From assembly GCA_035540375.1 (NCBI GenBank), contig DATLGO010000101.1, positions 14,324 through 78,323 on the forward strand: DNA of 64,000 bases. Direction: 5' to 3'. A program made the position numbers and the translations under genes. Positions 1-64,000 of this stretch are shown here, piece after piece; position 1 is the stretch's first letter; each line of letters begins with the position of its first letter. The notes under the pieces are model-generated. The model made no database searches, was not told the origin of the DNA, and was given only the letters and a program-made list of their open reading frames with translations. This stretch comes from Thermoplasmatota archaeon (lineage in GTDB: Archaea > Thermoplasmatota > SW-10-69-26 > JACQPN01 > JAJPHT01).

Positions 1-833
1 CCGTCCCGAAGGGGAGCCACGATCCCAGGGAGGACATCGCCTTCCTCGAGGACGAGATCGCGCACTGGATCGCCGGCATCGTCTCGAAAGGCTTCGACCG
101 CGCCGCGAAGGCGATCGTGATGAAAGGCGAGAAGCTCGAGCGCGTCCTCGCGGAGCGGCTCGCGGGCCTCGGTATCGACGAGCACAAGGTGGGCCTCGCG
201 CTCCAGAGGTCGATCGCCGGCGGCGACCCGACGAAGTGGGACGAGGCGACCCTGCTCGACCTCGCGCGGCGCGTCCGCGAGATGTCGAAGCCGATGGTTG
301 TCGCGGCGAACAAGGCGGACCTCCTCGGCGACGACGAGGTCGCGAAAGCGACCGCCCTCACCGGCGTCACCGTGGTCCCGACGAGCGCAGAGAGCGAACT
401 CGCCCTCCGCCGCGCGGCGGAAGCGGGCGTGATCGAGTACCTTCCGGGCGACGCGACGTTCCGCGTGAAGGAGCCCACGAAGCTCACCGCGAAGCAGAAG
501 GCCGCGCTCGACTACATCGAGAAGCACGTCCTCGCGCGATTCGGCGGCACCGGCGTGCAGAAGCTCCTCGAGACCGCGACCTACGAGCTCCTCGACCTCG
601 TCCCCGTGTTCCCTGTCGAGGACGACACGCACTTCACCGACAAGGAGGGGCGCGTGCTCCCGGACGCGCACCTGCTCAAGCGGGGCGCGAACGCGAAGGA
701 TCTCGCGTTCAAGGTCCACACGGAGCTCGGGGAGCATTTCATCCGCGCGGTGAACGCGAAGACGAAGCGCGTGATCGGCGCGGACCACGTCCTCGAGGCG
801 GGCGACGTCGTCCGCATCGTCGCGGGACGTTGA
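1..833 (+). CDS. Obg-like/DRG-family GTPase, C-terminal part (5' end outside the window)
   Basis: Reading frame is open from the window start and stops at 831-833. It has an NKADLL G4 (NKxD) motif and a C-terminal TGS-like domain (…KDLAFKVHTELGEHFIRAVNAKTKRVIGADHVLEAGDVVRIV). The track ORF 117..833 is its 3' portion. Confidence 0.7.
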   Translation, partial: VPKGSHDPREDIAFLEDEIAHWIAGIVSKGFDRAAKAIVMKGEKLERVLAERLAGLGIDEHKVGLALQRSIAGGDPTKWDEATLLDLARRVREMSKPMVVAANKADLLGDDEVAKATALTGVTVVPTSAESELALRRAAEAGVIEYLPGDATFRVKEPTKLTAKQKAALDYIEKHVLARFGGTGVQKLLETATYELLDLVPVFPVEDDTHFTDKEGRVLPDAHLLKRGANAKDLAFKVHTELGEHFIRAVNAKTKRVIGADHVLEAGDVVRIVAGR

Positions 834-885
834 CCCCGCCGACGGCGAGGGCTTGACGCGGCCTGGCCGGCCCGGTCGCCGACGC

Positions 886-2544
886 TCAGCGCCCGCGGGC
901 CGCAGCCCGGGAGGGCCCGCGGAACTCCCAGCGGTCCGCGACGCGCAGCTGGACGCGGCGGCCGCGCAGCGTCGCGCGCTGCATCGCGTCCATCACGTCC
1001 TGCACGCGGTCCTCGGGAACCTCCGCGACGCTCATGCGCGGGAGGATGTCGATCCGTCCGACGTCGGCGCCCGTGAGGCCGCCCTCGTTCGTGAGCGCCC
1101 CCACGATGTCGCCGGGGCGCGCGCCGTCGTCGCGGCCGACGCTGAGCGTCAGCGCGACCATGGGCCCGCCTCGCTCGCGGCGCGCGGGACCGCCGCGGGG
1201 CGCGGGGCGCTCGTGGCGCGGGTGGGCGCGGGCGCGGCGCGGCTCGAGCGGCGGCATGCGGAAGCCTTCGAGCGGCGCGAGCCGTCCGAGCAGGACGGCG
1301 GCGAGCGCGCGGAGGTCGCGGCCCGCCGCGACGGCCGCGTCCACGGCCGCGAGGTGGTCCTCCGCGGGGGTCTCGACGCGCTCCGCGAGCCAGGCGCCCG
1401 CGTGACGCGCGAGGGCGGCGCGCACCTCGTCGTCCGTCGGCACCTCGGCCCAGGGGAGGCGGTGGCCGACCGTGCGCTCCACGCCGCGCAGGCGTCCGCG
1501 GTCGGCGGGCGTCACGAACAGGTAACTCTTGCCGTCGCGGCCCGCGCGGCCCGTGCGGCCGATGCGGTGGACGTACGTCTCTGTTTCGCGCGGAGCGTCG
1601 TAGACGACGACGTGCGAGATGCAGTCCACGTCGAGACCGCGCGCCGCCACGTTGGTCGCGACGACCACGAGGCCGCGGCCCTGCCTCAGCTGCGCGAGAA
1701 CGCGCTCGCGCGACTCCTGGGGCATTCCGCCGTGGAGCGCCTCGGAGGCGACGCCCTTCGCGCGCAGCTCGTCGACGAGGACGTCGACGCTTTCGCGCGT
1801 GTGGCGGAAGACGAGCGTCCCCGTCGGACGTTCCGCCGCGAGGATGCGGACGAGCGCGTCCGTCTTCTCGACGTGGTCCACGGCGACCGCGAACTGCTCC
1901 GTGTTGGCGTTCGCGACCGAGGCGTTCGGCGCCTCGGCGACGATGTGCTCGGGCGCGCGGAGATAGCGTCGCGCGAGGTCGGCGACGGCCGGAGGCATCG
2001 TCGCGCTGAAGAGGAGCGTCTGGCGCTCGGGCCCGACGGCGTCGAGGATGGCCTCGACCTCCTCGACGAATCCCATTTTGAGCATCTCGTCCGCCTCGTC
2101 GAGGACGACGAGCCGGGCCGACGCCGCATCGAGCGTGCCGCGCTCGATGTGGTCGCGCAGGCGCCCCGGGGTGGCGACGATCACGGAGGCCTCGCCGGCC
2201 GCGAGGGCGCGGGCCTGCGGGCCGAACGCCGAGCCGCCGTAGAGCGCGAGCGCGCGGACGCCGGCCTTGGCGCCGATGCGGTCGATCTCGGCCGTCACCT
2301 GCTGCGCAAGCTCGCGCGTGGGGACGAGGACGAGACCGGGACGGCCGTCGAGCGCCGCGACGACGAGCGGGATGCCGAAGGCGGCCGTCTTGCCGGTGCC
2401 GGTCTGCGCCTGGCCGATGAGGTCGCGACCTTCGAGGAGCTTCGGGATGGCGGCGGCCTGGATCGGCGAGGCTTCGACGAAGCCCATCGCGGACAAGGCG
2501 GCGAGGACGCTCTCGGGCAGGGGAAACGAATCGAACTGGACCAT
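886..2544 (-). CDS. DEAD-box ATP-dependent RNA helicase with a DbpA/CsdA-like C-terminal RNA-binding domain
   Basis: Q-motif (FDSF…PIQ), Walker A AQTGTGKT, PTRELA, DEAD-box (VLDEADEM), SAT, ARGLD and HRIGRTGR motifs. Start chosen at MVQFDSF (ATG at 2544), inside track ORF 886..2586. Confidence 0.85.
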   Translation of the reverse strand: MVQFDSFPLPESVLAALSAMGFVEASPIQAAAIPKLLEGRDLIGQAQTGTGKTAAFGIPLVVAALDGRPGLVLVPTRELAQQVTAEIDRIGAKAGVRALALYGGSAFGPQARALAAGEASVIVATPGRLRDHIERGTLDAASARLVVLDEADEMLKMGFVEEVEAILDAVGPERQTLLFSATMPPAVADLARRYLRAPEHIVAEAPNASVANANTEQFAVAVDHVEKTDALVRILAAERPTGTLVFRHTRESVDVLVDELRAKGVASEALHGGMPQESRERVLAQLRQGRGLVVVATNVAARGLDVDCISHVVVYDAPRETETYVHRIGRTGRAGRDGKSYLFVTPADRGRLRGVERTVGHRLPWAEVPTDDEVRAALARHAGAWLAERVETPAEDHLAAVDAAVAAGRDLRALAAVLLGRLAPLEGFRMPPLEPRRARAHPRHERPAPRGGPARRERGGPMVALTLSVGRDDGARPGDIVGALTNEGGLTGADVGRIDILPRMSVAEVPEDRVQDVMDAMQRATLRGRRVQLRVADRWEFRGPSRAAARGR

Positions 2545-2791
2545 GCTATCACGTTCTGACCGAGCGCCCGGGATTGGCCCGCACACAACACGACCGCGGT
2601 CACACCGAAGAGGGCCGGTCAGGACGAAGGGTCAGGCCGCTGAAGTCGGTCCTGCTATTTGAAGCCGACCTTGTCCCGCGCGACCGGACACGCTCCCCGG
2701 CCGCCCGGGGGAGAGTCTATACAGCAGCGACCGGTCGCGATTGCTCGCACGAAGCGACCACGCCGGGCCGCGCCCTCGCAGAAGCGACACG

Positions 2792-3589
2792 ATGCACCTC
2801 GCCCGCGACGCGCCCCCCGGCCCCGCCCGTACGCTTCGATCCGACGCGGCCTGGGTCTGGCCCGTCGCGGCGATGCTCCTCATCGTCGCCTTCGGCGGCT
2901 ACGCCGTCTTCCGCGCGGCCGAGGCGACGCACTATCTCGCCGACAACGGACGCTACCACTACGCCTCGCCCTTCGGCCACCCGGACCTCACGTATCTCGC
3001 GCCCGACCTCCTGCGCGGCCTCCCGATCCTCGGCGCGGCGCTCGCCTCGCCCGGGACCTTCCTCCTGCCCGTCCCGTTCGCGCTGCGGGCGAGCTGCTAC
3101 TATTATCGGAAGATCTACCACCGAGGCTTCTTCGCGCGACCGGGCTCGTGCGCGGTCCCCGCGCGTCGGGGCCGCGGCTACAAGGGCGAAACGGGCCTCT
3201 TCGCGATCAACAACCTGCACCGTTTCGCGCTCTACGTCGCCCTCGTCGCCCTCGCGTTCAACCTGCAGGACGCCGTCCTCGCGTTCGCGACGCCGCACGG
3301 CTTCTATCTCGGCGTCGGGACCGTCGTCCTCGCGCTCAAGGTGGCCTTCCTCGCGTTCTATCTCCTCGGCTGCCACAGCCTGCGCCACCTCCTCGGAGGC
3401 GGCCTCGACGCCTACGACTGCGACCTCGCGGGCCGGACGCGGCGGCGCCTCACCGCGGGCGTCACGGCGCTCAACGCGCGTCATCCCCTCTGGGCGTGGG
3501 TGAGCCTCGCGTGGGTCCTCGTCGCGGACGTGTACATCCGCCATCTGGCGCTCTCGGGGGACGCGACCTTCCTCGGCCTCCCGGCTTGA
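2792..3589 (+). CDS. hypothetical polytopic membrane protein
   Basis: Several hydrophobic helices and non-repetitive composition. Start taken at MHLARD within track ORF 2741..3589; the start is uncertain. Confidence 0.4.
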   Translation: MHLARDAPPGPARTLRSDAAWVWPVAAMLLIVAFGGYAVFRAAEATHYLADNGRYHYASPFGHPDLTYLAPDLLRGLPILGAALASPGTFLLPVPFALRASCYYYRKIYHRGFFARPGSCAVPARRGRGYKGETGLFAINNLHRFALYVALVALAFNLQDAVLAFATPHGFYLGVGTVVLALKVAFLAFYLLGCHSLRHLLGGGLDAYDCDLAGRTRRRLTAGVTALNARHPLWAWVSLAWVLVADVYIRHLALSGDATFLGLPA

Positions 3590-3628
3590 TCCGGAAACCG
3601 TTATGGCGACGGCGCCCGTCATGGGCCC

Positions 3629-5431
3629 GTGGCAGGCGACATCCTCCTCGGCCTCGGGGCGATCCTCGCGCTCGGGGTGGCCTCGCAGTGGTTCGCGTGG
3701 CGCGTGCGCCTGCCGTCCATCCTCGTCCTCCTCGTCGCCGGCTTCCTCGCGGGATCCGTCACGGGATGGCTCGATCCGGACGCGCTTTTCGGCGACCTTC
3801 TCTTTCCAGGCGTCGCGGTGGCGGTCGGCATCATCCTGTTCGAGGGCGGTTTGTCGCTGAGCCTCAAGGAGATCCGCGGCCACGGACCCGCGGTCACGCG
3901 GCTCATCACGGTAGGCGCGCTCGTCGCGTGGCTCGCGGGCGCCGCGGCGGCTCACCTGCTTGCGGGCCTCTCGTGGCCCATCGCGCTTCTGGTCGGCGCG
4001 ATCCTCGTGGTCACCGGACCCACCGTGGTCGGGCCGCTCCTCAGGCACGTCCGCCCGCGGGGTCCCGTGGGCGCGGTCGTGAAGTGGGAAGGCATCCTCA
4101 TCGACCCCGTCGGGGCGCTCCTCGCGGTCATCGTCTTCAAGGCCACCTTCGCGGCTTCGCTCGCGGAGGTCACCGGCCTCGTCGGGACGGGCGTCGTGCG
4201 CTCGGTCGCGACGGGCGTCTTCATGGGCGCGCTCGGGGCGGGCGCCCTCTACGTCATGCTCTCGCGACGGTGGCTCCCCGACCACCTCGAAAGCCCCATC
4301 GTGCTCTCGTCCGTCGTCGCCGTGTTCGTCGCAAGCGACCTCCTTGCGAGCGAATCCGGCCTCCTCGCGACGACGCTCATGGGTGTCGCGCTCGCGAACC
4401 AATCGCGCGTGCACGTCCACCGCATCGTCGAGTTCAAGGAGAACCTGCGCGTCCTCCTCATCGCCGTCCTCTTCATCGCGCTCGCCGCGCGGGTCCGCCT
4501 GGAGGACCTCGCCGCCGTCGGCGTCGGCGGCATCCTGTTCGTGACGGCGCTTCTCTTCGTCGTCCGTCCCGCGAGCGTGCTCGCGAGCACCGTCGGCACG
4601 AGCCTCGCATGGCGCGAGCGCGCCTTCGTGGCGTGGCTTGCGCCGCGCGGCATCGTCGCGGCGGCCGTCGCCTCCATCTTCGCGCTGCGGCTCGAGGCCG
4701 CGGGCCATCCGGAAGCGGGCCGACTCGTCCCCCTCGTGTTCACCGCCATCGTGGCCACCGTGGCCGTGTACGGCCTCACCTCCGGTCCCGTCGCCCGCGC
4801 CCTCGGGCTCTCCGGGCCGCGGCCCCAGGGCGCGCTCGTCGTCGGAGCGGGTTCGTTCGCCCGGGCCTTCGCCTCGGCGCTTCGCGCCGAGGGGCACGGC
4901 GTCCTCCTCGTCGACACGAACCTGAAGAACGTCGAGGCCGCCCGCGCGGCGGGACTCGACGCGACGCCGTCGGACGCGCTCGCCGAGACCTTCCGGGAGG
5001 ACCTCGACCGCGACGACCTCGGTCGCCTCGCGGCGATGACGCCGAACGACGAGGTGAACAGCCTCGCCTCGCTCGCGTACGCCGGCCGCTTCGGGCGGAA
5101 CGAGGTTTACCAGACCGCGACCGCGGCGATGGCCCGGGAGGGGGCGGCGACAAGCGCCGTCGGCCATCTTCACGGACGCGTTCTCTTCGGCGACGAGGAG
5201 ACCCTCGCGTCGCTCGAGGCGCGCCTCGACGCAGGCGATCGCGTCCACACGGCTGTGGTCGCGCCGGACGGGACCGTCGCCGCGCGAGCGGGCCCGAGCG
5301 GCAAGGCGCCGACGCCTCTTTTCGTCACGGACGAAGGTCGCCTCGTCCTCGCGACGGCCGCGGACGACGCCGCGCTCAAGCCGGGCTCGCGGCTGACGTA
5401 TCTCGGCGGCGAGGCCGAGAAGCCTACTTGA
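3629..5431 (+). CDS. NhaP-type (CPA1) Na+/H+ antiporter with a C-terminal RCK/TrkA-N domain
   Basis: About 12 predicted TM helices followed by a soluble domain carrying GxGxxA (VVGAGSFARAF). GTG start. Confidence 0.8.
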   Translation: MAGDILLGLGAILALGVASQWFAWRVRLPSILVLLVAGFLAGSVTGWLDPDALFGDLLFPGVAVAVGIILFEGGLSLSLKEIRGHGPAVTRLITVGALVAWLAGAAAAHLLAGLSWPIALLVGAILVVTGPTVVGPLLRHVRPRGPVGAVVKWEGILIDPVGALLAVIVFKATFAASLAEVTGLVGTGVVRSVATGVFMGALGAGALYVMLSRRWLPDHLESPIVLSSVVAVFVASDLLASESGLLATTLMGVALANQSRVHVHRIVEFKENLRVLLIAVLFIALAARVRLEDLAAVGVGGILFVTALLFVVRPASVLASTVGTSLAWRERAFVAWLAPRGIVAAAVASIFALRLEAAGHPEAGRLVPLVFTAIVATVAVYGLTSGPVARALGLSGPRPQGALVVGAGSFARAFASALRAEGHGVLLVDTNLKNVEAARAAGLDATPSDALAETFREDLDRDDLGRLAAMTPNDEVNSLASLAYAGRFGRNEVYQTATAAMAREGAATSAVGHLHGRVLFGDEETLASLEARLDAGDRVHTAVVAPDGTVAARAGPSGKAPTPLFVTDEGRLVLATAADDAALKPGSRLTYLGGEAEKPT

Positions 5432-6239
5432 TCCCGAACCCGACGTGCGCCTCGCTCTCAAAGGCGACGGGCCCGTCGCCGAAGCGCGCGCGGACGCGCT
5501 CGACCAGGCGGGCGCGGAACGCGTCCCGGAACGCGGGCGGCGCGCGCTCGACGAGAAGACCGCTCGGGACCGCGCGCTGCCCCTTGTCCGCGAACCATGC
5601 GGCCGACGGGAAGACGAGGGTGCGGCGCGCCGTCGAGACGCGGACGTCGCGGAAGCCCGCCTCGCGCATCTCCCGGGCGAGCGTCGCGGGATCGGCGAAG
5701 CAATGCGCGGGGGAAGTCGCCTCGTCGGGCGCGTCGGGAACCATCTCGGCGAGCGTCTCGGCCACGGGCGCGACGTGGCCCACGCGCTCGGGCGCCGACC
5801 AGCCGACGACGACGGCGCGGCCGCCGTGCTTGAGCGTGCGCCGCATCTCGGCGAAGCCCGCGGCGCGGTCGGCGAAGAAGATGAGACCGAACACGCTGAA
5901 GGCCGCGTCGAACGCGTCGTCGCTGAATTTCAGGTCCTCGCCGTCCATGACGATGGCCTCGACGTTCGCGAGCTTCGCGGCGCGCGCCTTCGCCCGCAGG
6001 CGCTCGACCATCATCGGGGCGAAGTCCGTGGCGACCACGCGCGCCCCCGAGCGGGCGGCCTCGAGCGCGAGCGCGCCCGTTCCCGCGGCGACGTCGAGGA
6101 CGCGCTCGCCCGCCTTCAGGCCGGCGACGCGGAGCGCCTCCTCGCAGAAGGGCGTGGTGACCGGCGCCATGAGGTCGTCGTAACCGGCCGCTGCGTCGTC
6201 CCAGCCATCGACGGTGAGCGCGGATGCGCGAGGTTCCAT
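5424..6239 (-). CDS. class I SAM-dependent methyltransferase
   Basis: Motif I VLDVAAGTGALA and a D-loop …VVATDFAP. Start at MEPRAS. Confidence 0.75.
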   Translation of the reverse strand: MEPRASALTVDGWDDAAAGYDDLMAPVTTPFCEEALRVAGLKAGERVLDVAAGTGALALEAARSGARVVATDFAPMMVERLRAKARAAKLANVEAIVMDGEDLKFSDDAFDAAFSVFGLIFFADRAAGFAEMRRTLKHGGRAVVVGWSAPERVGHVAPVAETLAEMVPDAPDEATSPAHCFADPATLAREMREAGFRDVRVSTARRTLVFPSAAWFADKGQRAVPSGLLVERAPPAFRDAFRARLVERVRARFGDGPVAFESEAHVGFGIK

Positions 6240-6288
6240 CGCGGTGGCGGATCCGAGGGACGGCATGAACGTTTCCCGCGCGCGTCGG

Positions 6289-7059
6289 TCAACCGACGCG
6301 GCGCGCGAAGGCCGCGAGGGCCTCCTCCTCGGCGAAGTGGAGCCTGCCCGGGACGACGAGCGTGTGGAGCGGCGCGCCGAGGTCCGTCCGGGCCAGGGCC
6401 TCGAGCGGTCCCGCGACGACCTCCGGCGCCTCGCTTCCCGCGCGCGCCACGGCGCACGCGAGCGTCGCGGGCGCGAGGGCGCCCTCGCCGCGCTCGCGCT
6501 CCATGCGGAGCAGGAGCGAAGCCCCTTCCGAGGCGCTCATGTAGCGCGTCTCGTGCGCGCGGATATCGAGAAGGACGAGCGTGTGGAGGCCGCGCGCGAG
6601 GTTCTCCTTGACCACATCGTACGGACTCGTCGGGAAGTAGTTGGGCTCCGGGAAGACGAGCGTCGTCGTGCGCCCGAACTTGTAGTTCTGGAGCCCGAGG
6701 AGCGCGCCCGCCGCCGCGACGATGCTCGCGCCGTGCACGACGCGCGTCTCGATGCCGCGCTCGCGGGCGCGCAGCCGCAGGTCCTGGTGCGTCGTCGCGG
6801 TGAGCGCGTCGCCGGCCGCGATGAGCACCGCGTGGCCCGCGGCAGCCGCGTCGAGGATGACGCCGCCGTCCTCGACGGCCTCGCGCGGGAGGACCTCGAC
6901 CCTGCGCCCGTAGAGCGCTTCGAGGTCCTCCATCGTCGCGCCGCTGAGCCGCGCCGTGTACCACTCCGCGAAGACGCGGTTCGCGGCGCGGATGGCTTCG
7001 AGGCCCGCGACCGACACGTCCTTCGCGCCCCAGAGCCCGAGCCCGACGAGGGTCAGCAC
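6289..7059 (-). CDS. dphB: diphthine synthase
   Basis: Tetrapyrrole-methylase fold signature (LTLVGLGL…, ILDAAAAGHAVLIAAGD, VVHGASI) typical of Dph5/DphB. This family is restricted to archaea and eukaryotes. Confidence 0.8.
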   Translation of the reverse strand: MLTLVGLGLWGAKDVSVAGLEAIRAANRVFAEWYTARLSGATMEDLEALYGRRVEVLPREAVEDGGVILDAAAAGHAVLIAAGDALTATTHQDLRLRARERGIETRVVHGASIVAAAGALLGLQNYKFGRTTTLVFPEPNYFPTSPYDVVKENLARGLHTLVLLDIRAHETRYMSASEGASLLLRMERERGEGALAPATLACAVARAGSEAPEVVAGPLEALARTDLGAPLHTLVVPGRLHFAEEEALAAFARRVG

Positions 7060-7116
7060 ACGCCTTCATCGGGCCGCGGGCCAAAATCCTTGTGGAGGGA
7101 CGCGCCTCGCCGCGCC

Positions 7117-8139
7117 GTGCCCGACGAGCGCGAGTCCGACGCCGTGCGCGTGCCCCGCCGCGAGGGCGAGGCGGTGCGCGCGCGCCTCCTCGAGGAGGGT
7201 CGCCTCCGGACGGATTTGCGCATCCGCGGCGAGGGCGACGACCTCCTCATTCCCGTCGAGAGCGCCGCCGGTCTCGCGTGGCCCGTCGTCCGCGCGCCGT
7301 TCGAGCCGCAGAAGCAGCCCCCGCCCCCGTACGCGGAGGTCGCGCGCGTGCCGGACGACGTCCGCGCGCGCCTGCCGTCGAGCTACGACGTCGTGGGCTC
7401 GATCGTCCTCGTGAAGATCCCCGAGGATCTCCTTTCGCACAGGCGCGCGATCGGCGAGGCGCTTGTCGCGTCGATCAAGCCCGCGAAGACGGCGCTCCTC
7501 GACCGCGGCGTCAAGGGCGCGTTCCGCGTGCGCGACGTCGAGGTGCTCGCGGGCGAGCCGACCACCGAGACCGAGGTCGTGGAGAACGGCCTGCGCCTCG
7601 CGGTGGACGTCGCGACGTGCTACTTCTCGCCGCGCCTCGCGACCGAGCGCAAGCGCGTCGCGGACCTCGTCCGCCCGGGGGAACGCGTCCTCGACCTCTT
7701 CGCGGGCGTCGGCCCCTTCGCGCTCGCGATCGCGAAGCACGCGCGCCCCGCGCGTGTGGACGCGGTCGACTTGAATCCGGACGCGGTGAAGTATCTGAAG
7801 CGCAACATCGCGCGCAACAAGCTCGCGGCGCCCGTGACCGCGGCATGCGACGACGCGCGCGCGTTCGCGCGCGCGCATCCGGGCGCGTACGACCGCATCG
7901 TGATGAACCTCCCGCACACGGCGCGCGCCTTCTTCGCGGACGCGCTCGTGACGCTCGCGGCGGAGGGCGGCGTCGTGCACTTGCACGCCATCATGGACCC
8001 GGCGCGGGTCGAGGCGCTCGTCGCGGAGCTTCAGGGGGAGACGCCCCGCAGCGTGGCGCTGTCCGCGACGCGTGAGGTGCGCACGTACAGCCCGCAGGAG
8101 CGGCATCTCGCGCTCGATCTCTCGGTCGGGCCGGGATGA
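7117..8139 (+). CDS. trm5: tRNA (guanine37-N1)-methyltransferase, Trm5 type
   Basis: C-terminal Met-10+-like domain (VLDLFAGVGPFALA, NLPH), and the N-terminal region matches archaeal Trm5 (…LIPVE). There is no ATG; GTG at 7117 chosen, with GTG 7144 and TTG 7090 as alternatives. The 5' two-thirds of track ORF 6214..8139 is antisense junk. Confidence 0.75.
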   Translation: MPDERESDAVRVPRREGEAVRARLLEEGRLRTDLRIRGEGDDLLIPVESAAGLAWPVVRAPFEPQKQPPPPYAEVARVPDDVRARLPSSYDVVGSIVLVKIPEDLLSHRRAIGEALVASIKPAKTALLDRGVKGAFRVRDVEVLAGEPTTETEVVENGLRLAVDVATCYFSPRLATERKRVADLVRPGERVLDLFAGVGPFALAIAKHARPARVDAVDLNPDAVKYLKRNIARNKLAAPVTAACDDARAFARAHPGAYDRIVMNLPHTARAFFADALVTLAAEGGVVHLHAIMDPARVEALVAELQGETPRSVALSATREVRTYSPQERHLALDLSVGPG

Positions 8140-8206
8140 TGGGAACCTTTTAATGGCGGAACCATCTTTTCGGGCATCCCCCGGGGCATGCTCCGCGGTG
8201 CCGTTT

Positions 8207-8279
8207 GCCACCTTAGCTCAGTCGGTAGAGCAGCTGATTCGTAATCAGCAGGTCCAGGGTTCGAGTCCCTGAGGTGGCT
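8207..8279 (+). tRNA. tRNA-Thr (anticodon CGU)
   Basis: Hand-folded cloverleaf: 7-bp acceptor GCCACCT/AGGTGGC, D-stem GCTC/GAGC, anticodon stem GCTGA/TCAGC with loop TTCGTAA (anticodon CGT), T-stem CAGGG/CCCTG with TTCGAGT loop. No CCA is encoded. Confidence 0.85.
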
Positions 8280-8295
8280 TGGAAGGGGGTGGAGT

Positions 8296-8333
8296 TTGAG
8301 GAGGGGGAAGGCCGAAACCTTCCCCCTCCTCAA
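8296..8333 (+). terminator. perfect 16-bp GC-rich hairpin (TTGAGGAGGGGGAAGG-CCGAAA-CCTTCCCCCTCCTCAA) immediately 3' of tRNA-Thr
   Basis: Inverted repeat read directly from the sequence. Likely the tRNA 3' terminator or processing structure. Confidence 0.45.
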
Positions 8334-8504
8334 CCGCCCCCGCTCAAAATTCCAAATTTTCCAGCAGAGTCTCTGGAGCCGTTCGCCCCTTAGCGAAGGC
8401 CAACCGAGCGCGCGGCCGTGGGCGGAGGCCCCCACGGCCGCCGCGCGAGCCCACGGAACGCCCGGGCGCGGGCACCATCCTCCTTGGCCGAATGAGAACG
8501 CCCC

Positions 8505-8927
8505 TCACCCCACCCTGACCCCGACGCGCGCCGCCGCGTCCGCGAGCCGCGCGTCCTCCGTGAGGAGCCGCGCCTTGCGTCGCTCGGCGAGTTCGAGGTA
8601 CGCGGCGTCGTAGTACGAGAGGCCACACGCTTCCGCGAGTTCGCCGACGCGGCGCCGCACCGCGGGCGCGACGCCCTCGTCGAACGAGACGCCTTCGAGG
8701 AGCGCGTCCATGAGCGCCTGCCGCGCGGCGACGTCGGGGCCGAAGGCGCGCGCGGCCTTCCGGTGCACCACTTGCCCGACTTCCCAGACGAGGAGCGCGG
8801 GGGCGACGACGGCGCCGCGCTCGTGCGCCGCGGCGAGGGCGTCGAGCGCGGCCGCCTGGCGCGGGTCGTTGAGGTCGAGCGCCGCGAGAGCCGCGCTCGC
8901 GTCGAGGACGACGACGCGCGCGCTCAG
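8505..8927 (-). CDS. vapC: PIN-domain protein, VapC-like toxin
   Basis: The full PIN domain is readable on the minus strand (…VVVLDASAALAALDLNDP…WEV…YYDAAYLELAE…TEDARL…). There is no ATG/GTG/TTG upstream of GTG 8771 in this frame. The only candidate is a CTG at 8927 overlapping the TGA of the upstream gene. The track ORF covers only 8505..8771. Confidence 0.6.
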   Translation of the reverse strand: MSARVVVLDASAALAALDLNDPRQAAALDALAAAHERGAVVAPALLVWEVGQVVHRKAARAFGPDVAARQALMDALLEGVSFDEGVAPAVRRRVGELAEACGLSYYDAAYLELAERRKARLLTEDARLADAAARVGVRVG

Positions 8928-9142
8928 TGGCTCTCACGCTCGTCGCGCACGAGGTCGGCCGCGCGGCGCGGAAGGCGCACGGCGAGCGCGGCGAGTTTGC
9001 GGCGCTTCGCGTCGGCGAGGAGGCGGCGCGCCTCCTTCTCGAACGCCTGCCGGCCCACTTCGTTCGGGTTGAGGCCCGCCGCCGCGAGGTGCGCGAGGAC
9101 GTCGGCGGGGGCGCGGAACTGGACGACGCCGGAGGCGGCCAT
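8924..9142 (-). CDS. small putative antitoxin (VapB-like) upstream of the PIN gene
   Basis: 72-aa protein starting at MAASGVVQF. Its stop overlaps the PIN-gene start region, the classic toxin-antitoxin arrangement. Confidence 0.45.
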   Translation of the reverse strand: MAASGVVQFRAPADVLAHLAAAGLNPNEVGRQAFEKEARRLLADAKRRKLAALAVRLPRRAADLVRDERESH

Positions 9143-9165
9143 ACAACCATTGTATACAACGCCCC
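9143..9165. promoter_or_regulatory. 10-bp perfect palindrome TTGTATACAA directly upstream of the antitoxin start; candidate autoregulatory operator
   Basis: Seen in the sequence; this is a rare AT-rich palindrome in ~70% GC DNA. Confidence 0.3.
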
Positions 9166-9245
9166 CGTACAAAGCGCTTGCCCCGAGGGCCCCCCGCCCT
9201 CCACATCAACACCCTTATCATCCGCGCGCCCCCGTGTGAGTCGCG

Positions 9246-10685
9246 ATGCCCGCGCGCCGCACGAAGATCCTCGCGACCCTGGGTCCCGCGAGCGACTCGC
9301 CCGAGATGCTCGCCCGCCTGGTCGACGCGGGCATGGACGCGGTGCGCGTGAACTTCAGCCACGGCGAGGCGAAGCACCACGCGGAGGTCGTGGCGCGCGT
9401 GCGCGCGGTCGCGCAGGCGAAGAAGAGGGCGATCCCCATCGTGCAGGACATCCAGGGCCCGAAGATCCGCGTCGGGAAGCTCCCGGGCGGCCCGATCAAG
9501 CTCGCCGCGGGCGACCGCGTCACGCTCACGGCCGCCGAGGAGGCGCCGGGGCCCGGCGTGATCCCGATCACCTACGAGTGGCTCGCGAAGGACGTGAAGC
9601 CGGGCGGCCAAATCCTCCTCGACGACGGCTACCTCGAGATGAAGGTCGAGGCGTGCGAAGGCGAGAAGGTGCACGCGACGGTCGTGACGGGCGGCCTCCT
9701 CAAGCCTTCGAAGGGCGTGAACTTCCCGGGCGCGCGCCTTTCGATCAAGTTCCCCACGGAGAAGGACAAGGTCGACCTGCGCGTCGGCCAGGACCTCGGC
9801 GTCGACTGGGTCGCGGCGTCGTTCGTGCGGAGCGCCGCGGACGTCGCGCGCGTGCGGGCGGACCTCGACGACGCGCACGGCACGCGCGTCATCGCGAAGA
9901 TCGAGCTCCACGAGGCCGTCGAGAACCTCGACGAGATCGTCCGCTCGGCCGACGCGGTCATGATCGCGCGCGGCGACCTCGGCGTCGAGTTTCCGCCCGA
10001 GGAGGTGCCGGGAATCCAGCGCCGCATCCTGCAGATGGGCGACACGCTCGGGGTTCCCGTCATCACCGCGACGCAGATGCTCGAAAGCATGATCGAGCAG
10101 CCGCGGCCCACGCGGGCCGAGGTGACGGACGTCTACAACGCGATCCTTGGCGGGTCGGGCGCCGTCATGCTTTCCGGCGAGACGGCCGTGGGCAAGCACC
10201 CGGTCGAGGCCGTGTCGGTCATGGCGCGTGTCGCGCGGCGCGCGGAGGAGACTTTCTTCTCGGAGCCCGAGCTGCACGCGCGCTGGCGCGCCGTCGCGCG
10301 GCCCACCGCGGAGGACGCCGTCGCGCACGCGACGGTCCGGGCCGCGGAGGACGCGGGCGCGAAAGCGATCGTGGTCCTGACGGAGAGCGGGCGCACCGCG
10401 ATCCTCGTCGCGAAATACCGACCGAAGACGCGCGTCCTCGCCGCGACGCCGTCGTCGATCACGGAGCGGCAGCTCGCGCTCGTCTGGGGCGTCGAGACGC
10501 TCCATCTCCCGCACGCCGAGACGCAGGAGAAGCTCTTCCGGTCCGCCGACGACGCGCTCCTCGCCGCGGGGCTCGCGAAGGGCGATACGATCGTGGTCAC
10601 GTCGGGACGCCTCGGAGCCTCGGGCTCGACGTCGAGCCTGCGGGTCGCGAAGGTGGGCAAGCTCGCGCAGGCCGCGGGCGCTTGA
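9246..10685 (+). CDS. pyk: pyruvate kinase
   Basis: N-terminus RRTKILATLGPAS, then …MIARGDLGVE…, …VMLSGETA… and a C-terminal regulatory domain. Confidence 0.9.
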   Translation: MPARRTKILATLGPASDSPEMLARLVDAGMDAVRVNFSHGEAKHHAEVVARVRAVAQAKKRAIPIVQDIQGPKIRVGKLPGGPIKLAAGDRVTLTAAEEAPGPGVIPITYEWLAKDVKPGGQILLDDGYLEMKVEACEGEKVHATVVTGGLLKPSKGVNFPGARLSIKFPTEKDKVDLRVGQDLGVDWVAASFVRSAADVARVRADLDDAHGTRVIAKIELHEAVENLDEIVRSADAVMIARGDLGVEFPPEEVPGIQRRILQMGDTLGVPVITATQMLESMIEQPRPTRAEVTDVYNAILGGSGAVMLSGETAVGKHPVEAVSVMARVARRAEETFFSEPELHARWRAVARPTAEDAVAHATVRAAEDAGAKAIVVLTESGRTAILVAKYRPKTRVLAATPSSITERQLALVWGVETLHLPHAETQEKLFRSADDALLAAGLAKGDTIVVTSGRLGASGSTSSLRVAKVGKLAQAAGA

Positions 10686-10743
10686 TCGACCGCGGACCGG
10701 CATCTATTATTGACCCCCCGGCGGTCGCTCGTCGGGGAGATCC

Positions 10744-12267
10744 TTGAGAGGCATCGTTCCAGTCGTCCTGCTGTTCCTCGCGATCGTCGTCACGCCGCCG
10801 GCTTCGGCCGAGGCCGTGGCGGTCAATCCGTACGTCGCGGCGGGCCTCGCCTCGCCGTGGCCCCCGGAGCAGCTGCGGGTCGCGCTTGCGGGAGAGGACG
10901 GACGTCTCGTCGTGCAGTGGGCGCTGAATCAGCGCCTCTACCTCGAATCGCAGGACCCGCCGTCCGTCCTGTGGCGCACGCCGAACGCGACGTGGCGCAA
11001 CACCACCGCGTTCTACGCCGGCCACTACTACCATCAGACCGGCCCCGTTGCTTCGACGAACGTGTACGCGGCCACCCTTCCGCCCATTCCCCCGGGGACG
11101 CTCGTAGGCTACAAGGTGGGCTCGAAGTGGGGCGGCTATTCGGCGGAGCGGCAGGCCTACGTGCCGCCCGCGAACGGAGAACCGTTCCGTTTCGTGGCGT
11201 ACGCGGACATCGGCTACAACAGCACGAACGTGAATCAGAACCACACGCTCGTCAGGCCCCTTGTTCTTGCGGCCGATCCCGACCTCGTCATCCTCGCGGG
11301 CGATCTCGCGTATTCCAATGCGGCCGCGACCGTGAACGAGTGGATGCGTTTCATGGAGCCCGTGCAGTCGCGCTATCCGACGATGCCCGCGCTCGGCAAC
11401 CACGAGTATCATCCTTCGATGAGCGGTTACCTCACGTGGCTCAACGCCTACGTGCTGCCGGGCGACGAGCAGTCCTACAGCTACAAGGCCGGGCCGGTGA
11501 CGTTCATCGCGCTCAACTCGGACATGATCTGCAACCGGCCCCAGCGGACGAGCTACGGAAGCCCGACGGATCCTGATCCCTGCGTGACCTCCGGTCACTC
11601 GCTGAACGCGACGCAGCTCGCATGGCTGGAGTCGGCGCTCGCCGCGGCCGCCGCCGACGAGACGCCCTGGACGGTCGTGTACCACCACCACCCCGCGTAC
11701 AGCCACGGCGCGCACAAGAGCGACTGGGCCGTGCGCAAGTTCTGGGAGCCGCTTTACGCCCGTTACGGCGTCGACGTCGTGTTCACCGCGCACGACCACC
11801 ACTACGCGCGGACGTATCCCGTGATCGGCGGCGTCCCGCAGGTGAACGACACGAACGTCTACGCGAAGGGCGTCGCTCCGATCTACGTCGTCACGGGCGG
11901 CGGGGGCCGTCCGCTCTACAACTTCGCGCCGCCGCCGTTCCCGGCCTGGCATGCCTGCGGCGCGAAGGCAAACGTCATCACGGTCGTGGACATCGACGCC
12001 TCGGGCCTGCACTTCAGGGCCATCCGCCCCGGCGCGGGGACGGAAGCCGAGCGGACCCTCGACGCCTTCGACATCCTCGTCGAGGGCGGGGCCGGCCGCG
12101 GCGGACCGCCGGGGACGCAAAACCCGGCGTCCCTCTGCCCCGCGCAGGAGGCCATGACGACGCAGTCCGCGGCCTGGGTCGCGGTCGCGGGGCCCGGCCT
12201 CGCGGGCCTGGCCGGGATGGCCGTCGTCGCCGCCCTCTGGGCCGCCCGGCGGGGACCGCGCGGGTGA
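10744..12267 (+). CDS. secreted purple-acid-phosphatase-like metallophosphoesterase (paralog 1) with a C-terminal PGF-CTERM-like anchor
   Basis: Signal peptide, GDxxY (AGDLAYS), GNHE, VVYHHHP and AHDHHYAR metal-ligand motifs. C-terminal …AGPGLAGLAGMAVVAALWAARRGPRG. Confidence 0.8.
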   Translation: MRGIVPVVLLFLAIVVTPPASAEAVAVNPYVAAGLASPWPPEQLRVALAGEDGRLVVQWALNQRLYLESQDPPSVLWRTPNATWRNTTAFYAGHYYHQTGPVASTNVYAATLPPIPPGTLVGYKVGSKWGGYSAERQAYVPPANGEPFRFVAYADIGYNSTNVNQNHTLVRPLVLAADPDLVILAGDLAYSNAAATVNEWMRFMEPVQSRYPTMPALGNHEYHPSMSGYLTWLNAYVLPGDEQSYSYKAGPVTFIALNSDMICNRPQRTSYGSPTDPDPCVTSGHSLNATQLAWLESALAAAAADETPWTVVYHHHPAYSHGAHKSDWAVRKFWEPLYARYGVDVVFTAHDHHYARTYPVIGGVPQVNDTNVYAKGVAPIYVVTGGGGRPLYNFAPPPFPAWHACGAKANVITVVDIDASGLHFRAIRPGAGTEAERTLDAFDILVEGGAGRGGPPGTQNPASLCPAQEAMTTQSAAWVAVAGPGLAGLAGMAVVAALWAARRGPRG

Positions 12268-13713
12268 ATGGACCCCGCGACGACGGGGCGTCGTCACGGG
12301 CACGTTCTTGACGGGGAGCGGCCATCGAACCGCGTGGCGGCCGTTCGAGCCCTCCCCGTTCTCCTTCTCGTCCTGCCCGCCCTCGCGGGCTGCCTCGGCG
12401 CGACGTCGGAGGGGCCGGTCGACGTGCCGCCCTTCCGCGCGGGGGACGCGGCGACCTACGTCGTCACGGGGACGTACCTCGAGGCCGCGCGTCTCTGGAA
12501 CGCCGTGCCGCTTCCGACGGGATCCGCGACGCTCGCGTTCGAGACGCGCGCCGCCGAGCCCATCCTGGATGGCGCCTTGGCGCGCCGAGCGGTGATGGAG
12601 GTCGAGACGCGCCTCGGCACGGCGAAGCCGCATCTGCGGTGGGTGGACTCGGACGGCGTCGTCGCGTCCTTCCTGCCGCTCTCCGAAGAGGGCCACAACG
12701 CGCTTTCGTTCGAGGAGCGCGGGTTCCCGTGGGCGTTCGGCGCGAGCGTTCTCGCGGGACGCGCGCTTGCGCCCGGCGACCGCTTCCCATTCACGCTCCA
12801 GAACCTCGGCGGCCAGGCCGCGCCGCTCGCGCTCGCCTGGCGCGTCGAGCGCGTCGAGGCGGGCCGCGCGACGGTCGCGCTCGACCACGACCGCCACGGC
12901 TTCTCGGCGACCCTCGTCCTCGACGCGGCGAGCGCCTTCCCGCTCGAAGCGCGATGGAACGTCACTGCGGAGAGCGATCTCGGGCGATTCCTGCGCCTTT
13001 CGCCCGGCGACCACGCGATGACCGCCGCGCGGACCTCGGCCTCGACGGGGTCCGGGCCGGCGCCCCCGACGGCCCCCGCGGCGGCCGCGCGCGCCGACGC
13101 CATCGTCTTCGCGCCCCACCACCGCGTCCATCCGCCGGACGGCGCTCCGCCGGCGGTCGCGTTCGCGCTCGCCGACGCGGTGGCCGCGGCGAGATCGCAC
13201 GACGGCGCGCGCGCCTGGCTCGCCTCGCGGCCCGACGCCATCGTCGCCCGCGCGACGTATCACGCTCCCGCGCGCCCGGAGGGCGCGCCCACGGCGATTC
13301 CCGGCATGGCGACGCACGCCTGGCTCGTGCAATTCGTGGGCCGCGACGAAGCGTTCTTCGAGGCGATGGTCGAGCGCGTCGTCGCGAACGCGACGGGCGC
13401 CGCGGTCGCGACGCGCGTCACGAAGGCGGGCCCCGTCGAGCCGCCGCGCGGCGGTCAGGGGTGGATCGACCCCGCGTCGTGGCCCGCGGAGATGACAACG
13501 ATCGCCTCGGCGGTCGCGGTCGTGCGCGAGGGTTTCGCGCCCGCGGGCGTCGAGATCTTCGTGCGATCCTTCGCGCGGCCCGGCCAGACGGGCTACTTCT
13601 ATCTCATCGACGGCGGCTTCGAAAAGCCGCTCGGGCGCTACACGGTCACGGTGGACGCGCGGACGGGCTACGTGATGAGCGCGGTCGGGCCCGTCCGGCC
13701 CCTCGCCGGTTGA
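12268..13713 (+). CDS. hypothetical secreted lipoprotein
   Basis: Signal peptide with an LAGC lipobox-like motif and non-repetitive composition. The start codon is uncertain. Confidence 0.45.
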   Translation: MDPATTGRRHGHVLDGERPSNRVAAVRALPVLLLVLPALAGCLGATSEGPVDVPPFRAGDAATYVVTGTYLEAARLWNAVPLPTGSATLAFETRAAEPILDGALARRAVMEVETRLGTAKPHLRWVDSDGVVASFLPLSEEGHNALSFEERGFPWAFGASVLAGRALAPGDRFPFTLQNLGGQAAPLALAWRVERVEAGRATVALDHDRHGFSATLVLDAASAFPLEARWNVTAESDLGRFLRLSPGDHAMTAARTSASTGSGPAPPTAPAAAARADAIVFAPHHRVHPPDGAPPAVAFALADAVAAARSHDGARAWLASRPDAIVARATYHAPARPEGAPTAIPGMATHAWLVQFVGRDEAFFEAMVERVVANATGAAVATRVTKAGPVEPPRGGQGWIDPASWPAEMTTIASAVAVVREGFAPAGVEIFVRSFARPGQTGYFYLIDGGFEKPLGRYTVTVDARTGYVMSAVGPVRPLAG

Positions 13714-13756
13714 CCCTGCAAACGTTTTTGAGGGAGCCTCCCTTAGGCTGCCCCAG

Positions 13757-14050
13757 GTGCCTTCCGTGAACCCCTTCGCCCTCGCGTTCCTCTCGGGGAA
13801 CGAGTGGCTCGCCGTCCTCGTGATCGTCGTGCTCCTCTTCGGCGGCGCGAAGATCCCGGAGCTCGCCCGCTCCCTCGGCCGCGCGAAGGCCGAGTACGCG
13901 AAGGCGTCGAAGGAGGGCGCGGAGCCGACCGCCAGGCCTACGTCGGTCGAGGACGAGAAGATCCTCAAGGCCGCCCGCGACCTCGGCATCCCGACCGAGG
14001 GACGCACCCTTGCGGAGATCCGCGACGACCTCCGCAAGCGCCTCGCCTGA
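13757..14050 (+). CDS. tatA: twin-arginine translocase subunit TatA/E
   Basis: Single TM helix followed by an amphipathic helix (LAVLVIVVLLFGGAKIPELARSLGRA) and an acidic C-terminus. Confidence 0.7.
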   Translation: MPSVNPFALAFLSGNEWLAVLVIVVLLFGGAKIPELARSLGRAKAEYAKASKEGAEPTARPTSVEDEKILKAARDLGIPTEGRTLAEIRDDLRKRLA

Positions 14051-14106
14051 AGCCGACAGGGCAGGTTCTGGTTTTTCATACCTCGCGTGCCTCAGGAGCC
14101 GTTCCG

Positions 14107-14943
14107 ATGCAGCGCCTTCTTGCGACCCTCGTCCTCGCCGCGGCCATCCTCCTCGCCGGCTGCGTCGGAGGCGCGGATCTTCCCGGCGCTTCGCGCGAAG
14201 ATGCGGAGGGCGCGTGCGACGTCACGTATCCCGACGGGTCGCCTTTCGACTGCGCGACCACCCAGGCCGTCCAACCCGAGTCCGCATCCCGGCCGTCCTT
14301 CGATTCGGGGTGGACGTGCAAGCTGCGGTGGGAGGAGGACGGCGATCCGAGGGCCGTGTTCGAAATCTACCTGCACGACGACGGCCGCGCCGGCCTCTAC
14401 TGGGAAGCGCGGCCCTGGAAGAACCCGGGCGCGGCCTTCGTCATCGCGAACGTCCTCGAGCCCGACGGCAAAGGGCAGACGCTCATCGCGAACTGGACCG
14501 CGAAGGGCTTCGCGCCCTTCCCCGAGAAGCCGCCCGCCAAGGGCGAGCTGCACCTCATGACGCGCAACCTCTTCGCCGACGTGCGCGACGCGGACGGAAA
14601 CTGGGCCCCGGCCGCCTCGAACGTGATCGCGGGACGGTATGGCGGCCACGAGTGGTTCGTCGTGGGCGTGGAGGCCGGGGGCGCCACCCGGTACCTCGAC
14701 CCGATGATCGCCAAGCCCAAGGAAGGGTTCGTGAAGGTCTTCGCCCCGGACGACCGGCTGATCGAAGGCGAAGGCTGGGGGGCTTACGTCACCGTCGAGA
14801 CCTGGGGCGTCAAGAGGCCGGAGTACGCGTTCGACCCATCCCCGACGGGCGGGCGATGCTCGCTCTCCCAGCTTCCCGGGTTCACGCCTCTCGGCTCCGA
14901 AGGGCCGGAGGCCGCGTCCGGGAGGCCATTCACGGTCCCATGA
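14107..14943 (+). CDS. secreted lipoprotein, paralog A of a duplicated pair
   Basis: MQRLLATLVLAAAILLAGC lipobox. A shared core with 15007..15816 includes CDVTYPDGSPFDCAT, GWTCKLRWEEDGD, YLHDDGRAGLYWEARPWKNPG, NWTAKGFAPFP and WGVKRPE. Confidence 0.6.
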   Translation: MQRLLATLVLAAAILLAGCVGGADLPGASREDAEGACDVTYPDGSPFDCATTQAVQPESASRPSFDSGWTCKLRWEEDGDPRAVFEIYLHDDGRAGLYWEARPWKNPGAAFVIANVLEPDGKGQTLIANWTAKGFAPFPEKPPAKGELHLMTRNLFADVRDADGNWAPAASNVIAGRYGGHEWFVVGVEAGGATRYLDPMIAKPKEGFVKVFAPDDRLIEGEGWGAYVTVETWGVKRPEYAFDPSPTGGRCSLSQLPGFTPLGSEGPEAASGRPFTVP

Positions 14944-15006
14944 GCGGCGCCACCGAGGACCACGGACAAAGTTTTTGAAGACCATCGCTTCTGCCCGACG
15001 GATACG

Positions 15007-15816
15007 ATGCTCGCCAAGGCCATCGTCACTGCCCTGCTCCCGGCCCTCGCCCTCCTCGTCGCCGGATGTGTCACGCCGAACGCGGCCCAGGTGGGCGGAC
15101 CCGACGGTGGTTCGGATACGGGCCCGGCGGGCGCCTGCGATGTCCTTTACCCGGACAACACGACCTTCGACTGCGCGACGAGTCGCGTCACGCCCGCTTC
15201 CCTCGACGGTCGCCCGGCGCTCGGGTCGGGCTGGACGTGCATCAGCCGGTGGACCGAGAGCGACGACGACCTCGGCGCGATCGAGGTCTACGTGCACAGC
15301 GACGGTCGCGCAGGTCTCTATTGGGAATCGGTCCCGTTCAAGAACCCCGGAGAGGCGTTTGTCGTGGCCAACATCTTCGAATCGGAGACCAAGGGCCAGG
15401 CCCTCGTCGTCAACTGGAGCGCGAAGGGCTTCGCCGTGTTCCCGCAGAAGCCGCCGGCGACCGCCGAGCTCCACACGACGGTCCGCAACCTGCAGCTCGA
15501 CGTCCTCGGCCCCGACGGCACGTGGAGGCCCGAGCCCAACGCGACCGTCGTCGCGGGCGACTACCTGGGCCACGACTGGCTCGTCTGGAGCTTCGACGTC
15601 GAGGGGGAGACCCACTACGCGGACTCCATGGTTTCCAAGACCAAGGAGGGGTCGCTGCGCAAGTACACCCCGGCCAAGAAGCACATCGAAGGCGACGGGT
15701 GGGCCGCCTTCTCGACCGTCGAGACGTGGGGCGTCAAGCACATGAAGTTCACGTTCGCCGCGAACTCCGGCACCGCCGTGTGTCCGACCGGCCTCCTTCC
15801 GGACGTGATCTCGTGA
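15007..15816 (+). CDS. secreted lipoprotein, paralog B (tandem duplicate of 14107..14943)
   Basis: Lipobox LLVAGC. Same conserved blocks (CDVLYPDNTTFDCAT, GWTCISRW, YVHSDGRAGLYWESVPFKNPG, NWSAKGFAVFP, WGVKHMK). Confidence 0.6.
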   Translation: MLAKAIVTALLPALALLVAGCVTPNAAQVGGPDGGSDTGPAGACDVLYPDNTTFDCATSRVTPASLDGRPALGSGWTCISRWTESDDDLGAIEVYVHSDGRAGLYWESVPFKNPGEAFVVANIFESETKGQALVVNWSAKGFAVFPQKPPATAELHTTVRNLQLDVLGPDGTWRPEPNATVVAGDYLGHDWLVWSFDVEGETHYADSMVSKTKEGSLRKYTPAKKHIEGDGWAAFSTVETWGVKHMKFTFAANSGTAVCPTGLLPDVIS

Positions 15817-17231
15817 GGCTCCCCTACGTTCTCGCCTTCCTCGTCCTCGCCGCTCCCCTCGCAAGCGCGCAGGCCTCGCCCGAGCTTTCGAAGCCCGAGC
15901 AGATCCACGTCACGCTCGGCGCCGAGCCCGGCACGTTCGTCGTTCACTGGGCCGTCGTCGGCACGGCGTACCCGTCGACCGCGAGCCCCGTGATCGAGTG
16001 GACGCCCGAGGGCGGCGCGAAGACGGTGACGCCCGCGAAGCATTTCGGCGAGATCAAGGCCGCGGGATCGAGCCCCGTCGACCAGGCGATGCCCCTCTCC
16101 TCCCACGTGTACGGCGAGACGATCGGCCCGATCGCGCCCGGCGTCAAGGTATCCTACCGCGTGGGCACGACCCAGTTCGGTTTCTCGCCCCAGAAGGAGA
16201 TCCGCATGGTGCCCGGCCCCGGCGAGCCCATCAAGTTCGTCACCTACGGCGACATCGGCGTCGACGCGACGGGCCCCGACGGCGGCAAGGATCCGACCGA
16301 GACGGAGCACCCGGCGTTCGACATCCGCGAGCTCGCGATCAAGGAGCAGCCCGACCTCGTCGTCATCCCCGGCGACCTCGCCTACTCGAATAGCCGCGCC
16401 GGCTGGGACGCGTTCATGCGCTTCATGGAGCCGGTGCAGGCGAGCATCCCGACGATGCCCGTCGCGGGCAACCACGAGTACGACAAGAACGTCGGCTGGC
16501 ACCAGTTCCTCACGCAGTACGTCCTGCCGGGCGACGAGCACCACTACACGTTCAAGGCCGGCGACGTGACGTTCATCGGCGTCAACTCGAACTTCGTCTG
16601 CGAAGGCGGAACGTCCCGCACGACGACCGGGTCGCCCCCGCGCCCCTGCGGCGACGACCTCGACGTCAAGCCGAACGCGACGCTGCTCCTGTGGCTCGAC
16701 GAGGCCCTTGCGGCCGCGGCGAAGGACGACACGAAGTGGACCGTCGTCTATCACCACCACCCGGCCTTCAGCCACGGGCGCCACTCGAGCGACTACGCGA
16801 TCCAGTCCCTCTGGGCGCCGCTCTACGAGAAGCACAAGGTCGATCTCGTGATCACGGCCCACGACCACCTGTACGGTCGCACGTACCCTGTCACGAAGCT
16901 GAAACCCGCGATGCTCGGGGACGAGTATCCGAAGGGGCTCGCGCCGGTGTACGTCGTCGCCGGCGGGGGCGGCCGCAAGCTCTACGACTACCCGGGCCCC
17001 GACGGCGCGCCGGGCTGGCACGCGAAGGGCGCGCAGGTGCACCACCTCTCGGTGATCGAGGTCTCGGCGGAGAAGCTCACGCTCCGAACGCTCGACAGGA
17101 CGGGCGCGGAGATCGACGCCTTCACGATCAAGGCCACGGAGGTCTCGCTCCCGAAGGCGACCCCGGGCGTCGAGATCCTGGCGCTTGCGGCCGTCGCGCT
17201 CGCGGCGGCCCTCGGTCTGCGCCGGCGTTGA
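15813..17231 (+). CDS. secreted purple-acid-phosphatase-like metallophosphoesterase (paralog 2), PGF-CTERM-like tail
   Basis: GTG start overlaps the upstream stop (GTGA). Motifs GDLAYS, GNHEYD, VVYHHHP and AHDHLYGR. C-terminal …PGVEILALAAVALAAALGLRRR. The 5' part of track ORF 15066..17231 is out-of-frame read-through. Confidence 0.8.
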   Translation: MRLPYVLAFLVLAAPLASAQASPELSKPEQIHVTLGAEPGTFVVHWAVVGTAYPSTASPVIEWTPEGGAKTVTPAKHFGEIKAAGSSPVDQAMPLSSHVYGETIGPIAPGVKVSYRVGTTQFGFSPQKEIRMVPGPGEPIKFVTYGDIGVDATGPDGGKDPTETEHPAFDIRELAIKEQPDLVVIPGDLAYSNSRAGWDAFMRFMEPVQASIPTMPVAGNHEYDKNVGWHQFLTQYVLPGDEHHYTFKAGDVTFIGVNSNFVCEGGTSRTTTGSPPRPCGDDLDVKPNATLLLWLDEALAAAAKDDTKWTVVYHHHPAFSHGRHSSDYAIQSLWAPLYEKHKVDLVITAHDHLYGRTYPVTKLKPAMLGDEYPKGLAPVYVVAGGGGRKLYDYPGPDGAPGWHAKGAQVHHLSVIEVSAEKLTLRTLDRTGAEIDAFTIKATEVSLPKATPGVEILALAAVALAAALGLRRR

Positions 17232-17299
17232 ACGGTCGGTCGGAATCGCCCACCCTGCGTGGGGAAGGTTCTTGATCGAAATCCGCCATCCCCGGAGCC

Positions 17300-18265
17300 A
17301 TGTCCAGGCCCGAGCCTCGCGACGTCGTGATCATCGGGAGCGGTCCGGCCGGCCTCACGGCCGCCATCTACACCGCCCGCGCGAACCTGAAGCCCCTGTG
17401 CATCGCGGGCTACGAGGCGGGCGGGCAGCTCATGATCACGTCGGACGTCGAGAACTACCCCGGCTTCGCCGAAGCGATCACGGGTCCGGAGCTCATGGAG
17501 CGCTTCCGCAAGCAGGCCGAGCGCTTCGGCACGGAGTTCATCGACAAGGACGTCACGAAGGTCGACTTCTCGAAACCGATCAAGAAGCTCTGGGTCGAGG
17601 ACGAGGTCATCGAGGCGCGCGCCGTCATCATCGCGACGGGCGCGAGCGCGAAGTGGCTCGGCCTCGAGAACGAGCAGCGCCTGCGGGGTCGGGGCGTGAG
17701 CGCGTGCGCGACGTGCGACGGCTTCTTCTTCAAGGAGAAGATCGTCGGCGTCGTCGGGGGCGGCGACACCGCGATGGAGGAGGCGCTCTTCCTCACGAAG
17801 TTCGCGACCAAGGTCTTCGTGATCCACCGCCGCGACGAGTTCCGCGCCTCGAAGATCATGCAGGACCGCGTCCTCTCCCATCCGAAGATCGAGGTCGTGT
17901 GGAACACCGAGGTCCTTGACGTCCTCGGCGACCAGAGCGTGTCGGGCCTCAAGCTCGAGAACACGAAGGAGAAGCGCGTATACGAGCTTCCCGTCGGCGG
18001 ATTCTTCCTCGCGATCGGGCACAAGCCCAACACGGACGTCTTCAAGGGCGTCCTCGAGCTCGAGCCCACGGGCTACATCAAGGTCAATCCCGCGAACGAG
18101 ACCGTCACCAGGATCCCCGGCGTCTTCGTCGCGGGCGACGTCTTCGACCACCGCTACCGGCAGGCCGTCACGGCCGCGGGGTCCGGCTGCAAAGCCGCGA
18201 TCGAGGCCGAGAAATGGCTCGAGACGACGACCTCGCACGAGATTTCGACCGAGAAGAATTGGTGA
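17300..18265 (+). CDS. trxB: thioredoxin-disulfide reductase
   Basis: FAD-binding site VVIIGSGPAG, redox-active CATC, NADPH-binding site GGGDTAMEEA. Confidence 0.9.
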   Translation: MSRPEPRDVVIIGSGPAGLTAAIYTARANLKPLCIAGYEAGGQLMITSDVENYPGFAEAITGPELMERFRKQAERFGTEFIDKDVTKVDFSKPIKKLWVEDEVIEARAVIIATGASAKWLGLENEQRLRGRGVSACATCDGFFFKEKIVGVVGGGDTAMEEALFLTKFATKVFVIHRRDEFRASKIMQDRVLSHPKIEVVWNTEVLDVLGDQSVSGLKLENTKEKRVYELPVGGFFLAIGHKPNTDVFKGVLELEPTGYIKVNPANETVTRIPGVFVAGDVFDHRYRQAVTAAGSGCKAAIEAEKWLETTTSHEISTEKNW

Positions 18266-18266
18266 A

Positions 18267-18890
18267 TCACTCCGGCGCGGCCGCCTGGGACGGCAAGGGC
18301 GCGTCCCGCGCTAGCGCATGCGCAAGCGCCGCCCCGAAGAGCGCGCCCGCGACGTCGTCATAGAGATCCATCATGGTGTTCGAGTAGAACCCCTGATCGA
18401 TCGTCGCGAAGAAGGTCCACGCCGCGAACTCGAAAAGCTCCACGCCGACGCCCACCGCGAGGGCCGTCGTGAACGCGAAGAGCGCGAGGAATCCGCGCGG
18501 CACCACCCACGCGCGCTTCGCCGCGACCGCGCGGGCGAGCGCGAACGCGAGCGCCGCGACGCCGGCCGCGCCCGCGAAGTGCGTCACGCGGTCCCACCAC
18601 GGGAAGACGGCGTAGAGCCCGTTCACGCCCGCGATGCCGAAATGTCCGCCGAGCGACCCGCCGACGTAGTGCAGGACGCCCGTCGCGAAGCACACCGCGG
18701 CGGCCGCGCGCGGAAGCGGCACGTCGAGGCCTCGCACGAGGAGTGCGAGAAGGAGCGCGAGCGCGGCGCCCACGAGGTTGTACGCCGTCCAGAGCGGCTT
18801 GCCCTCGAACCATGCCGCGATCGCGACGGCCGCGAAGAACGCGGCGGCGACGAGGAGCGGGGCGAGGTCGTACGCGCGTCGATGCGCCAC
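18267..18890 (-). CDS. hypothetical polytopic membrane protein
   Basis: Five or six hydrophobic helices and non-junk composition. It is convergent with trxB. Confidence 0.45.
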   Translation of the reverse strand: MAHRRAYDLAPLLVAAAFFAAVAIAAWFEGKPLWTAYNLVGAALALLLALLVRGLDVPLPRAAAAVCFATGVLHYVGGSLGGHFGIAGVNGLYAVFPWWDRVTHFAGAAGVAALAFALARAVAAKRAWVVPRGFLALFAFTTALAVGVGVELFEFAAWTFFATIDQGFYSNTMMDLYDDVAGALFGAALAHALARDAPLPSQAAAPE

Positions 18891-18961
18891 GGCTTCGCAT
18901 CGCTGCGGCTGCCGTTGAAGGTTGCGCCGCCTTCATGACCCCGCGATAGCGTCCGTGGGTC

Positions 18962-19579
18962 ATGCGCCTCCTTTCGACGTGGACGCTCGCGGTCGTCGCG
19001 TTCGGCGCCTTCGCCGTGCCGCTCGCCCTCGCGCCCGACTTCGCGCTCGAGGAGGACGCCGTCGTCGCGCAGCAGGCGGGCGCGGGCGGCGGTTCGGGCG
19101 GGTCGACCTCGACCGGCGGCACCACGTCGACGGGCGGCTCGTCCGGCGGGTCCACGTCGACGTCCGCGGGCGGGTCCTCGGGCGGTTCGACCTCGACCTC
19201 GGCCGGCGGCGCCTCGGGCGGCTCGAAGGGCGCGGGCGCATCCGGCGGCGGAGCCTCGGGCGGCGCCTCGACCGGAGGCCGCTCGGGCGGCGGCGCCTCG
19301 GGCGGCATGGCCTGGTCCGGCGACTGGGGCTTCGACATGGCCTTCGCGGGCCTCTTCTGGGGCTTCGCCGTCTTCCTCGCCGCGCTCTTTGCGATGATGA
19401 TCGCCCTCGGCGCGCAGTGGGCCGCCTTCTGGGCCGCGCTCGCCGCGGGCCTCGTCTACTCCCTCTGGGTCGTCGCGCTCTACGTGCTCCTGTCGATGAT
19501 CCTCATGACGCTCTTCGGCGTGGCCGGAGGCGTGATGCTCGGCCTCGGGCTTCTTGCCGCATACCAGGCCTATCGGTGA
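18962..19579 (+). CDS. Gly/Ser/Thr-repeat protein with a signal peptide and C-terminal TM helices
   Basis: N-terminal signal, then ~100 aa of GGS(T)STS(A)GG repeats, then two or three TM helices rich in F/W/M. Confidence 0.4.
   Translation: MRLLSTWTLAVVAFGAFAVPLALAPDFALEEDAVVAQQAGAGGGSGGSTSTGGTTSTGGSSGGSTSTSAGGSSGGSTSTSAGGASGGSKGAGASGGGASGGASTGGRSGGGASGGMAWSGDWGFDMAFAGLFWGFAVFLAALFAMMIALGAQWAAFWAALAAGLVYSLWVVALYVLLSMILMTLFGVAGGVMLGLGLLAAYQAYR
19080..19310 (+). repeat. imperfect tandem nucleotide repeats (~33-36 bp period) encoding GGSxGGSTSTSAGG units
   Basis: Repeated tcgggcgg(t/c)tcgacctcgac(c/g)tc(g/c)gc(c/g)ggcgg blocks visible in the sequence. Confidence 0.5.
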
Positions 19580-19621
19580 CCTCCGGACAAGCGCCAAGCC
19601 CCGAACGCGCCTCAGGGGGAC

Positions 19622-21712
19622 ATGCGCCGGGCGCGCGTGGGCGACCTCTTCCTCGTCGTCCTCGTCGTCCTGGCGCCCGGGCTCAGCCTCCCTCCCGCGG
19701 GGGCCTCGCCGGGGACCCTCGCGGTGGAAGCGCCGCGCTGGGTCCCCGGCGACGGAACCCCGTTCGGCGTCTTCGTGACCGCGCCCGAAGGGGCCGAGGT
19801 CCGCGTCTGGATCGGGTCCGCCGCGTCGCCCGCCTCGCGGGTCTGGGACGGCGCCGCGTGGGTGGCGGGCGCGCGCTACGCCGCGCGCGCGACCGGCGAC
19901 GTCGATCTCGTCCCCTTGGCGCTCGATCCGAAGAAGATCCCGGCGGGCGCCTCGACGCTCCCGGGAGGCGCGCGCGTCCGCGTGGGCGACCGCATCGTGG
20001 CCGAGACCGCCTTCGGCGTCGCGCTCGCGCCCGCCGACGCCGCACGGCTCGCGCCCGTCGAAGCCCCGAACGGGGCAGCCGTCCGCGACGCCGCGGGGGC
20101 GCTCCTCGCGCTCGCGCCGCGGCCCGTCCCTGACCCGCGCGACCCGGCCCGCGTCGCGACGCCCGTCCTGCTCCTCGCGGCCGAGACCGCGACGCTTCCC
20201 GCGCGCGACCCCGCGACGGGCGCGGCGCTCGACCTCGGCCTCGCGTCGGGCGGGCTCCCGAAACCCGAGACGCGCGTCGTCGCGGGCCGCGCGACGCTCT
20301 TCGCCACGCCGCGCGAGGGGACGCCCGTGCTGCGCGCCGTCCTCGCCGAGGCGCGCGCGTCGCTCGACGTCGCCGTCTACACGCTCTCGTCGCCGACGCT
20401 CGCCGTCGACCTCGCCGACGCGGCGCGACGCGGCGTGCGGACGCGGCTCCTCGTCGAAGGCGCGCCCGCGGGCGGGTTTCCCGGCGACTCGTCGGGGCTC
20501 CTCGCGGCGCTCGCGCGAGCGGGCGTGGCCGTGCGCCTCGTCGAGGGCGCGGGCGCGATGCACGCGAAATACGTCGTCGCGGACGAACGGGCGACGCTCG
20601 TCGCGAGCGAGAACTGGGGCAGCTCGGCGTATCCGCCGTCTCCGCGATCGGAACGCGGCAACCGCGGGTGGGGCGTCGTCGTCGAGGACGCCGGCCTCGC
20701 GGCGGATCTCGCGCGCGTCTTCGCGCTCGACTTCGCGCGCGCCGCTCCGCTCGAGCCCGGGGAGCCATCGCGCCTCGCCGCGCCGCCCGAAACCCACGAA
20801 GCATGGGATGCGGCGGCAACGAGCGCGGGGCCGCGCCGAGCGCGCCTCCTCGTCGCGCCGGACGCGAGCCTCGCCCCCGACGGCCTCCTCGGCGTCCTCG
20901 CCTCGGCCGAGCGGTCGCTCGACGTCCAGCTCCTGCGCGCGGAGACGCGATGGAGCGACGGGCCGAATCCCTACGTCGAGTCGCTCGTCGCCGCGGCGCG
21001 GCGCGGGGTTTCCGTCCGGGTGATGCTCGACGCGGGATTCATGGATCCCGACAACGCGGCGACGGCGGCGCGCCTGAACGCCATCGCCGCGCGCGAGCGC
21101 CTCCCGCTCGAAGCGCGGATGGCGAATCCGGCCGGGATCGCGACGATCCACAACAAGGGCGTCGTCGCGGACGGTCGGGTCGTGGTCGTCGGAAGCCTCA
21201 ATTGGGGCCGCGCATCGGCCCTTGCGAACCGCGAGGTGAACCTGGTGCTCGAGGACGCGACGCTCGCGGCGCACGCGCTCGGCCGTTTCGAGGAGGATTG
21301 GCGGGCGACGTCTCCGGCCATCGAGGCGCCGAGGCCGATGCCCGGTGCCGGGGCGCTGCTCGTCGCGCTAGCGCTGGGTCTGGGGCTTGCCGTGCCACCA
21401 GAGCGCCATCGCCGCGACCGCGAACACGAGCGCCGAGACGAAGGCGACGGATCCCACGTTCGCGAGGATGCCGCCCGCGGCTTCGCGGATCGCGGGCTCG
21501 AACGATCGCCGGCCGATGTAGGCGATGAGGAACACCCACCACGCGCCGACGGCCGCGAGCGCCAGGCGCCACGCCCACCACCGGGGCGCGCGCTGCGGGT
21601 CGACGCTCCAGCGCTCGGTGAGAATGAGGATGGCGCCGAGACCGCCCGCGACGGCCGAGAGCGCGACCGCCGAGGCCGCCGCGGCCGCGGGATCGATGCC
21701 CGCCGAGGGTAG
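19622..21712 (+). CDS. secreted phospholipase-D-family protein with two HKD motifs
   Basis: Signal peptide; HKD motifs HAKYVVADERATLVASENW and HNKGVVADGRVVVVGSLNW. A PGF-CTERM-like segment (MPGAGALLVALALGLGLAV…RHRRDR) is followed by ~100 aa of Arg-rich low-complexity sequence before the stop. The 3' 345 bp overlap a convergent gene. Confidence 0.65.
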   Translation: MRRARVGDLFLVVLVVLAPGLSLPPAGASPGTLAVEAPRWVPGDGTPFGVFVTAPEGAEVRVWIGSAASPASRVWDGAAWVAGARYAARATGDVDLVPLALDPKKIPAGASTLPGGARVRVGDRIVAETAFGVALAPADAARLAPVEAPNGAAVRDAAGALLALAPRPVPDPRDPARVATPVLLLAAETATLPARDPATGAALDLGLASGGLPKPETRVVAGRATLFATPREGTPVLRAVLAEARASLDVAVYTLSSPTLAVDLADAARRGVRTRLLVEGAPAGGFPGDSSGLLAALARAGVAVRLVEGAGAMHAKYVVADERATLVASENWGSSAYPPSPRSERGNRGWGVVVEDAGLAADLARVFALDFARAAPLEPGEPSRLAAPPETHEAWDAAATSAGPRRARLLVAPDASLAPDGLLGVLASAERSLDVQLLRAETRWSDGPNPYVESLVAAARRGVSVRVMLDAGFMDPDNAATAARLNAIAARERLPLEARMANPAGIATIHNKGVVADGRVVVVGSLNWGRASALANREVNLVLEDATLAAHALGRFEEDWRATSPAIEAPRPMPGAGALLVALALGLGLAVPPERHRRDREHERRDEGDGSHVREDAARGFADRGLERSPADVGDEEHPPRADGRERQAPRPPPGRALRVDAPALGENEDGAETARDGRERDRRGRRGRGIDARRG

Positions 21713-21820
21713 CCACTTCTCGGCCGACGCGCGGCCGAAGGTGAACGCGGAGGCCGCAAGCGCCGCCGACGCGGCGACGAGGACCCAACCGGCGTCCCGC
21801 AGCACGCGTGCGCGCTCCAT
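21368..21820 (-). CDS. hypothetical membrane protein (150 aa)
   Basis: Starts at MERARVLRD. Four TM helices rich in W/F/I (…WWAWRLALAAVGAWWVFLIAYIGRRSF…). It overlaps the PLD 3' end. Confidence 0.5.
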   Translation of the reverse strand: MERARVLRDAGWVLVAASAALAASAFTFGRASAEKWLPSAGIDPAAAAASAVALSAVAGGLGAILILTERWSVDPQRAPRWWAWRLALAAVGAWWVFLIAYIGRRSFEPAIREAAGGILANVGSVAFVSALVFAVAAMALWWHGKPQTQR

Positions 21821-21882
21821 GGGCCTCCATGGGGCGCTGGGAAACCATAAATTCGGTGCCTGGCGGCGGTCTCCCCGCCGCG

Positions 21883-22260
21883 TCAAGCGAAGCAGACGCG
21901 GACCAGGACGGGACCGACGCCCGCGCCGTGGCCGCGCAGGATCCACGTTCCGGGCTCGCCCGTCGGCGTCTCGCGGCGCCAGGCGTCGAGGTCCGTCCCC
22001 GTGACGAAGAGGGCGCGATGGACCGCGACCTCGCGGCCGGCGCCGTCGGTGAGGGTCGCCGTGAAGCGGCCGAGCGCGGTCGCGGAAGGGTCGAGATCGA
22101 GGTGCGCGACGCGGACGACGCGCGGGGATTCGACGGTCACGGCGCGATCGGCCGAAAGGTCGAACGTCCACGTCGCGCAGACAGTCGAGGTCGCGCCCCC
22201 CGGGGGCATGAGCGGGAAAGCGAGGAGGACGGCGAGCGCGAGCGCGCGGCGCGAGGCCAT
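21883..22260 (-). CDS. small hypothetical secreted protein
   Basis: Signal peptide MASRRALALAVLLAFPLMPPGGA, then a mixed-composition domain. Confidence 0.35.
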   Translation of the reverse strand: MASRRALALAVLLAFPLMPPGGATSTVCATWTFDLSADRAVTVESPRVVRVAHLDLDPSATALGRFTATLTDGAGREVAVHRALFVTGTDLDAWRRETPTGEPGTWILRGHGAGVGPVLVRVCFA

Positions 22261-22305
22261 GCGGCCGCTACGCGCGCGCCGTCCCAAAGCCCTGACGGAC
22301 GACCG

Positions 22306-22602
22306 TCAGGCGCCGCGCAGGTGGAGCTTCCGTTTCAGGAGCTCCGCGCGCGCTTCGTGGATGGCGCCGCGCTCGAGCAGGAAGCGGATGTGCTTCTTGT
22401 CCGCGGTGATCCACCCGCCGCGCCGGCGGAAGTGCAGGTCCTGGTCGACCGCCTCGAAGAAGGGGTCGGCCGCATCCATGTCCTCGTGGGCCACCGTCGG
22501 GAACAGCTTCGCGGCATGCGCGAAGCGGCCTCGCCGCTCCGTCCGCGCGCTCTTCCAGTGGTGCCTCTTGAACGGTTCGTTGGATCGCTTCGTGTTCGCC
22601 AA
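22306..22602 (-). CDS. small basic hypothetical protein
   Basis: 98-aa ORF with varied composition (W, H, K, F, D); flanked by a lower-GC intergenic region. Confidence 0.3.
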   Translation of the reverse strand: MANTKRSNEPFKRHHWKSARTERRGRFAHAAKLFPTVAHEDMDAADPFFEAVDQDLHFRRRGGWITADKKHIRFLLERGAIHEARAELLKRKLHLRGA

Positions 22603-22747
22603 TCAAGTCACCTTGTAGAACACAACCAGCCAAGGGAGCCTTCGACTTCAGTGGTTATAGGATTTTCGCGCGGCGTTCGGGGGAACACAGGCCCCATCGG
22701 CAAAACGACGGCCTCCGACCCGAACGCGTCCGACCGGACAGAGCGGA

Positions 22748-23053
22748 CTACCCGTCCACGCGCGTCTCGTACTCGGGGTCCTTCCCTTCGCCCTCGGCCG
22801 CGGCGTGCGCGTCCTCTTCCTGGGCGGCGTCGTGGAGCTCCTTGATCGCCCGCGTCTTCCACCAGAGGAGCGTCAGACCGGAAGCGGCCATCACGCCGCC
22901 CACCGCGAACCCGCCCTGGATGGCGGCCCCCGCGGCCCCCGCGCTCGCGCCGAGCCACGTCAGGGCCCAGAGACCCGTGAAGGTCCCCGCTGCGGCGAGC
23001 ACCTTCTCTTCGCGCGGCATTGGGGCGGGAGCGGCGATCTTGAGGGCAGGCAC
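22748..23053 (-). CDS. small hypothetical membrane protein
   Basis: Two TM helices (…GTFTGLWALTWLGASAGAAGAAIQGGFAVGGVMAASGLTLLWW…) and an acidic C-terminus. Confidence 0.35.
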   Translation of the reverse strand: MPALKIAAPAPMPREEKVLAAAGTFTGLWALTWLGASAGAAGAAIQGGFAVGGVMAASGLTLLWWKTRAIKELHDAAQEEDAHAAAEGEGKDPEYETRVDG

Positions 23054-23172
23054 GGTTTCAGGCTCTGGTCATCCACCTATACATAGCCGACCGGCCGTTC
23101 CCCAGGACGGGTAAGCCTCCCTGGACATCTTGGGCGTCATGCTTATCCATCCGTCCCGCCAACGCGATCCGG

Positions 23173-24831
23173 ATGCAGCTACCGGCGGATGCGCCCCGCG
23201 TCGAGGACGACGGAGAAGCCGCCGCTCTCTTCCGGGGGCTGCTTGCGAGCGCGAACACGCTTCTTGTCGTCGCGGATGAGACGGGGCTCGTCTGCCACCT
23301 CGGGAACCGGTGCTCGGAGCTCATCGGTCGCCCTCCGGAGGCGGTCGTGAACCGTCTCACCATCCTGGATTGCGTTGCGAAGGAGGATGCGCACGTTGCG
23401 GCCGCGATGCTTGAAAGGGCCCTCGGCGACGGCTACGCCGAGGGCACGTTCGGCGTCATCGCGGCGGACGGGCGACGACGCCGCATGGAGGCCACGGCCA
23501 ATGGCATCGAGACCCCCGACGGCGCCCGCGTGCTCTTCGTCGCGCGCGACGTGAGCGAGATATTCGAGACCCACGAGCGTCTCGGGGCGATCGTCGACGC
23601 CCAGCATGCCGTATGGCGGACGAACACGACGGCCGACGCCCTCCGGGCGGCCCTCGCGATCTTCCGCGACCGCATCGAGCTCGCGGGCGCCATCGGGGCC
23701 TACCTGCTCAAGCCTGGAACGCGCCGCCTCGTCATGGTCGCGAGCCTCGGCCACCCGCCCGAGCTCAGCGAATACGTCGAGCACCACTCGATCTCGGTCG
23801 ACGTGGAGGACAATCACATCACCCGCGCGTTCGCGGGCGTCGGCGGGATCCAGGTTCTCCGGTTCGCCGATGCGCCCATGGACGACCGCATCCGCGCGTC
23901 GCTTCTTGCGCATGGTCTGCATTGCTCCACCGCCGTGCCGCTAGAATCGCTCTCCGGCGAGCCCTTTGGCGTCCTTGTGGTGGGCCTCACGCGCGAAGTC
24001 CCCACCAGGGAAGACGGTTCGCTCGACGATCCCGCGATCGCGCGATGGATCGAGGTCCTCGCGCAGGAGGTCGGGGCGGTCGCGGATCGCATGCTGGCCC
24101 AGGAGCGTCTCAAGGTGGCGCTCGCGAGCGAACGGCGGTTTTCCGAAGAATTCGAGGCGTTCGCCTACCGTGCGAGCCACGATCTCTCGGAACCGCTGCG
24201 GCGCATCGGAACGCTCGCGGATTTCGCCCGCCAGGATCTCGCGCAGGGGCGATCGCAGGCGGCGCGCGAGGAGCTCGCGCAGATCGCCGAGACGTCCGAG
24301 CGCGTCAAATCCATGATCTCGCGGCTCCTCGAGCTCAGCCGCGTCTCGCGGAGCTTGCCCGCCGCCCCGAGCTGGCAACTCGCGGACGTCGCCCGGCAGG
24401 TGATCGACGATCTGACGCTGCTTTGCGCCGAGCGCGACGCTCGGGCGACCCTCGAGACGCCGATGCCGCAGGTCGCTGCGAACCGCGAACGGGTGTACGT
24501 CGCTCTCCACAATATCGTCGAAAACGCCATCATCCACAACGTGGCGAATCCGCGGCCCCATGTCTGGATCCGGGCCGAAACTCGCCCCGACGGCTTCGTC
24601 GAAGTCTCTGTCCGCGACAACGGGCCCGGAATCCCCGAGGAACATCGCGAGCGCGTGTTCCACCTCTTCCATCGCGGCCACGTCACCGCCGAGCGCGGCC
24701 GGGTCGGGGCGGGCCTCACCGTCGCGATGCGCGCGATCACGCAGGAAGGCGGCAACATCTGGATCCTCTCCTCGCCCGAAGGGGGGACCGACGTGCGCTT
24801 CACGCTCCGCTCGGAGCCCGCCGGCGCGTGA
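23173..24831 (+). CDS. PAS/GAF-sensor histidine kinase
   Basis: H-box SHDLSEPL, N-box NIVENAIIHN, G-boxes DNGPGIP and GAGLGLTVA. No response-regulator gene is adjacent. Confidence 0.8.
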   Translation: MQLPADAPRVEDDGEAAALFRGLLASANTLLVVADETGLVCHLGNRCSELIGRPPEAVVNRLTILDCVAKEDAHVAAAMLERALGDGYAEGTFGVIAADGRRRRMEATANGIETPDGARVLFVARDVSEIFETHERLGAIVDAQHAVWRTNTTADALRAALAIFRDRIELAGAIGAYLLKPGTRRLVMVASLGHPPELSEYVEHHSISVDVEDNHITRAFAGVGGIQVLRFADAPMDDRIRASLLAHGLHCSTAVPLESLSGEPFGVLVVGLTREVPTREDGSLDDPAIARWIEVLAQEVGAVADRMLAQERLKVALASERRFSEEFEAFAYRASHDLSEPLRRIGTLADFARQDLAQGRSQAAREELAQIAETSERVKSMISRLLELSRVSRSLPAAPSWQLADVARQVIDDLTLLCAERDARATLETPMPQVAANRERVYVALHNIVENAIIHNVANPRPHVWIRAETRPDGFVEVSVRDNGPGIPEEHRERVFHLFHRGHVTAERGRVGAGLTVAMRAITQEGGNIWILSSPEGGTDVRFTLRSEPAGA

Positions 24832-24870
24832 TCCGCAACCGTCATCCGCCTCCGCGACGGTGCGTCCCGC

Positions 24871-25422
24871 GTGGAAGCCTCCGGACTCTACAAGCTGAAC
24901 CCGGGCGACCGCGCGCCCGACTTCTCGCTTCCGGGCGTCGACGGCCGCCGCCACGCGCTCTCGGACTACGCGTCGAAGCCGGCGCTCGTGGTGGTCTTCT
25001 CGTGCAACCATTGCCCTTACGTGCGCGCCTACGAGGAGCGGATGATCGGCTTCGCGCTCGCGTACGAGCCGCGCGGGGTCGCGATGGTCGCCATCAACTC
25101 GAACGAGACCACGAGGTATCCCGAGGACGATTTCCCCCACATGGTCTCGCGCGCCGCGGACAAGGGATACACGTTCGATTATCTGCGCGACGAGGACCAG
25201 TCGGTCGCGCACGCCTACGGCGCCGTCTGCACGCCGCAGTTCATGCTCTTCGACGCCGACCGCCGCCTCCGTTACCAGGGCCGTTTCGACGACGAGAAGG
25301 ACCACCCGGAGAAGGTCAAGGAGAAATACCTCGAAAACGCGGTCGAAGACCTTCTCGCGGGACGCCCGGTCGCGAAGCCGGTGACGCGCGCGATCGGCTG
25401 CTCCATCAAGTGGAACGCGTGA
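24871..25422 (+). CDS. thioredoxin-fold redoxin (AhpC/TSA-like thiol-disulfide oxidoreductase)
   Basis: …PALVVVFSCNHCPYV… resolving motif followed by a thioredoxin-like fold. Confidence 0.7.
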   Translation: MEASGLYKLNPGDRAPDFSLPGVDGRRHALSDYASKPALVVVFSCNHCPYVRAYEERMIGFALAYEPRGVAMVAINSNETTRYPEDDFPHMVSRAADKGYTFDYLRDEDQSVAHAYGAVCTPQFMLFDADRRLRYQGRFDDEKDHPEKVKEKYLENAVEDLLAGRPVAKPVTRAIGCSIKWNA

Positions 25423-26566
25423 GACCCTCGTCGGGCTCGCCCGATTCCTCGAGCGTCTTGCCGATGCGCAGGAACCGCGATCGCGCCGTCACGCGCTCGA
25501 GCGCGGCGAGCCGCCGCCGCACCTCGCGCGGGGCCTCGGGGTCCGCCATGAGGGCGCGCACGCGCCTCTCGTCGACGTCGAGCGCGCGGTCGAGAAGCCC
25601 CGCCTCCGCGAGGACGCGTCGGGCCTCGTCGAGATCGAAGGCCCTGCTCGTGGCCTCCACCACCGTCACGGGGCGGCCCTCCCCGGCCTCCACGCGACGG
25701 ACCCCGCGCGCGTCCATGTAGGCGAGGATCTCGTCCGCGACGCCCGCCGCCTCGGCCTCGGCCGCCCGCGCCGTCTCCTTGAGCGCGACGTAGCGCCTCG
25801 CGAGGTCGCCCACGCCGCCGCCCGCGAACGGGAGCCGCTTTTCAGCCGACGGCGCGGTTTCCGCGAAGTATGGACAACGGTTCGCGAATTCGCACGGGCA
25901 TTCGCGATTGAGCCTCGGATCGAAGCGACCGGCCTCGATGGCCTCGGCGGTCGCGACCACGCGGTCCGCGATGGAGGCGACGGCGGCCCGGTCGTGCCGG
26001 GGCGCGCTCACGGGGACGTTCGAGCGGAGGTTGTGGAGCGTCAGGCGCTCCACGCGGCCGAAGAGGTCGTCGACCGCCATCTGGTAAAGCGTGAGCTGAC
26101 CGCTCGTCGCCGCGTCGCGGCGCGTCATCGCTCGCCGGCCCGACTTGTAGTCGACGATCGCGAAGCCGCCGCCCTCGCGGTCGACGCGGTCGATGAAACC
26201 CGTGACGGGCACCCCTTCGACGTCGATCGTGAACGGAAGCTCGACCGCGACCGGAGGCGCGAACCGGGGCGTCTCCGCGCGCCAGAACCGCTCGAGGACG
26301 GCCTCTCCCGCGGCGCGCTCGCGCGCGGCGGTCGCGGCGTCGGGGAAGCCGTCGTCGGACCACGCCTTGCGGTAGGCCTCGAGGGTCGCCTCGAGGGACG
26401 CCGGCCCGGGCTCGGCCGTCGCCCACGCTTCGAGGGCCTCGTGGAGGGCGCTTCCGAACGAGAAGTAGCCCTTCGGCGCCTGGGGAAGCCGGTCCACGTA
26501 AAGGAATCGCCACCGCAGCGGGCACCCCTCGTACGTCGACATCGACGACCAGCTCAGGCGCCGCAT
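25406..26566 (-). CDS. Cas4-like/RecB-family PD-(D/E)XK nuclease with 4-Cys cluster residues
   Basis: N-terminal LSWSSMSTYEGCPLRWRF, the core GFIDRVD…FAIVDYKSG (D…D/ExK), QLTLYQ (QhxxY) and C-terminal CPCEFANRCPYF. This matches the Cas4/AddB nuclease family pattern. Confidence 0.7.
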   Translation of the reverse strand: MRRLSWSSMSTYEGCPLRWRFLYVDRLPQAPKGYFSFGSALHEALEAWATAEPGPASLEATLEAYRKAWSDDGFPDAATAARERAAGEAVLERFWRAETPRFAPPVAVELPFTIDVEGVPVTGFIDRVDREGGGFAIVDYKSGRRAMTRRDAATSGQLTLYQMAVDDLFGRVERLTLHNLRSNVPVSAPRHDRAAVASIADRVVATAEAIEAGRFDPRLNRECPCEFANRCPYFAETAPSAEKRLPFAGGGVGDLARRYVALKETARAAEAEAAGVADEILAYMDARGVRRVEAGEGRPVTVVEATSRAFDLDEARRVLAEAGLLDRALDVDERRVRALMADPEAPREVRRRLAALERVTARSRFLRIGKTLEESGEPDEGLTRST

Positions 26567-28841
26567 GCAGGCGGTCGACGATGCGGGGCGGCTTGAGGCT
26601 TCCCCCGGAGTCGCGGCGCGAACGCGGAAGGCATTTCACGCCCGCCGCGCATCCGGGCGCGTGGACGACGAGACGCTCCGCAGCGTCGACCTCGCGAAGC
26701 GCCTCCGACGCGTCGTCCTCCACGTCGCCCGCGCGGTTCCCGACGGCGACCCCGCGGGCCGGGGCGCCTTCGGCAGCATCCTCGACGAGGAGGCGCCCCG
26801 GGTCGAGGCGAAGGCCGAGCGCGAAGCCGCGGCCTTCCTTCTCGTGGGACAGGCCCTCGCGTACCGCATCCTCGGACGCGACCGGCCGCTCCCGGCGGTT
26901 CCGCGCGGCCTCGACGGCGCGGGGCTCGCCGCCTTCTTCGGCGGAAGCGAGGCCGCGCGACGCCAGCCCGCGGCGTTCGCGCCGCGGCTTCCCGCCGTGC
27001 CGGCGCGCGCGGTGGACGCGACCCTCCGCGCGCTCGACGAGGCCCGCCCCGAGCGCCTCCCGGTGGACGTCCTCGGGAAGGTGTTCCACAACCTCATCCC
27101 GCGCGCCGTGCGGAAGGTCGTCGCCGCGTACTACACGAACTCGGAGGCCGCGGACCTTCTTGCGACGCTCACCGTCACCCACGCCGACGCGCGCGTCCTC
27201 GACCCCGCCTGCGGATCCGGCGCCCTGCTCATCGCCGCCTGGCGCGCGAAACGCGCCCTGGGCGGCGGCGCGCCCTCCGACCTCGAGGGGCGCGACGTCA
27301 TGCCGGCGAGCGCGCACCTCGCGGCCGTGCAGCTCGCGCTCCACGCGGGCGACGGGCCGCGCATCGCGCTCGCGGACGGAACGACGCGCGGACGCCACCC
27401 GCCCGTCGACGTGGTCCTGATGAACCCCCCGTTCACGCGTTTCCAGAGGCTCCCGCCCGCCCTGAAAGCGACCCTCCGGTCGCGCTTCGCGGACTATCCG
27501 GAGATCACGGGCCAGCTCGCGCTCCACGGTTACTTCCTCCTCCTCGCCGACCGCGTTCTCGCCCCGGGCGGGCGCCTCGGCGCCGTCCTCCCGGCCTCGA
27601 CCCTCTCGGGCAAGGCGTTCCAGGGCGTCGTCGAGCGCCTGCTCACCGACTACACCGTCGAGCACGTCGTGACGACGACGGGCCGGGCGGCCTTCAGCGA
27701 CGACGCGGACTTCCGCGAGGTCATGCTGGTCGCCGAGAAGCGTCCGCCGCGCGCGGGCCATCGCGTGCGCCTCGCGACGCTCGCGGACGACCCGTCGCGA
27801 TGGACGAGCGCGGTCGCGCGGGACCGGGCGGGTCGCATGGCGGATGCCGCCGGCGCCGGTCAGCCGCTCCAGGCTGCGCTTGCCCGCGACGGGCGCGCGC
27901 TCGCCGAGCGCCTCGCCCTCTCGACGGACCTCGGCCTCGCCGCCGTGAGCGCCCTCGACGTCGCCTTCGCGGGCCTTCCCGCGCTCGCGGAGGTCCTTCG
28001 GGGCCTCGACGCGACGGTGGAGGAGAGCCTCCGGGCCCCGGGTCGCGAGGGCGCCTTCGACCTCATCGTCCTGAGCGACCCCCTGCGGGCCCTCAAGCGG
28101 GTCGATCGTTGGGTGCTCGAGGACGGTTTTGCCTTCGACCGCGCGACCGGAAAGCGCGCGCCCTTCGATCCGGCGTCCGCGGCCCCCTGCCTGCGCCGCA
28201 TCAGCCAGTCGAGCCACCTCGCCCTCGAGGGACGCGAGGACTGGGTGGCCCTCGCGCCCCTCGACGGCGTGGCCCCTCCGCGCGGATGGGACCGATGGCG
28301 CGCCACCGTGACGCGCCACACGGGCCGCCTCGCGCTCCTCTACAAGATGGACCTGGGGGCTCCCGGAACGCGGGCGCTCGCGGTCCATCACCCGAAGGGC
28401 CTCTTTTGCGCGGGCGACGCCTGGCGCGTCGAGGCGGACGACGACGAGGCGCTTCGCATCCTCGCGCTCTGGCTCAACACCGCGAGCTTCGCCCTGGCGC
28501 TCGTCCGCGTGCGGTCCGAGACGCGCGGATCCTGGATCCGCCTCGACAAGGGTCTCATGGCCCGCATCCCGGCGCCGGATCCGGGCGCCCTCGACGCGGC
28601 GACGCGGCGGCGCCTCCTCGACCTCTACGAGCGCGCCCGCGAAGCGCCCCTCGGCTCGCTGTGGGAGGACGTGCGCGACCGCCGCGCGCCGCGCGTCGAC
28701 CTCGACCGCGCGTTCCTCGAGACGGTCAGGGCCCCCGACGGCACGCTCGAAGCGATCTACGCAGGCCTCGAGGCGGAGCTCGGAAACCTCCGCGCCGTTC
28801 TCAGATATGACGGGACGCCGCGTCGACCGTCGCCCAGATGA
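26565..28841 (+). CDS. large gamma-class N6-adenine DNA methyltransferase (Eco57I/HsdM-like) with a ~300-aa C-terminal extension
   Basis: Motif I VLDPACGSGALL precedes motif IV VVLMNPPF. This start overlaps the divergent nuclease start within GCATGC, so the true start may lie downstream. Confidence 0.65.
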   Translation: MQAVDDAGRLEASPGVAARTRKAFHARRASGRVDDETLRSVDLAKRLRRVVLHVARAVPDGDPAGRGAFGSILDEEAPRVEAKAEREAAAFLLVGQALAYRILGRDRPLPAVPRGLDGAGLAAFFGGSEAARRQPAAFAPRLPAVPARAVDATLRALDEARPERLPVDVLGKVFHNLIPRAVRKVVAAYYTNSEAADLLATLTVTHADARVLDPACGSGALLIAAWRAKRALGGGAPSDLEGRDVMPASAHLAAVQLALHAGDGPRIALADGTTRGRHPPVDVVLMNPPFTRFQRLPPALKATLRSRFADYPEITGQLALHGYFLLLADRVLAPGGRLGAVLPASTLSGKAFQGVVERLLTDYTVEHVVTTTGRAAFSDDADFREVMLVAEKRPPRAGHRVRLATLADDPSRWTSAVARDRAGRMADAAGAGQPLQAALARDGRALAERLALSTDLGLAAVSALDVAFAGLPALAEVLRGLDATVEESLRAPGREGAFDLIVLSDPLRALKRVDRWVLEDGFAFDRATGKRAPFDPASAAPCLRRISQSSHLALEGREDWVALAPLDGVAPPRGWDRWRATVTRHTGRLALLYKMDLGAPGTRALAVHHPKGLFCAGDAWRVEADDDEALRILALWLNTASFALALVRVRSETRGSWIRLDKGLMARIPAPDPGALDAATRRRLLDLYERAREAPLGSLWEDVRDRRAPRVDLDRAFLETVRAPDGTLEAIYAGLEAELGNLRAVLRYDGTPRRPSPR

Positions 28842-29385
28842 CGCGCTCGCGCCCCGCGAGACGTTCGAGGGGCGACGGAAGGACCTCTTCGAGCTTCATC
28901 GCGAAGTCCCGGTGGTATCGACCCGGCTGGCACCGGCCGCAGGACCACGACCCGCGCAGGGGAACGCGTCGCCGCCAGGCGGCGCGGCAGGTGACGCACC
29001 GATAGACGTACCGGAAGGTCGCGTTCTCCGGACCCAGGTCGTGGTCGCCGTTCGCGCGGACCCCGAGCCCTTCGAGGAGGTCGTGGAACCGCTCGGTGTG
29101 GGAGGTCTCGTTCGCGGCGGCGTAGAGGTGCGCGTGGACGACCTCGTGCTTGAGCGTCGCGTCGAGCTCCCGCCAGTAGTTCCGGTGGTGGAGGCGCTGG
29201 GGCTCGAGCAGGAAAAGGTAGGGGGAGAAGCGGACCGCCTTGCGGCGGAAGTAGATGAGGGCCCATGCGTTCGTCACGCGCCCCGAGAAGCGCAGATCGT
29301 GGGCCGGCGTGCGGCCTGGAAGCTCGCGCGCGACGTCGTTCCACCGCTTCCGCAGGACCTCTTCGAGGGCGAGCAGGGCCTCCAT
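28801..29385 (-). CDS. SprT-like zinc metalloprotease-domain protein
   Basis: HEVVHAHLY (HExxH) followed by a Zn-ribbon CVTC…CGRC. It converges on and overlaps the methyltransferase 3' end by 41 bp. Confidence 0.6.
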   Translation of the reverse strand: MEALLALEEVLRKRWNDVARELPGRTPAHDLRFSGRVTNAWALIYFRRKAVRFSPYLFLLEPQRLHHRNYWRELDATLKHEVVHAHLYAAANETSHTERFHDLLEGLGVRANGDHDLGPENATFRYVYRCVTCRAAWRRRVPLRGSWSCGRCQPGRYHRDFAMKLEEVLPSPLERLAGRERVIWATVDAASRHI

Positions 29386-29725
29386 GCCGGAACCGCGGGC
29401 CCCCGTCTCGCGCCCCCGGGATTTAAGGCCGCGACGGACGGCGCCGACGCCGTCGAGGGAACCTTCATGGCCCCCCGGCGGCCCCGCCCGCGTCGCCGCG
29501 GGAGGCAAGCTTCTTCACCCGCGGCCCGGATGGACGCGCGGCGCGATGAGGAGAAGAGGGTCAACGAGCCCCGGCTGTGACCGCACATTCTGACTGCATC
29601 CGAGCGCCGACCTTTCCACGCGGGCGGGCGCCCGGCGAGGCCATGCGCGGGAGCCTGCGCTGGGATCCCGGACGAGAAAAAAGGAGTCGCGCCGGGCGGG
29701 AACGACCGCCCGGCGGGAACGGGGC

Positions 29726-30181
29726 CTATCGGCGGCCCTTCTTGGCCTTGCCCTTCGGCTTGGCCTTGGAGACCTTCGTGGCCTTCTTGGCCTTGCCCTT
29801 CGGCTTGGCCTTGACCTTCGTCGCCTTCTTCACGGGCTTCGCGGTCTTCGTTCCCTTCTTCGTCTTCGCGGCGCGGCGGGCGGCGGCACGGGCCTTGCGG
29901 GCCTCGCGCTCGGCCTTGATCCGGGCCTCGCGGCGCTCCTTGCGGGCGGCGCGGTTCTTCTTCTGCTGGGCGCGGAGCGTGCGCCACTTGCTGCCCCCGA
30001 TCTTCCGGAGGACGGGCAGGCCCGTGCGGGCCACCGTCGAGACCTCCATGCCGGGGGGGATTTCAGCCTGCACACCGCTCTTGGGAGTGCGGCGCGAGAA
30101 GAAGTAGATCGTCTGCGTGCGACCGCCCTTGAGCGTCACGTTCTTCGAGTAGAGGGTGAACCCCTCGTGTTGGTAAGCCAT
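29726..30181 (-). CDS. putative chromatin/DNA-binding protein: ~65-aa globular N-domain plus H1-like Lys/Ala-rich tail
   Basis: N-terminal MAYQHEGFTLYSKNVTLKGGRTQTIYFFSRR…, then AKPKGKAKKATKV-type repeats over ~90 aa. Confidence 0.5.
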   Translation of the reverse strand: MAYQHEGFTLYSKNVTLKGGRTQTIYFFSRRTPKSGVQAEIPPGMEVSTVARTGLPVLRKIGGSKWRTLRAQQKKNRAARKERREARIKAEREARKARAAARRAAKTKKGTKTAKPVKKATKVKAKPKGKAKKATKVSKAKPKGKAKKGRR

Positions 30182-30399
30182 GTGGCATCCCGTACCAACA
30201 ATGTGGCGTACCATGATAAGGTTACTGGTAAACATCGGCGTTTCTTCCGTTGGAAACGCGGTTTGCCGGGAATGAAGCGATGCGGCGACGCGGGGACGCG
30301 GCCGGGACGCGTTGGTATCAACGCGGTCGCGCGCCGAGGGCGCAAGGCGCGCGCGAAGACGGAGCGCGAGGCCCGCCGCCCCATACGATCGCCTTTAGG

Positions 30400-30810
30400 A
30401 TGGGGCGCGCGCTTGCCGTCGCGGTGCCCGCGATGGACACGCCGTACGAGCTCGTGACGCGCCGTCTCTGCCTGATCAAGGACACCGGCCACAGCGGAAC
30501 CCTCTGGGGCGGCACGATGATGGGCTGGGTCGACGAGGCCGGCGCCATCTACGCCGGGATGGTCACGCGCAACCCGACGATGGTGACCAAGGCCTTCACC
30601 GAGATCAACTTCACGAGCACCGTGAACCCCGGCGACATGGTGGAGTTCTACGGACGCGTCGCGCGGTGGGGCACGACGTCGGTGCACATCGAGCTCAAGG
30701 TCACGGCGCGCCGCCCCACGAGCCACGAGGCGTGGGACGTCCTCACCGTCACCGGCACCTTCGTCGCGATCGACGAGCGGGGCCGCAAGACGCCCATCCT
30801 GAAGGCGTAG
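30400..30810 (+). CDS. hotdog-fold acyl-CoA thioesterase (YciA/BFIT-like)
   Basis: …GHSGTLWGGTMMGWVDEAGAIYAG… followed by beta-strands typical of 4HBT/acyl-CoA thioester hydrolases. Confidence 0.65.
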   Translation: MGRALAVAVPAMDTPYELVTRRLCLIKDTGHSGTLWGGTMMGWVDEAGAIYAGMVTRNPTMVTKAFTEINFTSTVNPGDMVEFYGRVARWGTTSVHIELKVTARRPTSHEAWDVLTVTGTFVAIDERGRKTPILKA

Positions 30811-31068
30811 CGCGGGAAGCCAAGGGCTTTACGCGGGATCGGCCTTCGCGGGCGCGGGCGCAGTGACGATTGGCTTCGGAACCGAACCCCTCCATGTGGA
30901 GATTGGACTTTGCCGAGCGCCCATTTCTTTCGAACACGGGCTGGAAGGTGCCCGTTTTCACCGCATTTTCCCCTGTCGGGTGAGGCGACAACCGCCTGAC
31001 AAAGCCCCGACAATTGGAATACGGGCCCACTAGAGGGTTTAAGAACCCCCCCGAGGGCTGTCGGCCGG

Positions 31069-33285
31069 ATGAACTCCGAGGACCGCGTCCTCCTCCACCT
31101 GCTCGCCCACGACGCCGTGAAGCGCGACGCCTACGCGGTTCCCTTCGCGCTCTGCCAGGAAGGCATCGCCGACGCGGTGGGCGTCGCCCGCAACACGGCG
31201 AGCGAGATCCTGCAGCGGCTGCGCGACCGGCAGCTCGTGACGAGCGAGCGCCGCGCGATCTCGGGTCAGAACCACAAGCGGCAGGCGTTCTTCCTCTCCG
31301 AGCGGGGCCGCCAGGCCGCGCGCGCCCTCGGCGGCGCGCCCGGCGCCGTCGCGAGCGGCCCGGCGGCGGCCGCGGGCGCGGGCCGCGCGCCGGCGCGCCT
31401 CCCTTCGCCGCGGCTCTTCGTCGGTCGCGGGCCCGAGCTCGCGCGCCTGCGCCTGTGGCTCGAGCGGGGCGGCGGCACGTTCCTGCTCGAAGGCCCGGGC
31501 GGCATCGGCAAATCGAGCCTCGCGGGCCGCGCGCTCGAGGCCGCGGGACTGCGCGACCCCGTGCACGTCTACACGTTCAACAGCCTCTCGACCCTCCGCA
31601 ACGTGCTCCTCCACCTCTCCGAGTTCCTCGCCCTCCAGGGGCGTCGCGAGCTCGCGACGTTCATGGCCGCGCAGCCCGCGCCGAGCCTCGACCAGGCGCG
31701 CGGCGCGCTCGCCGACAGCCTCGCCTCGGCCCGTGGGATCATCATCCTCGACGACGCCCAGAAGATCATGCCCGAGGTCGAGCCGCTCCTCGAGCGCCTC
31801 GCGAAGGCCGCGGTCTCGGGCGGCCCCCGCCTCCTCGTGATCGGGCGGGAGATGGGCCGCGTCGCCGACCGGCTCGGGTCGAGCAAGGGGTTTGAGCGCC
31901 TGACGCTCGGCGTCCTCGGCGACGACGAGAGCCACGCGCTCCTCGCCGAGCGCGGCTTCGCCGAGCGGGAGATTCCCGAGGTCGTCCGCGTGACCCGCGG
32001 CCACCCCCTCTACCTGCGCCTCGTGCAGCCGGGGACGCGCCCCGGCGCCTCGCGCGACGTCCAGGCGTGGCTCGAGGAGGAGGTCGACCGCGGGCTGGGC
32101 GACGCCGAGCGGCGCATCCTCCTCAGGGCCGCGATCCACCGCTTCCCCGTCTCGCCGTCCATCCTCGCGCCCGCCCGGGACGAGGCGGGTCCGCTCACGA
32201 TCCTCGTCGAGCGGGGACTGCTCATCCGCGACGGGGACGCGATCGGCCTCCACGACCTCCTGCGCGACTACTACCTGCGGCGCCTCCCCGCCGTCGTCGC
32301 GCGGCGCCTCCACGCCGAGGCCGCGCAGCACTACCAGACGGTGGCGGGCGAAGGCGCGCTCGTCGAATCGATGCACCACCTGCGCGCCGCGGACCGCGAC
32401 GAGGAGGCCGCCGCCCTCGCGGTGACGCACGGCATGAACCTCGTCTCGCGCGGCTACCACGCCGAGCTGTTCTCGGTGCTCGAATCCTTCCGCGAAGCGC
32501 GGGTCTCCGCCCGTCAGCGCGGCTGGAAGCACCTCCTCGAGGCGCGCATCCTCGTCCACCGCGGCAAGCCCGAGCAGGCGCTCGCGGCGGCCGAGCGCAG
32601 CCTCGAGGTCGCGCGCGGGATCCGCGACCCCGAGCTCGTCGCCCTCGCCGGACGCGAGGCCGCGCAGGCGCACCGCTTCCGCGGCGACCTCGCGAAGGGC
32701 ATCGCGCTCGTGCACGGCATCCTCGAGGACCTGAAGGATCGCGAGGGCGAGCCGTACGTCGCCGACCTCCTGAACGCCTACGGGATCCTCGTCTTCGAAA
32801 GCGGCGACCGCGAAGGCGCGCGCCGCGTCTTCGAGGACAACGTCGCGTACGCCCTCAAGCACGGCGCCGAGCCCGCCTTCCTCGCGAAAGCGTATGGGAA
32901 CCTCGGCGAAACGCTGCGACTCCTCGGCCGCCCGGCCGAGGCGCTGCCCCACCTCACGAAGGGCGTCGAGGTCGTGACGGCCGCGGCGCTCCGGCTCTAC
33001 GCGGGTTCGCTGAACCTGAACCTCGCGTGGGTCCTCATGGACCTCCGGCGCCACGCGGAGGCGAAGAAGCACCTCGAGGCCGCGCTCGCGAGCGTCGAGA
33101 CGGGACCGAGCGAATTCCTCCCGGAGGTGCTCTGGGCGCAGGGCCGCCTCCTTCTCGAGACGGGCGAATCCGACCGCGGACGCGACGTCCTCCGCCGGGC
33201 CCGCGACCTCTACGAGGGGCGCAAGGACGCCGAATCCGTGCGCCGCATCGACGACCTCCTCGAAGGACGCCGGAAGGCCGCGTGA
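31069..33285 (+). CDS. wHTH–STAND/AAA ATPase–TPR regulator (MalT/AfsR-like architecture)
   Basis: N-terminal winged helix, Walker A LLEGPGGIGKSSLA, Walker B IIILDDAQ, and C-terminal TPR-like repeats. Confidence 0.7.
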   Translation: MNSEDRVLLHLLAHDAVKRDAYAVPFALCQEGIADAVGVARNTASEILQRLRDRQLVTSERRAISGQNHKRQAFFLSERGRQAARALGGAPGAVASGPAAAAGAGRAPARLPSPRLFVGRGPELARLRLWLERGGGTFLLEGPGGIGKSSLAGRALEAAGLRDPVHVYTFNSLSTLRNVLLHLSEFLALQGRRELATFMAAQPAPSLDQARGALADSLASARGIIILDDAQKIMPEVEPLLERLAKAAVSGGPRLLVIGREMGRVADRLGSSKGFERLTLGVLGDDESHALLAERGFAEREIPEVVRVTRGHPLYLRLVQPGTRPGASRDVQAWLEEEVDRGLGDAERRILLRAAIHRFPVSPSILAPARDEAGPLTILVERGLLIRDGDAIGLHDLLRDYYLRRLPAVVARRLHAEAAQHYQTVAGEGALVESMHHLRAADRDEEAAALAVTHGMNLVSRGYHAELFSVLESFREARVSARQRGWKHLLEARILVHRGKPEQALAAAERSLEVARGIRDPELVALAGREAAQAHRFRGDLAKGIALVHGILEDLKDREGEPYVADLLNAYGILVFESGDREGARRVFEDNVAYALKHGAEPAFLAKAYGNLGETLRLLGRPAEALPHLTKGVEVVTAAALRLYAGSLNLNLAWVLMDLRRHAEAKKHLEAALASVETGPSEFLPEVLWAQGRLLLETGESDRGRDVLRRARDLYEGRKDAESVRRIDDLLEGRRKAA

Positions 33286-33869
33286 TGGCCCCCCGCCGCG
33301 CGTCGGCCGCCGACCTCAAGACTGCGCTTCGCCGCGAGGCCCTCGCCCGCCGCGACGCGATCGAGCCCGACCTGCGCGCCTCGCTCGCCTCGAAGGCCAC
33401 GAAGCGCCTCCTCGGCCTCTCCGTGATGCGCCCCGGCGCGACCGTCGGATTCTACGCCGCGCGGGGATCCGAGATGCCGACCGACGGCCTCCTCGCCGAC
33501 GCCCTCCGGCGCGGCGTGCGCGTCGCCCTGCCGCGCGTGGACCGCGCGACGGGCGCGCTCACGTTCCACGCGGTCGCGGACCCCGCCGCGCTCAGGCCCG
33601 GCGCCTTCGGCATCCGGGAACCCGCCTCCACGGCGCCCATGCCGGAGAACCTCGACGCGATCGTGGTGCCCGGCGTCGCCTTCGACCCGCGCGGCCACCG
33701 ACTCGGCACCGGGCGCGGCTATTTCGACCGGTATCTCCGCGACCGGCCGGGTCTCCGCATCGGTCTCGCCTTCGAGGCGCAGATCGTCGAAGCGCTCCCG
33801 GACGAGCCGCACGATGAACCGATGGACCTCATCGTGACGGAGAAGCGCGTGCTCAGGACGCGCGCCTGA
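33285..33869 (+). CDS. 5-formyltetrahydrofolate cyclo-ligase
   Basis: …VVPGVAFDPRGHRLGTGRGYFDRYL… signature. The ATG overlaps the upstream stop (TGATG). Confidence 0.75.
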   Translation: MAPRRASAADLKTALRREALARRDAIEPDLRASLASKATKRLLGLSVMRPGATVGFYAARGSEMPTDGLLADALRRGVRVALPRVDRATGALTFHAVADPAALRPGAFGIREPASTAPMPENLDAIVVPGVAFDPRGHRLGTGRGYFDRYLRDRPGLRIGLAFEAQIVEALPDEPHDEPMDLIVTEKRVLRTRA

Positions 33870-33909
33870 CCCCGAAGGTTCCAAGCCACCCCGGGCCTTT
33901 CCCGCGCGC

Positions 33910-34449
33910 ATGGGCACCTTCGCCTGGTTCGGCCCCCGCGCTCCTCCCCTCGGCTCCCGCGACGTTCCCGCCGGCGGCCTCTGCCTCTCGGCCTTCCTCG
34001 CCGTCCGTGACGACCAGGGCCGTGTGCTCCTCGGCAAGTACAACGCGGAAGACGCGAAGCTCGAAGGCCTCACCGGCATGGACGAGGAGCGCCGCAAGCG
34101 ATTCAGCGGCGGCTGGACGCTCCCCGCGCGCCATCTCCGCTTCGGCGAATCCCCCGAGACCGCGGCCCGGTCCATCGCCGACGACCTCGTCCGCGTCCGC
34201 GTCGAGCCGCGCTTCGTCCGTTATGCGAGCGAGGCCTACGAATCCGCCGTCTATCCCGGCACGCACCACTGGGATGTGAATTTCCTCTTCGAGGCCCAGG
34301 TCCCGCGCCCGACCGCGCAGGGCCTGTGGCCGCACGGCCCCCCGAGCTGGTACCGGGAGCTCGCCTTCGTCGACCCCTCCTGGCTCAAGCCCGGCGACTG
34401 GGCGCGCTCGCACGAGGACGTGTGGGCGATGTACGCGGCGAAGAAATAG
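33910..34449 (+). CDS. NUDIX-family hydrolase (divergent Nudix box)
   Basis: GGWTLPARHLRFGESPETAARSIADDL resembles GX5EX7REUXEE. Low certainty. Confidence 0.45.
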   Translation: MGTFAWFGPRAPPLGSRDVPAGGLCLSAFLAVRDDQGRVLLGKYNAEDAKLEGLTGMDEERRKRFSGGWTLPARHLRFGESPETAARSIADDLVRVRVEPRFVRYASEAYESAVYPGTHHWDVNFLFEAQVPRPTAQGLWPHGPPSWYRELAFVDPSWLKPGDWARSHEDVWAMYAAKK

Positions 34450-34514
34450 CCCCCGACCTCGCGGCGCGTAGACAAGAAACGAGCGCGAGCGGAGCGAGCG
34501 CTTTCGCGCCATCG

Positions 34515-34590
34515 ACCACGAAAGCGGGGATGGGCGCGCAAGCGCCCCGAAGAGGGCGGCCGCACGCCGCCCGAGGCCGAGCGAAGCGAG
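34515..34590. repeat. 76-bp structured repeat, copy 1 (two GC hairpins, GNRA tetraloop GCAA)
   Basis: accacgaaagcggggatGGGCGCgcaaGCGCCCcgaagagGGCGGCcgcacGCCGCCcgaggccgagcgaagcgag; it lies between two convergent 3' ends. Confidence 0.5.
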
Positions 34591-34639
34591 GCCAAGCCCA
34601 CGAGATTTCACACAGCTAACCCGCAGTCTCCATCCTTCT

Positions 34640-34715
34640 ACCACGAGAGCGGGGATGGGCGCGCGAGCGCCCCGAAGAGGGCGGCCGCAGGCCGCCCGAG
34701 GCCGAGCGAAGCGAG
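34640..34715. repeat. 76-bp structured repeat, copy 2 (73/76 identical; tetraloop GCGA)
   Basis: Same element 125 bp downstream. Two of the three differences fall in hairpin loops (GCAA to GCGA, CGCAC to CGCAG). Confidence 0.5.
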
Positions 34716-34758
34716 CGCCGCCGTCGAGCGGGGAAGCGCAGGACGAAGTCCTGCGCCG

Positions 34759-36393
34759 TCACATCGGCTTCCCGCTTCCCTGGTTCGTGGCCGGGTCGAT
34801 GACCACGTTCACGACCGCGGGCCGGTTCGTGGCCTGCGCCCGCTTGAGCGCGGGGATGATCCCGCCGGGTTCCGTCACAAGCTCCCCGTGCGCCCCGAGC
34901 GCTTCCGCGACGAGGTCGTACCGGGTCTTCTCGCCGAGCTTCGTGGCCACCGCGCGCTCCTCGCCGTAGAGGCCGACCTGCGGGGCGCGGATCTGCGTCC
35001 ACGCGCCGTCATTCGCGACGACGACCACGACGGGGATGTCCTGGCGGACGCAGGAATCGATCTCGAAGCCGTTGAGGCCGAAGGATCCGTCGCCCGATAG
35101 CACGACGACCTTGCGGTCGGGGTGCGCGAGCTTCGCGGCCATCGCGAACGGGACGCCCACGCCGAGGCAGCCGAGGGGACCGGGGTCCATCCAGCGGCCG
35201 GGGCCCGCGACGGGGATCACCTTCGCGGCGGTCGCGACGACGTTGCCGCCGTCGCCCACGACGACGGTGTCGCGGTCCACGACGGAGGCGAGGTCTTTGA
35301 GGAAACGGTAGCTGTGGATCGGCGTCTGGCCGCTCGCGAGATCGTCGGCCCAGACCGCGAGCTTGCGGGCCTCCTCCTCGCGGAGCGCCGCGAGCCAGCG
35401 CGCGCGGTCGGGGGTCGCTCGGCCCTTGAGCGCGCGCGCGAGGTCTTCGAGGACGGCGCCCACGTGGCCCACGAGGCCCACGTCGACGTTGCGGTTGAGC
35501 GCGATCTGCGGCGCGTCGACCTCGACGCGGACCACCTGCGCAGCGGCCGGCACGGACTCGCCGTAGTTGAGGCGGAAGTCGAACGGGGTGCCGACGTCGA
35601 GGAGGACGTCGCACTCCGCGAGCGCGCGCCCGCGCGCGAGGTTGAAGAAATGCGGATCGCCTGGCGCGAGCGAGCCGCGCGCGAGGCCGTTCAGGAAGAC
35701 CGGCGCGCCGAGGACCTGCGCGAGGTCGGCGAGCGCGCCCGCGGCGCGGCACCAGCCGACGCTCGTGCCGGCGATGACGACGGGACGCTCGGCGGCCGCG
35801 AGGAGGCGGGCGGCGGCTTCGACGGCCTCGGGGTCGCCGCGCGGCCGCGCGTCGATGCGCGTGGCCCCGCGCGCGACGGGCGGCTCCTCCGCGTCGCCGA
35901 AGAGGATGTCCCACGGCACCTCGAGATAGGCGGGTCCCGTGCGCGGCGCGGTCGCCTGCCGGAAGGCCGTCGCGACGTATTCGCCGAGCCGGCGCGTCTC
36001 GTAGACGCCGCGCGCCCACTTCGTGACGGGCGCGACGACGGGAAGCTGGGTGCCTTCCTGCAGCGCGCCCTGGTCGAAGCGCGCGAAGTCGCCCTGGCCG
36101 CCGAGGCAGACCATCGGCGCGTCGAAGCGGTGAGCGTTCGCGAGACCCGTGACGGCGTTCATGACGCCCGGACCCGCGGTCACGAGCGCGACGCCGGGGT
36201 CGCCGAGCGTCGCGCGCGCCCAACCGTCGGCGGCCATCGCGGCGGCCTGCTCGTGGCGCACGTCCACGACGCGGATGCCCTCGTCGAGGCAGCCTTCGTA
36301 GATGGGCATGATGTGGCCGCCGCAGAGCGTGAAGGCGACCTTCACGCCCTCGCGCTTCAGGGCCTTCGCGACGAGCCGTCCGCCGTCGGTCAT
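34759..36393 (-). CDS. thiamine-diphosphate enzyme, acetolactate-synthase large-subunit-like
   Basis: N-terminal TPP-pyrimidine domain (AFTLCGGHIMPIYEG), central domain, and C-terminal TPP-binding GDGSFGLNG…NDGAW motif. Confidence 0.8.
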   Translation of the reverse strand: MTDGGRLVAKALKREGVKVAFTLCGGHIMPIYEGCLDEGIRVVDVRHEQAAAMAADGWARATLGDPGVALVTAGPGVMNAVTGLANAHRFDAPMVCLGGQGDFARFDQGALQEGTQLPVVAPVTKWARGVYETRRLGEYVATAFRQATAPRTGPAYLEVPWDILFGDAEEPPVARGATRIDARPRGDPEAVEAAARLLAAAERPVVIAGTSVGWCRAAGALADLAQVLGAPVFLNGLARGSLAPGDPHFFNLARGRALAECDVLLDVGTPFDFRLNYGESVPAAAQVVRVEVDAPQIALNRNVDVGLVGHVGAVLEDLARALKGRATPDRARWLAALREEEARKLAVWADDLASGQTPIHSYRFLKDLASVVDRDTVVVGDGGNVVATAAKVIPVAGPGRWMDPGPLGCLGVGVPFAMAAKLAHPDRKVVVLSGDGSFGLNGFEIDSCVRQDIPVVVVVANDGAWTQIRAPQVGLYGEERAVATKLGEKTRYDLVAEALGAHGELVTEPGGIIPALKRAQATNRPAVVNVVIDPATNQGSGKPM

Positions 36394-36697
36394 GCCGCGA
36401 CGAGCGGCCGGAGGCGGGATAAGCGTTGCCGCCTCAGGAGGCGCGCTCGCGCGCGACGAGCTCGCGCACGGCGACGACGAGGGGCCAGCCGACGAGGATG
36501 ACGCCCGCGAGGGCGGCGCCGAGACCGCCCCACGCGACGCCGCGGCCGGCGAGGTATTCCGAGACGACCTCGGTCGCGCCCGCGAAAAGGAGCACGGCCC
36601 CGAGGAGCACGGCGAGGGTCTTGAGGCCGAGGAGGAAGCTCTCGCGCGCGGCGCCCACGCGCGAGGATTCCGCCTCGGCCCCTTGAAGCCTTCGCCG

Positions 36698-38590
36698 TTA
36701 CCTGCGCACGTCCACGAAGTCGACGCGCAGGTTGCGGTCCTCGGACCCGATCCGGGCGTCGTTCGTGAACGCGATCGCGACCGTGCGCGCGCCCGCTGGC
36801 ACGTGCACGTACGCGACGTGGTCCGTGTGGCTCGTCGCCGAGACCGTCCACGTCGCCTTGGTCGCGCCGTCGATCTTCAGGCTCATCTTCGGGGCGACGC
36901 CGCCCGCCTTGTCCCCCTTCGCGCGGATCGTGAACTTGTAAGTTCCCGACTCCGGGATGGAGACCGATTGGCGGATCTCGCCGTTGCTCCAGATGTTCCA
37001 GCCCGCTCCCCCGGAAGCGGATCCGTCCGAGTAGCGGCCGCCGACGGGCCGCGAAGCGAAGGATTCGGCCTCGAACTTGCCGGGCGCGCCGCCCGTCGGC
37101 TGCGGCGCGGGCGCCGCGGAGCCGCCGGATCCGATGGCGACGCGGTCGACGTACAGGTTGCGGTCGCCGGCGCTTCCCGCGTAGTCGTTCACGAACGCGA
37201 CCTTGACCTCGCGCACCGCGCCCGCGGGCACGCTCACCGTCGCGGCGTAGGTCTTGTAGGTCGAGGAGCCGACGGTGAACGTGGCGACGGCCTGTCCGCC
37301 GACGCTCAGCACGGCCTTCGGCCACGCGCCGTTCGCGTACTGTCCGCGCGCGACGAACGAGACCGTGTGGGACCCGCCGTCGGGGAACTTCATGTCCTGC
37401 GCGACGTGGCCGTTCGACCACTGCTTCCACGTCCGGCCGCCGGAGGCCGCGCCGTCCGAGACGACGCCGCCCCCCGTCCGCTTCGCCATCGCCTCGGCCT
37501 CGATCACGGGTCCGGAGATGCTCGTCGTGAGCGTGGGCGTCGGAGCCGGCGAGGGGTCCGGCGAGGGCGCGGAGACGGCGCCGCCGCGCACGGCCTTCAC
37601 GCCGTTGACCCACGTCCAGAGCGAGGGCTTCGCGCTCCCGTCGGCGCGGGTGAGACCCCAGTACCGTTCCGCCCAACCGTAGTAGTTGGCGAGGTTGAAC
37701 GTGGGGCTGTCCTTGTAGCCGCGGTAGATCATGCCCTTGACGCCGGCGGCCTTGAAGTCGCCCGCGTGGTCGAAGAACCACTTGAGCACGGTGTTCTGGT
37801 GCTTCTCGTACGAGTCCGACGGGTACGAGGAGAGCGCGAGGTCCGTGAGGAACGTCGGCTTCTTGTACTTGTTGTGGAGGTAGCGCGCCGCGTCGAGGGC
37901 GGCCTGTCCGCCGCTCATGTACGTGCTGTGCGAGTCCTTCGTGGAGCCGCGCATCGTCTGGAAGCCCAGGTAGTCGCTCGTGGCGATGGTCTTCGGGAAG
38001 CGATCCCAGCTCGCCTTGTCCCAGTTGCCGAAGCCGATCACGATCTTCGCGTTCGGGGCGATCGACCGGATCGCCGCGGCCTGGGCCGTGAGCATCGAGT
38101 CGAACTTCGGAGCGTACCACGATTGCGTGATGCCGCCCTTGTTGAACTCCGTCTCGAGCACGATGATGGCGCCGCGCGAGCCCATGATGCTGTTCACGCG
38201 CTCGGCGAGCTTCCTGGTCATGTCGTTCCACTGCGCGCGGGACTTCTGCGCGTTGTGGAGCTTCGACCAGCAGCCGTTGTCGACGCACGACGGGGAGATG
38301 TCGTCGCCCCAGTACCACCACTGGATGACCGGCGTCACGCCCTTGTCGCGCGCCGCGCGGAGCCAACGGTCGATGCCGTCCCAGCCGCTCTTCGCGGTCC
38401 AGACGCCGACCCAGAAGAGGCCGTAGTCCGGCCTCGCGCCGTGCGAGGACAGCTTGTCCACCGCATCCATGTTCATCCCGAAGCCGAGCGCCGGGGAGGG
38501 CGCCGCGGAAGCGGTCGGGAGCACCGTCACGGCCGGGGCAAGGAGAGCGATCGCAAGAAGCGCCCCGGCGGATTTCTTCAATGCATTCAT
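36698..38590 (-). CDS. secreted glycoside-hydrolase-like TIM-barrel protein with two C-terminal carbohydrate-binding-module-like domains
   Basis: Signal peptide MNALKKSAGALLAIALLAPA; catalytic region paralogous to 40100..43066 (…PVIQWWYWGDDISPSCVDNGCW…LETEFNKGG…). Two repeats of the F-EAE-F…GG…W…WSNG…DRNL-VD type. Confidence 0.7.
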   Translation of the reverse strand: MNALKKSAGALLAIALLAPAVTVLPTASAAPSPALGFGMNMDAVDKLSSHGARPDYGLFWVGVWTAKSGWDGIDRWLRAARDKGVTPVIQWWYWGDDISPSCVDNGCWSKLHNAQKSRAQWNDMTRKLAERVNSIMGSRGAIIVLETEFNKGGITQSWYAPKFDSMLTAQAAAIRSIAPNAKIVIGFGNWDKASWDRFPKTIATSDYLGFQTMRGSTKDSHSTYMSGGQAALDAARYLHNKYKKPTFLTDLALSSYPSDSYEKHQNTVLKWFFDHAGDFKAAGVKGMIYRGYKDSPTFNLANYYGWAERYWGLTRADGSAKPSLWTWVNGVKAVRGGAVSAPSPDPSPAPTPTLTTSISGPVIEAEAMAKRTGGGVVSDGAASGGRTWKQWSNGHVAQDMKFPDGGSHTVSFVARGQYANGAWPKAVLSVGGQAVATFTVGSSTYKTYAATVSVPAGAVREVKVAFVNDYAGSAGDRNLYVDRVAIGSGGSAAPAPQPTGGAPGKFEAESFASRPVGGRYSDGSASGGAGWNIWSNGEIRQSVSIPESGTYKFTIRAKGDKAGGVAPKMSLKIDGATKATWTVSATSHTDHVAYVHVPAGARTVAIAFTNDARIGSEDRNLRVDFVDVRR

Positions 38591-38831
38591 CTTCACTCCG
38601 TCCAACCTCTCAGAGTCCGGATGGCGGCGACGCGCGCCGCAAGCCGCCGCGATCGGCGGCGATGTCGTTTCGTCCGACGTCGTCGACTGGACGGCGTCGG
38701 TCAAGTAACCGCGATTGGGCGCGAACTCGGCAAAGGGCCGTGAAGGCCACTTTTATGACCGATGGGTCCGGCGGCGCGCCTCCGGGGCTTGTTCCACAAC
38801 GCGGATGGCCGCGCGCGGCCGCTCGCGACGC

Positions 38832-40103
38832 ATGCGTGACGCGGCCGGAACCGACGCGCGCGGCCGCCCGCGTCGCGTCCTCGCGCCCATCGTGCTGGTA
38901 TTCGCGCTCCTGACGCCCCTCCCCGCGGGCGCTCAGGCGGCGGATTGGAAGCCCTTGGGCGCGACGCTCGTCGCGCAGAACCTCGAGATGCCCGTGGACA
39001 TCGCGCTCGGGCCCGACGGGATGGTCTATTACGTCGAGCTCTTCGGCGGCCACGTCCGCCGCCTCGATCCCGCGACGGGCGCGATCGACCCCGCGCCGGT
39101 CGCGACGGTGAAAGGCTTCAACACGGGCGGCGAGCGCGGCGTCTTCGGCCTCGCGCTCGACCCGGATTTCGAGCAGACGGGAGCCGTCTACGTTTCCTAT
39201 TCCAAGAACGGGAGCGCGCCGGGAACGACCGTGAACGTCCTCTCGCGCTTCGTCGACGGCGTCGAGCGCGTGCTCCTCGAACGGCCCGGAGACACGATGC
39301 ACAACGGCGGCCGCCTGCTTTTCGCGGACGGCCACCTCTTCGTCTCGACCGGCGACGCGACCTCGTTCCGCAACTGGTCCGAAGCGAAGGCCCGGCGCGC
39401 CCAGGATCCGCAGTCGCTCGCGGGGAAGATCCTCCGGCTCACGCCCGACGGCCACCCCGCGCCCGGCAACCCGTGGGGATCGGCCGCGTGGAGCCTCGGA
39501 CATCGCAACGTCTACGGGCTCGCCTACGATCCGACGACCCGCCGGCTCCTCGCGACCGAGAACGGGAACGAGCGGGCGGACGAGCTCAACCTCATCGTGG
39601 CCGGCGGGAACTACGGATGGCCCGACTGCGCCGGGCCGTGCTCGCCGGAGCGCGACGGCTTCATCGATCCGGCCTTCTGGTACGAGCGGACGATCGCGCC
39701 GACGGGCGCGACGTTCTTCCAGGGGCATTTCTGGTTCGCGGACTTCAACCAGGGCCGCATCCACCGGCTTCGCGAATCCGCGCCGGGCGTCTGGATGGAC
39801 GAGATCGCCCACACGTATTCGGGAGCTCCGTCCCGCGTGCTCGACCTCGAGGCGGGCCGCGACGGCAGATCGCTCTGGTTCACGAGCTGGAGCGAGCTTT
39901 GGCGACTCGACTTCGCGGACGACGGGTCCGGAAACGGCTCGAAGCCCACGGGACCCACCGGCCCCACGGGTCCGACGGGCCCCGACCTCGGGGGACCCGG
40001 CGGACCCGACGAGACGACCGGCGACCGGCCGATCGCGGCGGCGCCCGTCGTCGCGGTCGCGGCCGTCGCCGTCGTCGCCGCGCTTCTCGCTCGACGGCGT
40101 TAG
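38832..40103 (+). CDS. secreted PQQ-dependent soluble sugar (glucose/sorbosone) dehydrogenase-like beta-propeller
   Basis: RR-containing signal peptide; …LAQNLEMPVDIALGPDGMVYYVELFGGHVRRL…, …HNGGRLLFADGHLFVSTGD… and …GHRNVYGLAYDP… blocks typical of SGDH. C-terminal TGPTGPTGP linker plus hydrophobic anchor and RRR. Confidence 0.7.
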   Translation: MRDAAGTDARGRPRRVLAPIVLVFALLTPLPAGAQAADWKPLGATLVAQNLEMPVDIALGPDGMVYYVELFGGHVRRLDPATGAIDPAPVATVKGFNTGGERGVFGLALDPDFEQTGAVYVSYSKNGSAPGTTVNVLSRFVDGVERVLLERPGDTMHNGGRLLFADGHLFVSTGDATSFRNWSEAKARRAQDPQSLAGKILRLTPDGHPAPGNPWGSAAWSLGHRNVYGLAYDPTTRRLLATENGNERADELNLIVAGGNYGWPDCAGPCSPERDGFIDPAFWYERTIAPTGATFFQGHFWFADFNQGRIHRLRESAPGVWMDEIAHTYSGAPSRVLDLEAGRDGRSLWFTSWSELWRLDFADDGSGNGSKPTGPTGPTGPTGPDLGGPGGPDETTGDRPIAAAPVVAVAAVAVVAALLARRR

Positions 40104-43066
40104 CGCAGCACCAGCCCGGCCGCGTCGACGATGGCGTTCCTGTCCTCGGTGGACGTCCTGAGGTCGTTCACGTACGCGAGGCGCACGACCCGCTTCCCGG
40201 CCGCGAGATCGACCTTCGCCTCGAAGGCCGTGGTCCGGGAGGCGTCGAGGTCCCACTCGGCGACGACGACGCCGTCCACCGAGGCGACAAGCCGCGGCGC
40301 GACGCCGGAGGCGGGCGAGCCGCGGGCCATCGCCACGAGCGAGTAGGACCCCGCGGCCGCGACGTCGAACGTGGTCTCGATGTGCCCGTTCGCCCACAGG
40401 TTCCAGAGCGCCCCGCCCGACGACGAGGTCGAGGAGATCCTCCCGCCGACGGTCTTCGCGGCGAAGCTCTCCGCTTCGATCCATTGACCTCGCCGCGCGA
40501 GGAGGGAGACGCTGTCCACGTGCAGGTTGCGGTCCTCTCCGGGCCGTCGACCGTCGTTCGTGAACGCGACCTCGAAGGCCGTCGACCAGCGTCCGAGGAC
40601 GACGGGCACCTCGTAGTCGCGCCACGTCGCCGAATCGACCGTCCAGCGTCCCACGACCTGGCCTTCGAGCTTGAGCTCCATGATCGGCCAGACGCCGCCC
40701 GCGGGTTCGCCGCGCGCGCGGATCGAGAACCGGTAGACGCCGGCGTCCATCGCGGAGAGCTTGTCCCCGATGGCCCCGTTCGACCACACGTTCCACGCCG
40801 CGCCGCCCGAGGCGCCCGCGTCCGTGATGCGCCCGCCGACCGGCTTCGATGCGAAGGCTTCGGCCTCGCGCTTCTGGAGCGGCGTCTCGGCGGGCTTCTT
40901 GAGCGTGACTTCGGCGACGGCCGTGGACGAGCCGCCGCGCCCGTCGGTGACCGTGAGGCGGATGCTGTAGGTTCCCGCCTCGACGTACGCGTGGCTCGCC
41001 CTCGGGCCCGTGGCCCGCGAGCCGTCCCCGAAGTCCCAGGCGAACGCGAGCGGGTCCCCGTCGGGATCCGACGATCCGCTCGCGTCCGCGGTCACGACGA
41101 GGCCGGAGGTCGAAACCGTGAACCGCGCGGAAGGGGAACTTTGCGCGCGAACTTCGACCGTCGCCTTCGCGGAGGCGCCGAGCTCGTCGGTGACGGTGAG
41201 GACGACCGTGTGGGGTCCGGGCGTGGACCAGGTGTGGGTCACGCGAGGCCCGCTCGCGGTCCTGCCGTCGCCGAGCGACCACGCATAGGCGAGGGCGTGC
41301 CCGTCGGGATCCGAGGAATCCTCGGCCGAGAGCGTCGAGGTCGTGCCGGCGGAGGAGACCACGCGCGCGACGGCCGTCGGCGCCCGGTTCACGACCACGG
41401 TCTTCTCGGCCGAAGCCGTCGCGCCCGCGGGGTCGGTGACCTCGAGGCGGATCAGGTAGGTGCCCGCCGAGAGGTACGTGCGCGCGGCCTCGATCCCCTT
41501 CGCGGAGGTCCCGTCGCCGAACGTCCACGCATGGACGAGGCCCGGGCCGTCAGGATCGCTCGACGGGCTGCCGTCGACGACGACGCGGAGGCCGTCCTGC
41601 GAGACGGTGAACGCGGCCGAGGGGGCGCGGTTTGGGGGCGGCGGGTGCGCGATCTCGATCCAGTCGAGGATGAGGTTGCGGTCCTCGCTCGAGGTCCTCA
41701 GGTCGTTCTGGAAGACCACGCGGATCTCGCGGACGCCGGCCTGGACCTCGACGCGGGCGGTGAGCGTGATCCAGTCCCCGCGGAACTCGCGCTCGGCGAC
41801 CTTCTGGCCGTCGACCGTGAGCGAGGCGATGGCGCCAACGCCGTTCGCGAGCGATCCGCGCGCCCGGAACGACACGTCGTAGGACCCCGTCGCGGGGAAT
41901 TCGAACGCGTCGCCGACGGCGGCGTTCGCCCACACGTTCCAGGCGGTGCCGCCCGTCGCGCCCGAAGCCTTCTGGAGCGCGCCGGTCCGCAGGACCCGAA
42001 GATCCTCGGCCTCGACGAGCGCGAGGGCTTCGCGCGACGGCGGAGGCGGGAGGGGCCCGCGGTTCACGGCCTCGACCCAGACGTCGAAAGCGGGTTTGCG
42101 CGAGCCGTCCGGACGCTCGAGACCCCAATGCCTCTCGGCGATGCCGTAGTAGTTCGCGGTCGACATCGGCTGGTCGCGCAGGCTGCGGTAGATGACGGCC
42201 TGCACGCCGAGGGAAGCGAGCATGGGGATGCGGTCCATGACCGTCCTGATGGCCGCGGCCTGGTGCTCGAGCCAGTCCGGCTCGGGGTAGGACGACACCG
42301 CGAGATCCGTGAAGATCGAGGGTTTGCCGAAGCGGTCCCGGATCTCACGGGCGGCCTTCTCGCTGCGGTCGCCGATGCTCATGTACGTCGAGAGGTCCTG
42401 CCGGGTCGACCCCGAGAGGCCCTGGAATCCCATGAGGTCCGCAGCCTCGATCGACGCGGGGAACCGGTCCCAGCGATCCTTGCCCCACGAGCCGAACCCG
42501 AGGACGACCTTCACGCCGGGGACGCCTTGCAGCACGTCGATGTGCTTCTTGAGATAGCGGTCGAAGGTGGGCGCATAGGACGTCGAATCGATGCCGCCCT
42601 TGTTGAATTCCGTCTCGACGTTCACGAGGACCTCCGCGCCGCCCATGCGGTCGCGGATCTTCGAGGCGAGCGTGTGGACCATCGCGTCCCATTCCGCGCG
42701 GCTCTTCCACGTGTTGTGGAGGCTCGACCAGCAGCCGTTGTCCACGCACGAGGGCGAGATGTCGTCGCCCCAGTAGTACCACTGGATGAACGGCGTCACG
42801 CCCGCGGCCCGCGTGCGGTCGAGCATCCGCTCGAAGCCGCCCCACGAATCCCTCGTCCAGGGCCCGACCCACGTCGTGGCGTAGTCGGGCTTGATGCCGT
42901 AGTCGATGAGGTCGTCCATCGAGCCGTACGACATGCCGAAGCGCATCGCCTCCGCGGGCGCGGCCGACGCCGTGCCTGCGAAGACGCCGCCGAAAGCAGT
43001 CGTGAGGATCATTGCCGCTCCGAGGAGCGTGGCCAGGGACTTCCCGGGGGACGTCGGGGTCGCCAT
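40100..43066 (-). CDS. large secreted glycoside-hydrolase-like protein with one CBM-like domain, three PKD repeats and two further CBM-like domains
   Basis: Signal peptide; the catalytic region is a paralog of 36698..38590. Three PKD-type repeats (…SSDPDG…WDFGDG…GxYTxxLTVTD…); CBM-like modules ending DRNLxxD. Confidence 0.75.
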   Translation of the reverse strand: MATPTSPGKSLATLLGAAMILTTAFGGVFAGTASAAPAEAMRFGMSYGSMDDLIDYGIKPDYATTWVGPWTRDSWGGFERMLDRTRAAGVTPFIQWYYWGDDISPSCVDNGCWSSLHNTWKSRAEWDAMVHTLASKIRDRMGGAEVLVNVETEFNKGGIDSTSYAPTFDRYLKKHIDVLQGVPGVKVVLGFGSWGKDRWDRFPASIEAADLMGFQGLSGSTRQDLSTYMSIGDRSEKAAREIRDRFGKPSIFTDLAVSSYPEPDWLEHQAAAIRTVMDRIPMLASLGVQAVIYRSLRDQPMSTANYYGIAERHWGLERPDGSRKPAFDVWVEAVNRGPLPPPPSREALALVEAEDLRVLRTGALQKASGATGGTAWNVWANAAVGDAFEFPATGSYDVSFRARGSLANGVGAIASLTVDGQKVAEREFRGDWITLTARVEVQAGVREIRVVFQNDLRTSSEDRNLILDWIEIAHPPPPNRAPSAAFTVSQDGLRVVVDGSPSSDPDGPGLVHAWTFGDGTSAKGIEAARTYLSAGTYLIRLEVTDPAGATASAEKTVVVNRAPTAVARVVSSAGTTSTLSAEDSSDPDGHALAYAWSLGDGRTASGPRVTHTWSTPGPHTVVLTVTDELGASAKATVEVRAQSSPSARFTVSTSGLVVTADASGSSDPDGDPLAFAWDFGDGSRATGPRASHAYVEAGTYSIRLTVTDGRGGSSTAVAEVTLKKPAETPLQKREAEAFASKPVGGRITDAGASGGAAWNVWSNGAIGDKLSAMDAGVYRFSIRARGEPAGGVWPIMELKLEGQVVGRWTVDSATWRDYEVPVVLGRWSTAFEVAFTNDGRRPGEDRNLHVDSVSLLARRGQWIEAESFAAKTVGGRISSTSSSGGALWNLWANGHIETTFDVAAAGSYSLVAMARGSPASGVAPRLVASVDGVVVAEWDLDASRTTAFEAKVDLAAGKRVVRLAYVNDLRTSTEDRNAIVDAAGLVLR

Positions 43067-43250
43067 GCGGGGGACTCCGCGGCGAGGCCATTTGGCGGAG
43101 CGTTTTCACGTCGGCCGGAGGCGCGCCGTCCCAAAGCGTCACGGCGAAGGCGGGCGCGGCGGGCCCGCGCCGTCACCCCGAATGACGACAGACCGCCGAG
43201 CCCGCAAGGGCTATGACGGGGCCGGCGGGGAACCGAGGCCGGCAGGCTGC

Positions 43251-44921
43251 ATGGGCGCGCACGAAGAACCGGCGGCGGCCGCGCACCGCCGCAAGCGAGG
43301 CGAAACCGTCCGGAACGCGGTCGCATCCGCCGGGACCGACGCGGACGTCGCGCGCGCCCGGCTCCTCGCGGAAGCCGGGCTCACGAGCTACGAGTGCCGC
43401 ATCTATCTTGCGGCCTTCGGCCGGGGCGCCTGCGCCGCGAAGGACCTCGCGCGGCTCTCGGGCGTTCCCCGCACGCGCGTCTACGACGTTCTCGCGGCCC
43501 TCGCCTCGCGCGGCCTCGTCGAGGAGCGCGCCGGGCCGCCGCGCGCGTTCGTCGCGCTCCCCCCCGAATCCTTCCTCGCGCGGGAGGCCCGCGAGGCGGC
43601 CGCGCTCGTGTCCGTGCTCGAGACGCGCGTCGCCCAATGGCCGGCCGCTTCGCCCTCGCCCGCCGTCGACGCGCCGTTCCGCCTCATCGAAGGACCCGTC
43701 GCCGAATCGCAGGCCGTCGCCGAGGCGCTCGCAAAGGCGCGGACGTCCATGGCCTGCGACGTTCGCGCCGAGACGCTCTCGAGCTGGCTCAACGACGCCT
43801 CGCTCGCGCCGCTCCTTCGACGCGCCCTTGCGCTCCCCGAGGTGCAGGCCGTCGTCTCCGGCCCGGCCTCGGCGACGCTGCGGCTCGCGGCGGACGAAGC
43901 CGCCCCGGTCATCGCCGGCCGTCCCTCGCGCCGTCTCGACGTCGAGCGTGTCGTGATCGACGGCCGCCTGCTGCTCCTCCGCATCCCGCGCGCCTCGGGA
44001 GGCGCCGACGTCCTGGTCGCCGAGCACGAGGTCTTCGCGCGCGAAGAGGCGCGTGTCGTGCGCGCCGCGCGCGAGGCCGCCGCGCCCCTTGCCGCCGTCG
44101 CGGCGGCGATCCGCGCGGGCGCGCGGGTCCCGATCGAGCGAGGCGACGCCCGCGAGACCGTCCTCGCCGCGATCGAACGCGCCACGCGCGAGGTGATCTG
44201 GCTCGGCCCGCCCCCCGAAGGCGAGGTCGCGCAGCGCCTCCTCGCGCGGGCGGCCCTCGGCCTGCGCGTGCGCGTCCTCGGCCCCGCTCCCCTCCCGGGA
44301 CCCCCGTGGCCGCCCTCGGCCGCGCACCGCGAGGCGGCCGAAGTCGGCGCGCCGTTCGTCCTCGCGGACGGGGTCCTCGCCATCGAGCCGCGCGGAGACC
44401 GCGCGCTCGTCACCGCGGTTCCCGGACGCGGTCGCATCCTCCATTCGCTTTTCGAGACCCTGTGGTCGCGCGCCGCCCCCGGGGAAGGCGCCGCGCCGAC
44501 GCGCGCCCCGCATCGGCTCGGGGGCGTCGAGGACGTCGTCGCGGGCGTCCGAAGGGGCCTCGAAGCGACGCCCGCCGGCGGCGCCTTCGCGATCGCCCTC
44601 GCAACCGACGACGTCACGGCCTTCCTTCCGGACCTCGTCGCGGCTTCCGAGCGGCGACCTCGCCTGCGGGGGCGCATCCTCCTCGCGCGCGCCCCCCGCG
44701 ACGTCGCGCTCCCGGCGGGATTCGACGTCCGCATCGCGCCGCGTCAGCCCGCGAGCTACTTCGCGTCCGCCTGGTCCGGTCTCCTCTGGTGGGCGGGCGA
44801 CGCCCGCGCGCGCCCCGTCGGGCTCGGCGCGCACGATCCCGCGGCGGTCGAAGCGGCGCTCGCCGCGTTCGACCTCGCGTGGCGCCGCGCGCGACCCCTC
44901 CCCGGGAGGCGGCGCGCGTGA
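43251..44921 (+). CDS. TrmB-family sugar-responsive transcriptional regulator (long form)
   Basis: N-terminal TrmB wHTH (LLAEAGLTSYECRIYLAAFGRGACAAKDLARLSGVPRTRVYDVLAALASRGLVEE). Start chosen at MGAHEEP. Confidence 0.65.
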   Translation: MGAHEEPAAAAHRRKRGETVRNAVASAGTDADVARARLLAEAGLTSYECRIYLAAFGRGACAAKDLARLSGVPRTRVYDVLAALASRGLVEERAGPPRAFVALPPESFLAREAREAAALVSVLETRVAQWPAASPSPAVDAPFRLIEGPVAESQAVAEALAKARTSMACDVRAETLSSWLNDASLAPLLRRALALPEVQAVVSGPASATLRLAADEAAPVIAGRPSRRLDVERVVIDGRLLLLRIPRASGGADVLVAEHEVFAREEARVVRAAREAAAPLAAVAAAIRAGARVPIERGDARETVLAAIERATREVIWLGPPPEGEVAQRLLARAALGLRVRVLGPAPLPGPPWPPSAAHREAAEVGAPFVLADGVLAIEPRGDRALVTAVPGRGRILHSLFETLWSRAAPGEGAAPTRAPHRLGGVEDVVAGVRRGLEATPAGGAFAIALATDDVTAFLPDLVAASERRPRLRGRILLARAPRDVALPAGFDVRIAPRQPASYFASAWSGLLWWAGDARARPVGLGAHDPAAVEAALAAFDLAWRRARPLPGRRRA

Positions 44922-46072
44922 CCGAGGCGGACGACCTCGAGCGGGTCGGCCTCGGCCGCGACGAAGCCGCCGCCTGGGCCGCGCTCGCGCGCGAGGGCCC
45001 GCTCACGGCCCCCGATATCGCCGCGCGCGTGGGCTTCGCCCGGTCGCGCGCCTACGAGGTCCTCCGCGGCCTCGAGGAGCGCGGCCTCGTCGAGGTGCTC
45101 CTCGGCGAGACGCGCCGCTACCGGGCCGTCGCGCTCGACCGCTACGTCGCGGGCGTGCTCGAAGCCGCGCGCGACGCCGAACGGACGGCCCGCGCGCGCC
45201 TCGGCCGCGCCCGCGCGCTCTTCCCCGAGCGCGAAGTCGTGGGCGCGGGCGGACTCGGCGCCGTGCGCGTCGCGGAAGGTCGTCGCGCCGCGCACGAAGC
45301 GTGGGCTCGCCTCCTGCGCGCCGCGAAGGAGAGCGCGCTCATCGTCGCGACGGGCCGCGCGACGCTGCGCTTTCTCGACACCCCCGAAGGCTCGGAGTCC
45401 TACGAAGCCGCGAAGGCGTCCGGCGTCGCCGTCCGCTTCGTGCTGCTTCCGGGCGACGAGCCGGAAGCCGCGCATCGCGCCGCCGAGATCCTCGCCTCCG
45501 ACGCCGAGATCGCCGTTCACGGAGACGGCGCCGTCACGCGGGTCGCGGTGGACGGCGGCCGCGTCGCCGTCGTCGCCCACGAGCGCGACGACGAGCGCGT
45601 GTACCTCGGCAACGACCTCCTCGTCGAGGCCGAATCCGCCGCCCTCGCGACGGACGTGCAGACCGAGGCGGCGCGCATCCTCGAACCCGCCGAGCCCGCG
45701 TTCGCCTTCGCCGGATCGGTCGCGGCGGCGTCGCGCCTGCTCGCCGGCGAGATCCGAGCCGCGCGCGCCGAGATCCTCGTCCTCGTCGGCGCCGGCGGCG
45801 CGTCCTTCGCGGAGGGCTCCGAGGAGCGGCGCGCGCTTCTCGAGGCCTCCGCCCGGGGCGCGCGTGTGCGCGTCGCGACCGCCGGCCCGTCGGACCTGCT
45901 CGGCCTCGTCGAGCCGGCGCTCGCGGACCTCGAAGGCGCCATCGTCATCGCGGACGGGGAGCGCATCGCGGAGTGGTACGGCGGGGCGGGCGCGCCGACC
46001 CTCGCCTTCGTCGCGCGAGACCCTGAACGCGCCCGCCTCGTCGCAAACCGGTTCGACGCGAGCCGCGCGTGA
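44918..46072 (+). CDS. second TrmB-family regulator (tandem paralog)
   Basis: GTG start overlaps the upstream stop (GTGA). HTH LTAPDIAARVGFARSRAYEVLRGLEERGLVE. The first ~1.5 kb of track ORF 43394..46072 is out-of-frame junk. Confidence 0.6.
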   Translation: MTEADDLERVGLGRDEAAAWAALAREGPLTAPDIAARVGFARSRAYEVLRGLEERGLVEVLLGETRRYRAVALDRYVAGVLEAARDAERTARARLGRARALFPEREVVGAGGLGAVRVAEGRRAAHEAWARLLRAAKESALIVATGRATLRFLDTPEGSESYEAAKASGVAVRFVLLPGDEPEAAHRAAEILASDAEIAVHGDGAVTRVAVDGGRVAVVAHERDDERVYLGNDLLVEAESAALATDVQTEAARILEPAEPAFAFAGSVAAASRLLAGEIRAARAEILVLVGAGGASFAEGSEERRALLEASARGARVRVATAGPSDLLGLVEPALADLEGAIVIADGERIAEWYGGAGAPTLAFVARDPERARLVANRFDASRA

Positions 46073-46137
46073 GAGATCTTTCGCCGACTGCACGGAAAAC
46101 GTTATCCCGCGCCGCGGTCGATGGGACAAGAACGAGG

Positions 46138-46341
46138 GTGACTCGCCTGTCGGACGGAGAAGTCAAGGAGCTTCGGGTGAAGATCGACGTGAGCTACCAC
46201 CTGAAGCTCCACGCCCTCAAGCTCCTCCGGAACAAGAAGATGAGCGAGGCCGTGGAGGAGGCGCTCGACTACTACTTCGAGCACGTCGTGAAGGGCGAAG
46301 AAGTGGTGGATCGCGAGGCCGAGATGCAGGAGTACGGCTGA
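46138..46341 (+). CDS. small ribbon-helix-helix-like DNA-binding protein
   Basis: …LSDGEVKELRVKIDVSYHLKLHALKLLRNKKMSEAVEEALDYYFEHV (beta-strand then two helices). GTG start at 46138 preferred over the track ATG at 46069. Confidence 0.35.
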   Translation: MTRLSDGEVKELRVKIDVSYHLKLHALKLLRNKKMSEAVEEALDYYFEHVVKGEEVVDREAEMQEYG

Positions 46342-46370
46342 TCGGTTTTCACGCGACCTTCCGGCCGGGC

Positions 46371-46388
46371 GGAAAAAGGGTTTTTACC
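46371..46388 (+). promoter_or_regulatory. candidate archaeal BRE/TATA element (ggaaaaagggTTTTTAcc) ~25 bp upstream of the hbd GTG; implies a leaderless mRNA
   Basis: A-rich stretch followed by an AT-rich box at the canonical distance from the start codon. Confidence 0.3.
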
Positions 46389-46411
46389 GGCCGAGCCCCG
46401 TCGCGAGACGC

Positions 46412-47389
46412 GTGTACGTCGACAAGGTCGCGGTCGTCGGCGCCGGAGCCATGGGCGCCGCCATCGCCGAGGTCATGGCGCTCAACGGCAAGAAGGTCGT
46501 CCTGAAGGACGTCTCCCAGGAATTCGTCGACCGCGGCCTCAAGACCATCGATGCGGTGCTCGATGATCTCGTGACCTTCCACGCCGGCAAGGCCGAAGCC
46601 GAGATCGAGCGGATCGAATCGAAGAACGGCATCACGCTCACCGAGGAGCAGAAGGCGAAGGTCCGCGAGGCGAACAAGGCGACCTACGACCGCGCCCGCG
46701 CCGACAAGATCCGCAGGAACATCCAGGGCACGACCTCGTACGACGACCTCGCGGACGTCGACTTCGTGATCGAGGCCGTCGTCGAGAAGATGCCCGTGAA
46801 GCAGCAGGTCTTCAAGGAGCTCGAAGCCGCGACCCAGAGCCACGTCGTGCTCGCGACCAACACGAGCACGCTGAGCATCACGGAGATCGCTTCCGCGGTG
46901 TCGGCGAAGCGCCGTCCGAAGGTGCTCGGCGCGCACTTCTTCAACCCGCCCTACACGCTGCCGCTCGTCGAGATCATCCCCGCCCACGAGACGAGCCCCG
47001 GCGTCGTCGAGGAGACCATCCAGTTCTTCGAGGAGCTGCGCAACCACCGCTTCCCGATGCTTCCGGTCGCCGTCAAGGAGACGCCGGGCTTCGTCGTGAA
47101 CCGCATCCTCGGGCGCGCGTTCAACGAGGCGTTCCTCGTCTACGAGGAGGGGATCGCCTCCCCGCGCGACATCGACAAGGCGATGAAGGCCGGCGCGGGT
47201 TGGCCGATGGGACCGCTCGAGCTCGCCGACCTCGTCGGGATCGACGTGCTCTACCACGCGGGCCGCAGCATGAAGGAGATGGGCGCGCCCGCCGAGCAGC
47301 GCCTGCCCCAGATCATCGGCAAGCTCTACCACTCGGGCCGCTGGGGAAAGAAGGTGGGTCGCGGGTTCTACGATTACAAGAACGAGTAG
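46412..47389 (+). CDS. hbd: 3-hydroxyacyl-CoA (3-hydroxybutyryl-CoA) dehydrogenase
   Basis: NAD-binding VAVVGAGAMGAAIA, catalytic region with …ATNTSTLSITEIA…, and a C-terminal dimerisation domain. Confidence 0.85.
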   Translation: MYVDKVAVVGAGAMGAAIAEVMALNGKKVVLKDVSQEFVDRGLKTIDAVLDDLVTFHAGKAEAEIERIESKNGITLTEEQKAKVREANKATYDRARADKIRRNIQGTTSYDDLADVDFVIEAVVEKMPVKQQVFKELEAATQSHVVLATNTSTLSITEIASAVSAKRRPKVLGAHFFNPPYTLPLVEIIPAHETSPGVVEETIQFFEELRNHRFPMLPVAVKETPGFVVNRILGRAFNEAFLVYEEGIASPRDIDKAMKAGAGWPMGPLELADLVGIDVLYHAGRSMKEMGAPAEQRLPQIIGKLYHSGRWGKKVGRGFYDYKNE

Positions 47390-47496
47390 GTCCCTCAACG
47401 GGCATAGTTGAGGACTGCGCGGGCACTCACAAGGTCCAGTGGACATAGGGATCGTGGTTGAGCCGTTTCCCCGACCGTCCCGCGGCCTCTGAACGG

Positions 47497-48552
47497 CTAG
47501 AACAGGTCCTCGAGCCCACCTTGGAGCTCTGACAGCCCGCCGCATTCAGGGCAGGAGCGTTCATATAGTTCCTCGGTGGCCTTTTCCACGAAGTGATAGA
47601 AGGCGTGATTGAATGCAAGCCCGCACGACTTGCACTCGTAGTCGAGCATGCGAGGTGAAGAATCGCTGATCTTGCGAGTCCGCCGCCCTCGAGAGGGGAC
47701 CGACCGCACAGGCCTTTCGTACTCGAGGCAAGAATGCGAACGCATGTCGCGTTTGGTATCGAATGTTTCACCGCAGCTGTCGCAAGTCGCCGGCTGGCTT
47801 GCCTCCCACTCCCTGTACGCGCGTTGCGCTTCGCGCTCGGAGATCACTGCGGGGCACGCTTGAATGTGGTCCGATAGGGTATCCTCCGAAGCCTGCGCTT
47901 TCCCGCACGCACTGCACGGGTAGTGGCGCTTCGAATAGTTGTGACCACGGAGACCGGCCTCCGAGTCGAACGTCTTTCCGCACAGATCACATGCAAACGA
48001 GGGAACATCCCACGGTTGCACTCGAGCGTCATCAACCTCCGCTTCGACGACCCCCGAGACCTGACGAGCGCCCTCCGCATCGGTTGCGCCTGTCCAGATG
48101 TGCCCGACCGGCTCGACATCATGTATTAGTGCGGGGAGGCTGGCCGCAGCGACACCCTCGGCTGGGGAAGAGCTTACCCCGGCCGGCAGCGCATATCGCG
48201 CCTCGCGCTCGGGCTGAGGACTGCCGAACCCGCACTGACGCGCATGATCATCCCGCCACACCTCTCTTGAGTATTTTGCGCCGCACCCGGGGTAAGGGCA
48301 GACCGAATCCGCCGCTGCCATGTTAACGGACTTAGTAGTGTACGATGGGATAGTGGAGTCCCCGCCCGGGAGGAACGTGTACCCCTTGTGCTTGATGAAG
48401 AGCCAAGGGATCCCGACGTAGAACGTGTAGAAGAACGCCCCAAAGAACGCTCCTGCGACTACGTTCGAATTGAGACTCGCGAGGGCGGGGATGGCAGAAA
48501 TGGCTGCGAAGAACCACTTGTAGCCGTTCCATAACTTGCCCATCTCACGCAC
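47497..48552 (-). CDS. membrane-anchored protein with ~5 C2H2/C2HC-type zinc-finger motifs
   Basis: Two N-terminal TM helices; fingers CPYPGCGAKYSREVWRDDHARQC, CDLCGKTFDSEAGLRGHNYSKRH, CSACGKAQASEDTLSDHIQAC, CDSCGETFDTKRDMRSHSC and CKSCGLAFNHAFYHF, plus CPECGG. Confidence 0.55.
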   Translation of the reverse strand: MREMGKLWNGYKWFFAAISAIPALASLNSNVVAGAFFGAFFYTFYVGIPWLFIKHKGYTFLPGGDSTIPSYTTKSVNMAAADSVCPYPGCGAKYSREVWRDDHARQCGFGSPQPEREARYALPAGVSSSPAEGVAAASLPALIHDVEPVGHIWTGATDAEGARQVSGVVEAEVDDARVQPWDVPSFACDLCGKTFDSEAGLRGHNYSKRHYPCSACGKAQASEDTLSDHIQACPAVISEREAQRAYREWEASQPATCDSCGETFDTKRDMRSHSCLEYERPVRSVPSRGRRTRKISDSSPRMLDYECKSCGLAFNHAFYHFVEKATEELYERSCPECGGLSELQGGLEDLF

Positions 48553-48634
48553 CCCCTCCCCCTAACTGAACCTTGAATATGTAAGCTTGTCCGAAAACTT
48601 GCGTGGGTGTCATCGTTGCCTCGACCCAAGCAGC

Positions 48635-49021
48635 TCACGTTGCAGCGAGCATGACGGACGCGAGTGGCCTTCCCTGGCCCCGATATGCGCTCCGGCGTTC
48701 CTCGGCGAGAGGGTAGCTCGTAATAACCGTCACGAGCTCTCGATCGATCGCAACGACGAAGACGCCGTCCTGCCCAGCGACGTCCACGACCGCGTGCCAC
48801 GCGCCGGCTGGCGCAGGAAAGTAGCGAGCGTGGAGCAGCTTCTGGCGAATCTGCCCTTCGGTCAACCCCGCCCCTTGCCAGCGGGTTGCAGCACGGAATC
48901 GCGCGTGCATCGTCAGGACTACTGCCAGGCTCGCAAAGATTTCGACACTCCAATGGATCGAGGCGAGGTCCCCGAGTGTGGCGACACTCGCGTTGCGGGG
49001 TTCTCGGCGCATACGACTCAC
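48635..49021 (-). CDS. hypothetical protein (weak resemblance to DUF4258-type small toxin domains)
   Basis: …HARYFPAPAGAWHAVVDVAGQDGVFVVAIDRELVTVITSYPL…. Assignment is tentative. Confidence 0.35.
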   Translation of the reverse strand: MSRMRREPRNASVATLGDLASIHWSVEIFASLAVVLTMHARFRAATRWQGAGLTEGQIRQKLLHARYFPAPAGAWHAVVDVAGQDGVFVVAIDRELVTVITSYPLAEERRSAYRGQGRPLASVMLAAT

Positions 49022-50197
49022 CTAAGCGGTACGCCTGCGGTGGCGCGCGACCGCGATGATCGACACCGCAGCGAGCGTGAGGACCAGCACGACGATCAGG
49101 TTGCGCGCGAAGTGCTCGGGAGACATTGCCGTGTCCCCCCAGCACCAACCCCCCGAGCACGGCTGCGTGTTGGAGAGCGTCAAGGCGTTGGTCACGGGCT
49201 CAGTTGTCACAGTCTCGTTTGTGACGGGCGCCCGCCCGTTCGTTCGCTCGCCGGTGAAGAACGGCAGCAATCCAGAGACGTCTTCACCCTCGATGCGGTC
49301 GTACTTGTCGCCGCTGTGATCTTGGAGATCTTGCGTGTACTGGCCCGTCAGCACCTCGGCCTGAACAGTGACGGTCTCTGTGTGCTGCTCGACGCGGTGC
49401 TTGCTCGCCGCGGCCTGGATGATCGGCGGCGTACCGCGCGTGTATCCGCCGTTCGGGCTGCTGCCGGTTGCAAAATCGAGCTCACTCCACTGGTACGCGT
49501 AATTCGAGCCGTTCGGCATGGCGAGCCGGCCTCGCCACACGATCTGCGGAGGGAGGTGATCAAGCTCCAGGACGGCGTAGGCGACGCCCGGCGCGTCCGA
49601 CTGGATGGGGGCGGAGGTCGAGTTCAGCAGCGCACCCTTCGCAGCTTGGGTCCCGCTCCAAGCCTGCAACTCCACGGTCGCTCCTGAAAGGTTCACGCCG
49701 GGGGCCGGCGAAAACAGCAGAGTCAGGGTGTCCGAGCTCCACCCGCGGTTGAAGAGCATCAAGTCTTGGCCGCTCGGGCGGATCGGACTCGCGGTAGGCC
49801 ACGACAGAGAGATGGTGCGCCAAATGAGCCGCCCATCCTGCATGGGTTCAGGGGCGCCAGATATGCTCAGCGCGGGCGCTCCGCGAACGCTGATGATCGC
49901 GGTCAGAACGCCGGCCGCCAGCCCACCAGCATCATCCGGAAGGGTTCCGGTCGCCGTGATCCCTTGCAGCGAGGCGGAGCCCTTGTCCGAGGTAACGCTC
50001 TGCGTGACGCTTCCGACGGAAGCGCCGTTGCGCTCCAAGGTAAGCGTGATGGGCGTAGCAGAGTCGTTCGAGAGGACGACGAGATCCTTCAACGTGACGC
50101 TGAGGTAGACCGGTGCGGCTGTGGTGGTTTGCGCTTGTGCGGGCATGCTCGCAGCGAGCATGAGCAGGATCGAAAGAGTGGGGATGTAGCTCTTCAT
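49022..50197 (-). CDS. secreted Thr/Ser-rich surface protein with a C-terminal TM anchor
   Basis: Signal peptide MKSYIPTLSILLMLAASMPAQA; C-terminal …LIVVLVLTLAAVSIIAVARHRRRTA. 4-nt overlap with the upstream gene. Confidence 0.5.
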   Translation of the reverse strand: MKSYIPTLSILLMLAASMPAQAQTTTAAPVYLSVTLKDLVVLSNDSATPITLTLERNGASVGSVTQSVTSDKGSASLQGITATGTLPDDAGGLAAGVLTAIISVRGAPALSISGAPEPMQDGRLIWRTISLSWPTASPIRPSGQDLMLFNRGWSSDTLTLLFSPAPGVNLSGATVELQAWSGTQAAKGALLNSTSAPIQSDAPGVAYAVLELDHLPPQIVWRGRLAMPNGSNYAYQWSELDFATGSSPNGGYTRGTPPIIQAAASKHRVEQHTETVTVQAEVLTGQYTQDLQDHSGDKYDRIEGEDVSGLLPFFTGERTNGRAPVTNETVTTEPVTNALTLSNTQPCSGGWCWGDTAMSPEHFARNLIVVLVLTLAAVSIIAVARHRRRTA

Positions 50198-50955
50198 GCG
50201 TTTGCCTCCGTGTGCTTGTTGATGTCTTCTGTTAGGCGGCGCTGCCACGTGCGGAACTCCTTCCGGCGGGCGACGCCTTCGTACGTGTCGACGAAGAGGT
50301 GGAGCGGAAATTCCAGGAGCGGAACGATGGACGGGCCGGCGTCGGACGGCTTCGACTCGTCGACGTGGCACCAGGTGACCCACCTGTCCGGCTTGTAGAG
50401 CGAGACGATCGAGCGCACGTGCTCGTTGAACATCCGCTCTCCCTCGCCGGGGCCAGTGACGCCCGCAAATGCCATCACATGCCCCGCGAGGCTCTGTACC
50501 GGCAGGTATCCCCCGACCGTATTTTTCAGGCCGAGCTCTTGGATCTCCTCCTGCGCAAGCATGACGTCCGAGATCGTGCGCTCGTGGAAGGCGATGAAGA
50601 GCGGCGTGTTAAGGCCGAGGTAGCTCGGCGTCTCAGCGGCGCCCTTGCTTCCATCTGCGTTCGAGTCCGCCATCGCCGCGTAGAGCACCTCAAGGATCGG
50701 TCCTTCGACCGCGTCCAACTGCTCCGGAAGCCAAGTGGGGTTCGCGACGATCTGGATGATCGCGCGAGGGTGCTGCGAGAGAAGGCTGGACAGGCAATCC
50801 TGCGTCGTCTGCTGTCTCGTGACGATTGCCCCATCGCCCTTGGAAGGGATTGGGGTGTTGGCCTTGGTCCCGGGCGGCAGGCCTTGAGGCTTCGGCGCGG
50901 TGCGGAGCCGAGCAACGGCTTCGAAGTCATTTGCCTTCGACGTGGAACGGCTCAC
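50194..50955 (-). CDS. hypothetical protein
   Basis: 253 aa of mixed composition; 4-nt overlaps on both sides, consistent with an operon. Confidence 0.45.
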   Translation of the reverse strand: MSRSTSKANDFEAVARLRTAPKPQGLPPGTKANTPIPSKGDGAIVTRQQTTQDCLSSLLSQHPRAIIQIVANPTWLPEQLDAVEGPILEVLYAAMADSNADGSKGAAETPSYLGLNTPLFIAFHERTISDVMLAQEEIQELGLKNTVGGYLPVQSLAGHVMAFAGVTGPGEGERMFNEHVRSIVSLYKPDRWVTWCHVDESKPSDAGPSIVPLLEFPLHLFVDTYEGVARRKEFRTWQRRLTEDINKHTEANA

Positions 50956-51752
50956 GGGACCACCGCCACGAGAGGAGCAGGGTCCGAGCTCTCGCCGCGG
51001 TCATCGCGGGCAGCAGCCAGGCGGTCGCGGGCCTCCTGGTAGAGGAACTGGCTATTCAGCGCCTCGACGAGCTGAGTAGGCGCGCGGCCGTTGACGATGC
51101 CGAAGACCTGCTTGTTCGTGAACGCGGAGTGAAGCTGATTCACGACGTTCGCGTTCGTGAGGCCGTCGATGCTCGCATGGATGACGACGCGCTGAGTGGC
51201 GTCCGCGAACTTGACGATCGGTTCGTGATAATCGCGGGCAGCTCCTTCATGGAGATTGCGCGTCGGTCCGGGCTTCTCACCAGGACGGACTCCCCAGAGC
51301 TCCAGTCGGAGAGGGCTCCACCAGCGGCGAACGCGGATCGCGCGGTTTCCAGGGGCACCGTTGACGGGGAGGACGCCCGCAAGTTGGACTTTCCCGCGGA
51401 GCTTCTTGCCCATCCCCTGCAGATGCCGTTCGAGCCATTGAAGATGGTTCCCTCCGTCGACTATGGTCAACCCGCGCGAAGCGGGCTGGCCGGTGAGGTA
51501 GCGGTCGTAGATGATCCAGATGGTGATCCCCAGAAGCGCAGCCGACCCCCACTCCGCTGCAAGCGTAACCCAGGTCTGGCCGCTCGGGCCGAGCCCCTCG
51601 TAGACGCTGACAAAGGGGGCTGTTAGCTTCTCGAAGTTCTCAGCGACCCAATAGGTGGTGGGCGCGACGATCGCCACCAACAGGACTGCCAGCGCGATGA
51701 TGCGGGCGCGACCCTTCGGGCGGCTCCACGACGTCTTCACATTGTGCAACAT
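50952..51752 (-). CDS. hypothetical membrane protein (first gene of the minus-strand island operon)
   Basis: Two N-terminal TM helices followed by a soluble domain. Confidence 0.45.
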   Translation of the reverse strand: MLHNVKTSWSRPKGRARIIALAVLLVAIVAPTTYWVAENFEKLTAPFVSVYEGLGPSGQTWVTLAAEWGSAALLGITIWIIYDRYLTGQPASRGLTIVDGGNHLQWLERHLQGMGKKLRGKVQLAGVLPVNGAPGNRAIRVRRWWSPLRLELWGVRPGEKPGPTRNLHEGAARDYHEPIVKFADATQRVVIHASIDGLTNANVVNQLHSAFTNKQVFGIVNGRAPTQLVEALNSQFLYQEARDRLAAARDDRGESSDPAPLVAVVP

Positions 51753-51988
51753 GGTATTTCCTCAGCAGCCTCATGTCGTCATGTGCTGCTGGTCGGGAGA
51801 TTGCCTTCGAGAGCATCTTCTGCTTGGCCCTGAGTCACCTATTCTAAAAAGAGCAACGTCCGCCTTGAGTAGGTGCCTACCCTGATCGTACGCCACTCTC
51901 CAGTCGGTAGGCTTGTTCCTATTGAGAATCACTGTTACGAGAATTGTTTTATCCTTCAAACGCCGCTCATCGGTTCGGGAGACAGTAA
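51753..51988. promoter_or_regulatory. AT-rich divergent intergenic region between the two island operons
   Basis: Contains ctattctaaaaagag, gaattgttttatcc, and inverted repeat CAGCAGC-n15-GCTGCTG at 51766-51794 next to the minus-gene start. Confidence 0.35.
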
Positions 51989-52777
51989 GTGGCAGACGAA
52001 CCGGTTCAGGGAGAGGACCGCGGACTCGCGCGGCGTATGCACCGCGACTTTCCCTTCGTCGCTCCAGAAGCCGCACGTGAGCTTGCCATTCGACTCCGTA
52101 AGTCCTCAGTCCCTCGTCCGGACGAAGACCGGCGTCTCGCTCTCGTCCAATTGCTCGGGGATCCGTACCGGGCAAGGCTCATGTCCTTCCTACTGGGCAA
52201 GGCGGAACTCCCGGGCCTGCAGAAGCTTGAGGTCGCCACCACAACCGTTTGGGCGGCCGACATCGCCTCGCTTAGCGCAGGTGTTTTCGGAAGAATCCCG
52301 AACGAGGCTGACCTGCACAAGAGCCTCGTCCAAGTCCTCACATCCTCTCAAATGAAGCACGTTGTCTCGAAAGCGATCGTCCGCGCGCGCGTTCGCATCG
52401 ACGGGGTCGGGGACCCCGAGAACGAAAAGGACGAGCGGAAGAAGCAGCTTCTGAAGGACAAGCTCCGACAAATTAAGGAAACCGCCGACGAGCGAGCCAA
52501 TGAGCGAGTCCCAAAGTTTGCTGCTAAACCGGAGTACGTGAACGCGGTACTGCGCCGAGTCCCGCGGGAAATCGAAGGCGCGTGTTACAAGCAGCTTTGG
52601 GAGCTAAAGCGGGCCGGACTGGTTGACGAGCGATCGAGCCGCTCCGGCGACAGCCTCTGGTACGTCCGACCAGAAGCCGTCGCTGAGCTCGAGGCATTCT
52701 ATACCGCACTCGCGAACCTATCAGGCACCGTACAGCCGGCGCTGTCCACCCGACGAAACTGGAGGAAAGAGCCATGA
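51989..52777 (+). CDS. hypothetical protein with a C-terminal winged-helix-like segment (first gene of plus-strand island operon)
   Basis: …GACYKQLWELKRAGLVDERSSRSGDSLWYVRPEAV… resembles a wHTH. Low-GC codon usage. Start uncertain. Confidence 0.45.
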   Translation: MADEPVQGEDRGLARRMHRDFPFVAPEAARELAIRLRKSSVPRPDEDRRLALVQLLGDPYRARLMSFLLGKAELPGLQKLEVATTTVWAADIASLSAGVFGRIPNEADLHKSLVQVLTSSQMKHVVSKAIVRARVRIDGVGDPENEKDERKKQLLKDKLRQIKETADERANERVPKFAAKPEYVNAVLRRVPREIEGACYKQLWELKRAGLVDERSSRSGDSLWYVRPEAVAELEAFYTALANLSGTVQPALSTRRNWRKEP

Positions 52778-54807
52778 CCGAAGACTTGTTCGCAGCACGC
52801 TGCGCCAAGCTACGCGATCTGACCGAGCAGCTTCGGCGGCTCGTTTCGACTATAGAGGCACTTCGTCCAAACGGCCTCCCAGCCGACTCCGAGGACTTCG
52901 CCCTCACCGGGACCCTTCGAGAGGCCACGCATGAAAACGAGCACTTCCTCCAAGTCAATGATCCGCTTACCCAAGACGCGAAAATGAGTCGGCTTCCGTG
53001 GGCAAAAACACGTCGCGAGCGAGAACTCGCCGAGAATATCGCGGCCACGAACGCAGCGATCATCAAGAGTGAGAAACTAATCGCCGCCGCCCAAAAGGGA
53101 ATTCGCAGACATCTGGAAAGGACTGAAGCCAGGATTGCCAACGCCGCCCGGACCCTCGAGCGGTCCGAGCAAGTCGTACCTGGCTCGCGCTGTGTCCCGC
53201 AACTAAAGGAAACGCTCGAGGCCGCCGCGAACGCTGCACGCCGCGTTCGCGAGGGACACGGAGACGTGGGGGAGTTGGCGCACCTCACAAGCCGAGTCAC
53301 CGAAGGAGTTTCCGGCCTCGATGCCGCCCTCACACTAATCGAGCTCACTCGCTCCGACGCAGCGAAGACCCCCGACCCTCTCGGTGCTGGTCAACGCTTC
53401 CTCGACACGCGGCTCGCGCGTCTACAAGCAGATTCCACGCCGGACGAGCTCCGTGCGAGCGCGACTTCACTCGAAGCCAGTTGGCGAACGGTGAAGGCCG
53501 ATTTCCTGCCGATTCTCACCCGATCCGACGCGGCGGCAGCTCACGCGATCACTGCGGTCGAGTCGCTACCAGGATCGCTCACCGACAACCTGCGCGAGAC
53601 TGCCCTCGCGCTCGCGAGGGAAGTAAAGGCGTTCGACCTCCAGAGTTTCAAACTGAAGAGCGCCCTCGCGACCGCGGAGTGGCTCGACGAAGCCGCGCGG
53701 CAAGCCCCACGCATCAGCGTCATTGCGAACGTCCCAGGCATCGAAGCGTCTCCGGAGTGGCGTACCCTGACGCGCGTCCTCGCCTCTCGCCACCCGCCAG
53801 CCGAAATTGAAGACGCCGTCCGCAAAGCCGAGGACCGGGCAGCGACCATCCAACGGAACTCTGCCGCGGAGCTGCAATTCAAAACAATCCTTGTTAGAGA
53901 ATCCGTGCCGAACGAGTTGGCGAAGGCGGTCGAATCGACAATCGTGCGTCTTTGGGCCCAATTTCCGGAAGCGACGAAAAGCGATGATGCCCAGTTGATT
54001 GAACCGATTTTCAGGGAGATTATTTCGAGCGCTCGCGAGGGCAAGGCATTCCTCATCGAACACGGGGTCGGCCAGTATGCGCCGAACCTGTTCGAAAGCA
54101 TGAACACCTTGCTTGAGCGCCTTCCACACGTTCGGGTGGGAGAAGCGCGGTCCATCTTGAACCGCATGAAGGAGCGAGTTCAACCTCTGCTTGAACTGGA
54201 TCTCGCCAAACGAAAGTTCGCGGCGATTGAGCGCGGCGTGAATAATGACATCTTCATCCAGATCGAAAATGGCATCCTGTCAGGTATCGACATCCAGGAT
54301 ATCCGAGTTGCAACAGAAGCTCTGGTTAAGCTCGCTGACCGATTCGCCAAAGCGCCGCCAGAAATGCTCGCCGAAGAGGAAGGTCGACGGGGCCTCGTCC
54401 GCGCCAACCTCAGCCCCACCCAGCGGAAGAACAGATACCTTTCCGCTCTGATCGAGAACACGCTTCCTGTATTAGCGCGTGACCCGGAACAACCTAAGCG
54501 GAACCGCGACTCGGACCGCGACCGGTTTATAGAGAAAACCTTCCCGATCTACTTCGATCGGGAGGTTCTCGCGGCATGTGTCGGCGCTCGCGGCCCGGCG
54601 GAGTTCGACGCTACCCTCATTCGCGCTCATTCCATCGGCTACGAGCAGTTTAGAGATCGGTTCTACTTCCACCGTGGCCGCGCACGAGCACAGTTCGCAA
54701 AGAACGGGCCTGACTCCGACGCGATCAAGAACCGGCTACGTAAGGAGTTTAGCATCCTCGACTACGAAGCCCTCCAAGAGTGGATCAACGAAGGTGAACC
54801 CAAGTGA
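52774..54807 (+). CDS. large (677 aa) predominantly alpha-helical hypothetical protein
   Basis: ATGA overlap with the upstream gene; no recognisable motifs; heptad-like charged helices. Confidence 0.5.
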   Translation: MTEDLFAARCAKLRDLTEQLRRLVSTIEALRPNGLPADSEDFALTGTLREATHENEHFLQVNDPLTQDAKMSRLPWAKTRRERELAENIAATNAAIIKSEKLIAAAQKGIRRHLERTEARIANAARTLERSEQVVPGSRCVPQLKETLEAAANAARRVREGHGDVGELAHLTSRVTEGVSGLDAALTLIELTRSDAAKTPDPLGAGQRFLDTRLARLQADSTPDELRASATSLEASWRTVKADFLPILTRSDAAAAHAITAVESLPGSLTDNLRETALALAREVKAFDLQSFKLKSALATAEWLDEAARQAPRISVIANVPGIEASPEWRTLTRVLASRHPPAEIEDAVRKAEDRAATIQRNSAAELQFKTILVRESVPNELAKAVESTIVRLWAQFPEATKSDDAQLIEPIFREIISSAREGKAFLIEHGVGQYAPNLFESMNTLLERLPHVRVGEARSILNRMKERVQPLLELDLAKRKFAAIERGVNNDIFIQIENGILSGIDIQDIRVATEALVKLADRFAKAPPEMLAEEEGRRGLVRANLSPTQRKNRYLSALIENTLPVLARDPEQPKRNRDSDRDRFIEKTFPIYFDREVLAACVGARGPAEFDATLIRAHSIGYEQFRDRFYFHRGRARAQFAKNGPDSDAIKNRLRKEFSILDYEALQEWINEGEPK

Positions 54808-56222
54808 CGCATAACGCCGTCATCATGATCGGCCACGGCGGCATTGGCCCAGGCCTTGAGTTCCTCAAGATCATCGACGAGGAACGCAAGCTCGCTGAGA
54901 AGACCGAAACCCAGTTCGTTGACACTTTCTTCCACGAGCTCGATTCGAAAGAAGCTACAAACGAAGGCATTGCCGAACTGGGCGGGACCGTGGTCCCCCG
55001 AGCGGTCGTATTCGATGCTTCCCACCAGACGCGCGTCAAACTGAAGAAGCAAATCAGGGATCAACAGATTCCCTACGTCCGCATCAGAGACCTCGGCCTG
55101 TTGACTCGAGGTTCCGAAAACCAGTGGTGGCTGGGATATCGCATTGCCGCCTTGCAGTTCGGCCCCTGGCTCGAGAACGCCCTCGGAAGTGGGCCGTCGG
55201 GTTGGGAGAACGTTCAGAACTTCCACATCTTCCACAGCACTGGCGGAGGAACTGGCTCTGGCGCATCCTCGTACGTTGCCGAGAAGATCCGTGAACTCCG
55301 GCCAGAGTCTAGAATTCTGTGCTACTCAGTCCTACCATCAGCATACGACGACGTGCACGGGGCCCCCCCACTCGCGCATTACAATACGATTCTGTCCCTC
55401 TCAACCCTGACAGGGCGCCAGCGACCCGAGTTCCTGCCCGACTTTCTCAGGACCGCAACAACCAGCAAAAAGGCAGCAGACCAGGTCGAACTGCCAAAGG
55501 TCGGGAAGCGGCGGCCGGCTGATCTCATCTTCGTGTTCCAAAACGAGGCCTTGGCAGGCGTGAACTCGTTGGTCACCCGCAAAGTCTCCGACAACCTGGG
55601 CGAGCTCAATACGATGATTGGCCGCTACGCATCGCATGTGACCTCGTGTGCGAGGTTTCCCGGCCCGCCGGGTTTCGATGATGAACGCGATATTGGAGAC
55701 ATTGTGACGTGCCTCCTTCGAAAGCCCCAACCATTCGTCATGGCAGCCGCGGCACCCATCGTCCCCGAGTATGAGAAAACCGACGACTCGTCGGTAACGG
55801 AACTCGTTGAGTATGCGCTGAGTTCCATCTATAGCCTGTCCGGGCGTGCTCTATCCCCCGGGGAAGTCGACAGTCTGTACGTCGGCGCCCGAGGCGATGT
55901 GACCCGTGACGAGATGGGAGTTGTTGTTGCAGACGCGCGCTCGCATTTAGGGGTCGGGAAGGAAGTGAAGGTCCCTTTTAACGGCTGCGTGCAACCTTCA
56001 CCCGGCGCCACGCGCGAACTCTGGCTCGCCGCGAATTGTCGGAGCATTGGTCACCTTCTCGGCGAGCTCACCGAGGAAGCCCAGAAGGAGTATGTTGCCG
56101 GCGACCACTCCGATCTCGTCACCGTCGCTATGGAATGGAAGGAACTTGATAGCGTCCTCACTACGTTCCAGGGATTCGCAACCTCTATCCAAAGGGGGGA
56201 ATTGGGACGCCGGCGCAGCTAA
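54804..56222 (+). CDS. divergent tubulin/FtsZ-superfamily GTPase
   Basis: Exact tubulin signature FHSTGGGTGSGASSYVAEKI (T4 loop); glycine-rich N-terminus VIMIGHGGIGPGLEF (T1-like); AVVFDASHQ (T2/NTDxQ-like); LAHYNTILSL (T6-like). No canonical T7 NxDxxD/E. 4-nt overlap with the upstream gene. Confidence 0.6.
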   Translation: MTHNAVIMIGHGGIGPGLEFLKIIDEERKLAEKTETQFVDTFFHELDSKEATNEGIAELGGTVVPRAVVFDASHQTRVKLKKQIRDQQIPYVRIRDLGLLTRGSENQWWLGYRIAALQFGPWLENALGSGPSGWENVQNFHIFHSTGGGTGSGASSYVAEKIRELRPESRILCYSVLPSAYDDVHGAPPLAHYNTILSLSTLTGRQRPEFLPDFLRTATTSKKAADQVELPKVGKRRPADLIFVFQNEALAGVNSLVTRKVSDNLGELNTMIGRYASHVTSCARFPGPPGFDDERDIGDIVTCLLRKPQPFVMAAAAPIVPEYEKTDDSSVTELVEYALSSIYSLSGRALSPGEVDSLYVGARGDVTRDEMGVVVADARSHLGVGKEVKVPFNGCVQPSPGATRELWLAANCRSIGHLLGELTEEAQKEYVAGDHSDLVTVAMEWKELDSVLTTFQGFATSIQRGELGRRRS

Positions 56223-56287
56223 ACGATGATGCGGAGCGGACACTCGACGCTATTAGGCTCGAACGAATCCTAATCGGCGCACTCGCT

Positions 56288-57721
56288 TTGCCGACCCCCT
56301 ATACGTCAATTGGGGACATCGCCACGATCCAATGGGATTTCCTCCTATCTCAATCTCCGAAAGCGATCTCTGCCTCCCGATTGGTAACCCTTAGAAGACG
56401 CGCGAAGTGGAAAATGCGACAGCCTTTCGCGCGGAGGAAGAGGCGCGTGCAACGAGCTCTCGAGTTCTTCACGCCCGCCGTTCGGAATGAGTTTGTGAAA
56501 CAGGGCATAGAAATCGCCGCCCGCATCCTCGGCGCCGAACCGACGTCGCTGCCCCCGGATCTGGAGTTTCGAACCTCAAGTACAATTCGGGAGGAGATCG
56601 CTGCATATCGTAAGGGCTCCCCTAAGCGATGGGCCTCGATCGCCGCACTACGACTCGTCAGCATCGGCGCCAAGGTCCAAATGGAGCGCAGTCGCCCAAG
56701 AGCCGGCGCGAGCTCCAGCAGTGCACAAGTTGAAGGAGAGCTCGTTCGGGCGCAGAAGGCGCACGCAGTTGTAACAAGCGAACTCGCGCGCGTACAGAAC
56801 CTGTATGCAAGCCTCCGTACACAGCACGACGCATTGTGCAGGGTGACTGCGGATGCGCTTCGAGCCCTTGCTCCGGGCGGTCCATGGCAAGACCCGAACG
56901 ACCTCCCAGACGCCGCGCGCCAAGTGCGCAGCGATCTCGAAACGACGACAAGCGAGTTGCAAAGCACGCGAATCCGCCTTTCGGAAACGGATCTGAAGCG
57001 CCAACGTCTCGAGGAAGACCTCCGTCGTAAGGAGGATGCGGCGCGCGCTGCGGCACGTGCACTCGCGGAAGTCAACATCCGCGTTCCGAATGCCGAACAA
57101 GGTATCGAGGCGATTAACGCAGAATTGATGCGCGTGGCATCGGAGGCGCGACAGGCTCGCGGGTGGGCGCCAACGGATCTCGCTGCGTCTATCCGTCCGT
57201 TCATCGCCTTTCACGCCTCCGCCACCAACGCGGACCTTCAGCTCTTACGCTCGGATCTTTCGTTATGGCTCGATCGCGACGTTCAACATGGCCGGCGCCA
57301 GTATGCCTTGTTCGCTCCATTCGCACGCGTTCTCCTACTCTTGCTGGATGAAGCAATGAAGAGTAACGACGCCGCATTAATTGAGACCGTCCGGGCGACC
57401 GCGGCACAGTTCGCGAACATCGAGGCCGATAGCACGCAATTTCTGGGCGGCCGCCCCCCCGAGGAATGGGGATTTACCACTGATGCTATTGCCGTCGCAG
57501 CATTGGGCAGGCCGGGCAGCGTGAAAGAAGTGGAACGTGCGTGCACGGAACTGCGAATGGCGGGAATTTCAGACTTCTTTGACGCGTGGCTTGCGGAGAT
57601 CGAGAAGGTCGAAATGACCAGCGCGGCTGGGCAACGCACTGCTGGCGCCCTTGCACGCGTCGAGCTCGCGCTCCTCGCGCTTCCAAGCGTCCAGAAATAC
57701 GCCCGACGAGGGCTAGGGTAA
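56288..57721 (+). CDS. hypothetical coiled-coil protein (477 aa)
   Basis: Long helical, heptad-rich central region (…LQSTRIRLSETDLKRQRLEEDLRRKEDAARAAARALAEV…). Confidence 0.45.
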   Translation: MPTPYTSIGDIATIQWDFLLSQSPKAISASRLVTLRRRAKWKMRQPFARRKRRVQRALEFFTPAVRNEFVKQGIEIAARILGAEPTSLPPDLEFRTSSTIREEIAAYRKGSPKRWASIAALRLVSIGAKVQMERSRPRAGASSSSAQVEGELVRAQKAHAVVTSELARVQNLYASLRTQHDALCRVTADALRALAPGGPWQDPNDLPDAARQVRSDLETTTSELQSTRIRLSETDLKRQRLEEDLRRKEDAARAAARALAEVNIRVPNAEQGIEAINAELMRVASEARQARGWAPTDLAASIRPFIAFHASATNADLQLLRSDLSLWLDRDVQHGRRQYALFAPFARVLLLLLDEAMKSNDAALIETVRATAAQFANIEADSTQFLGGRPPEEWGFTTDAIAVAALGRPGSVKEVERACTELRMAGISDFFDAWLAEIEKVEMTSAAGQRTAGALARVELALLALPSVQKYARRGLG

Positions 57722-57734
57722 GGAGGGAACGGAC

Positions 57735-58184
57735 ATGGCAGCACAGAACACATCAAGAGACGCATCGAAAACACTTGGACGCGGAGTCCTGATCATGGCG
57801 GGTGTCGCGATCGTACTCCTCATCGGCGCGGCGACTGGCCTCCTCGTCATCCCGAATATCTTTGGTAACTGGTTCACGGACGTCAATGCGGCGCTTCGCT
57901 TCCTGATGTTCTTCGAAATCATCGTATTTATCGCCGGCTGTATCGGCTTCTACTACCTCGCAAATCGGTTCCGGCGCGTGTGGGCTGACGCGGAACTCCT
58001 CCGACTACAGCAGAAGGAAGCGACGATCCGAGTCCAAGAGGCTTTGTCCGCCTTCCAACAGGCCATGAAGGAACTCGAAGCCGCCCGTCATCAACGTCCC
58101 GACCGGCCAGCGGAGATTTCGCCCCTTGCCCCCCGCGTCGGGGCGCTCGAAGCGGCGCTGGCTGAGCTCCGAGCGAAGATCTAA
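57735..58184 (+). CDS. small membrane protein with a C-terminal coiled coil
   Basis: Two TM helices (…VLIMAGVAIVLLIGAATGLLVIP… and FLMFFEIIVFIAGCIGFYYL), then a helical tail. Confidence 0.45.
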   Translation: MAAQNTSRDASKTLGRGVLIMAGVAIVLLIGAATGLLVIPNIFGNWFTDVNAALRFLMFFEIIVFIAGCIGFYYLANRFRRVWADAELLRLQQKEATIRVQEALSAFQQAMKELEAARHQRPDRPAEISPLAPRVGALEAALAELRAKI

Positions 58185-58189
58185 CCACG

Positions 58190-58356
58190 TCGAAGCGCAC
58201 GGTCGCGATCGAAGTCTGACCCGCCTCGTTGCCGGCTTCGAAGGTGGCCGTCACCTCGCCCGCCGAGCGATAGACGTGCTCGAAGGTGGGCGAGGCCTGC
58301 CAGGACGTCGCCTCACCGTCTCCCCACGCGGCGCGCCATTTCGTCGCGGGACCCAT
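58190..58356 (-). pseudogene. remnant of a PKD-domain protein gene at the right edge of the island
   Basis: Minus-strand translation gives …WGDGEATSWQASPTFEHVYRSAGEVTATFEAGNEAGQTSIATVRFDVV (PKD C-terminal pattern). The upstream frame is junk, so the gene is truncated. Confidence 0.25.
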
Positions 58357-58519
58357 GGCTCCGGGACGGGTCGGAAGATCGACGCGGACGTTCGCACCGG
58401 GGGCGGGATAGCGCGAGCCGACGGTCGCCTCGTGCGCGATCGAGGCTCCGGTGCGCGTACGATTGCCGTGTCGCTGCAGAATCTCGATTCCGAGGCGGAT
58501 CTCACGACCCTTGAACCCT

Positions 58520-59512
58520 TTACCCGGTTTTCCCGAAGGCCGGAACGACGCCCACGTAATCCTGGCTCTGACCGTATGCGCCGCCGCGGTTCCCGGTGCA
58601 CTCGACCGAACCCCATCGCAGGAGAACGCACGTACCGCCCCCGCCCGCGCTCACGGCGACCGCGTCGGAGCCGGCGTAGTCCTCGGCGGGGTCGTGGGCG
58701 CCATAACAGTGGATCCGGCCGGAGGCGACGAGCACGCACGTATGGAGACCGCCGGCGCTCACCGCGATCGCATCGCCGCCGAGGTAGTCCCCGACCTGTC
58801 CGTACGGGCCCGACCCGCGGCAGTCGACGTTGCCGGACCGAAGGAGGATGCAGGTGTAGGCGTTCGCCGCGCTGATGGCCACGGCGTCGCCGCCCAGGTA
58901 ATCGTCGCCCTCGCCCCAGCGGTTCGAGCCCCAGCAATCGACGTTTCCCGAGGCGAGGAGCGCGCACGTGTGCGACGCGCCGAGGCTCACGGCGACCGCG
59001 TCGCCCCCTTGGTAGGGTTCGGACTTGCCATCGTGATTGTGTCCCCAGCAGCGCACGTTGCCCGCATCCGTGAGAACGCACGTGTGGTTGCTCGCCGCAT
59101 CGATGGCGACCGCGTCGCCTCCGACGTCATCCTCCGAGGCGCCCTGACGCCACGCCCCGAAGCAGTCGACGTGGCCGCTTCGAAGCAGGATGCACGCGTA
59201 ATGCGCGCCCGCGCTCACGGCGACGGCATCCCCTTCGGAACGATCCTGCGTCTGCCCATAGGCGCTGTAACCATAGCAGTCCACGTCGCCGCTTGCGAGG
59301 AGGACGCAGGTGCTGTGGGACCCGACGGACACCGCGGTCGCCGCGAAGGCGCCCACGCAGATCTGGCCGTCCGACGGCGGAAGCCCGAGGAACGGACCGT
59401 TCGCGCCCTCGACGTAGTCCAACCGGCACACCGAGAGCGTCTCGGGGCTCGCGCCTCCGACCGGCATGAAGGCGGGCGCGACGAGCACGAGGACCGCGGC
59501 GAGTCGGAGCAT
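58520..59512 (-). CDS. secreted RCC1-repeat beta-propeller protein
   Basis: Signal peptide MLRLAAVLVLVAPAFMPVGGASP. At least six repeats of the RCC1 type (…GGDAVAVSxGxxHTCxLLxSGNVDCWGxN…GQ…). Confidence 0.7.
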   Translation of the reverse strand: MLRLAAVLVLVAPAFMPVGGASPETLSVCRLDYVEGANGPFLGLPPSDGQICVGAFAATAVSVGSHSTCVLLASGDVDCYGYSAYGQTQDRSEGDAVAVSAGAHYACILLRSGHVDCFGAWRQGASEDDVGGDAVAIDAASNHTCVLTDAGNVRCWGHNHDGKSEPYQGGDAVAVSLGASHTCALLASGNVDCWGSNRWGEGDDYLGGDAVAISAANAYTCILLRSGNVDCRGSGPYGQVGDYLGGDAIAVSAGGLHTCVLVASGRIHCYGAHDPAEDYAGSDAVAVSAGGGGTCVLLRWGSVECTGNRGGAYGQSQDYVGVVPAFGKTG

Positions 59513-59684
59513 GCAACCCCGCCCATCCACGGCGAAGGGCGCGGATGAGCTTTGCCGGGACAGGGTCTTTCGCGACCCGTCGACGTTTTCGTCGTCCCGT
59601 CGTCGCGACCGCTCCGGGTTTTTACTCCCGGGAGGCGTCCCGAAGCGAAAGTGGTTATGTACCCGCGGGCGCCTCATCCGCCCC

Positions 59685-60479
59685 ATGGCCGACTTCAAGC
59701 TCATCAAGACGAAGCTCGAGGACAACAACGCCATCGGCGTCCTCACGCTCAACGCGCCCCCCGTGAATGCGCTCTCGATCACGCTCCTCAAGGAGATCCA
59801 GGCCGCCCTCGACGAGTTCCAGAAGGCCAAGGTCCGCGCGGTCGTCGTCACGGCCGCGGGCAACAACGCCTTCTGCGCCGGCGCGGACGTGAAGGAGATG
59901 GCCTCGCTCGAGAAGGACCCCGCGAAGGCCGGCGAGTTCCTCGGCCTCGGCAACGAGGTCTTCAACAAGATCGAGAACTTCAACGCCCCCGTCATCGCGG
60001 CCATCAACAACCTGACGCTCGGCGGCGGCCTTGAGCTCGCGCTCGCATGCGACGTCCGCATCTCCTCCGACCGCGCGCGCTTCGGCCTCCCCGAAGTGAG
60101 CCTCGGCCTCATCCCCGCCTGGGGCGGCATCGCGCGCCTTCCGCGCCTCATCGGCGTGGGCCGCGCGAAGGAGCTCATCTTCACCGGCCAGCTCGTGAAC
60201 GCCCAGGAGGCGAAGACACTCGGCATCCTCAACAAGGTCGTCCCGGACGGCGACGAGCTGCGCGCCGCGATGGACATCGCGAAGCGCATCAGCGTCAAGT
60301 CGAGCCCGGTCGCGGTCGCCGCCGCGAAGCGCGCGATCAACGCGGGCATGGGGGAGACGATCGACGTCGCCCTCGCCGCGAGCGAGAAGGAGATGGGCGA
60401 GGTCATGACGAGCGAGGATCTGCGCGAAGGCATCAAGGCGTTCACGGAGAAGCGCCAGCCGAGCTTCAAGGGGCAGTGA
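59685..60479 (+). CDS. enoyl-CoA hydratase (crotonase family)
   Basis: …AVVVTAAGNNAFCAGADVKEM… and …LTLGGGLELALACDVRISS… oxyanion-hole and catalytic segments. Confidence 0.85.
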   Translation: MADFKLIKTKLEDNNAIGVLTLNAPPVNALSITLLKEIQAALDEFQKAKVRAVVVTAAGNNAFCAGADVKEMASLEKDPAKAGEFLGLGNEVFNKIENFNAPVIAAINNLTLGGGLELALACDVRISSDRARFGLPEVSLGLIPAWGGIARLPRLIGVGRAKELIFTGQLVNAQEAKTLGILNKVVPDGDELRAAMDIAKRISVKSSPVAVAAAKRAINAGMGETIDVALAASEKEMGEVMTSEDLREGIKAFTEKRQPSFKGQ

Positions 60480-60507
60480 AGTTCGGGGCCTTACAGCGGT
60501 GCACTCC

Positions 60508-60642
60508 GTGGCGCGCGTTTCACACCGAAGGTCCCGCTGCGGCGGGACCTTCGGCGCGCGCCACTCCGTGCCAGAGGAGGGGCGCTTCGCGCGCCCCTCC
60601 TCTGGACTCCTCCCCCAGCGCCAGGGGGCTGCCGCCCCCTGG
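60508..60642 (+). terminator. cluster of strong GC hairpins downstream of crt: a nested 10-bp outer stem, an 11-bp hairpin, a 13-bp hairpin and a 9-bp hairpin
   Basis: Outer stem gtggcgcgcg(60508-17)/cgcgcgccac(60555-64). Hairpin GAAGGTCCCGC-tgcg-GCGGGACCTTC (60527-52). Hairpin AGAGGAGGGGCGC-ttcgc-GCGCCCCTCCTCT (60573-603). Hairpin CCAGGGGGC-tgcc-GCCCCCTGG (60621-42). Confidence 0.45.
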
Positions 60643-61045
60643 ACCCCCATCCAGACCCGCGTTTGATTCTCGAACCACGTTACCTACCTTACGCGCGCCC
60701 TTCGCGTGCGGTGCGGGGGCCCTCAGGGCTGCCTCTCGCGACAGTGAAATTGTGAAACCCGGGCGCGATCACCGGCTGCGGTCCCGCACCCGGTCCCGAC
60801 ACCCGAGCCCCGATGTCACGAGGCGCCCTTGATACCACGGCCGCGTCGCGCGATCGCAGTCGTCGCGCGCGCCGCGCCGCGGGCGTGCGCTGCTCCGGCG
60901 TTTGTTCCAGGGCGAGGTTGAAGGGTCACGGACGCGGGGCCGCGCGCGTCACGCGGCGCACTCGTTCCATCGGCCGCACAGGGCGATGCTCGGACGATAT
61001 GAAGTAGCGAGAGAGTACAAAACCTCTAGAGACGTTGAGGGGCGC

Positions 61046-61837
61046 GTGAGCGGACCACTGTCCACGCTGGCGGAGCATTTCCGCCGCGTCGCGAGCGTCC
61101 CCGAGGACGTCGTCGAGGAGGCGCGCACAAACGGCCTCGTCGCGTGGAGCCCGGCCGCCGCCAACGAGGCGGTCGTCGAGGAGTTCCTCGTCCGCTACGG
61201 CGCGCGCGCGTCCCCCGGAGGGGTCGTGTTCCTCGCGGGAACGCCGGGCCTGCGCGCCGCCGAGTCCACCGGGCTCCCGCTCGTCGACGCGCGCGTGGCG
61301 CGCGACGTGCTCGACCTCTCGAAGGTGTCGGGCGACACCCTGGACGTCTCGGCGCAGCGCTTCTGGTCCGTGCTCACCGACGTGCGCGCCCGCGTTGCGG
61401 CGCCGTGGGAGCCGTTCTTCGCGACGGCCCAGGTGCTTGACGTTTGCCCATACGCTTTCACGAGCGCGGACCGTCGGCCCGCGCCGCTGCCGCGCGCGCT
61501 CCCCGTGGAGCTTCCGCGAGCGTACGAGGCCGGCCTCGCCGAGCTCGCGCGCGTCCTCCGGGCGCTGCGTCCCACGACGCTCGTCGCCCTCGGCGAGCTC
61601 GCCTACGCGGCGGTGTCCGACCTCGCCGGGAACCGCCGGGCGCTCCTCGGCGCCGCGGGCCTCGACTACTCGGCGTTCGTCCTTTCGCGCACCTGGGGCG
61701 CGCCCGGGGCCCCCTATCCGTGGGCCGACCTCGGGTCGTTCCGCGCGCGCGTCGTCCCCCTCGGCGAGCCCCGCTCCGCGCTCTTCCCCCACGCGGCCGT
61801 GAGCCTCGCCGGCCTCGCGGCGGACTGCTGGACCTAA
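61046..61837 (+). CDS. uracil-DNA-glycosylase-superfamily-like protein (tentative)
   Basis: …GVVFLAGTPGLRAAESTGLPLVD… loosely resembles the UDG family 4/5 motif GE(A)PG…G.PF.G. GTG start chosen. Confidence 0.4.
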   Translation: MSGPLSTLAEHFRRVASVPEDVVEEARTNGLVAWSPAAANEAVVEEFLVRYGARASPGGVVFLAGTPGLRAAESTGLPLVDARVARDVLDLSKVSGDTLDVSAQRFWSVLTDVRARVAAPWEPFFATAQVLDVCPYAFTSADRRPAPLPRALPVELPRAYEAGLAELARVLRALRPTTLVALGELAYAAVSDLAGNRRALLGAAGLDYSAFVLSRTWGAPGAPYPWADLGSFRARVVPLGEPRSALFPHAAVSLAGLAADCWT

Positions 61838-62136
61838 TCCGCGAGCGCGTTGTGGGGATACCTCAGGACGGGGAGCTTCTTCGCGGCCGTGACGGCGACG
61901 TCGTTCGAGTCCCTGTAGAGCTTGTCGGGGAGCCGCTTCAGGACCTCATCGAGCGGGATTGCGGCGTCCCCCGGCACCGGCACGCGCCAATGCCCCGCCT
62001 GCGCGCGGAGGCTCGCGAGCGTGCGCGGGAACTCGAGATCCTGCAACATGATCGCGATCGCCTCGACCCCCGCATCGTCGCCCCAGGGGAGGGGGGCCGC
62101 CTCGAGCGGGAATCCCTGCGCGTCCTTCGCGGTCAT
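61834..62136 (-). CDS. small DUF2795-like protein
   Basis: …LQDLEFPRTLASLRAQAG…PLDEVLKRLPDKLYRDSNDVAVTAAKKL. ATGA overlap with the upstream gene. Confidence 0.4.
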   Translation of the reverse strand: MTAKDAQGFPLEAAPLPWGDDAGVEAIAIMLQDLEFPRTLASLRAQAGHWRVPVPGDAAIPLDEVLKRLPDKLYRDSNDVAVTAAKKLPVLRYPHNALAD

Positions 62137-62516
62137 GCCGGACCCCCTTCCGTGGGGACGCGGGGCGCCATCGCGGGGAACGCCAGGAGGAACGCGTCGA
62201 GGAATGCCCGTTTGGTGGGCCACCGCTCGTCGGGCATGCGCATCAGGAACCAGGCGAAGGCGAGGAACGTGTCGCCGGGGGAGGCGAGCCGGGCGACGCC
62301 CCAGCGGGCGAGGATCTCGCCTGTCGTGAGCGGGAAGGCCTCGACGGGCAACGCGGACGCGAGCGCCGCGGCCCCGAAACCCGCGAAATGGATGGGGTCG
62401 CCTTCGCGCTCCCGCATGGCCTCGGGGGGCAGCGTTCCGCCGGACCCCCCCGCAACGTAGGGCGTGCGGTAGCCCGTCCGCTCGGCGAGGGGGAGGTCGA
62501 CCTTGCTGCGCTTCAT
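62133..62516 (-). CDS. hypothetical protein
   Basis: 128-aa ORF with mixed composition (…GEILARWGVARLASPGDTFLAFAWFLMRMPDERWPTKRAFLDAFL…). Confidence 0.3.
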   Translation of the reverse strand: MKRSKVDLPLAERTGYRTPYVAGGSGGTLPPEAMREREGDPIHFAGFGAAALASALPVEAFPLTTGEILARWGVARLASPGDTFLAFAWFLMRMPDERWPTKRAFLDAFLLAFPAMAPRVPTEGGPA

Positions 62517-62605
62517 GCGGGGGGCTCGGGTCCCCGCCGACAAGGACGTTTGCGCCGGGTCGTCGATGCCGGCCGGCCGCCTGTCGGAAGGGGACCCCGG
62601 GTGGC

Positions 62606-62672
62606 AAAGTTATATGAAGGGTGGGGCCGGGTTCCCGGTTCGGAAAAGCCCCCTTTCCAGCCTCTCGGAGGT
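62606..62672 (+). promoter_or_regulatory. candidate promoter and ribosome-binding site for the OFOR gene: AT-rich box aaaGTTATATGaa (62606-18) and GGAGGT (62667-72) 7 nt before a TTG start
   Basis: The only AT-rich hexamer in a GC-rich spacer; Shine-Dalgarno-like GGAGGT precedes the TTG. Confidence 0.3.
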
Positions 62673-62678
62673 TCCACT

Positions 62679-64000
62679 TTGTCCCGCAAGGAAGTCTCCA
62701 TCCGCATCGGCGGCGCAGCCGGCGACGGCGTCGCGTCGACCGGTGAGATCTTCGGCAAGACGTGCGCCCGCTCCGGCCTGCACGTGTACGCGTACAACAG
62801 CTACCAGTCGGTCATCCGCGGGGGCCACGTGTGGTTCCAGATCCGCGCGGGCGCCGATCGCGTGCTTTCCGTCGGCCAGAACGTCGGCATCCTCATTGCC
62901 CTCAACCAGCAGACCTACGACGCCCACGTCGGCTCGATCGAGTCCGGCGGCGGCGTCATCTTCGACCCGAAGAAGGTCAAGGCGGACGAGACGAAGCTTC
63001 CGAAGGGCGTGCGCGCCTTCCCGATGCCCGCGCTCGAAATCGCGGCGAAGTACTCGAAGAACCCGATCATGGCGAACACCGTGATGCTCGGCGCCGCGAT
63101 GCAGTTCATCGCCGCGCCCATCGCGAAGTTCAAGAGCGTCATCGAGGACCAGTTCGGCCACAAGAAGCAGGAGATCATCTCCCAGAACCTCGAGGCCGCT
63201 CAGGCCGGCTGGGACTACGCCAAGGAACACTGGGGTCGCCTCGACTACGTCCTCGGGTGGAGCGACAAGCGCCGCCTCTTCATGACCGGCAACCAGGCGA
63301 TCGCGCTCGGCGCGCTCGCCGCGGGCTGCAAGTTCTACGCCTTCTACCCGATGACGCCCGCGTCGTCGATCGGCCACTTCCTCGCGGACCACGGCCCCGA
63401 CAACGGGATGGTCGTGAAGCAGGCCGAGGACGAGATCGCGGTCATCAACATGACGATCGGCGCGGCCTACGCGGGCGCGCGGTCGATGTGCGGCACGTCG
63501 GGCGGCGGCTTCTCGCTCATGGTCGAGGCCACGGGCTTCGCGGGCATCACGGAGACGCCGATCGTCGTCGTGAACTCGCAGCGCTCGGGCCCCTCGACCG
63601 GCCTTCCCACGAAGACCGAGCAGGGCGACCTCAACCTCATCATGGGCGCGGGCCAGGGCGACTGGCCCCGCATCATCCTCGCGCCCCGCAACGTCGAGGA
63701 GGCGTTCCACGCGACCGCCGAGGCCTTCAACCTCGCCGAGCGCTGGCAGACGCCCGTCTTCGTCCTCTCGGACCTCCTCCTCTCGGAGCACTTCGAGACG
63801 GTCGACGGCCTCGACCTCGAGTCGGTCGCGATCGACCGCGGCGCGCTCATCACGAACGGCTCGGTCCCGACGCCCTACCTCCGCTACGAACTCACGGAGA
63901 ACGGCGTCTCGCCCCGCGCGATCCCGGGCATGGCCGGCGCGGAGCACATCGCGGGCTCGGACGAGCACGACGAGGACGGCACGCTCGTCTCGGACGTGCG
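62679..64000 (+). CDS. 2-oxoacid:ferredoxin oxidoreductase, fused gamma-alpha subunit (3' end outside the window)
   Basis: Gamma domain (…IRIGGAAGDGVASTGEIFGKTCARSGLHVYAYNSYQSVIRGGHVWFQIRA…) then alpha domain (…FYAFYPMTPASSIGHFLADH…GTSGGGFSLMVEA…VVVNSQRSGPSTGLPTKTEQGDL…). It is not in the ORF track because it runs off the window end. Confidence 0.8.
   Translation, partial: MSRKEVSIRIGGAAGDGVASTGEIFGKTCARSGLHVYAYNSYQSVIRGGHVWFQIRAGADRVLSVGQNVGILIALNQQTYDAHVGSIESGGGVIFDPKKVKADETKLPKGVRAFPMPALEIAAKYSKNPIMANTVMLGAAMQFIAAPIAKFKSVIEDQFGHKKQEIISQNLEAAQAGWDYAKEHWGRLDYVLGWSDKRRLFMTGNQAIALGALAAGCKFYAFYPMTPASSIGHFLADHGPDNGMVVKQAEDEIAVINMTIGAAYAGARSMCGTSGGGFSLMVEATGFAGITETPIVVVNSQRSGPSTGLPTKTEQGDLNLIMGAGQGDWPRIILAPRNVEEAFHATAEAFNLAERWQTPVFVLSDLLLSEHFETVDGLDLESVAIDRGALITNGSVPTPYLRYELTENGVSPRAIPGMAGAEHIAGSDEHDEDGTLVSDV

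What the first reader, a model, noticed from the sequence alone, without database searches (positions are those of the whole stretch)
25406..29385. Cas4-like nuclease and a large N6-adenine methyltransferase with overlapping divergent starts, flanked by a SprT-like protease
The minus-strand Cas4/RecB-family nuclease has a PD-(D/E)XK core and four Cys (C13 plus CPCEFANRCPYF). Its ATG at 26566 overlaps the plus-strand ATG at 26565 of a 758-aa gamma-class N6-adenine methyltransferase, inside a GCATGC palindrome. The methyltransferase has motif I DPACGSG, motif IV NPPF and a ~300-aa C-terminal candidate target-recognition region. Two divergent starts sharing the same bases leave no promoter space, so one start is probably internal. 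The methyltransferase and nuclease adjacency, with a convergent SprT-like HExxH/Zn-ribbon protein overlapping the methyltransferase 3' end, resembles a non-canonical restriction-modification or defence module. Cas4-like nucleases occur in several defence and repair contexts. No CRISPR array or other cas genes are present.
Basis: partly seen in the sequence, partly recalled or inferred. Interest (0 to 1): 0.55.

Follow-up and report, generated by a model that had tools for sequence, protein, structure and literature searches.

The report
Three unrelated DNA genes, chance neighbours
The nuclease, DNA methyltransferase and protease genes are all real, but they sit together only in this one archaeal strain, so they look like chance neighbours and not a new defence system; the methyltransferase is a restriction enzyme relative that has lost its DNA-cutting domain.

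Summary
The three ORFs, their motifs and the overlaps are real. The window comes from a roughly 72% GC Candidatus Thermoplasmatota MAG.

- **Start overlap.** The ATG/ATG overlap comes from reading the longest ORF. The nuclease start, ATG 26566, is supported by a conserved MRxLSxS N-terminus. The first 32 methyltransferase codons have no homology, non-coding composition and pLDDT below 50. The likely start is GTG 26661, as in the NCBI protein record, which leaves a 94-bp divergent intergenic region.
- **Methyltransferase.** It belongs to an archaeal BpuSI-like type IIG family of about 970-990 aa. It lacks that family's N-terminal PD-ExK nuclease domain and an internal insertion of about 55 aa. 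It keeps the connector, all catalytic motifs and the target-recognition domain. It is most likely a solitary m6A DNA methyltransferase.
- **Nuclease.** It is a PF12705 AdnA/AddB/Cas4-like Fe-S exonuclease with a C-terminal domain shared with actinophage RecB-like exonucleases. The family is common in Thermoplasmata and Elusimicrobia. None of the 80 best related loci carries a methyltransferase, SprT or AhpC neighbour.
- **SprT-like gene.** It is conserved in Thermoplasmatota but in a different neighbourhood.
- **Verdict.** The adjacency is strain-specific, so the defence-module reading is not supported. This is an ordinary finding.

The parts
25406..26566 (-). Stand-alone PF12705 Cas4/AddB/AdnA-like PD-(D/E)XK exonuclease, 386 aa; start ATG 26566
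   Evidence: Pfam PDDEXK_1 at 2e-38. The family alignment conserves MRxLSxS from residue 1. AlphaFold model pLDDT 90.5. Best PDB fold matches are the AdnA nuclease domain, then ACE1, RecE, Dna2 and Cas4.
26138..26191 (-). Nuclease catalytic core, D126 ... D139-Y-K141 (sequence DRVDREGGGFAIVDYKSG)
   Evidence: These columns are invariant in alignment A2; translation.
25865..25903 (-). C-terminal cysteine triad C223, C225, C231 (ECPCEFANRCPYF). Together with C15 (codon at 26522-26524) it forms the inferred [4Fe-4S] site.
   Evidence: All four cysteines are invariant or nearly invariant in the family; translation. Cluster binding is inferred from Cas4/AddB (PMC5704561).
25409..25834 (-). Conserved C-terminal domain of the nuclease, residues about 245-386: a long helix followed by an alpha/beta unit
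   Evidence: Conserved in the roughly 375-400 aa homologues and confidently modelled. Covered by phrog_69 'exonuclease' and phrog_434 'RecE-like' and by 390-400 aa actinophage RecB-like exonucleases. No significant Pfam match; DUF7376 at E=0.005 is below the cut-off.
26567..26660 (.). Probable 94-bp divergent intergenic region, read by the first stage as methyltransferase codons 1-32
   Evidence: GC3 0.75 and GC2 0.66, which is non-coding-like. No homology. pLDDT below 50. The only A+T-rich spot is ATTT at 26633-26636, about 26 nt upstream of GTG 26661. Reading this as a TATA-like element is inference only.
26661..28841 (+). Solitary gamma-class N6-adenine DNA methyltransferase, 726 aa from GTG 26661 (longest ORF starts at 26565). 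It is a type IIG (BpuSI-like) enzyme lacking the N-terminal nuclease domain.
26667..27059 (+). Helical connector region, residues about 35-165 in 758-aa numbering. In homologues it links the nuclease and methyltransferase domains.
   Evidence: Aligns to homologue residues about 125-270. Helical in the model.
27201..27221 (+). Motif I, DPACGSG (AdoMet binding)
   Evidence: invariant columns in A1.
27423..27434 (+). Motif IV, NPPF (catalytic)
   Evidence: invariant in A1.
27795..28805 (+). C-terminal target-recognition region, residues about 411-747
   Evidence: Aligns along the C-terminal 500 residues of homologues. The family profile also matches the C-terminal region of BpuSI. BpuSI, CamA and M.BseCI are the top fold matches over 620-790 alignment columns.
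28801..29385 (-). SprT-like Zn-metalloprotease with Zn-ribbon, 194 aa. HEVVH at 29134-29148 and CxxC...CxxC at 28930-28998. An independent conserved gene.
   Evidence: Pfam SprT-like. 93 homologues at 47-69% identity, with Thermoplasmatota the only source organism named. The 194-aa start is supported. Different synteny elsewhere.

Best explanation
These are three functionally independent chromosomal genes of a Thermoplasmatota archaeon that happen to be adjacent.

1. **Methyltransferase (26661-28841).** It descends from a single-polypeptide type IIG restriction-modification enzyme of the BpuSI-like kind, built as nuclease, helical connector, gamma-class N6-adenine methyltransferase and target-recognition domain. 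It has lost the N-terminal PD-ExK nuclease domain. What remains is a self-contained enzyme that should bind a specific, probably asymmetric, DNA sequence through its own recognition domain and transfer a methyl group from AdoMet to adenine N6. That makes it a solitary (orphan) DNA methyltransferase with no cognate restriction activity.
2. **Nuclease (25406-26566).** It belongs to a vertically conserved family of stand-alone Cas4/AddB/AdnA-like Fe-S PD-(D/E)XK exonucleases carrying an extra C-terminal domain. It most likely processes DNA ends during recombination or repair.
3. **SprT-like protein.** It is the lineage's conserved Zn-metalloprotease, plausibly acting in DNA-protein crosslink repair.

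The two divergent genes are separated by about 94 bp of promoter DNA and do not share start bases.

**Shown:** domain identities, loss of the nuclease domain, retention of the catalytic motifs, the start-site evidence, and the lack of conserved adjacency. **Inferred:** enzymatic activities, methylation specificity, and biological roles.
For: **Methyltransferase**
- 95 homologues, mostly 960-1000 aa, from DPANN and Asgard archaea plus a Halorubrum virus protein named 'type IIG'.
- The alignment shows a conserved N-terminal domain of about 120 aa with a KPD...(I/L)E(A/G)K motif. The window protein lacks it, and also lacks an insertion of about 55 aa.
- The family profile's best PDB match is BpuSI, including its nuclease and C-terminal regions. 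BpuSI is also the best fold match at 1.8e-18, followed by the solitary methyltransferases CamA and M.BseCI and by PglX.
- No remnant of the lost nuclease domain exists anywhere in the 64 kb; the best hit has E=0.57.
- All 56 invariant family columns are kept, including DPACGSG and NPPF.
- GC3 of 0.92 matches the host genome, so the gene is well adapted to it.
- There is archaeal precedent. H. volcanii HVO_A0237 is a type IIG homologue that lacks the endonuclease domain (PMC4389544).

**Nuclease**
- 5555 relatives, many of 375-400 aa with the same two-domain architecture.
- 559 relatives in GTDB genomes. The top 80 are Thermoplasmata and Elusimicrobia.
- In Thermoplasmata the gene lies in a conserved neighbourhood of TFB, a VIT1-like gene, an ABC transporter, ribosomal protein S2 and enolase.
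- None of the 80 loci has a methyltransferase, SprT or AhpC neighbour.
- Fold matches are AdnA, ACE1, RecE, Dna2 and Cas4 and phage RecB-like exonucleases.

**SprT:**

**Starts:**
Against: - Nothing was tested experimentally. Methylation activity and target motif are unknown.
- The pair is divergently transcribed from a short shared region, which could allow co-regulation.
- Both the methyltransferase and this nuclease are distant from their relatives (about 30% and 33-42% identity). No close relative of either exists in the databases, so conservation of the pair could only be tested at long range.
- Only 64 kb of the genome was examined. A cognate nuclease, or the canonical copy of the Cas4-like gene, could lie elsewhere.
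- Some PF12705 proteins (the UvrD-Cas4 fusions) do associate with methyltransferases and defence loci (PMC5704561).
Confidence: 0.8

Rival explanations
1. Split restriction-modification system. The type IIG-derived methyltransferase with its recognition domain lost its own nuclease domain. It now recruits the divergently encoded Cas4-like exonuclease in trans, through the retained helical connector, to cut unmethylated target DNA.
For: - The genes are adjacent and divergently transcribed from a 94-bp region.
- The connector that couples nuclease and methyltransferase in BpuSI-type enzymes is retained.
- A split arrangement was proposed for H. volcanii HVO_A0006 and HVO_A0237 (PMC4389544). In locus L010 the type IIG nuclease domain is a separate upstream ORF.
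- UvrD-Cas4 fusions associate with type III restriction-modification systems and with Dcm (PMC5704561).
Against: - The nuclease is not homologous to the lost type IIG nuclease domain. It belongs to a family of widespread stand-alone exonucleases.
- None of 80 related loci has a methyltransferase neighbour, and the closest metagenomic homologues do not either.
- Another truncated homologue, P0062, has no Cas4-like Pfam hit among its neighbours.
- The nuclease fold points to processive end-processing enzymes, not site-specific endonucleases.
Confidence: 0.06
2. The methyltransferase is an inactive relic. It would be a decaying fragment of a type IIG gene that no longer methylates DNA.
For: - It has lost the N-terminal domain and an internal segment of about 55 aa between motif I and motif IV, with many smaller deletions (758 aa against about 980 aa).
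- It is only about 30% identical to its nearest relatives.
- From memory, not checked here: later H. volcanii methylome work assigned no motif to the truncated type IIG homologue.
Against: - The ORF is intact at 726-758 aa, with GC3 of 0.92 throughout.
- Every invariant family residue is retained, including motifs I and IV.
- The methyltransferase and recognition domains model confidently, with many 10-residue blocks at pLDDT 80-97.
- The protein sequence is identical in assemblies from several samples.
Confidence: 0.12

Closest known systems
RM.BpuSI and related single-polypeptide type IIG/IIS restriction-modification enzymes (PDB 3s1s; PMC3185434)
   Same: It shares the helical connector, the gamma-class N6-adenine methyltransferase domain (motif I, NPPF) and the C-terminal target-recognition domain. 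BpuSI is the best profile-sequence and fold match. The 960-1000 aa archaeal homologues have the full BpuSI-like architecture, including PD-x(n)-ExK.
   Different: The window protein has no N-terminal nuclease domain and no remnant of one in 64 kb. It also lacks an insertion of about 55 aa between motifs I and IV. It cannot be a restriction enzyme on its own.
Solitary gamma-class DNA adenine methyltransferases with a fused recognition domain (CamA of C. difficile, M.BseCI); the truncated type IIG homologue HVO_A0237 of Haloferax volcanii (PMC4389544)
   Same: One polypeptide carries the methyltransferase and recognition domains with no nuclease. CamA and M.BseCI are the second-best fold matches over about 620-670 columns. 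HVO_A0237 is an archaeal type IIG homologue missing the endonuclease domain.
   Different: Sequence identity to CamA and M.BseCI is only 10-14%. The window protein keeps the type IIG helical connector. No direct comparison with HVO_A0237 was run.
AdnA/AddB nuclease domains and PF12705 'Cas4-like' proteins, including actinophage RecB-like/Cas4-family exonucleases (PMC5704561)
   Same: It has the PD-(D/E)XK core with the QxxxY motif and the 1+3 cysteine pattern. The best PDB matches are the AdnA nuclease domain at 27-28% identity over about 240 columns. Phage exonucleases of 390-400 aa also match the C-terminal domain.
   Different: It is stand-alone with no helicase fusion. It is not next to cas genes or a CRISPR array. 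It scores far below the Cas4 equivalog cut-off (22.9 bits against 65). The role of the C-terminal domain is unknown.
SprT/Spartan/Wss1-type Zn-metalloproteases (PF10263)
   Same: It has the HExxH motif and a C-terminal Zn-ribbon, and scores above the Pfam gathering threshold.
   Different: It scores far below the bacterial SprT equivalog cut-off (32.6 bits against 113). It represents a Thermoplasmatota-specific subfamily whose function has not been tested.

Membership tests
Type IIG restriction-modification enzyme (BpuSI/MmeI-like) | N-terminal PD-(D/E)XK endonuclease domain in the same polypeptide | tested here: not met
   Homology to the family starts at profile position 135, which is about residue 35. 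The alignment shows the domain is absent. There is no remnant in the six-frame translation of the window.
Type IIG restriction-modification enzyme (BpuSI/MmeI-like) | Gamma-class N6-adenine methyltransferase domain with motif I (xxGxG) and motif IV (NPPF/Y) | tested here: met
   PF02384 at 6.5e-17 and PF07669. DPACGSG and NPPF are present and invariant in A1.
Type IIG restriction-modification enzyme (BpuSI/MmeI-like) | C-terminal target-recognition domain homologous to that of family members | tested here: met
   Alignment runs to the C-terminus of the homologues. The family profile matches BpuSI residues 741-825. BpuSI fold match over 787 columns.
Type IIG restriction-modification enzyme (BpuSI/MmeI-like) | AdoMet-stimulated site-specific cleavage | not testable with these tools
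   This needs biochemistry. It is not expected without a nuclease domain.
Solitary (orphan) DNA N6-adenine methyltransferase | Intact methyltransferase and recognition domains with no cognate restriction endonuclease gene nearby | tested here: met
   No type IIG nuclease domain in 64 kb. The neighbours are an AhpC-family redoxin, a histidine kinase, SprT, a thioesterase and an AAA-TPR regulator. The adjacent Cas4-like gene is not associated with methyltransferases elsewhere. Only 64 kb of the genome was seen.
Solitary (orphan) DNA N6-adenine methyltransferase | Demonstrable m6A modification of a specific motif | not testable with these tools
   This needs SMRT or nanopore methylome data, or heterologous expression.
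CRISPR-associated Cas4 (TIGR00372 / PF01930) | Score above the equivalog cut-off and location in a cas adaptation module | tested here: not met
   TIGR00372 scores 22.9 bits against a cut-off of 65. The Pfam hit is PF12705, not PF01930. No cas genes appear among the called neighbours. No dedicated CRISPR array search of the whole window was run.
PF12705 Cas4-like / RecB-AddB-AdnA nuclease family | PD-(D/E)XK catalytic residues, the QxxxY motif and four Fe-S cysteines (one N-terminal, three C-terminal) | tested here: met
   PF12705 at 2e-38 over the full profile, positions 1-247. Invariant D126, D139, K141, Q157, Y161, C15, C223, C225 and C231. AdnA fold match.
Known defence systems in PADLOC (BREX, MADS, Druantia, DISARM and others) | Match to a system-specific model together with the system's other genes | tested here: not met
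   Only generic MTase_II and MTase_I hits, mad2 at 8.7e-16 confined to the methyltransferase domain, DruK at 1e-4, and Cas4. NCBIfam MAD2 scores 27.7 bits against 720, and PglX 23 against 500. No partner genes in the neighbourhood.
SprT-like metalloprotease (PF10263) | HExxH Zn-binding motif within a SprT-like domain scoring above the gathering threshold | tested here: met
   31.3 bits against a cut-off of 25.6. HEVVH at residues 80-84 and a CxxC...CxxC ribbon.

The most novel reading that the evidence does not exclude
A type IIG-derived methyltransferase with its recognition domain has discarded its own endonuclease domain. It now works with the divergently transcribed stand-alone Cas4/AdnA-like Fe-S exonuclease as a two-gene, non-canonical restriction-modification system. 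The retained helical connector would serve as the docking surface.
Probability: 0.05. Interest if true: 0.6.

Novelty: new member of a known kind. Interest (0 to 1): 0.15.

Why it matters
The finding matters little beyond annotation.
- **Start codons.** It corrects two start codons, for the methyltransferase and for SprT. It supports the longer start for the nuclease against one gene caller.
- **Another truncated type IIG case.** It documents an archaeal type IIG enzyme reduced to a solitary methyltransferase. Such enzymes are candidates for epigenetic rather than defensive roles.
- **An uncharacterised nuclease family.** It points to a conserved family of stand-alone Cas4-like exonucleases of about 380 aa in Thermoplasmata and Elusimicrobia. 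Their C-terminal domain is shared with phage recombination exonucleases and their cellular role is uncharacterised.
- **If the split-system reading were true.** It would show a new way of reassembling restriction activity. The comparative evidence argues against it.

Tried and rejected
- **Contig look-up of the NCBI methyltransferase record (P0001).** Nothing was on record. The nuclease protein P0097 was used instead and gave four same-strain contigs.
- **The search for related loci with nuclease alignments A2 and A3.** Both failed for lack of a conserved stretch.
- **Single-protein scan of GTDB genomes.** It found no close relative of the nuclease.
- **Six-sequence nuclease alignment A4.** This one worked.
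- **AhpC-SprT synteny.** I considered that the methyltransferase and nuclease might be an insertion between AhpC and SprT, because relatives have a redoxin next to SprT. I rejected this. The relatives' redoxin and SPOUT genes have no homologue in the window, and the orientation differs.
- **CRISPR-type Cas4, BREX PglX, MADS MAD2 and Druantia DruK.** All score far below their family cut-offs or match only generic domains.
- **RNA methyltransferase.** Rejected, because the relatives are type IIG, CamA and BseCI DNA methyltransferases with recognition domains.
- **Sigma-70 promoter scan.** Not run, because the organism is an archaeon.
- **Greedy longest-ORF selection in the neighbourhood clustering.** It picked many antisense shadow ORFs in these high-GC genomes. 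Only clusters with recognisable proteins were used.
Full report
**Source and observation**

The window is about 72% G+C. The methyltransferase protein is identical to an NCBI record from a 'Candidatus Thermoplasmatota archaeon' MAG.

All three ORFs exist as described.
- ORF 25406-26566(-), 386 aa, matches PF12705 PDDEXK_1 at E=2e-38 across the whole profile.
- ORF 26565-28841(+), 758 aa, matches PF02384 N6_Mtase at 6.5e-17, plus Eco57I and MmeI_Mtase.
- ORF 28801-29508(-) matches PF10263 SprT-like.
- DPACGSG, NPPF, ECPCEFANRCPYF and HEVVH were verified by translation.
- The N-terminal cysteine is C15, not C13.
- CATG at 26564-26567 gives opposed ATGs. Any CATG does so.

**Start codons**

A family alignment of 22 nuclease homologues conserves MRxLSxS...CP from the first residue. 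ATG 26566 is therefore the real nuclease start. One gene caller chose M9 instead.

For the methyltransferase, four results agree that residues 1-32 are not part of the protein.
- Composition is non-coding-like: GC3 0.75 and GC2 0.66, against 0.92 and 0.55 downstream.
- Family-HMM homology begins at about residue 35.
- pLDDT is 31-36 for residues 1-33.
- The NCBI protein begins at V33, which is GTG 26661.

The two genes are thus separated by about 94 bp (26567-26660).

The SprT ORF is likewise 194 aa, starting at ATG 29385.

The 41-bp methyltransferase/SprT overlap lies beyond the end of the methyltransferase family alignment. The conservation of the SprT tail, and of the 17-bp nuclease/AhpC overlap, was not examined.

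**The methyltransferase**

Its 95 detectable homologues are only about 30% identical. Most are 960-1000 aa and come from DPANN and Asgard archaea. One is a Halorubrum virus protein annotated as type IIG.

Pairwise and multiple alignments show two features in the homologues that the window protein lacks.
- An extra N-terminal domain of about 120 aa with a conserved KPD...(I/L)E(A/G)K motif, which is a PD-x(n)-ExK nuclease signature.
- An insertion of about 55 aa between motif I and NPPF.

A profile of the family matches RM.BpuSI best in the PDB. The match includes BpuSI's N-terminal nuclease region and its C-terminal recognition region. BpuSI is the structurally characterised type IIG enzyme with an N-terminal PD-x15-ExK nuclease, a helical connector, a methyltransferase and a recognition domain (PMC3185434).

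The AlphaFold model of the window protein (pLDDT 77, pTM 0.76) has BpuSI as its best fold match at 1.8e-18. Next come the solitary methyltransferases CamA and M.BseCI, then BREX PglX.

No trace of the missing nuclease domain exists in any frame of the 64 kb; the best hit has E=0.57. All invariant family residues are retained. Codon composition matches the host.

The simplest reading is a type IIG enzyme reduced to a solitary, probably active, N6-adenine DNA methyltransferase. Similar truncated or split forms exist elsewhere.
- P0062 lacks the nuclease domain.
- P0077 has it as a separate upstream ORF.
- H. volcanii has HVO_A0237 and HVO_A0006 (PMC4389544).

PADLOC and NCBIfam give only generic or far sub-threshold hits to MAD2, PglX and HsdM.

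**The nuclease**

A full HMMER scan of 1.84 billion representative proteins finds 5555 relatives. Many are 375-400 aa and align end to end. Others are the C-terminal domains of proteins of 1000-1300 aa.

Invariant residues are C15, H42, E109, D126, D139-Y-K141, Q157, Y161, C223, C225 and C231. This is the Cas4/AddB pattern of a PD-(D/E)XK site plus a four-cysteine cluster.

The model is confident, with pLDDT 90.5.
- Its nuclease domain best matches the AdnA nuclease domain of mycobacterial AdnAB at 27-28% identity. ACE1, RecE, Dna2, Cas4, AddA and Exo5 follow.
- The C-terminal domain of about 140 aa has no Pfam family.
- That domain is covered by phrog_69 and phrog_434 exonuclease families and by 390-400 aa actinophage RecB-like exonucleases.

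Hudaiberdiev et al. describe PF12705 Cas4-like proteins as not CRISPR-associated. They find defence links only for the UvrD- or COG1205-linked subfamilies (PMC5704561).

**Is the adjacency conserved?**

It is not.
- Contigs with the identical nuclease protein and the same gene order turn up in four samples, so they count as one observation.
- The closest metagenomic nuclease homologues lie beside YjbQ, DnaG, or RadC and FGGY genes.
- A GTDB-wide scan found 559 relatives. The best 80, from 80 species, are Thermoplasmata and Elusimicrobia.
- With flanks of up to 8 kb, none of these 80 loci has a methyltransferase of this family by tblastn (E<=1e-5) or by family HMM (E<=0.01). None has a SprT or AhpC homologue.
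- In Thermoplasmata the gene sits in a conserved housekeeping neighbourhood of TFB, nuclease, a VIT1-like gene and an ABC transporter, with ribosomal protein S2 and enolase upstream.
- A full-length methyltransferase homologue stands alone among housekeeping genes.
- The SprT-like protein has 93 homologues at 47-69% identity. In two long contigs it lies between a redoxin and a SPOUT gene, and neither gene is present in the window.

**Conclusion**

The locus contains three genes.
- A solitary, type IIG-derived m6A DNA methyltransferase.
- A conserved stand-alone Cas4/AdnA-like end-processing exonuclease.
- A conserved SprT-like protease.

They are adjacent by chance in one lineage, and they have ordinary, non-overlapping starts.

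A split restriction-modification reading cannot be formally excluded, because both proteins are very divergent and nothing was tested experimentally. I give it about 5%.

Noticed in passing
window 46000-58000: G+C drops to 0.58-0.64 against about 0.72 elsewhere. Most large ORFs here have no Pfam match. The exceptions are a 472-aa Tubulin/FtsZ-family GTPase (54804-56222, +; PF00091 at 1.6e-16, plus Tubulin_2) and a C2H2 zinc-finger/Zn-ribbon protein (47497-48552, -). An RCC1-repeat protein follows at 58520-60469(-), and tRNA-Gln lies at 62838-62916(-). The region looks like a horizontally acquired island or integrated element carrying a tubulin-like gene.
   Followed up: partly
L014-L093 (Thermoplasmata loci), match at about 8001-9120 in most: The family of Cas4/AdnA-like nucleases of about 375 aa with a phage-exonuclease-like C-terminal domain lies in one conserved neighbourhood across many Thermoplasmata MAGs. 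That neighbourhood is TFB, nuclease, a VIT1/ferritin-like gene and an ABC transporter, near ribosomal protein S2 and enolase. Close homologues also occur in Elusimicrobia, which suggests inter-domain transfer. The family has not been characterised.
   Followed up: partly
L010 5533-5976 and 6001-8454; L009 5761-8301: Other members of the type IIG family are also split or truncated. In L010 the PD-ExK nuclease domain is a separate 147-aa ORF 25 nt upstream of an 817-aa methyltransferase-recognition ORF, and its motif reads GEGEW with no lysine. In L009 an 846-aa homologue lacks the domain. It sits beside a 1380-aa P-loop protein and an N6_N4 methyltransferase, which may be a defence island.
   Followed up: partly
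window 29726-30235 (-): An ORF of 151-169 aa between the SprT and thioesterase genes has no Pfam match. Its C-terminal tail is strongly lysine-rich (KKGTKTAKPVKKATKVKAKPKGKAKKATKVSKAKPKGKAKKGRR), reminiscent of histone-tail or DNA-binding low-complexity regions.
   Followed up: no
L001 14831-16921 (not mapped to window coordinates): A 696-aa protein with two PLDc_2 domains lies a few genes beyond the histidine kinase. It could be a cardiolipin-synthase-like enzyme or a PLD-family nuclease. It was not examined.
   Followed up: no
L097 6416-8235; L098 5525-8229: In other Thermoplasmatota, the SprT-like gene is flanked by a divergent AhpC/redoxin gene and a co-directional SPOUT (PF04013) methyltransferase gene. 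This arrangement appeared in both long contigs examined.
   Followed up: partly

Follow-up and report, generated by a model that had tools for sequence, protein, structure and literature searches.

A low-GC genomic island with a divergent tubulin operon in the hbd-crt spacer of a Thermoplasmatota archaeon

Described relatives of the tubulin reported here include OdinTubulin, from Odinarchaeota (Akil et al. 2022, as cited in PMC13394414), the Asgard mini-microtubule tubulins AtubA/AtubB/AtubC, which are encoded by tandem A/B gene pairs and group inside or beside the eukaryotic tubulins (PMC13394414), and the BtubA/BtubB pair of Prosthecobacter (with BtubC). The artubulins of Nitrosoarchaeum are associated with a Snf7 gene, and lateral gene transfer has been suggested for them (Yutin and Koonin 2012, as discussed in PMC9871819 and PMC13394414). 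The TubZ-TubR-tubC system of type III plasmid partition and the phage protein PhuZ are tubulin-superfamily GTPases on mobile DNA, a setting that recalls the present one, and they share with our locus a small protein encoded upstream in the operon.

The gene that we describe (54804..56222, plus strand) encodes a tubulin-family GTPase of 472 aa, and lies within a window of 64,000 nt, by which we mean the whole stretch of DNA analysed. The protein resembles eukaryotic, Odinarchaeota and Prosthecobacter tubulins more closely than it does FtsZ or TubZ, and Pfam confirms the tubulin domain behind the sequence-only reading of a tubulin-like operon, while Pfam Tubulin_C was not detected. Identity to OdinTubulin (PDB 7EVB) is only 23-25%. 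The T1 loop is GHGG, not the GQxGNQ of tubulins (GQGGNQ in OdinTubulin), and nucleotide handling may therefore differ; a further difference is an insertion of about 30 aa that follows H5 and is specific to the family. The host of OdinTubulin is an Asgard archaeon and that of our protein an uncultured, high-GC member of the Thermoplasmatota, the gene here sits, unlike that of OdinTubulin, within an acquired island that also carries dedicated partners, and in a crude NJ tree it is not sister to the Odin-like sequence. It is a single gene, as opposed to the A/B pairs of Prosthecobacter and Asgard; it is much more divergent than the Atub proteins, whose hosts are Asgard, and the identity of Btub to eukaryotic tubulin is far higher than its own. 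Unlike in the Btub system, the partners are o677, o477 and o149, for which neither similarity to known families nor a TPR or kinesin-light-chain Pfam match was detected. With the artubulins it shares a rare, long-branch, patchy occurrence in archaea and uncharacterised coiled-coil neighbours, but Pfam finds no Snf7 domain in the island operon, a comparison drawn from published descriptions of the artubulins.

Only three clear members of this tubulin family occur among about 15 billion public proteins, and an exhaustive search returned nothing outside them better than E = 9e-18. The protein has nucleotide-binding motifs and a tubulin fold; the input alignment of the AF2 model contained canonical tubulins and may thus bias the fold ranking. 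In the crude NJ tree its closest neighbours are a tubulin-like protein of Bathyarchaeota, MBT4422911.1 (P0167), and P0050, a JGI orphan. The latter can be aligned from end to end at 25% identity and has the family insertion in common, but its T4 motif is degenerate (AAGTGSG), unlike ours. The gene for P0167, from a genome of 36% GC, shares its operon with genes for an AAA ATPase and for large orphan proteins, much as in the contig L003 discussed below, although its partners have no sequence homology to o677, o477 or o149.

The tubulin gene is the third of five in a rightward operon, o262-o677-tubulin-o477-o149, which is the main cargo of the island and has a GC3 of 0.64-0.69. Its first gene, o262 (51989..52777, +), encodes a basic protein and has an ATGA overlap with o677 (52774..54807, +), a large alpha-helical orphan without plasmid match, whose stop is in turn overlapped by the GTG start of the tubulin gene (GTGA); both overlaps are of 4 nt. 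Next come o477 (56288..57721, +; start TTG 56288 or ATG 56414), a coiled-coil protein with a conserved C-terminal domain and weak coiled-coil-type matches to SMC and DndD, and, after a gap of 13 nt, o149 (57735..58184, +), the last gene of the island, whose product is a membrane protein with two TM helices and a coiled-coil tail on the cytoplasmic side. The gene order is matched on L003, which encodes a tubulin of 36% identity, a 444-aa homolog of o477 (E = 1e-19, 29% over 249 aa) and a 172-aa homolog of o149 (E = 5e-13, two TM helices in each), so that the tubulin-o477-o149 gene set is conserved in two unrelated contigs. A 284-aa minus-strand call on a Logan contig is spurious in view of the o477 homology. 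The 704-aa protein just upstream of the L003 tubulin gene, in the same position as o677, is tentatively its homolog, the homology being weak (BLASTP E = 0.006, 23% identity over 359 colinear residues, and a conserved N-terminal segment in global alignment). The upstream gene on L003 has no similarity to o262, which is not conserved there and has no Pfam match even at E <= 10; its AF2 model is poor overall (pLDDT 48) and reaches pLDDT 61-78 only in a C-terminal helix/beta-hairpin/helix, and o262 may be a winged-helix DNA binder. On a further contig, L002, the tubulin's neighbours are not detectably homologous to genes of the island module, and the module is therefore confirmed in only two loci. 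L003 and the island are alike in GC content but not in oligonucleotide signature (r = 0.04), and no donor lineage of the island was identified.

Overall, we think it reasonably probable that the island was acquired horizontally and that its tubulin operon encodes a membrane-tethered dynamic filament module. For polymerisation, partner binding, membrane tethering and cellular role we infer the following scheme, in which the rightward of two divergent, tightly packed operons would be a cytoskeletal module built around a single GTPase resembling tubulin proper. The tubulin would bind GTP and polymerise head-to-tail into homopolymeric protofilaments, and its acidic T7 loop would complete the active site of the adjacent subunit, so that filaments would turn over. 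Putatively, o477, probably together with o677, connects them to o149 in the cytoplasmic membrane; this membrane link is suggested by the two TM helices of o149 and of its 172-aa L003 counterpart, by an N-terminal TM helix in the 444-aa L003 protein (o477 itself is without an obvious one) and by a 10-TM protein at the end of L003. The outcome would be a tethered filament that shapes or organises the envelope, with o262 probably a local regulator.

Composition delimits the island at 47390-58185 (10.8 kb), where it ends at the o149 stop codon. Sliding-window GC is 0.56-0.66 over ~47.3 to 58.2 kb, against 0.69-0.79 window-wide and about 0.72 elsewhere, and overall GC understates the contrast because hbd itself has a GC of only 0.66; GC3 is 0.64-0.82 in the ten island genes against 0.95 in hbd and 0.97 in crt. 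Best-phase GC in 300-nt windows is 0.718 +/- 0.059 across the contiguous 10.8 kb and 0.900 +/- 0.065 outside, falling at the hbd stop codon (47389) and recovering in the interval 58.2-58.65 kb. Measured against the remainder of the window, tetranucleotide distance amounts to 0.42-0.56 within the island and to 0.14-0.25 outside it, and the composition-normalised signature correlates with that of the host at r = 0.27-0.45, compared with 0.69 for a host segment of equal size. The island is thus foreign in composition. A lower-GC island between hbd and crt, with ten ORFs in two divergent operons, had been proposed from the sequence alone; these measurements rule out a uniform composition and uphold it, and the genes are five on the minus and five on the plus strand. 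Its GC is 58-65%, not 55-60% as estimated earlier, and its right edge, formerly put at 58520, moves to ~58185, since 58186-58520 is a host-like PKD fragment. The left junction falls in the 107-nt spacer between the hbd stop and the stop of the zinc-finger gene (47390..47496), where best-phase GC drops from 0.93 to 0.66; it is not placeable to the base, the DNA of relatives being too diverged, and no repeat partner for it exists at the right edge.

The flanking genes, two fatty-acid genes that normally stand side by side, end and begin where the sequence-only reading had put them, hbd (3-hydroxyacyl-CoA dehydrogenase, Pfam 3HCDH_N/3HCDH on an identical contig; 46412..47389, +) on the left and crt (enoyl-CoA hydratase/crotonase, Pfam ECH_1 E = 8e-62; 59685..60479, +) on the right. 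Orthologs of hbd in Thermoplasmatota MAGs are 48-77% identical, and the proposed comparison with related genomes yielded four loci in which crt lies directly downstream of hbd, at 116 bp in L004, 88 bp in L005 and L023 and 54 bp in L007. The gap here is 12.3 kb, and the DNA that is extra relative to these genomes (47390-59684) includes an RCC1-repeat gene. This empty site, in place of a conserved gene order, establishes an insertion into the hbd-crt spacer and supports the view of a split gene pair. The abrupt change in composition, in a metagenome-assembled genome, might bring to mind a foreign contig mis-joined during assembly or binning, an explanation to which we give almost no weight: four assemblies match the window at 100% identity, each from a different sample and between them from two pipelines, Logan and MEGAHIT-style ENA contigs. 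L001, L020 and L021 do so across both junctions, which argues against a chimera, and L022 does so within the tubulin operon.

It is also very improbable that the region is ancestral, inherited vertically and lost by the relatives, with a composition set by function (low expression, membrane-protein bias). Such a history would be in keeping with the lack of an integrase or other mobility genes in the island, of tRNAs (only two in the window, at 8207 and 62838, none at the island) and of credible direct, inverted or att repeats at its edges, absences already observed in the sequence-only reading, and with the distance of the available relatives, just 56-77% identical in hbd. However, hbd and crt are directly adjacent in three distinct Thermoplasmatota lineages, and in bacteria too, so that an ancestral region would have had to be lost precisely, and independently, several times; GC3 is lower by 0.15-0.30 through ten consecutive genes, soluble ones included, for which membrane bias is insufficient; and the tubulin and o477 have no homolog in other Thermoplasmatota genomes among billions of proteins. 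Ancestral inheritance is thereby largely refuted.

The leftward operon begins with o266 (50952..51752, -), an orphan with an N-terminal TM anchor (residues 18-36; GC3 0.79) and no match in Pfam, plasmids or IMG/VR. It is followed by the soluble orphan o253 (50194..50955, -; GC3 0.82; family searches without match), which has a 4-nt overlap with each neighbour, its stop overlapping the start of a gene for a Thr/Ser-rich surface protein (49022..50197, -; 391 aa, T+S = 20%, GC3 0.80). This protein has a C-terminal TM anchor (residues 366-384), no family or phage match, and a hydrophobic N-terminal leader that we read as a putative signal peptide, below the hydropathy threshold used. Then come o125 (48635..49012, -), a small basic orphan also called on identical contigs and without match in Pfam, PHROG or PADLOC, and a 351-aa membrane protein that carries a zinc ribbon as well as zinc fingers of the C2H2 type (47497..48552, -; alternative ATG start 48543). 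Its earlier assignment is confirmed by Pfam (zf-met E = 3.4e-7, zf-C2H2_6 E = 1e-6, both above cut-off); it has 15 Cys, one hydrophobic helix (residues 35-53) and a GC3 of 0.70.

C2H2 zinc-finger proteins are frequent in archaeal viruses, and the presence of one here, with a weak PHROG match (E = 3e-4), is among the features that would suit a decayed integrated plasmid or virus, whose tubulin would be a DNA-partition or positioning motor like TubZ-TubR-tubC or PhuZ, with o262 as DNA-binding adaptor and o477/o677 as TubY-like accessories. Foreign DNA without housekeeping genes, the basic o262 with its possible winged-helix C-terminus directly upstream in the tubulin operon, and the patchy three-member tubulin family are consistent with such an element. 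Searches of the kind that the sequence-only reading had suggested gave no viral, plasmid or defence match. We regard this origin as unlikely.

The two operons diverge from an intergenic region (51753..51988) that holds both promoters, has the lowest local GC (0.57) with AT-rich TATA-like stretches, and contains no iterons, just two weak 2-copy repeats. On either side the island differs, with GC3 of about 0.80 vs 0.67 and signatures that correlate only at r = 0.13, and the halves may therefore not form one functional unit. A mosaic put together from two or more unrelated acquisitions at an insertion hot spot, with the leftward and tubulin operons as separate, functionally unconnected arrivals, is accordingly a tangible if lesser possibility, which the GC3 of o266, o253 and the Thr-rich protein (0.79-0.82, against 0.64-0.69 in the tubulin operon) and the lack of homologs of the left-operon genes on L003 or L002 would favour, as would the RCC1-PKD layer, which shows that this spacer took in DNA more than once. 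Yet a single divergent promoter region serves both operons, no remnant sequence separates them, the far-left zinc-finger gene matches the tubulin operon in GC3, and signatures are noisy for segments of 4-6 kb. The mosaic is compatible with our preferred explanation of the tubulin operon as a filament module, under which the membrane- and surface-protein genes of the leftward operon may have come along as co-cargo or been acquired independently.

The extra DNA is two-layered, the low-GC island being followed by a host-like RCC1-repeat gene with a PKD fragment (58186-59512). The sequence-only reading of an inserted island is supported; the extra RCC1 gene and the unusual nature of the tubulin operon had been overlooked. 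The RCC1 gene (58520..59512, -) encodes a secreted protein of 330 aa with a signal peptide, 17 Cys and six repeats (Pfam RCC1_2 E = 8e-36), is host-like in composition with a GC3 of 0.86, and is absent from the relatives' hbd-crt spacer, where tblastn of L004-L009 gave no match. Because this gene is extra as well, the data point to at least two insertion events at the hbd-crt spacer. The island, no longer self-mobile, would have inserted into, or taken the place of, the 3' part of an RCC1-PKD surface-protein gene, itself an earlier arrival in this spacer. The truncated PKD remnant noticed earlier at this edge is confirmed (58186..58440, -; Pfam PKD E = 2e-6; GC3 0.79 in its frame): it derives from a host-like surface-protein gene, its reading frame, open from 58650, is not that of the RCC1 gene and lacks a start and a signal peptide, and its homology is cut at the o149 stop codon, which is the exact compositional boundary.

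The hbd and crt genes, which lie 12.3 kb apart in the window (hbd ends at 47389 and crt starts at 59685), are close neighbours in related genomes. A scan of the hbd protein against one genome per GTDB species yielded Thermoplasmatota MAGs with hbd identities of 48-77%, and the placement of window proteins on these loci by tblastn gave hbd-crt spacings of 116 bp in L004 (hbd 75% and crt 66% identity), 88 bp in L005 (70% and 66%) and 54 bp in L007 (56% and 55%), as well as 88 bp in L023, a JGI metagenome contig (70%). Neither the island genes nor the RCC1-repeat gene beside crt were found at these four hbd-crt loci. Because crt adjoins hbd in several bacterial loci too, their adjacency represents the ancestral state, and the window carries a segment of foreign DNA inserted at an ancestrally empty site. 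The sequence-only reading, which had proposed a lower-GC island splitting the hbd-crt pair, is supported in both its observation and its interpretation, with minor corrections of coordinates: composition shifts across the segment, and the aligned relatives show an empty site with a spacing of 54-116 bp. The spacers of these relatives are too diverged from the window junctions for the breakpoints to be placed by alignment.

The window has 100% identical counterparts in four other contigs, of which three (L001, L020 and L021) cross both junctions. Four samples and two assembly pipelines (Logan SRR8438988 and SRR8438992; ENA ERZ27256751 and ERZ27256749) gave rise to these contigs, which makes a chimeric join very unlikely; the complete identity of all four also means that strain polymorphism for a selection test is absent. 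Just upstream of hbd, two tandem overlapping TrmB-family regulator genes occupy 42906-46072 on the plus strand (671 and 384 aa; Pfam TrmB E = 1e-16 and 1e-15; local GC 0.77-0.81), and neither of them occurs near hbd in the relatives.

The compositional analysis showed that the window is not uniform and that the island (47390-58185) is distinct from its host, with GC3, best-phase GC and tetranucleotide distance all in agreement. Calculated in 2-kb windows, the GC content is 58-65% at 46-58 kb versus 69-79% for the whole window, a contrast that is understated since hbd, through its amino-acid content, reaches only 66% GC. GC3 is 0.95 in hbd, 0.97 in crt and 0.86 in the RCC1 gene, against 0.64-0.82 in nine of the ten island genes: 0.70, 0.80, 0.82 and 0.79 for the zinc-finger protein, the Thr-rich protein, o253 and o266 of the leftward operon, and 0.68, 0.67, 0.69, 0.64 and 0.69 for o262, o677, tubulin, o477 and o149 of the rightward operon. 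In 300-nt sliding windows, best-phase GC averages 0.900 +/- 0.065 outside versus 0.718 +/- 0.059 over a contiguous island of 10.8 kb; it drops at the hbd stop codon (47389) and is back up between 58.2 and 58.65 kb. Low windows elsewhere in the 64 kb occur singly, at intergenic or tRNA positions. Tetranucleotide usage inside the island lies at a distance of 0.42-0.56 from the rest of the window, compared with 0.14-0.25 outside. Composition-normalised tetranucleotide z-scores correlate with those of the host at r = 0.45 for the left half of the island and r = 0.27 for the right half, the controls being 0.69 for a 4.4-kb host segment and 0.85 for two large host halves. The two halves also differ from each other in GC3 (about 0.80 versus about 0.67, the zinc-finger gene at 0.70 excepted) and in oligonucleotide signature (mutual r = 0.13), so that a mosaic origin of the island is possible. 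Tetranucleotide signature and RSCU point to no donor: the island resembles neither L003 nor L002, the metagenome contigs that carry relatives of the tubulin, and L003, which is like the island in GC and GC3, is unlike it in oligonucleotide signature (r = 0.04). At the left junction, 6 nt past the hbd stop codon, lies a hairpin with a perfect 6-bp stem (ctcaac-gggcata-gttgag, 47395-47413), which may mark the end of a transcript or be left over from recombination.

The extra DNA in the hbd-crt spacer consists of two layers, one of which adjoins crt and the other of which is the low-GC island itself. The crt-side layer contains a gene for a secreted RCC1-repeat protein (58520-59512, minus strand) with six RCC1_2 repeats (E = 8e-36), 17 Cys and near-host GC3; despite this codon usage, none of the relatives has it between hbd and crt. 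A PKD-domain fragment (Pfam E = 2e-6) follows directly on the 3' side of the gene; it is open from 58650 in a frame different from that of the RCC1 gene and devoid of start codon and signal peptide. The PKD homology stops exactly at the stop codon of o149 (58184), where composition switches, in keeping with the earlier suggestion of a truncated PKD gene at the right edge, left by insertion into, or deletion of, a former gene. In our reading, the spacer first took up an RCC1-PKD surface-protein gene, whose 3' part later received the low-GC DNA or was replaced by it. The spacer would thus be a repeatedly used insertion site that has accepted DNA at least twice.

The absence of an integrase, a transposase, a tRNA or repeats at the edges, already noted from sequence inspection, was borne out by profile searches, a tRNA scan and a repeat search. 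None of the ten island proteins matched an integrase, transposase or conjugation family in Pfam, NCBIfam or PHROGs, and no replication or capsid function was detected among them in Pfam, NCBIfam, PHROGs or PADLOC, which argues that the island is not self-mobile in its present state. Only two tRNAs occur in the window, at 8207 and 62838; the nearer one, tRNA-Gln(CTG) at 62838-62916 (minus strand), is not the integration site, since it lies 4.6 kb beyond the island edge with host-like genes in between. Direct or inverted att-like repeats at the island edges did not exceed chance-level matches. Downstream of crt, at 60902-61837 (plus strand), a protein shows weak similarity to the uracil-DNA-glycosylase superfamily (Pfam UDG E = 1e-4, below the cut-off). 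The search of plasmid and virus databases that had been suggested as a check was run for selected proteins: tblastn found no match in plasmids (tubulin, o677 and o266) or phages (tubulin, the Thr-rich protein and o253), and the family alignment of the tubulin matched nothing in IMG/VR or in the JGI metagenomes, just as o266 matched nothing in IMG/VR. Judged as a genomic island, the feature is unremarkable except that it carries no mobility genes; its cargo is what makes it interesting.

That cargo is, as first described, ten ORFs in two divergent operons, five on the minus strand and five on the plus strand, all tightly packed. The leftward operon (51752 to 47497) runs in the order o266, o253, a 391-aa Thr/Ser-rich protein, o125 and, after an 82-nt gap, the zinc-finger protein, with 4-nt overlaps among the o266, o253 and Thr/Ser-rich genes. 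An N-terminal TM anchor is present in o266, o253 is soluble, and the Thr/Ser-rich protein has a C-terminal TM anchor and a hydrophobic N-terminal leader, below the hydropathy threshold used, which we read as a putative signal peptide. The zinc-finger protein is a membrane protein that combines C2H2-type zinc fingers with a zinc ribbon. Searches of the island proteins in PHROGs, PADLOC and NCBIfam led to no meaningful family, with only weak zinc-finger or zinc-ribbon matches for this protein and coiled-coil-type ones for o477. All other leftward proteins are orphans in every library tried, and o262, o266, o253 and o125 returned nothing in a Pfam scan at E <= 10.

The rightward operon comprises o262, o677, the 472-aa tubulin (54804-56222, plus strand), o477 and o149. 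Start/stop overlaps join o262 to o677 (ATGA) and o677 to the tubulin gene (GTGA), so the latter is translationally coupled to o677; a gap of 13 nt separates o477 from o149. The tubulin matches Pfam Tubulin/FtsZ (PF00091) with E = 1.6e-16 and 61.6 bits (cut-off 33). A single-sequence search of all PDB places OdinTubulin first (7EVB, E = 7.4e-22), in an alignment that covers the GTPase domain as well as the C-terminal one; BtubB (4.6e-14), eukaryotic beta-tubulins (about 1e-12) and Lokiarchaeal AtubA (4e-11) follow. A profile made from three family members only ranks Odin (7.8e-37), BtubB (2.7e-33), AtubA (2.6e-29) and beta-tubulin (5e-29) in the same way, with only 172 PDB sequences at E <= 10. 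With either query the best 60 PDB matches are all tubulin, Btub, Odin or Atub, and FtsZ, CetZ and TubZ are absent from these 60; judged by sequence, the protein is nearer to tubulins than to any of these three. Its AlphaFold2 model (pLDDT 77.9, pTM 0.87) superposes on OdinTubulin with TM 0.79/0.88, whereas viral predicted structures give a loose match only (TM 0.42-0.52). This structural ranking is not fully independent, as the AF2 input alignment held canonical tubulins, whereas the sequence ranking is. The C-terminal region is of tubulin type and includes the surface helices H11-H12.

The island thus encodes a protein with a tubulin-proper fold and an intact set of nucleotide-binding and T7 motifs. 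The T4 signature GGGTGSG (residues 147-153) is invariant across the alignment from G148 onwards, its first G being replaced by Ala in the metagenomic relative P0002, and the T3 Asn followed by WW, the T5 Asp, (P/H/Y)YN, F(D/Q)NEAL, ELN and RFPG are also kept. All three members share the T7 segment R295-D296-I297-x-D299 without change. In the alignment this segment corresponds to the tubulin N-x-D-L-x-(E/K), and its acidic residues align with D251 and E254 of alpha-tubulin, for which reason a homopolymer of the family seems able to activate its own GTP hydrolysis. Other features are particular to the family. The T1 loop is GHGG, with a family pattern G-H-(G/A)-G-(I/V/S)-(G/W) rather than the canonical GQxGNQ, and the C-terminal tail is basic, not acidic. 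A family-specific insertion of about 30 aa after H5 (residues about 203-238) is basic-rich (KK, KRR) and poorly predicted (pLDDT below 50); it is found in a shorter form, with the motif LLGK/LLGN, in P0002, P0003 and P0050, and may be a partner- or membrane-binding loop.

Eukaryotic-type tubulins are extremely rare in prokaryotes, with BtubA/B, OdinTubulin, Asgard AtubA/B/C and the disputed artubulins as the known cases, and every such find has moulded views on the origin of microtubules (PMC9871819, PMC13394414). The family described here is very rare as well. A word-indexed search of 5.8 billion clusters returned only the tubulin itself, and exhaustive HMMER scanning of 1.84 billion representatives, which stand for about 15 billion proteins, added two genuine relatives, P0002 (36% identity, E = 2e-55) and P0003 (36% identity, E = 4e-43), both of them singletons from a single metagenome contig each; the rest of the matches, at E >= 9e-18, are at the level of generic tubulins. 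P0050 is a fourth, more distant sequence, 25% identical over its full length and sharing the family insertion. Surveys of the FtsZ/tubulin family list prokaryotic tubulins from Odinarchaeota and other Asgard archaea, Prosthecobacter, artubulins and CetZ-like groups (PMC9871819, 2023; PMC13394414, 2026) and make no mention of a Thermoplasmatota tubulin, so that the locus adds a very divergent tubulin-like lineage to a phylum from which none had been reported. In a crude neighbour-joining tree (37 tubulin representatives, E. coli FtsZ as the sole outgroup and neither CetZ nor TubZ; bootstrapped, Kimura-corrected identity distances) the family was recovered in 89 of 100 replicates, joined to P0050 in 71 of 100 and to a Bathyarchaeota tubulin-like protein (P0013/P0167, MBT4422911.1), and this assemblage fell outside the cluster of eukaryotic, Odin-like and BtubA-like sequences. 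Given the long branches and the single distant outgroup, long-branch attraction may well account for this placement.

The tubulin gene is conserved together with genes for a coiled-coil protein and a two-TM protein. P0003 is encoded on L003, a 10.2-kb contig from SRR28285715 of uniform 60% GC, in the order 510 aa, 704 aa, tubulin, 444 aa, 172 aa, AAA ATPase and 512 aa. The homolog of o477 is its 444-aa protein (E = 1e-19 across 249 C-terminal residues) and that of o149 its 172-aa protein (E = 5e-13), while the 704-aa protein shows a weak, colinear match to o677 (E = 0.006) that includes a conserved N-terminal segment; o262 has no counterpart. Both o149 and its homolog have two TM helices, the L003 homolog of o477 has an N-terminal TM helix, and o477 gave weak matches of coiled-coil type (SMC, DndD) in PHROGs, PADLOC and NCBIfam. 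The L003 homology also establishes that plus-strand o477 is real, and the minus-strand Arg/Ser/Ala-rich ORF of 284 aa called by Logan at the same place (56350-57204; L001:11547-12401) is spurious, a case of antisense mis-calling in high-GC DNA. On the 2.4-kb contig L002 (ERZ27297438) the neighbours of the tubulin gene have no detectable homology, which leaves the module confirmed in two loci.

On this basis we suggest that the tubulin would form GTP-dependent homopolymeric filaments, that o477, and perhaps also o677, would bridge them to o149 in the membrane, and that the system would organise or remodel the cell envelope. The basic protein o262, with its weak winged-helix hint, might regulate the operon; its single-sequence AF2 model (pLDDT 48) offers only a C-terminal helix-hairpin-helix hint, and there is no Pfam HTH match. 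The main rival explanation, which is less probable, would make the tubulin a motor that once partitioned or positioned a now decayed plasmid or virus, in the manner of TubZRC or PhuZ. However, the GTPase is not of TubZ or PhuZ type and is far from both, replicon, integrase and structural genes are absent from the island and from L003, and the proteins searched in plasmids, phages and IMG/VR gave no match. Iterons like those of tubC were not found beside the operon either, the divergent promoter region (51700-52050) having only two weak, chance-level 2-copy repeats. Moreover, the conserved partners are membrane proteins and not DNA binders. In the upstream position, where TubZRC has its winged-helix adaptor TubR, stands o262, a possible DNA binder with no counterpart in L003.

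The proposed filament-and-anchor system also differs from BtubAB-BtubC, with its tandem paralogs and TPR accessory protein, in having a single tubulin gene and neighbours with no TPR match. From the thaumarchaeal, Snf7/ESCRT-III-linked artubulins it is set apart by context, as its host belongs to the Thermoplasmatota and the operon has no Snf7 domain. Our scans also revealed the cluster P0009/P0156, whose 20 members are tubulins of 429 aa carrying the label 'tubulin gamma' and a T1 loop GKCGILLG; it lies at L030:4001-5290 (JGI Ga0620986_00832, a 240-kb contig). Its neighbourhood is ordinary archaeal chromosomal DNA (proteasome, Nop5, DnaG primase, SMC, diphthamide synthase) and no Snf7 gene was found nearby, so we withhold the name artubulin.

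The cargo is a very rare, divergent, tubulin-proper-like family that has its own conserved non-tubulin partners, among them a membrane anchor, and that sits on horizontally acquired DNA. If the tubulin polymerises, it would offer a minimal tubulin-plus-anchor system for experiments and would be direct evidence for the horizontal movement of tubulin modules between archaea. A bolder reading, to which we give less than even odds, is that the three-member family (four with P0050) is an unrecognised, bona fide polymerising tubulin lineage outside Asgard archaea, Verrucomicrobia and eukaryotes, which travels between archaea as a self-contained cassette of tubulin, adaptor and membrane anchor. Were this true, tubulin proper and its own partner set would be part of the archaeal mobile gene pool, and horizontal transfer would have to be weighed in any argument that places the origin of microtubules in Asgard archaea.

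Beyond the o149 homolog, L003 continues (7461-10135) with a single-domain classical AAA ATPase, Cdc48-D2/CdvC-like (PF00004 E = 1e-35; PDB Cdc48 E = 1e-73), and a 10-TM membrane protein that ends the contig. Since the island stops right after o149, these two genes are either missing from the window or were never transferred. An operon with similar ingredients occurs in a Bathyarchaeota assembly of 36% GC (GCA_018701795.1, L033:1-6293), in the order AAA ATPase, 182 aa, 440 aa, the orphan tubulin-like MBT4422911.1 and 606 aa, with large orphan proteins among its partners; this tubulin-like protein has a canonical GQCGNQ T1 loop, and its partners share no sequence homology with o677, o477 or o149, so we do not count it as the same module. 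Tubulin and an AAA ATPase may nevertheless be a recurring archaeal pairing.
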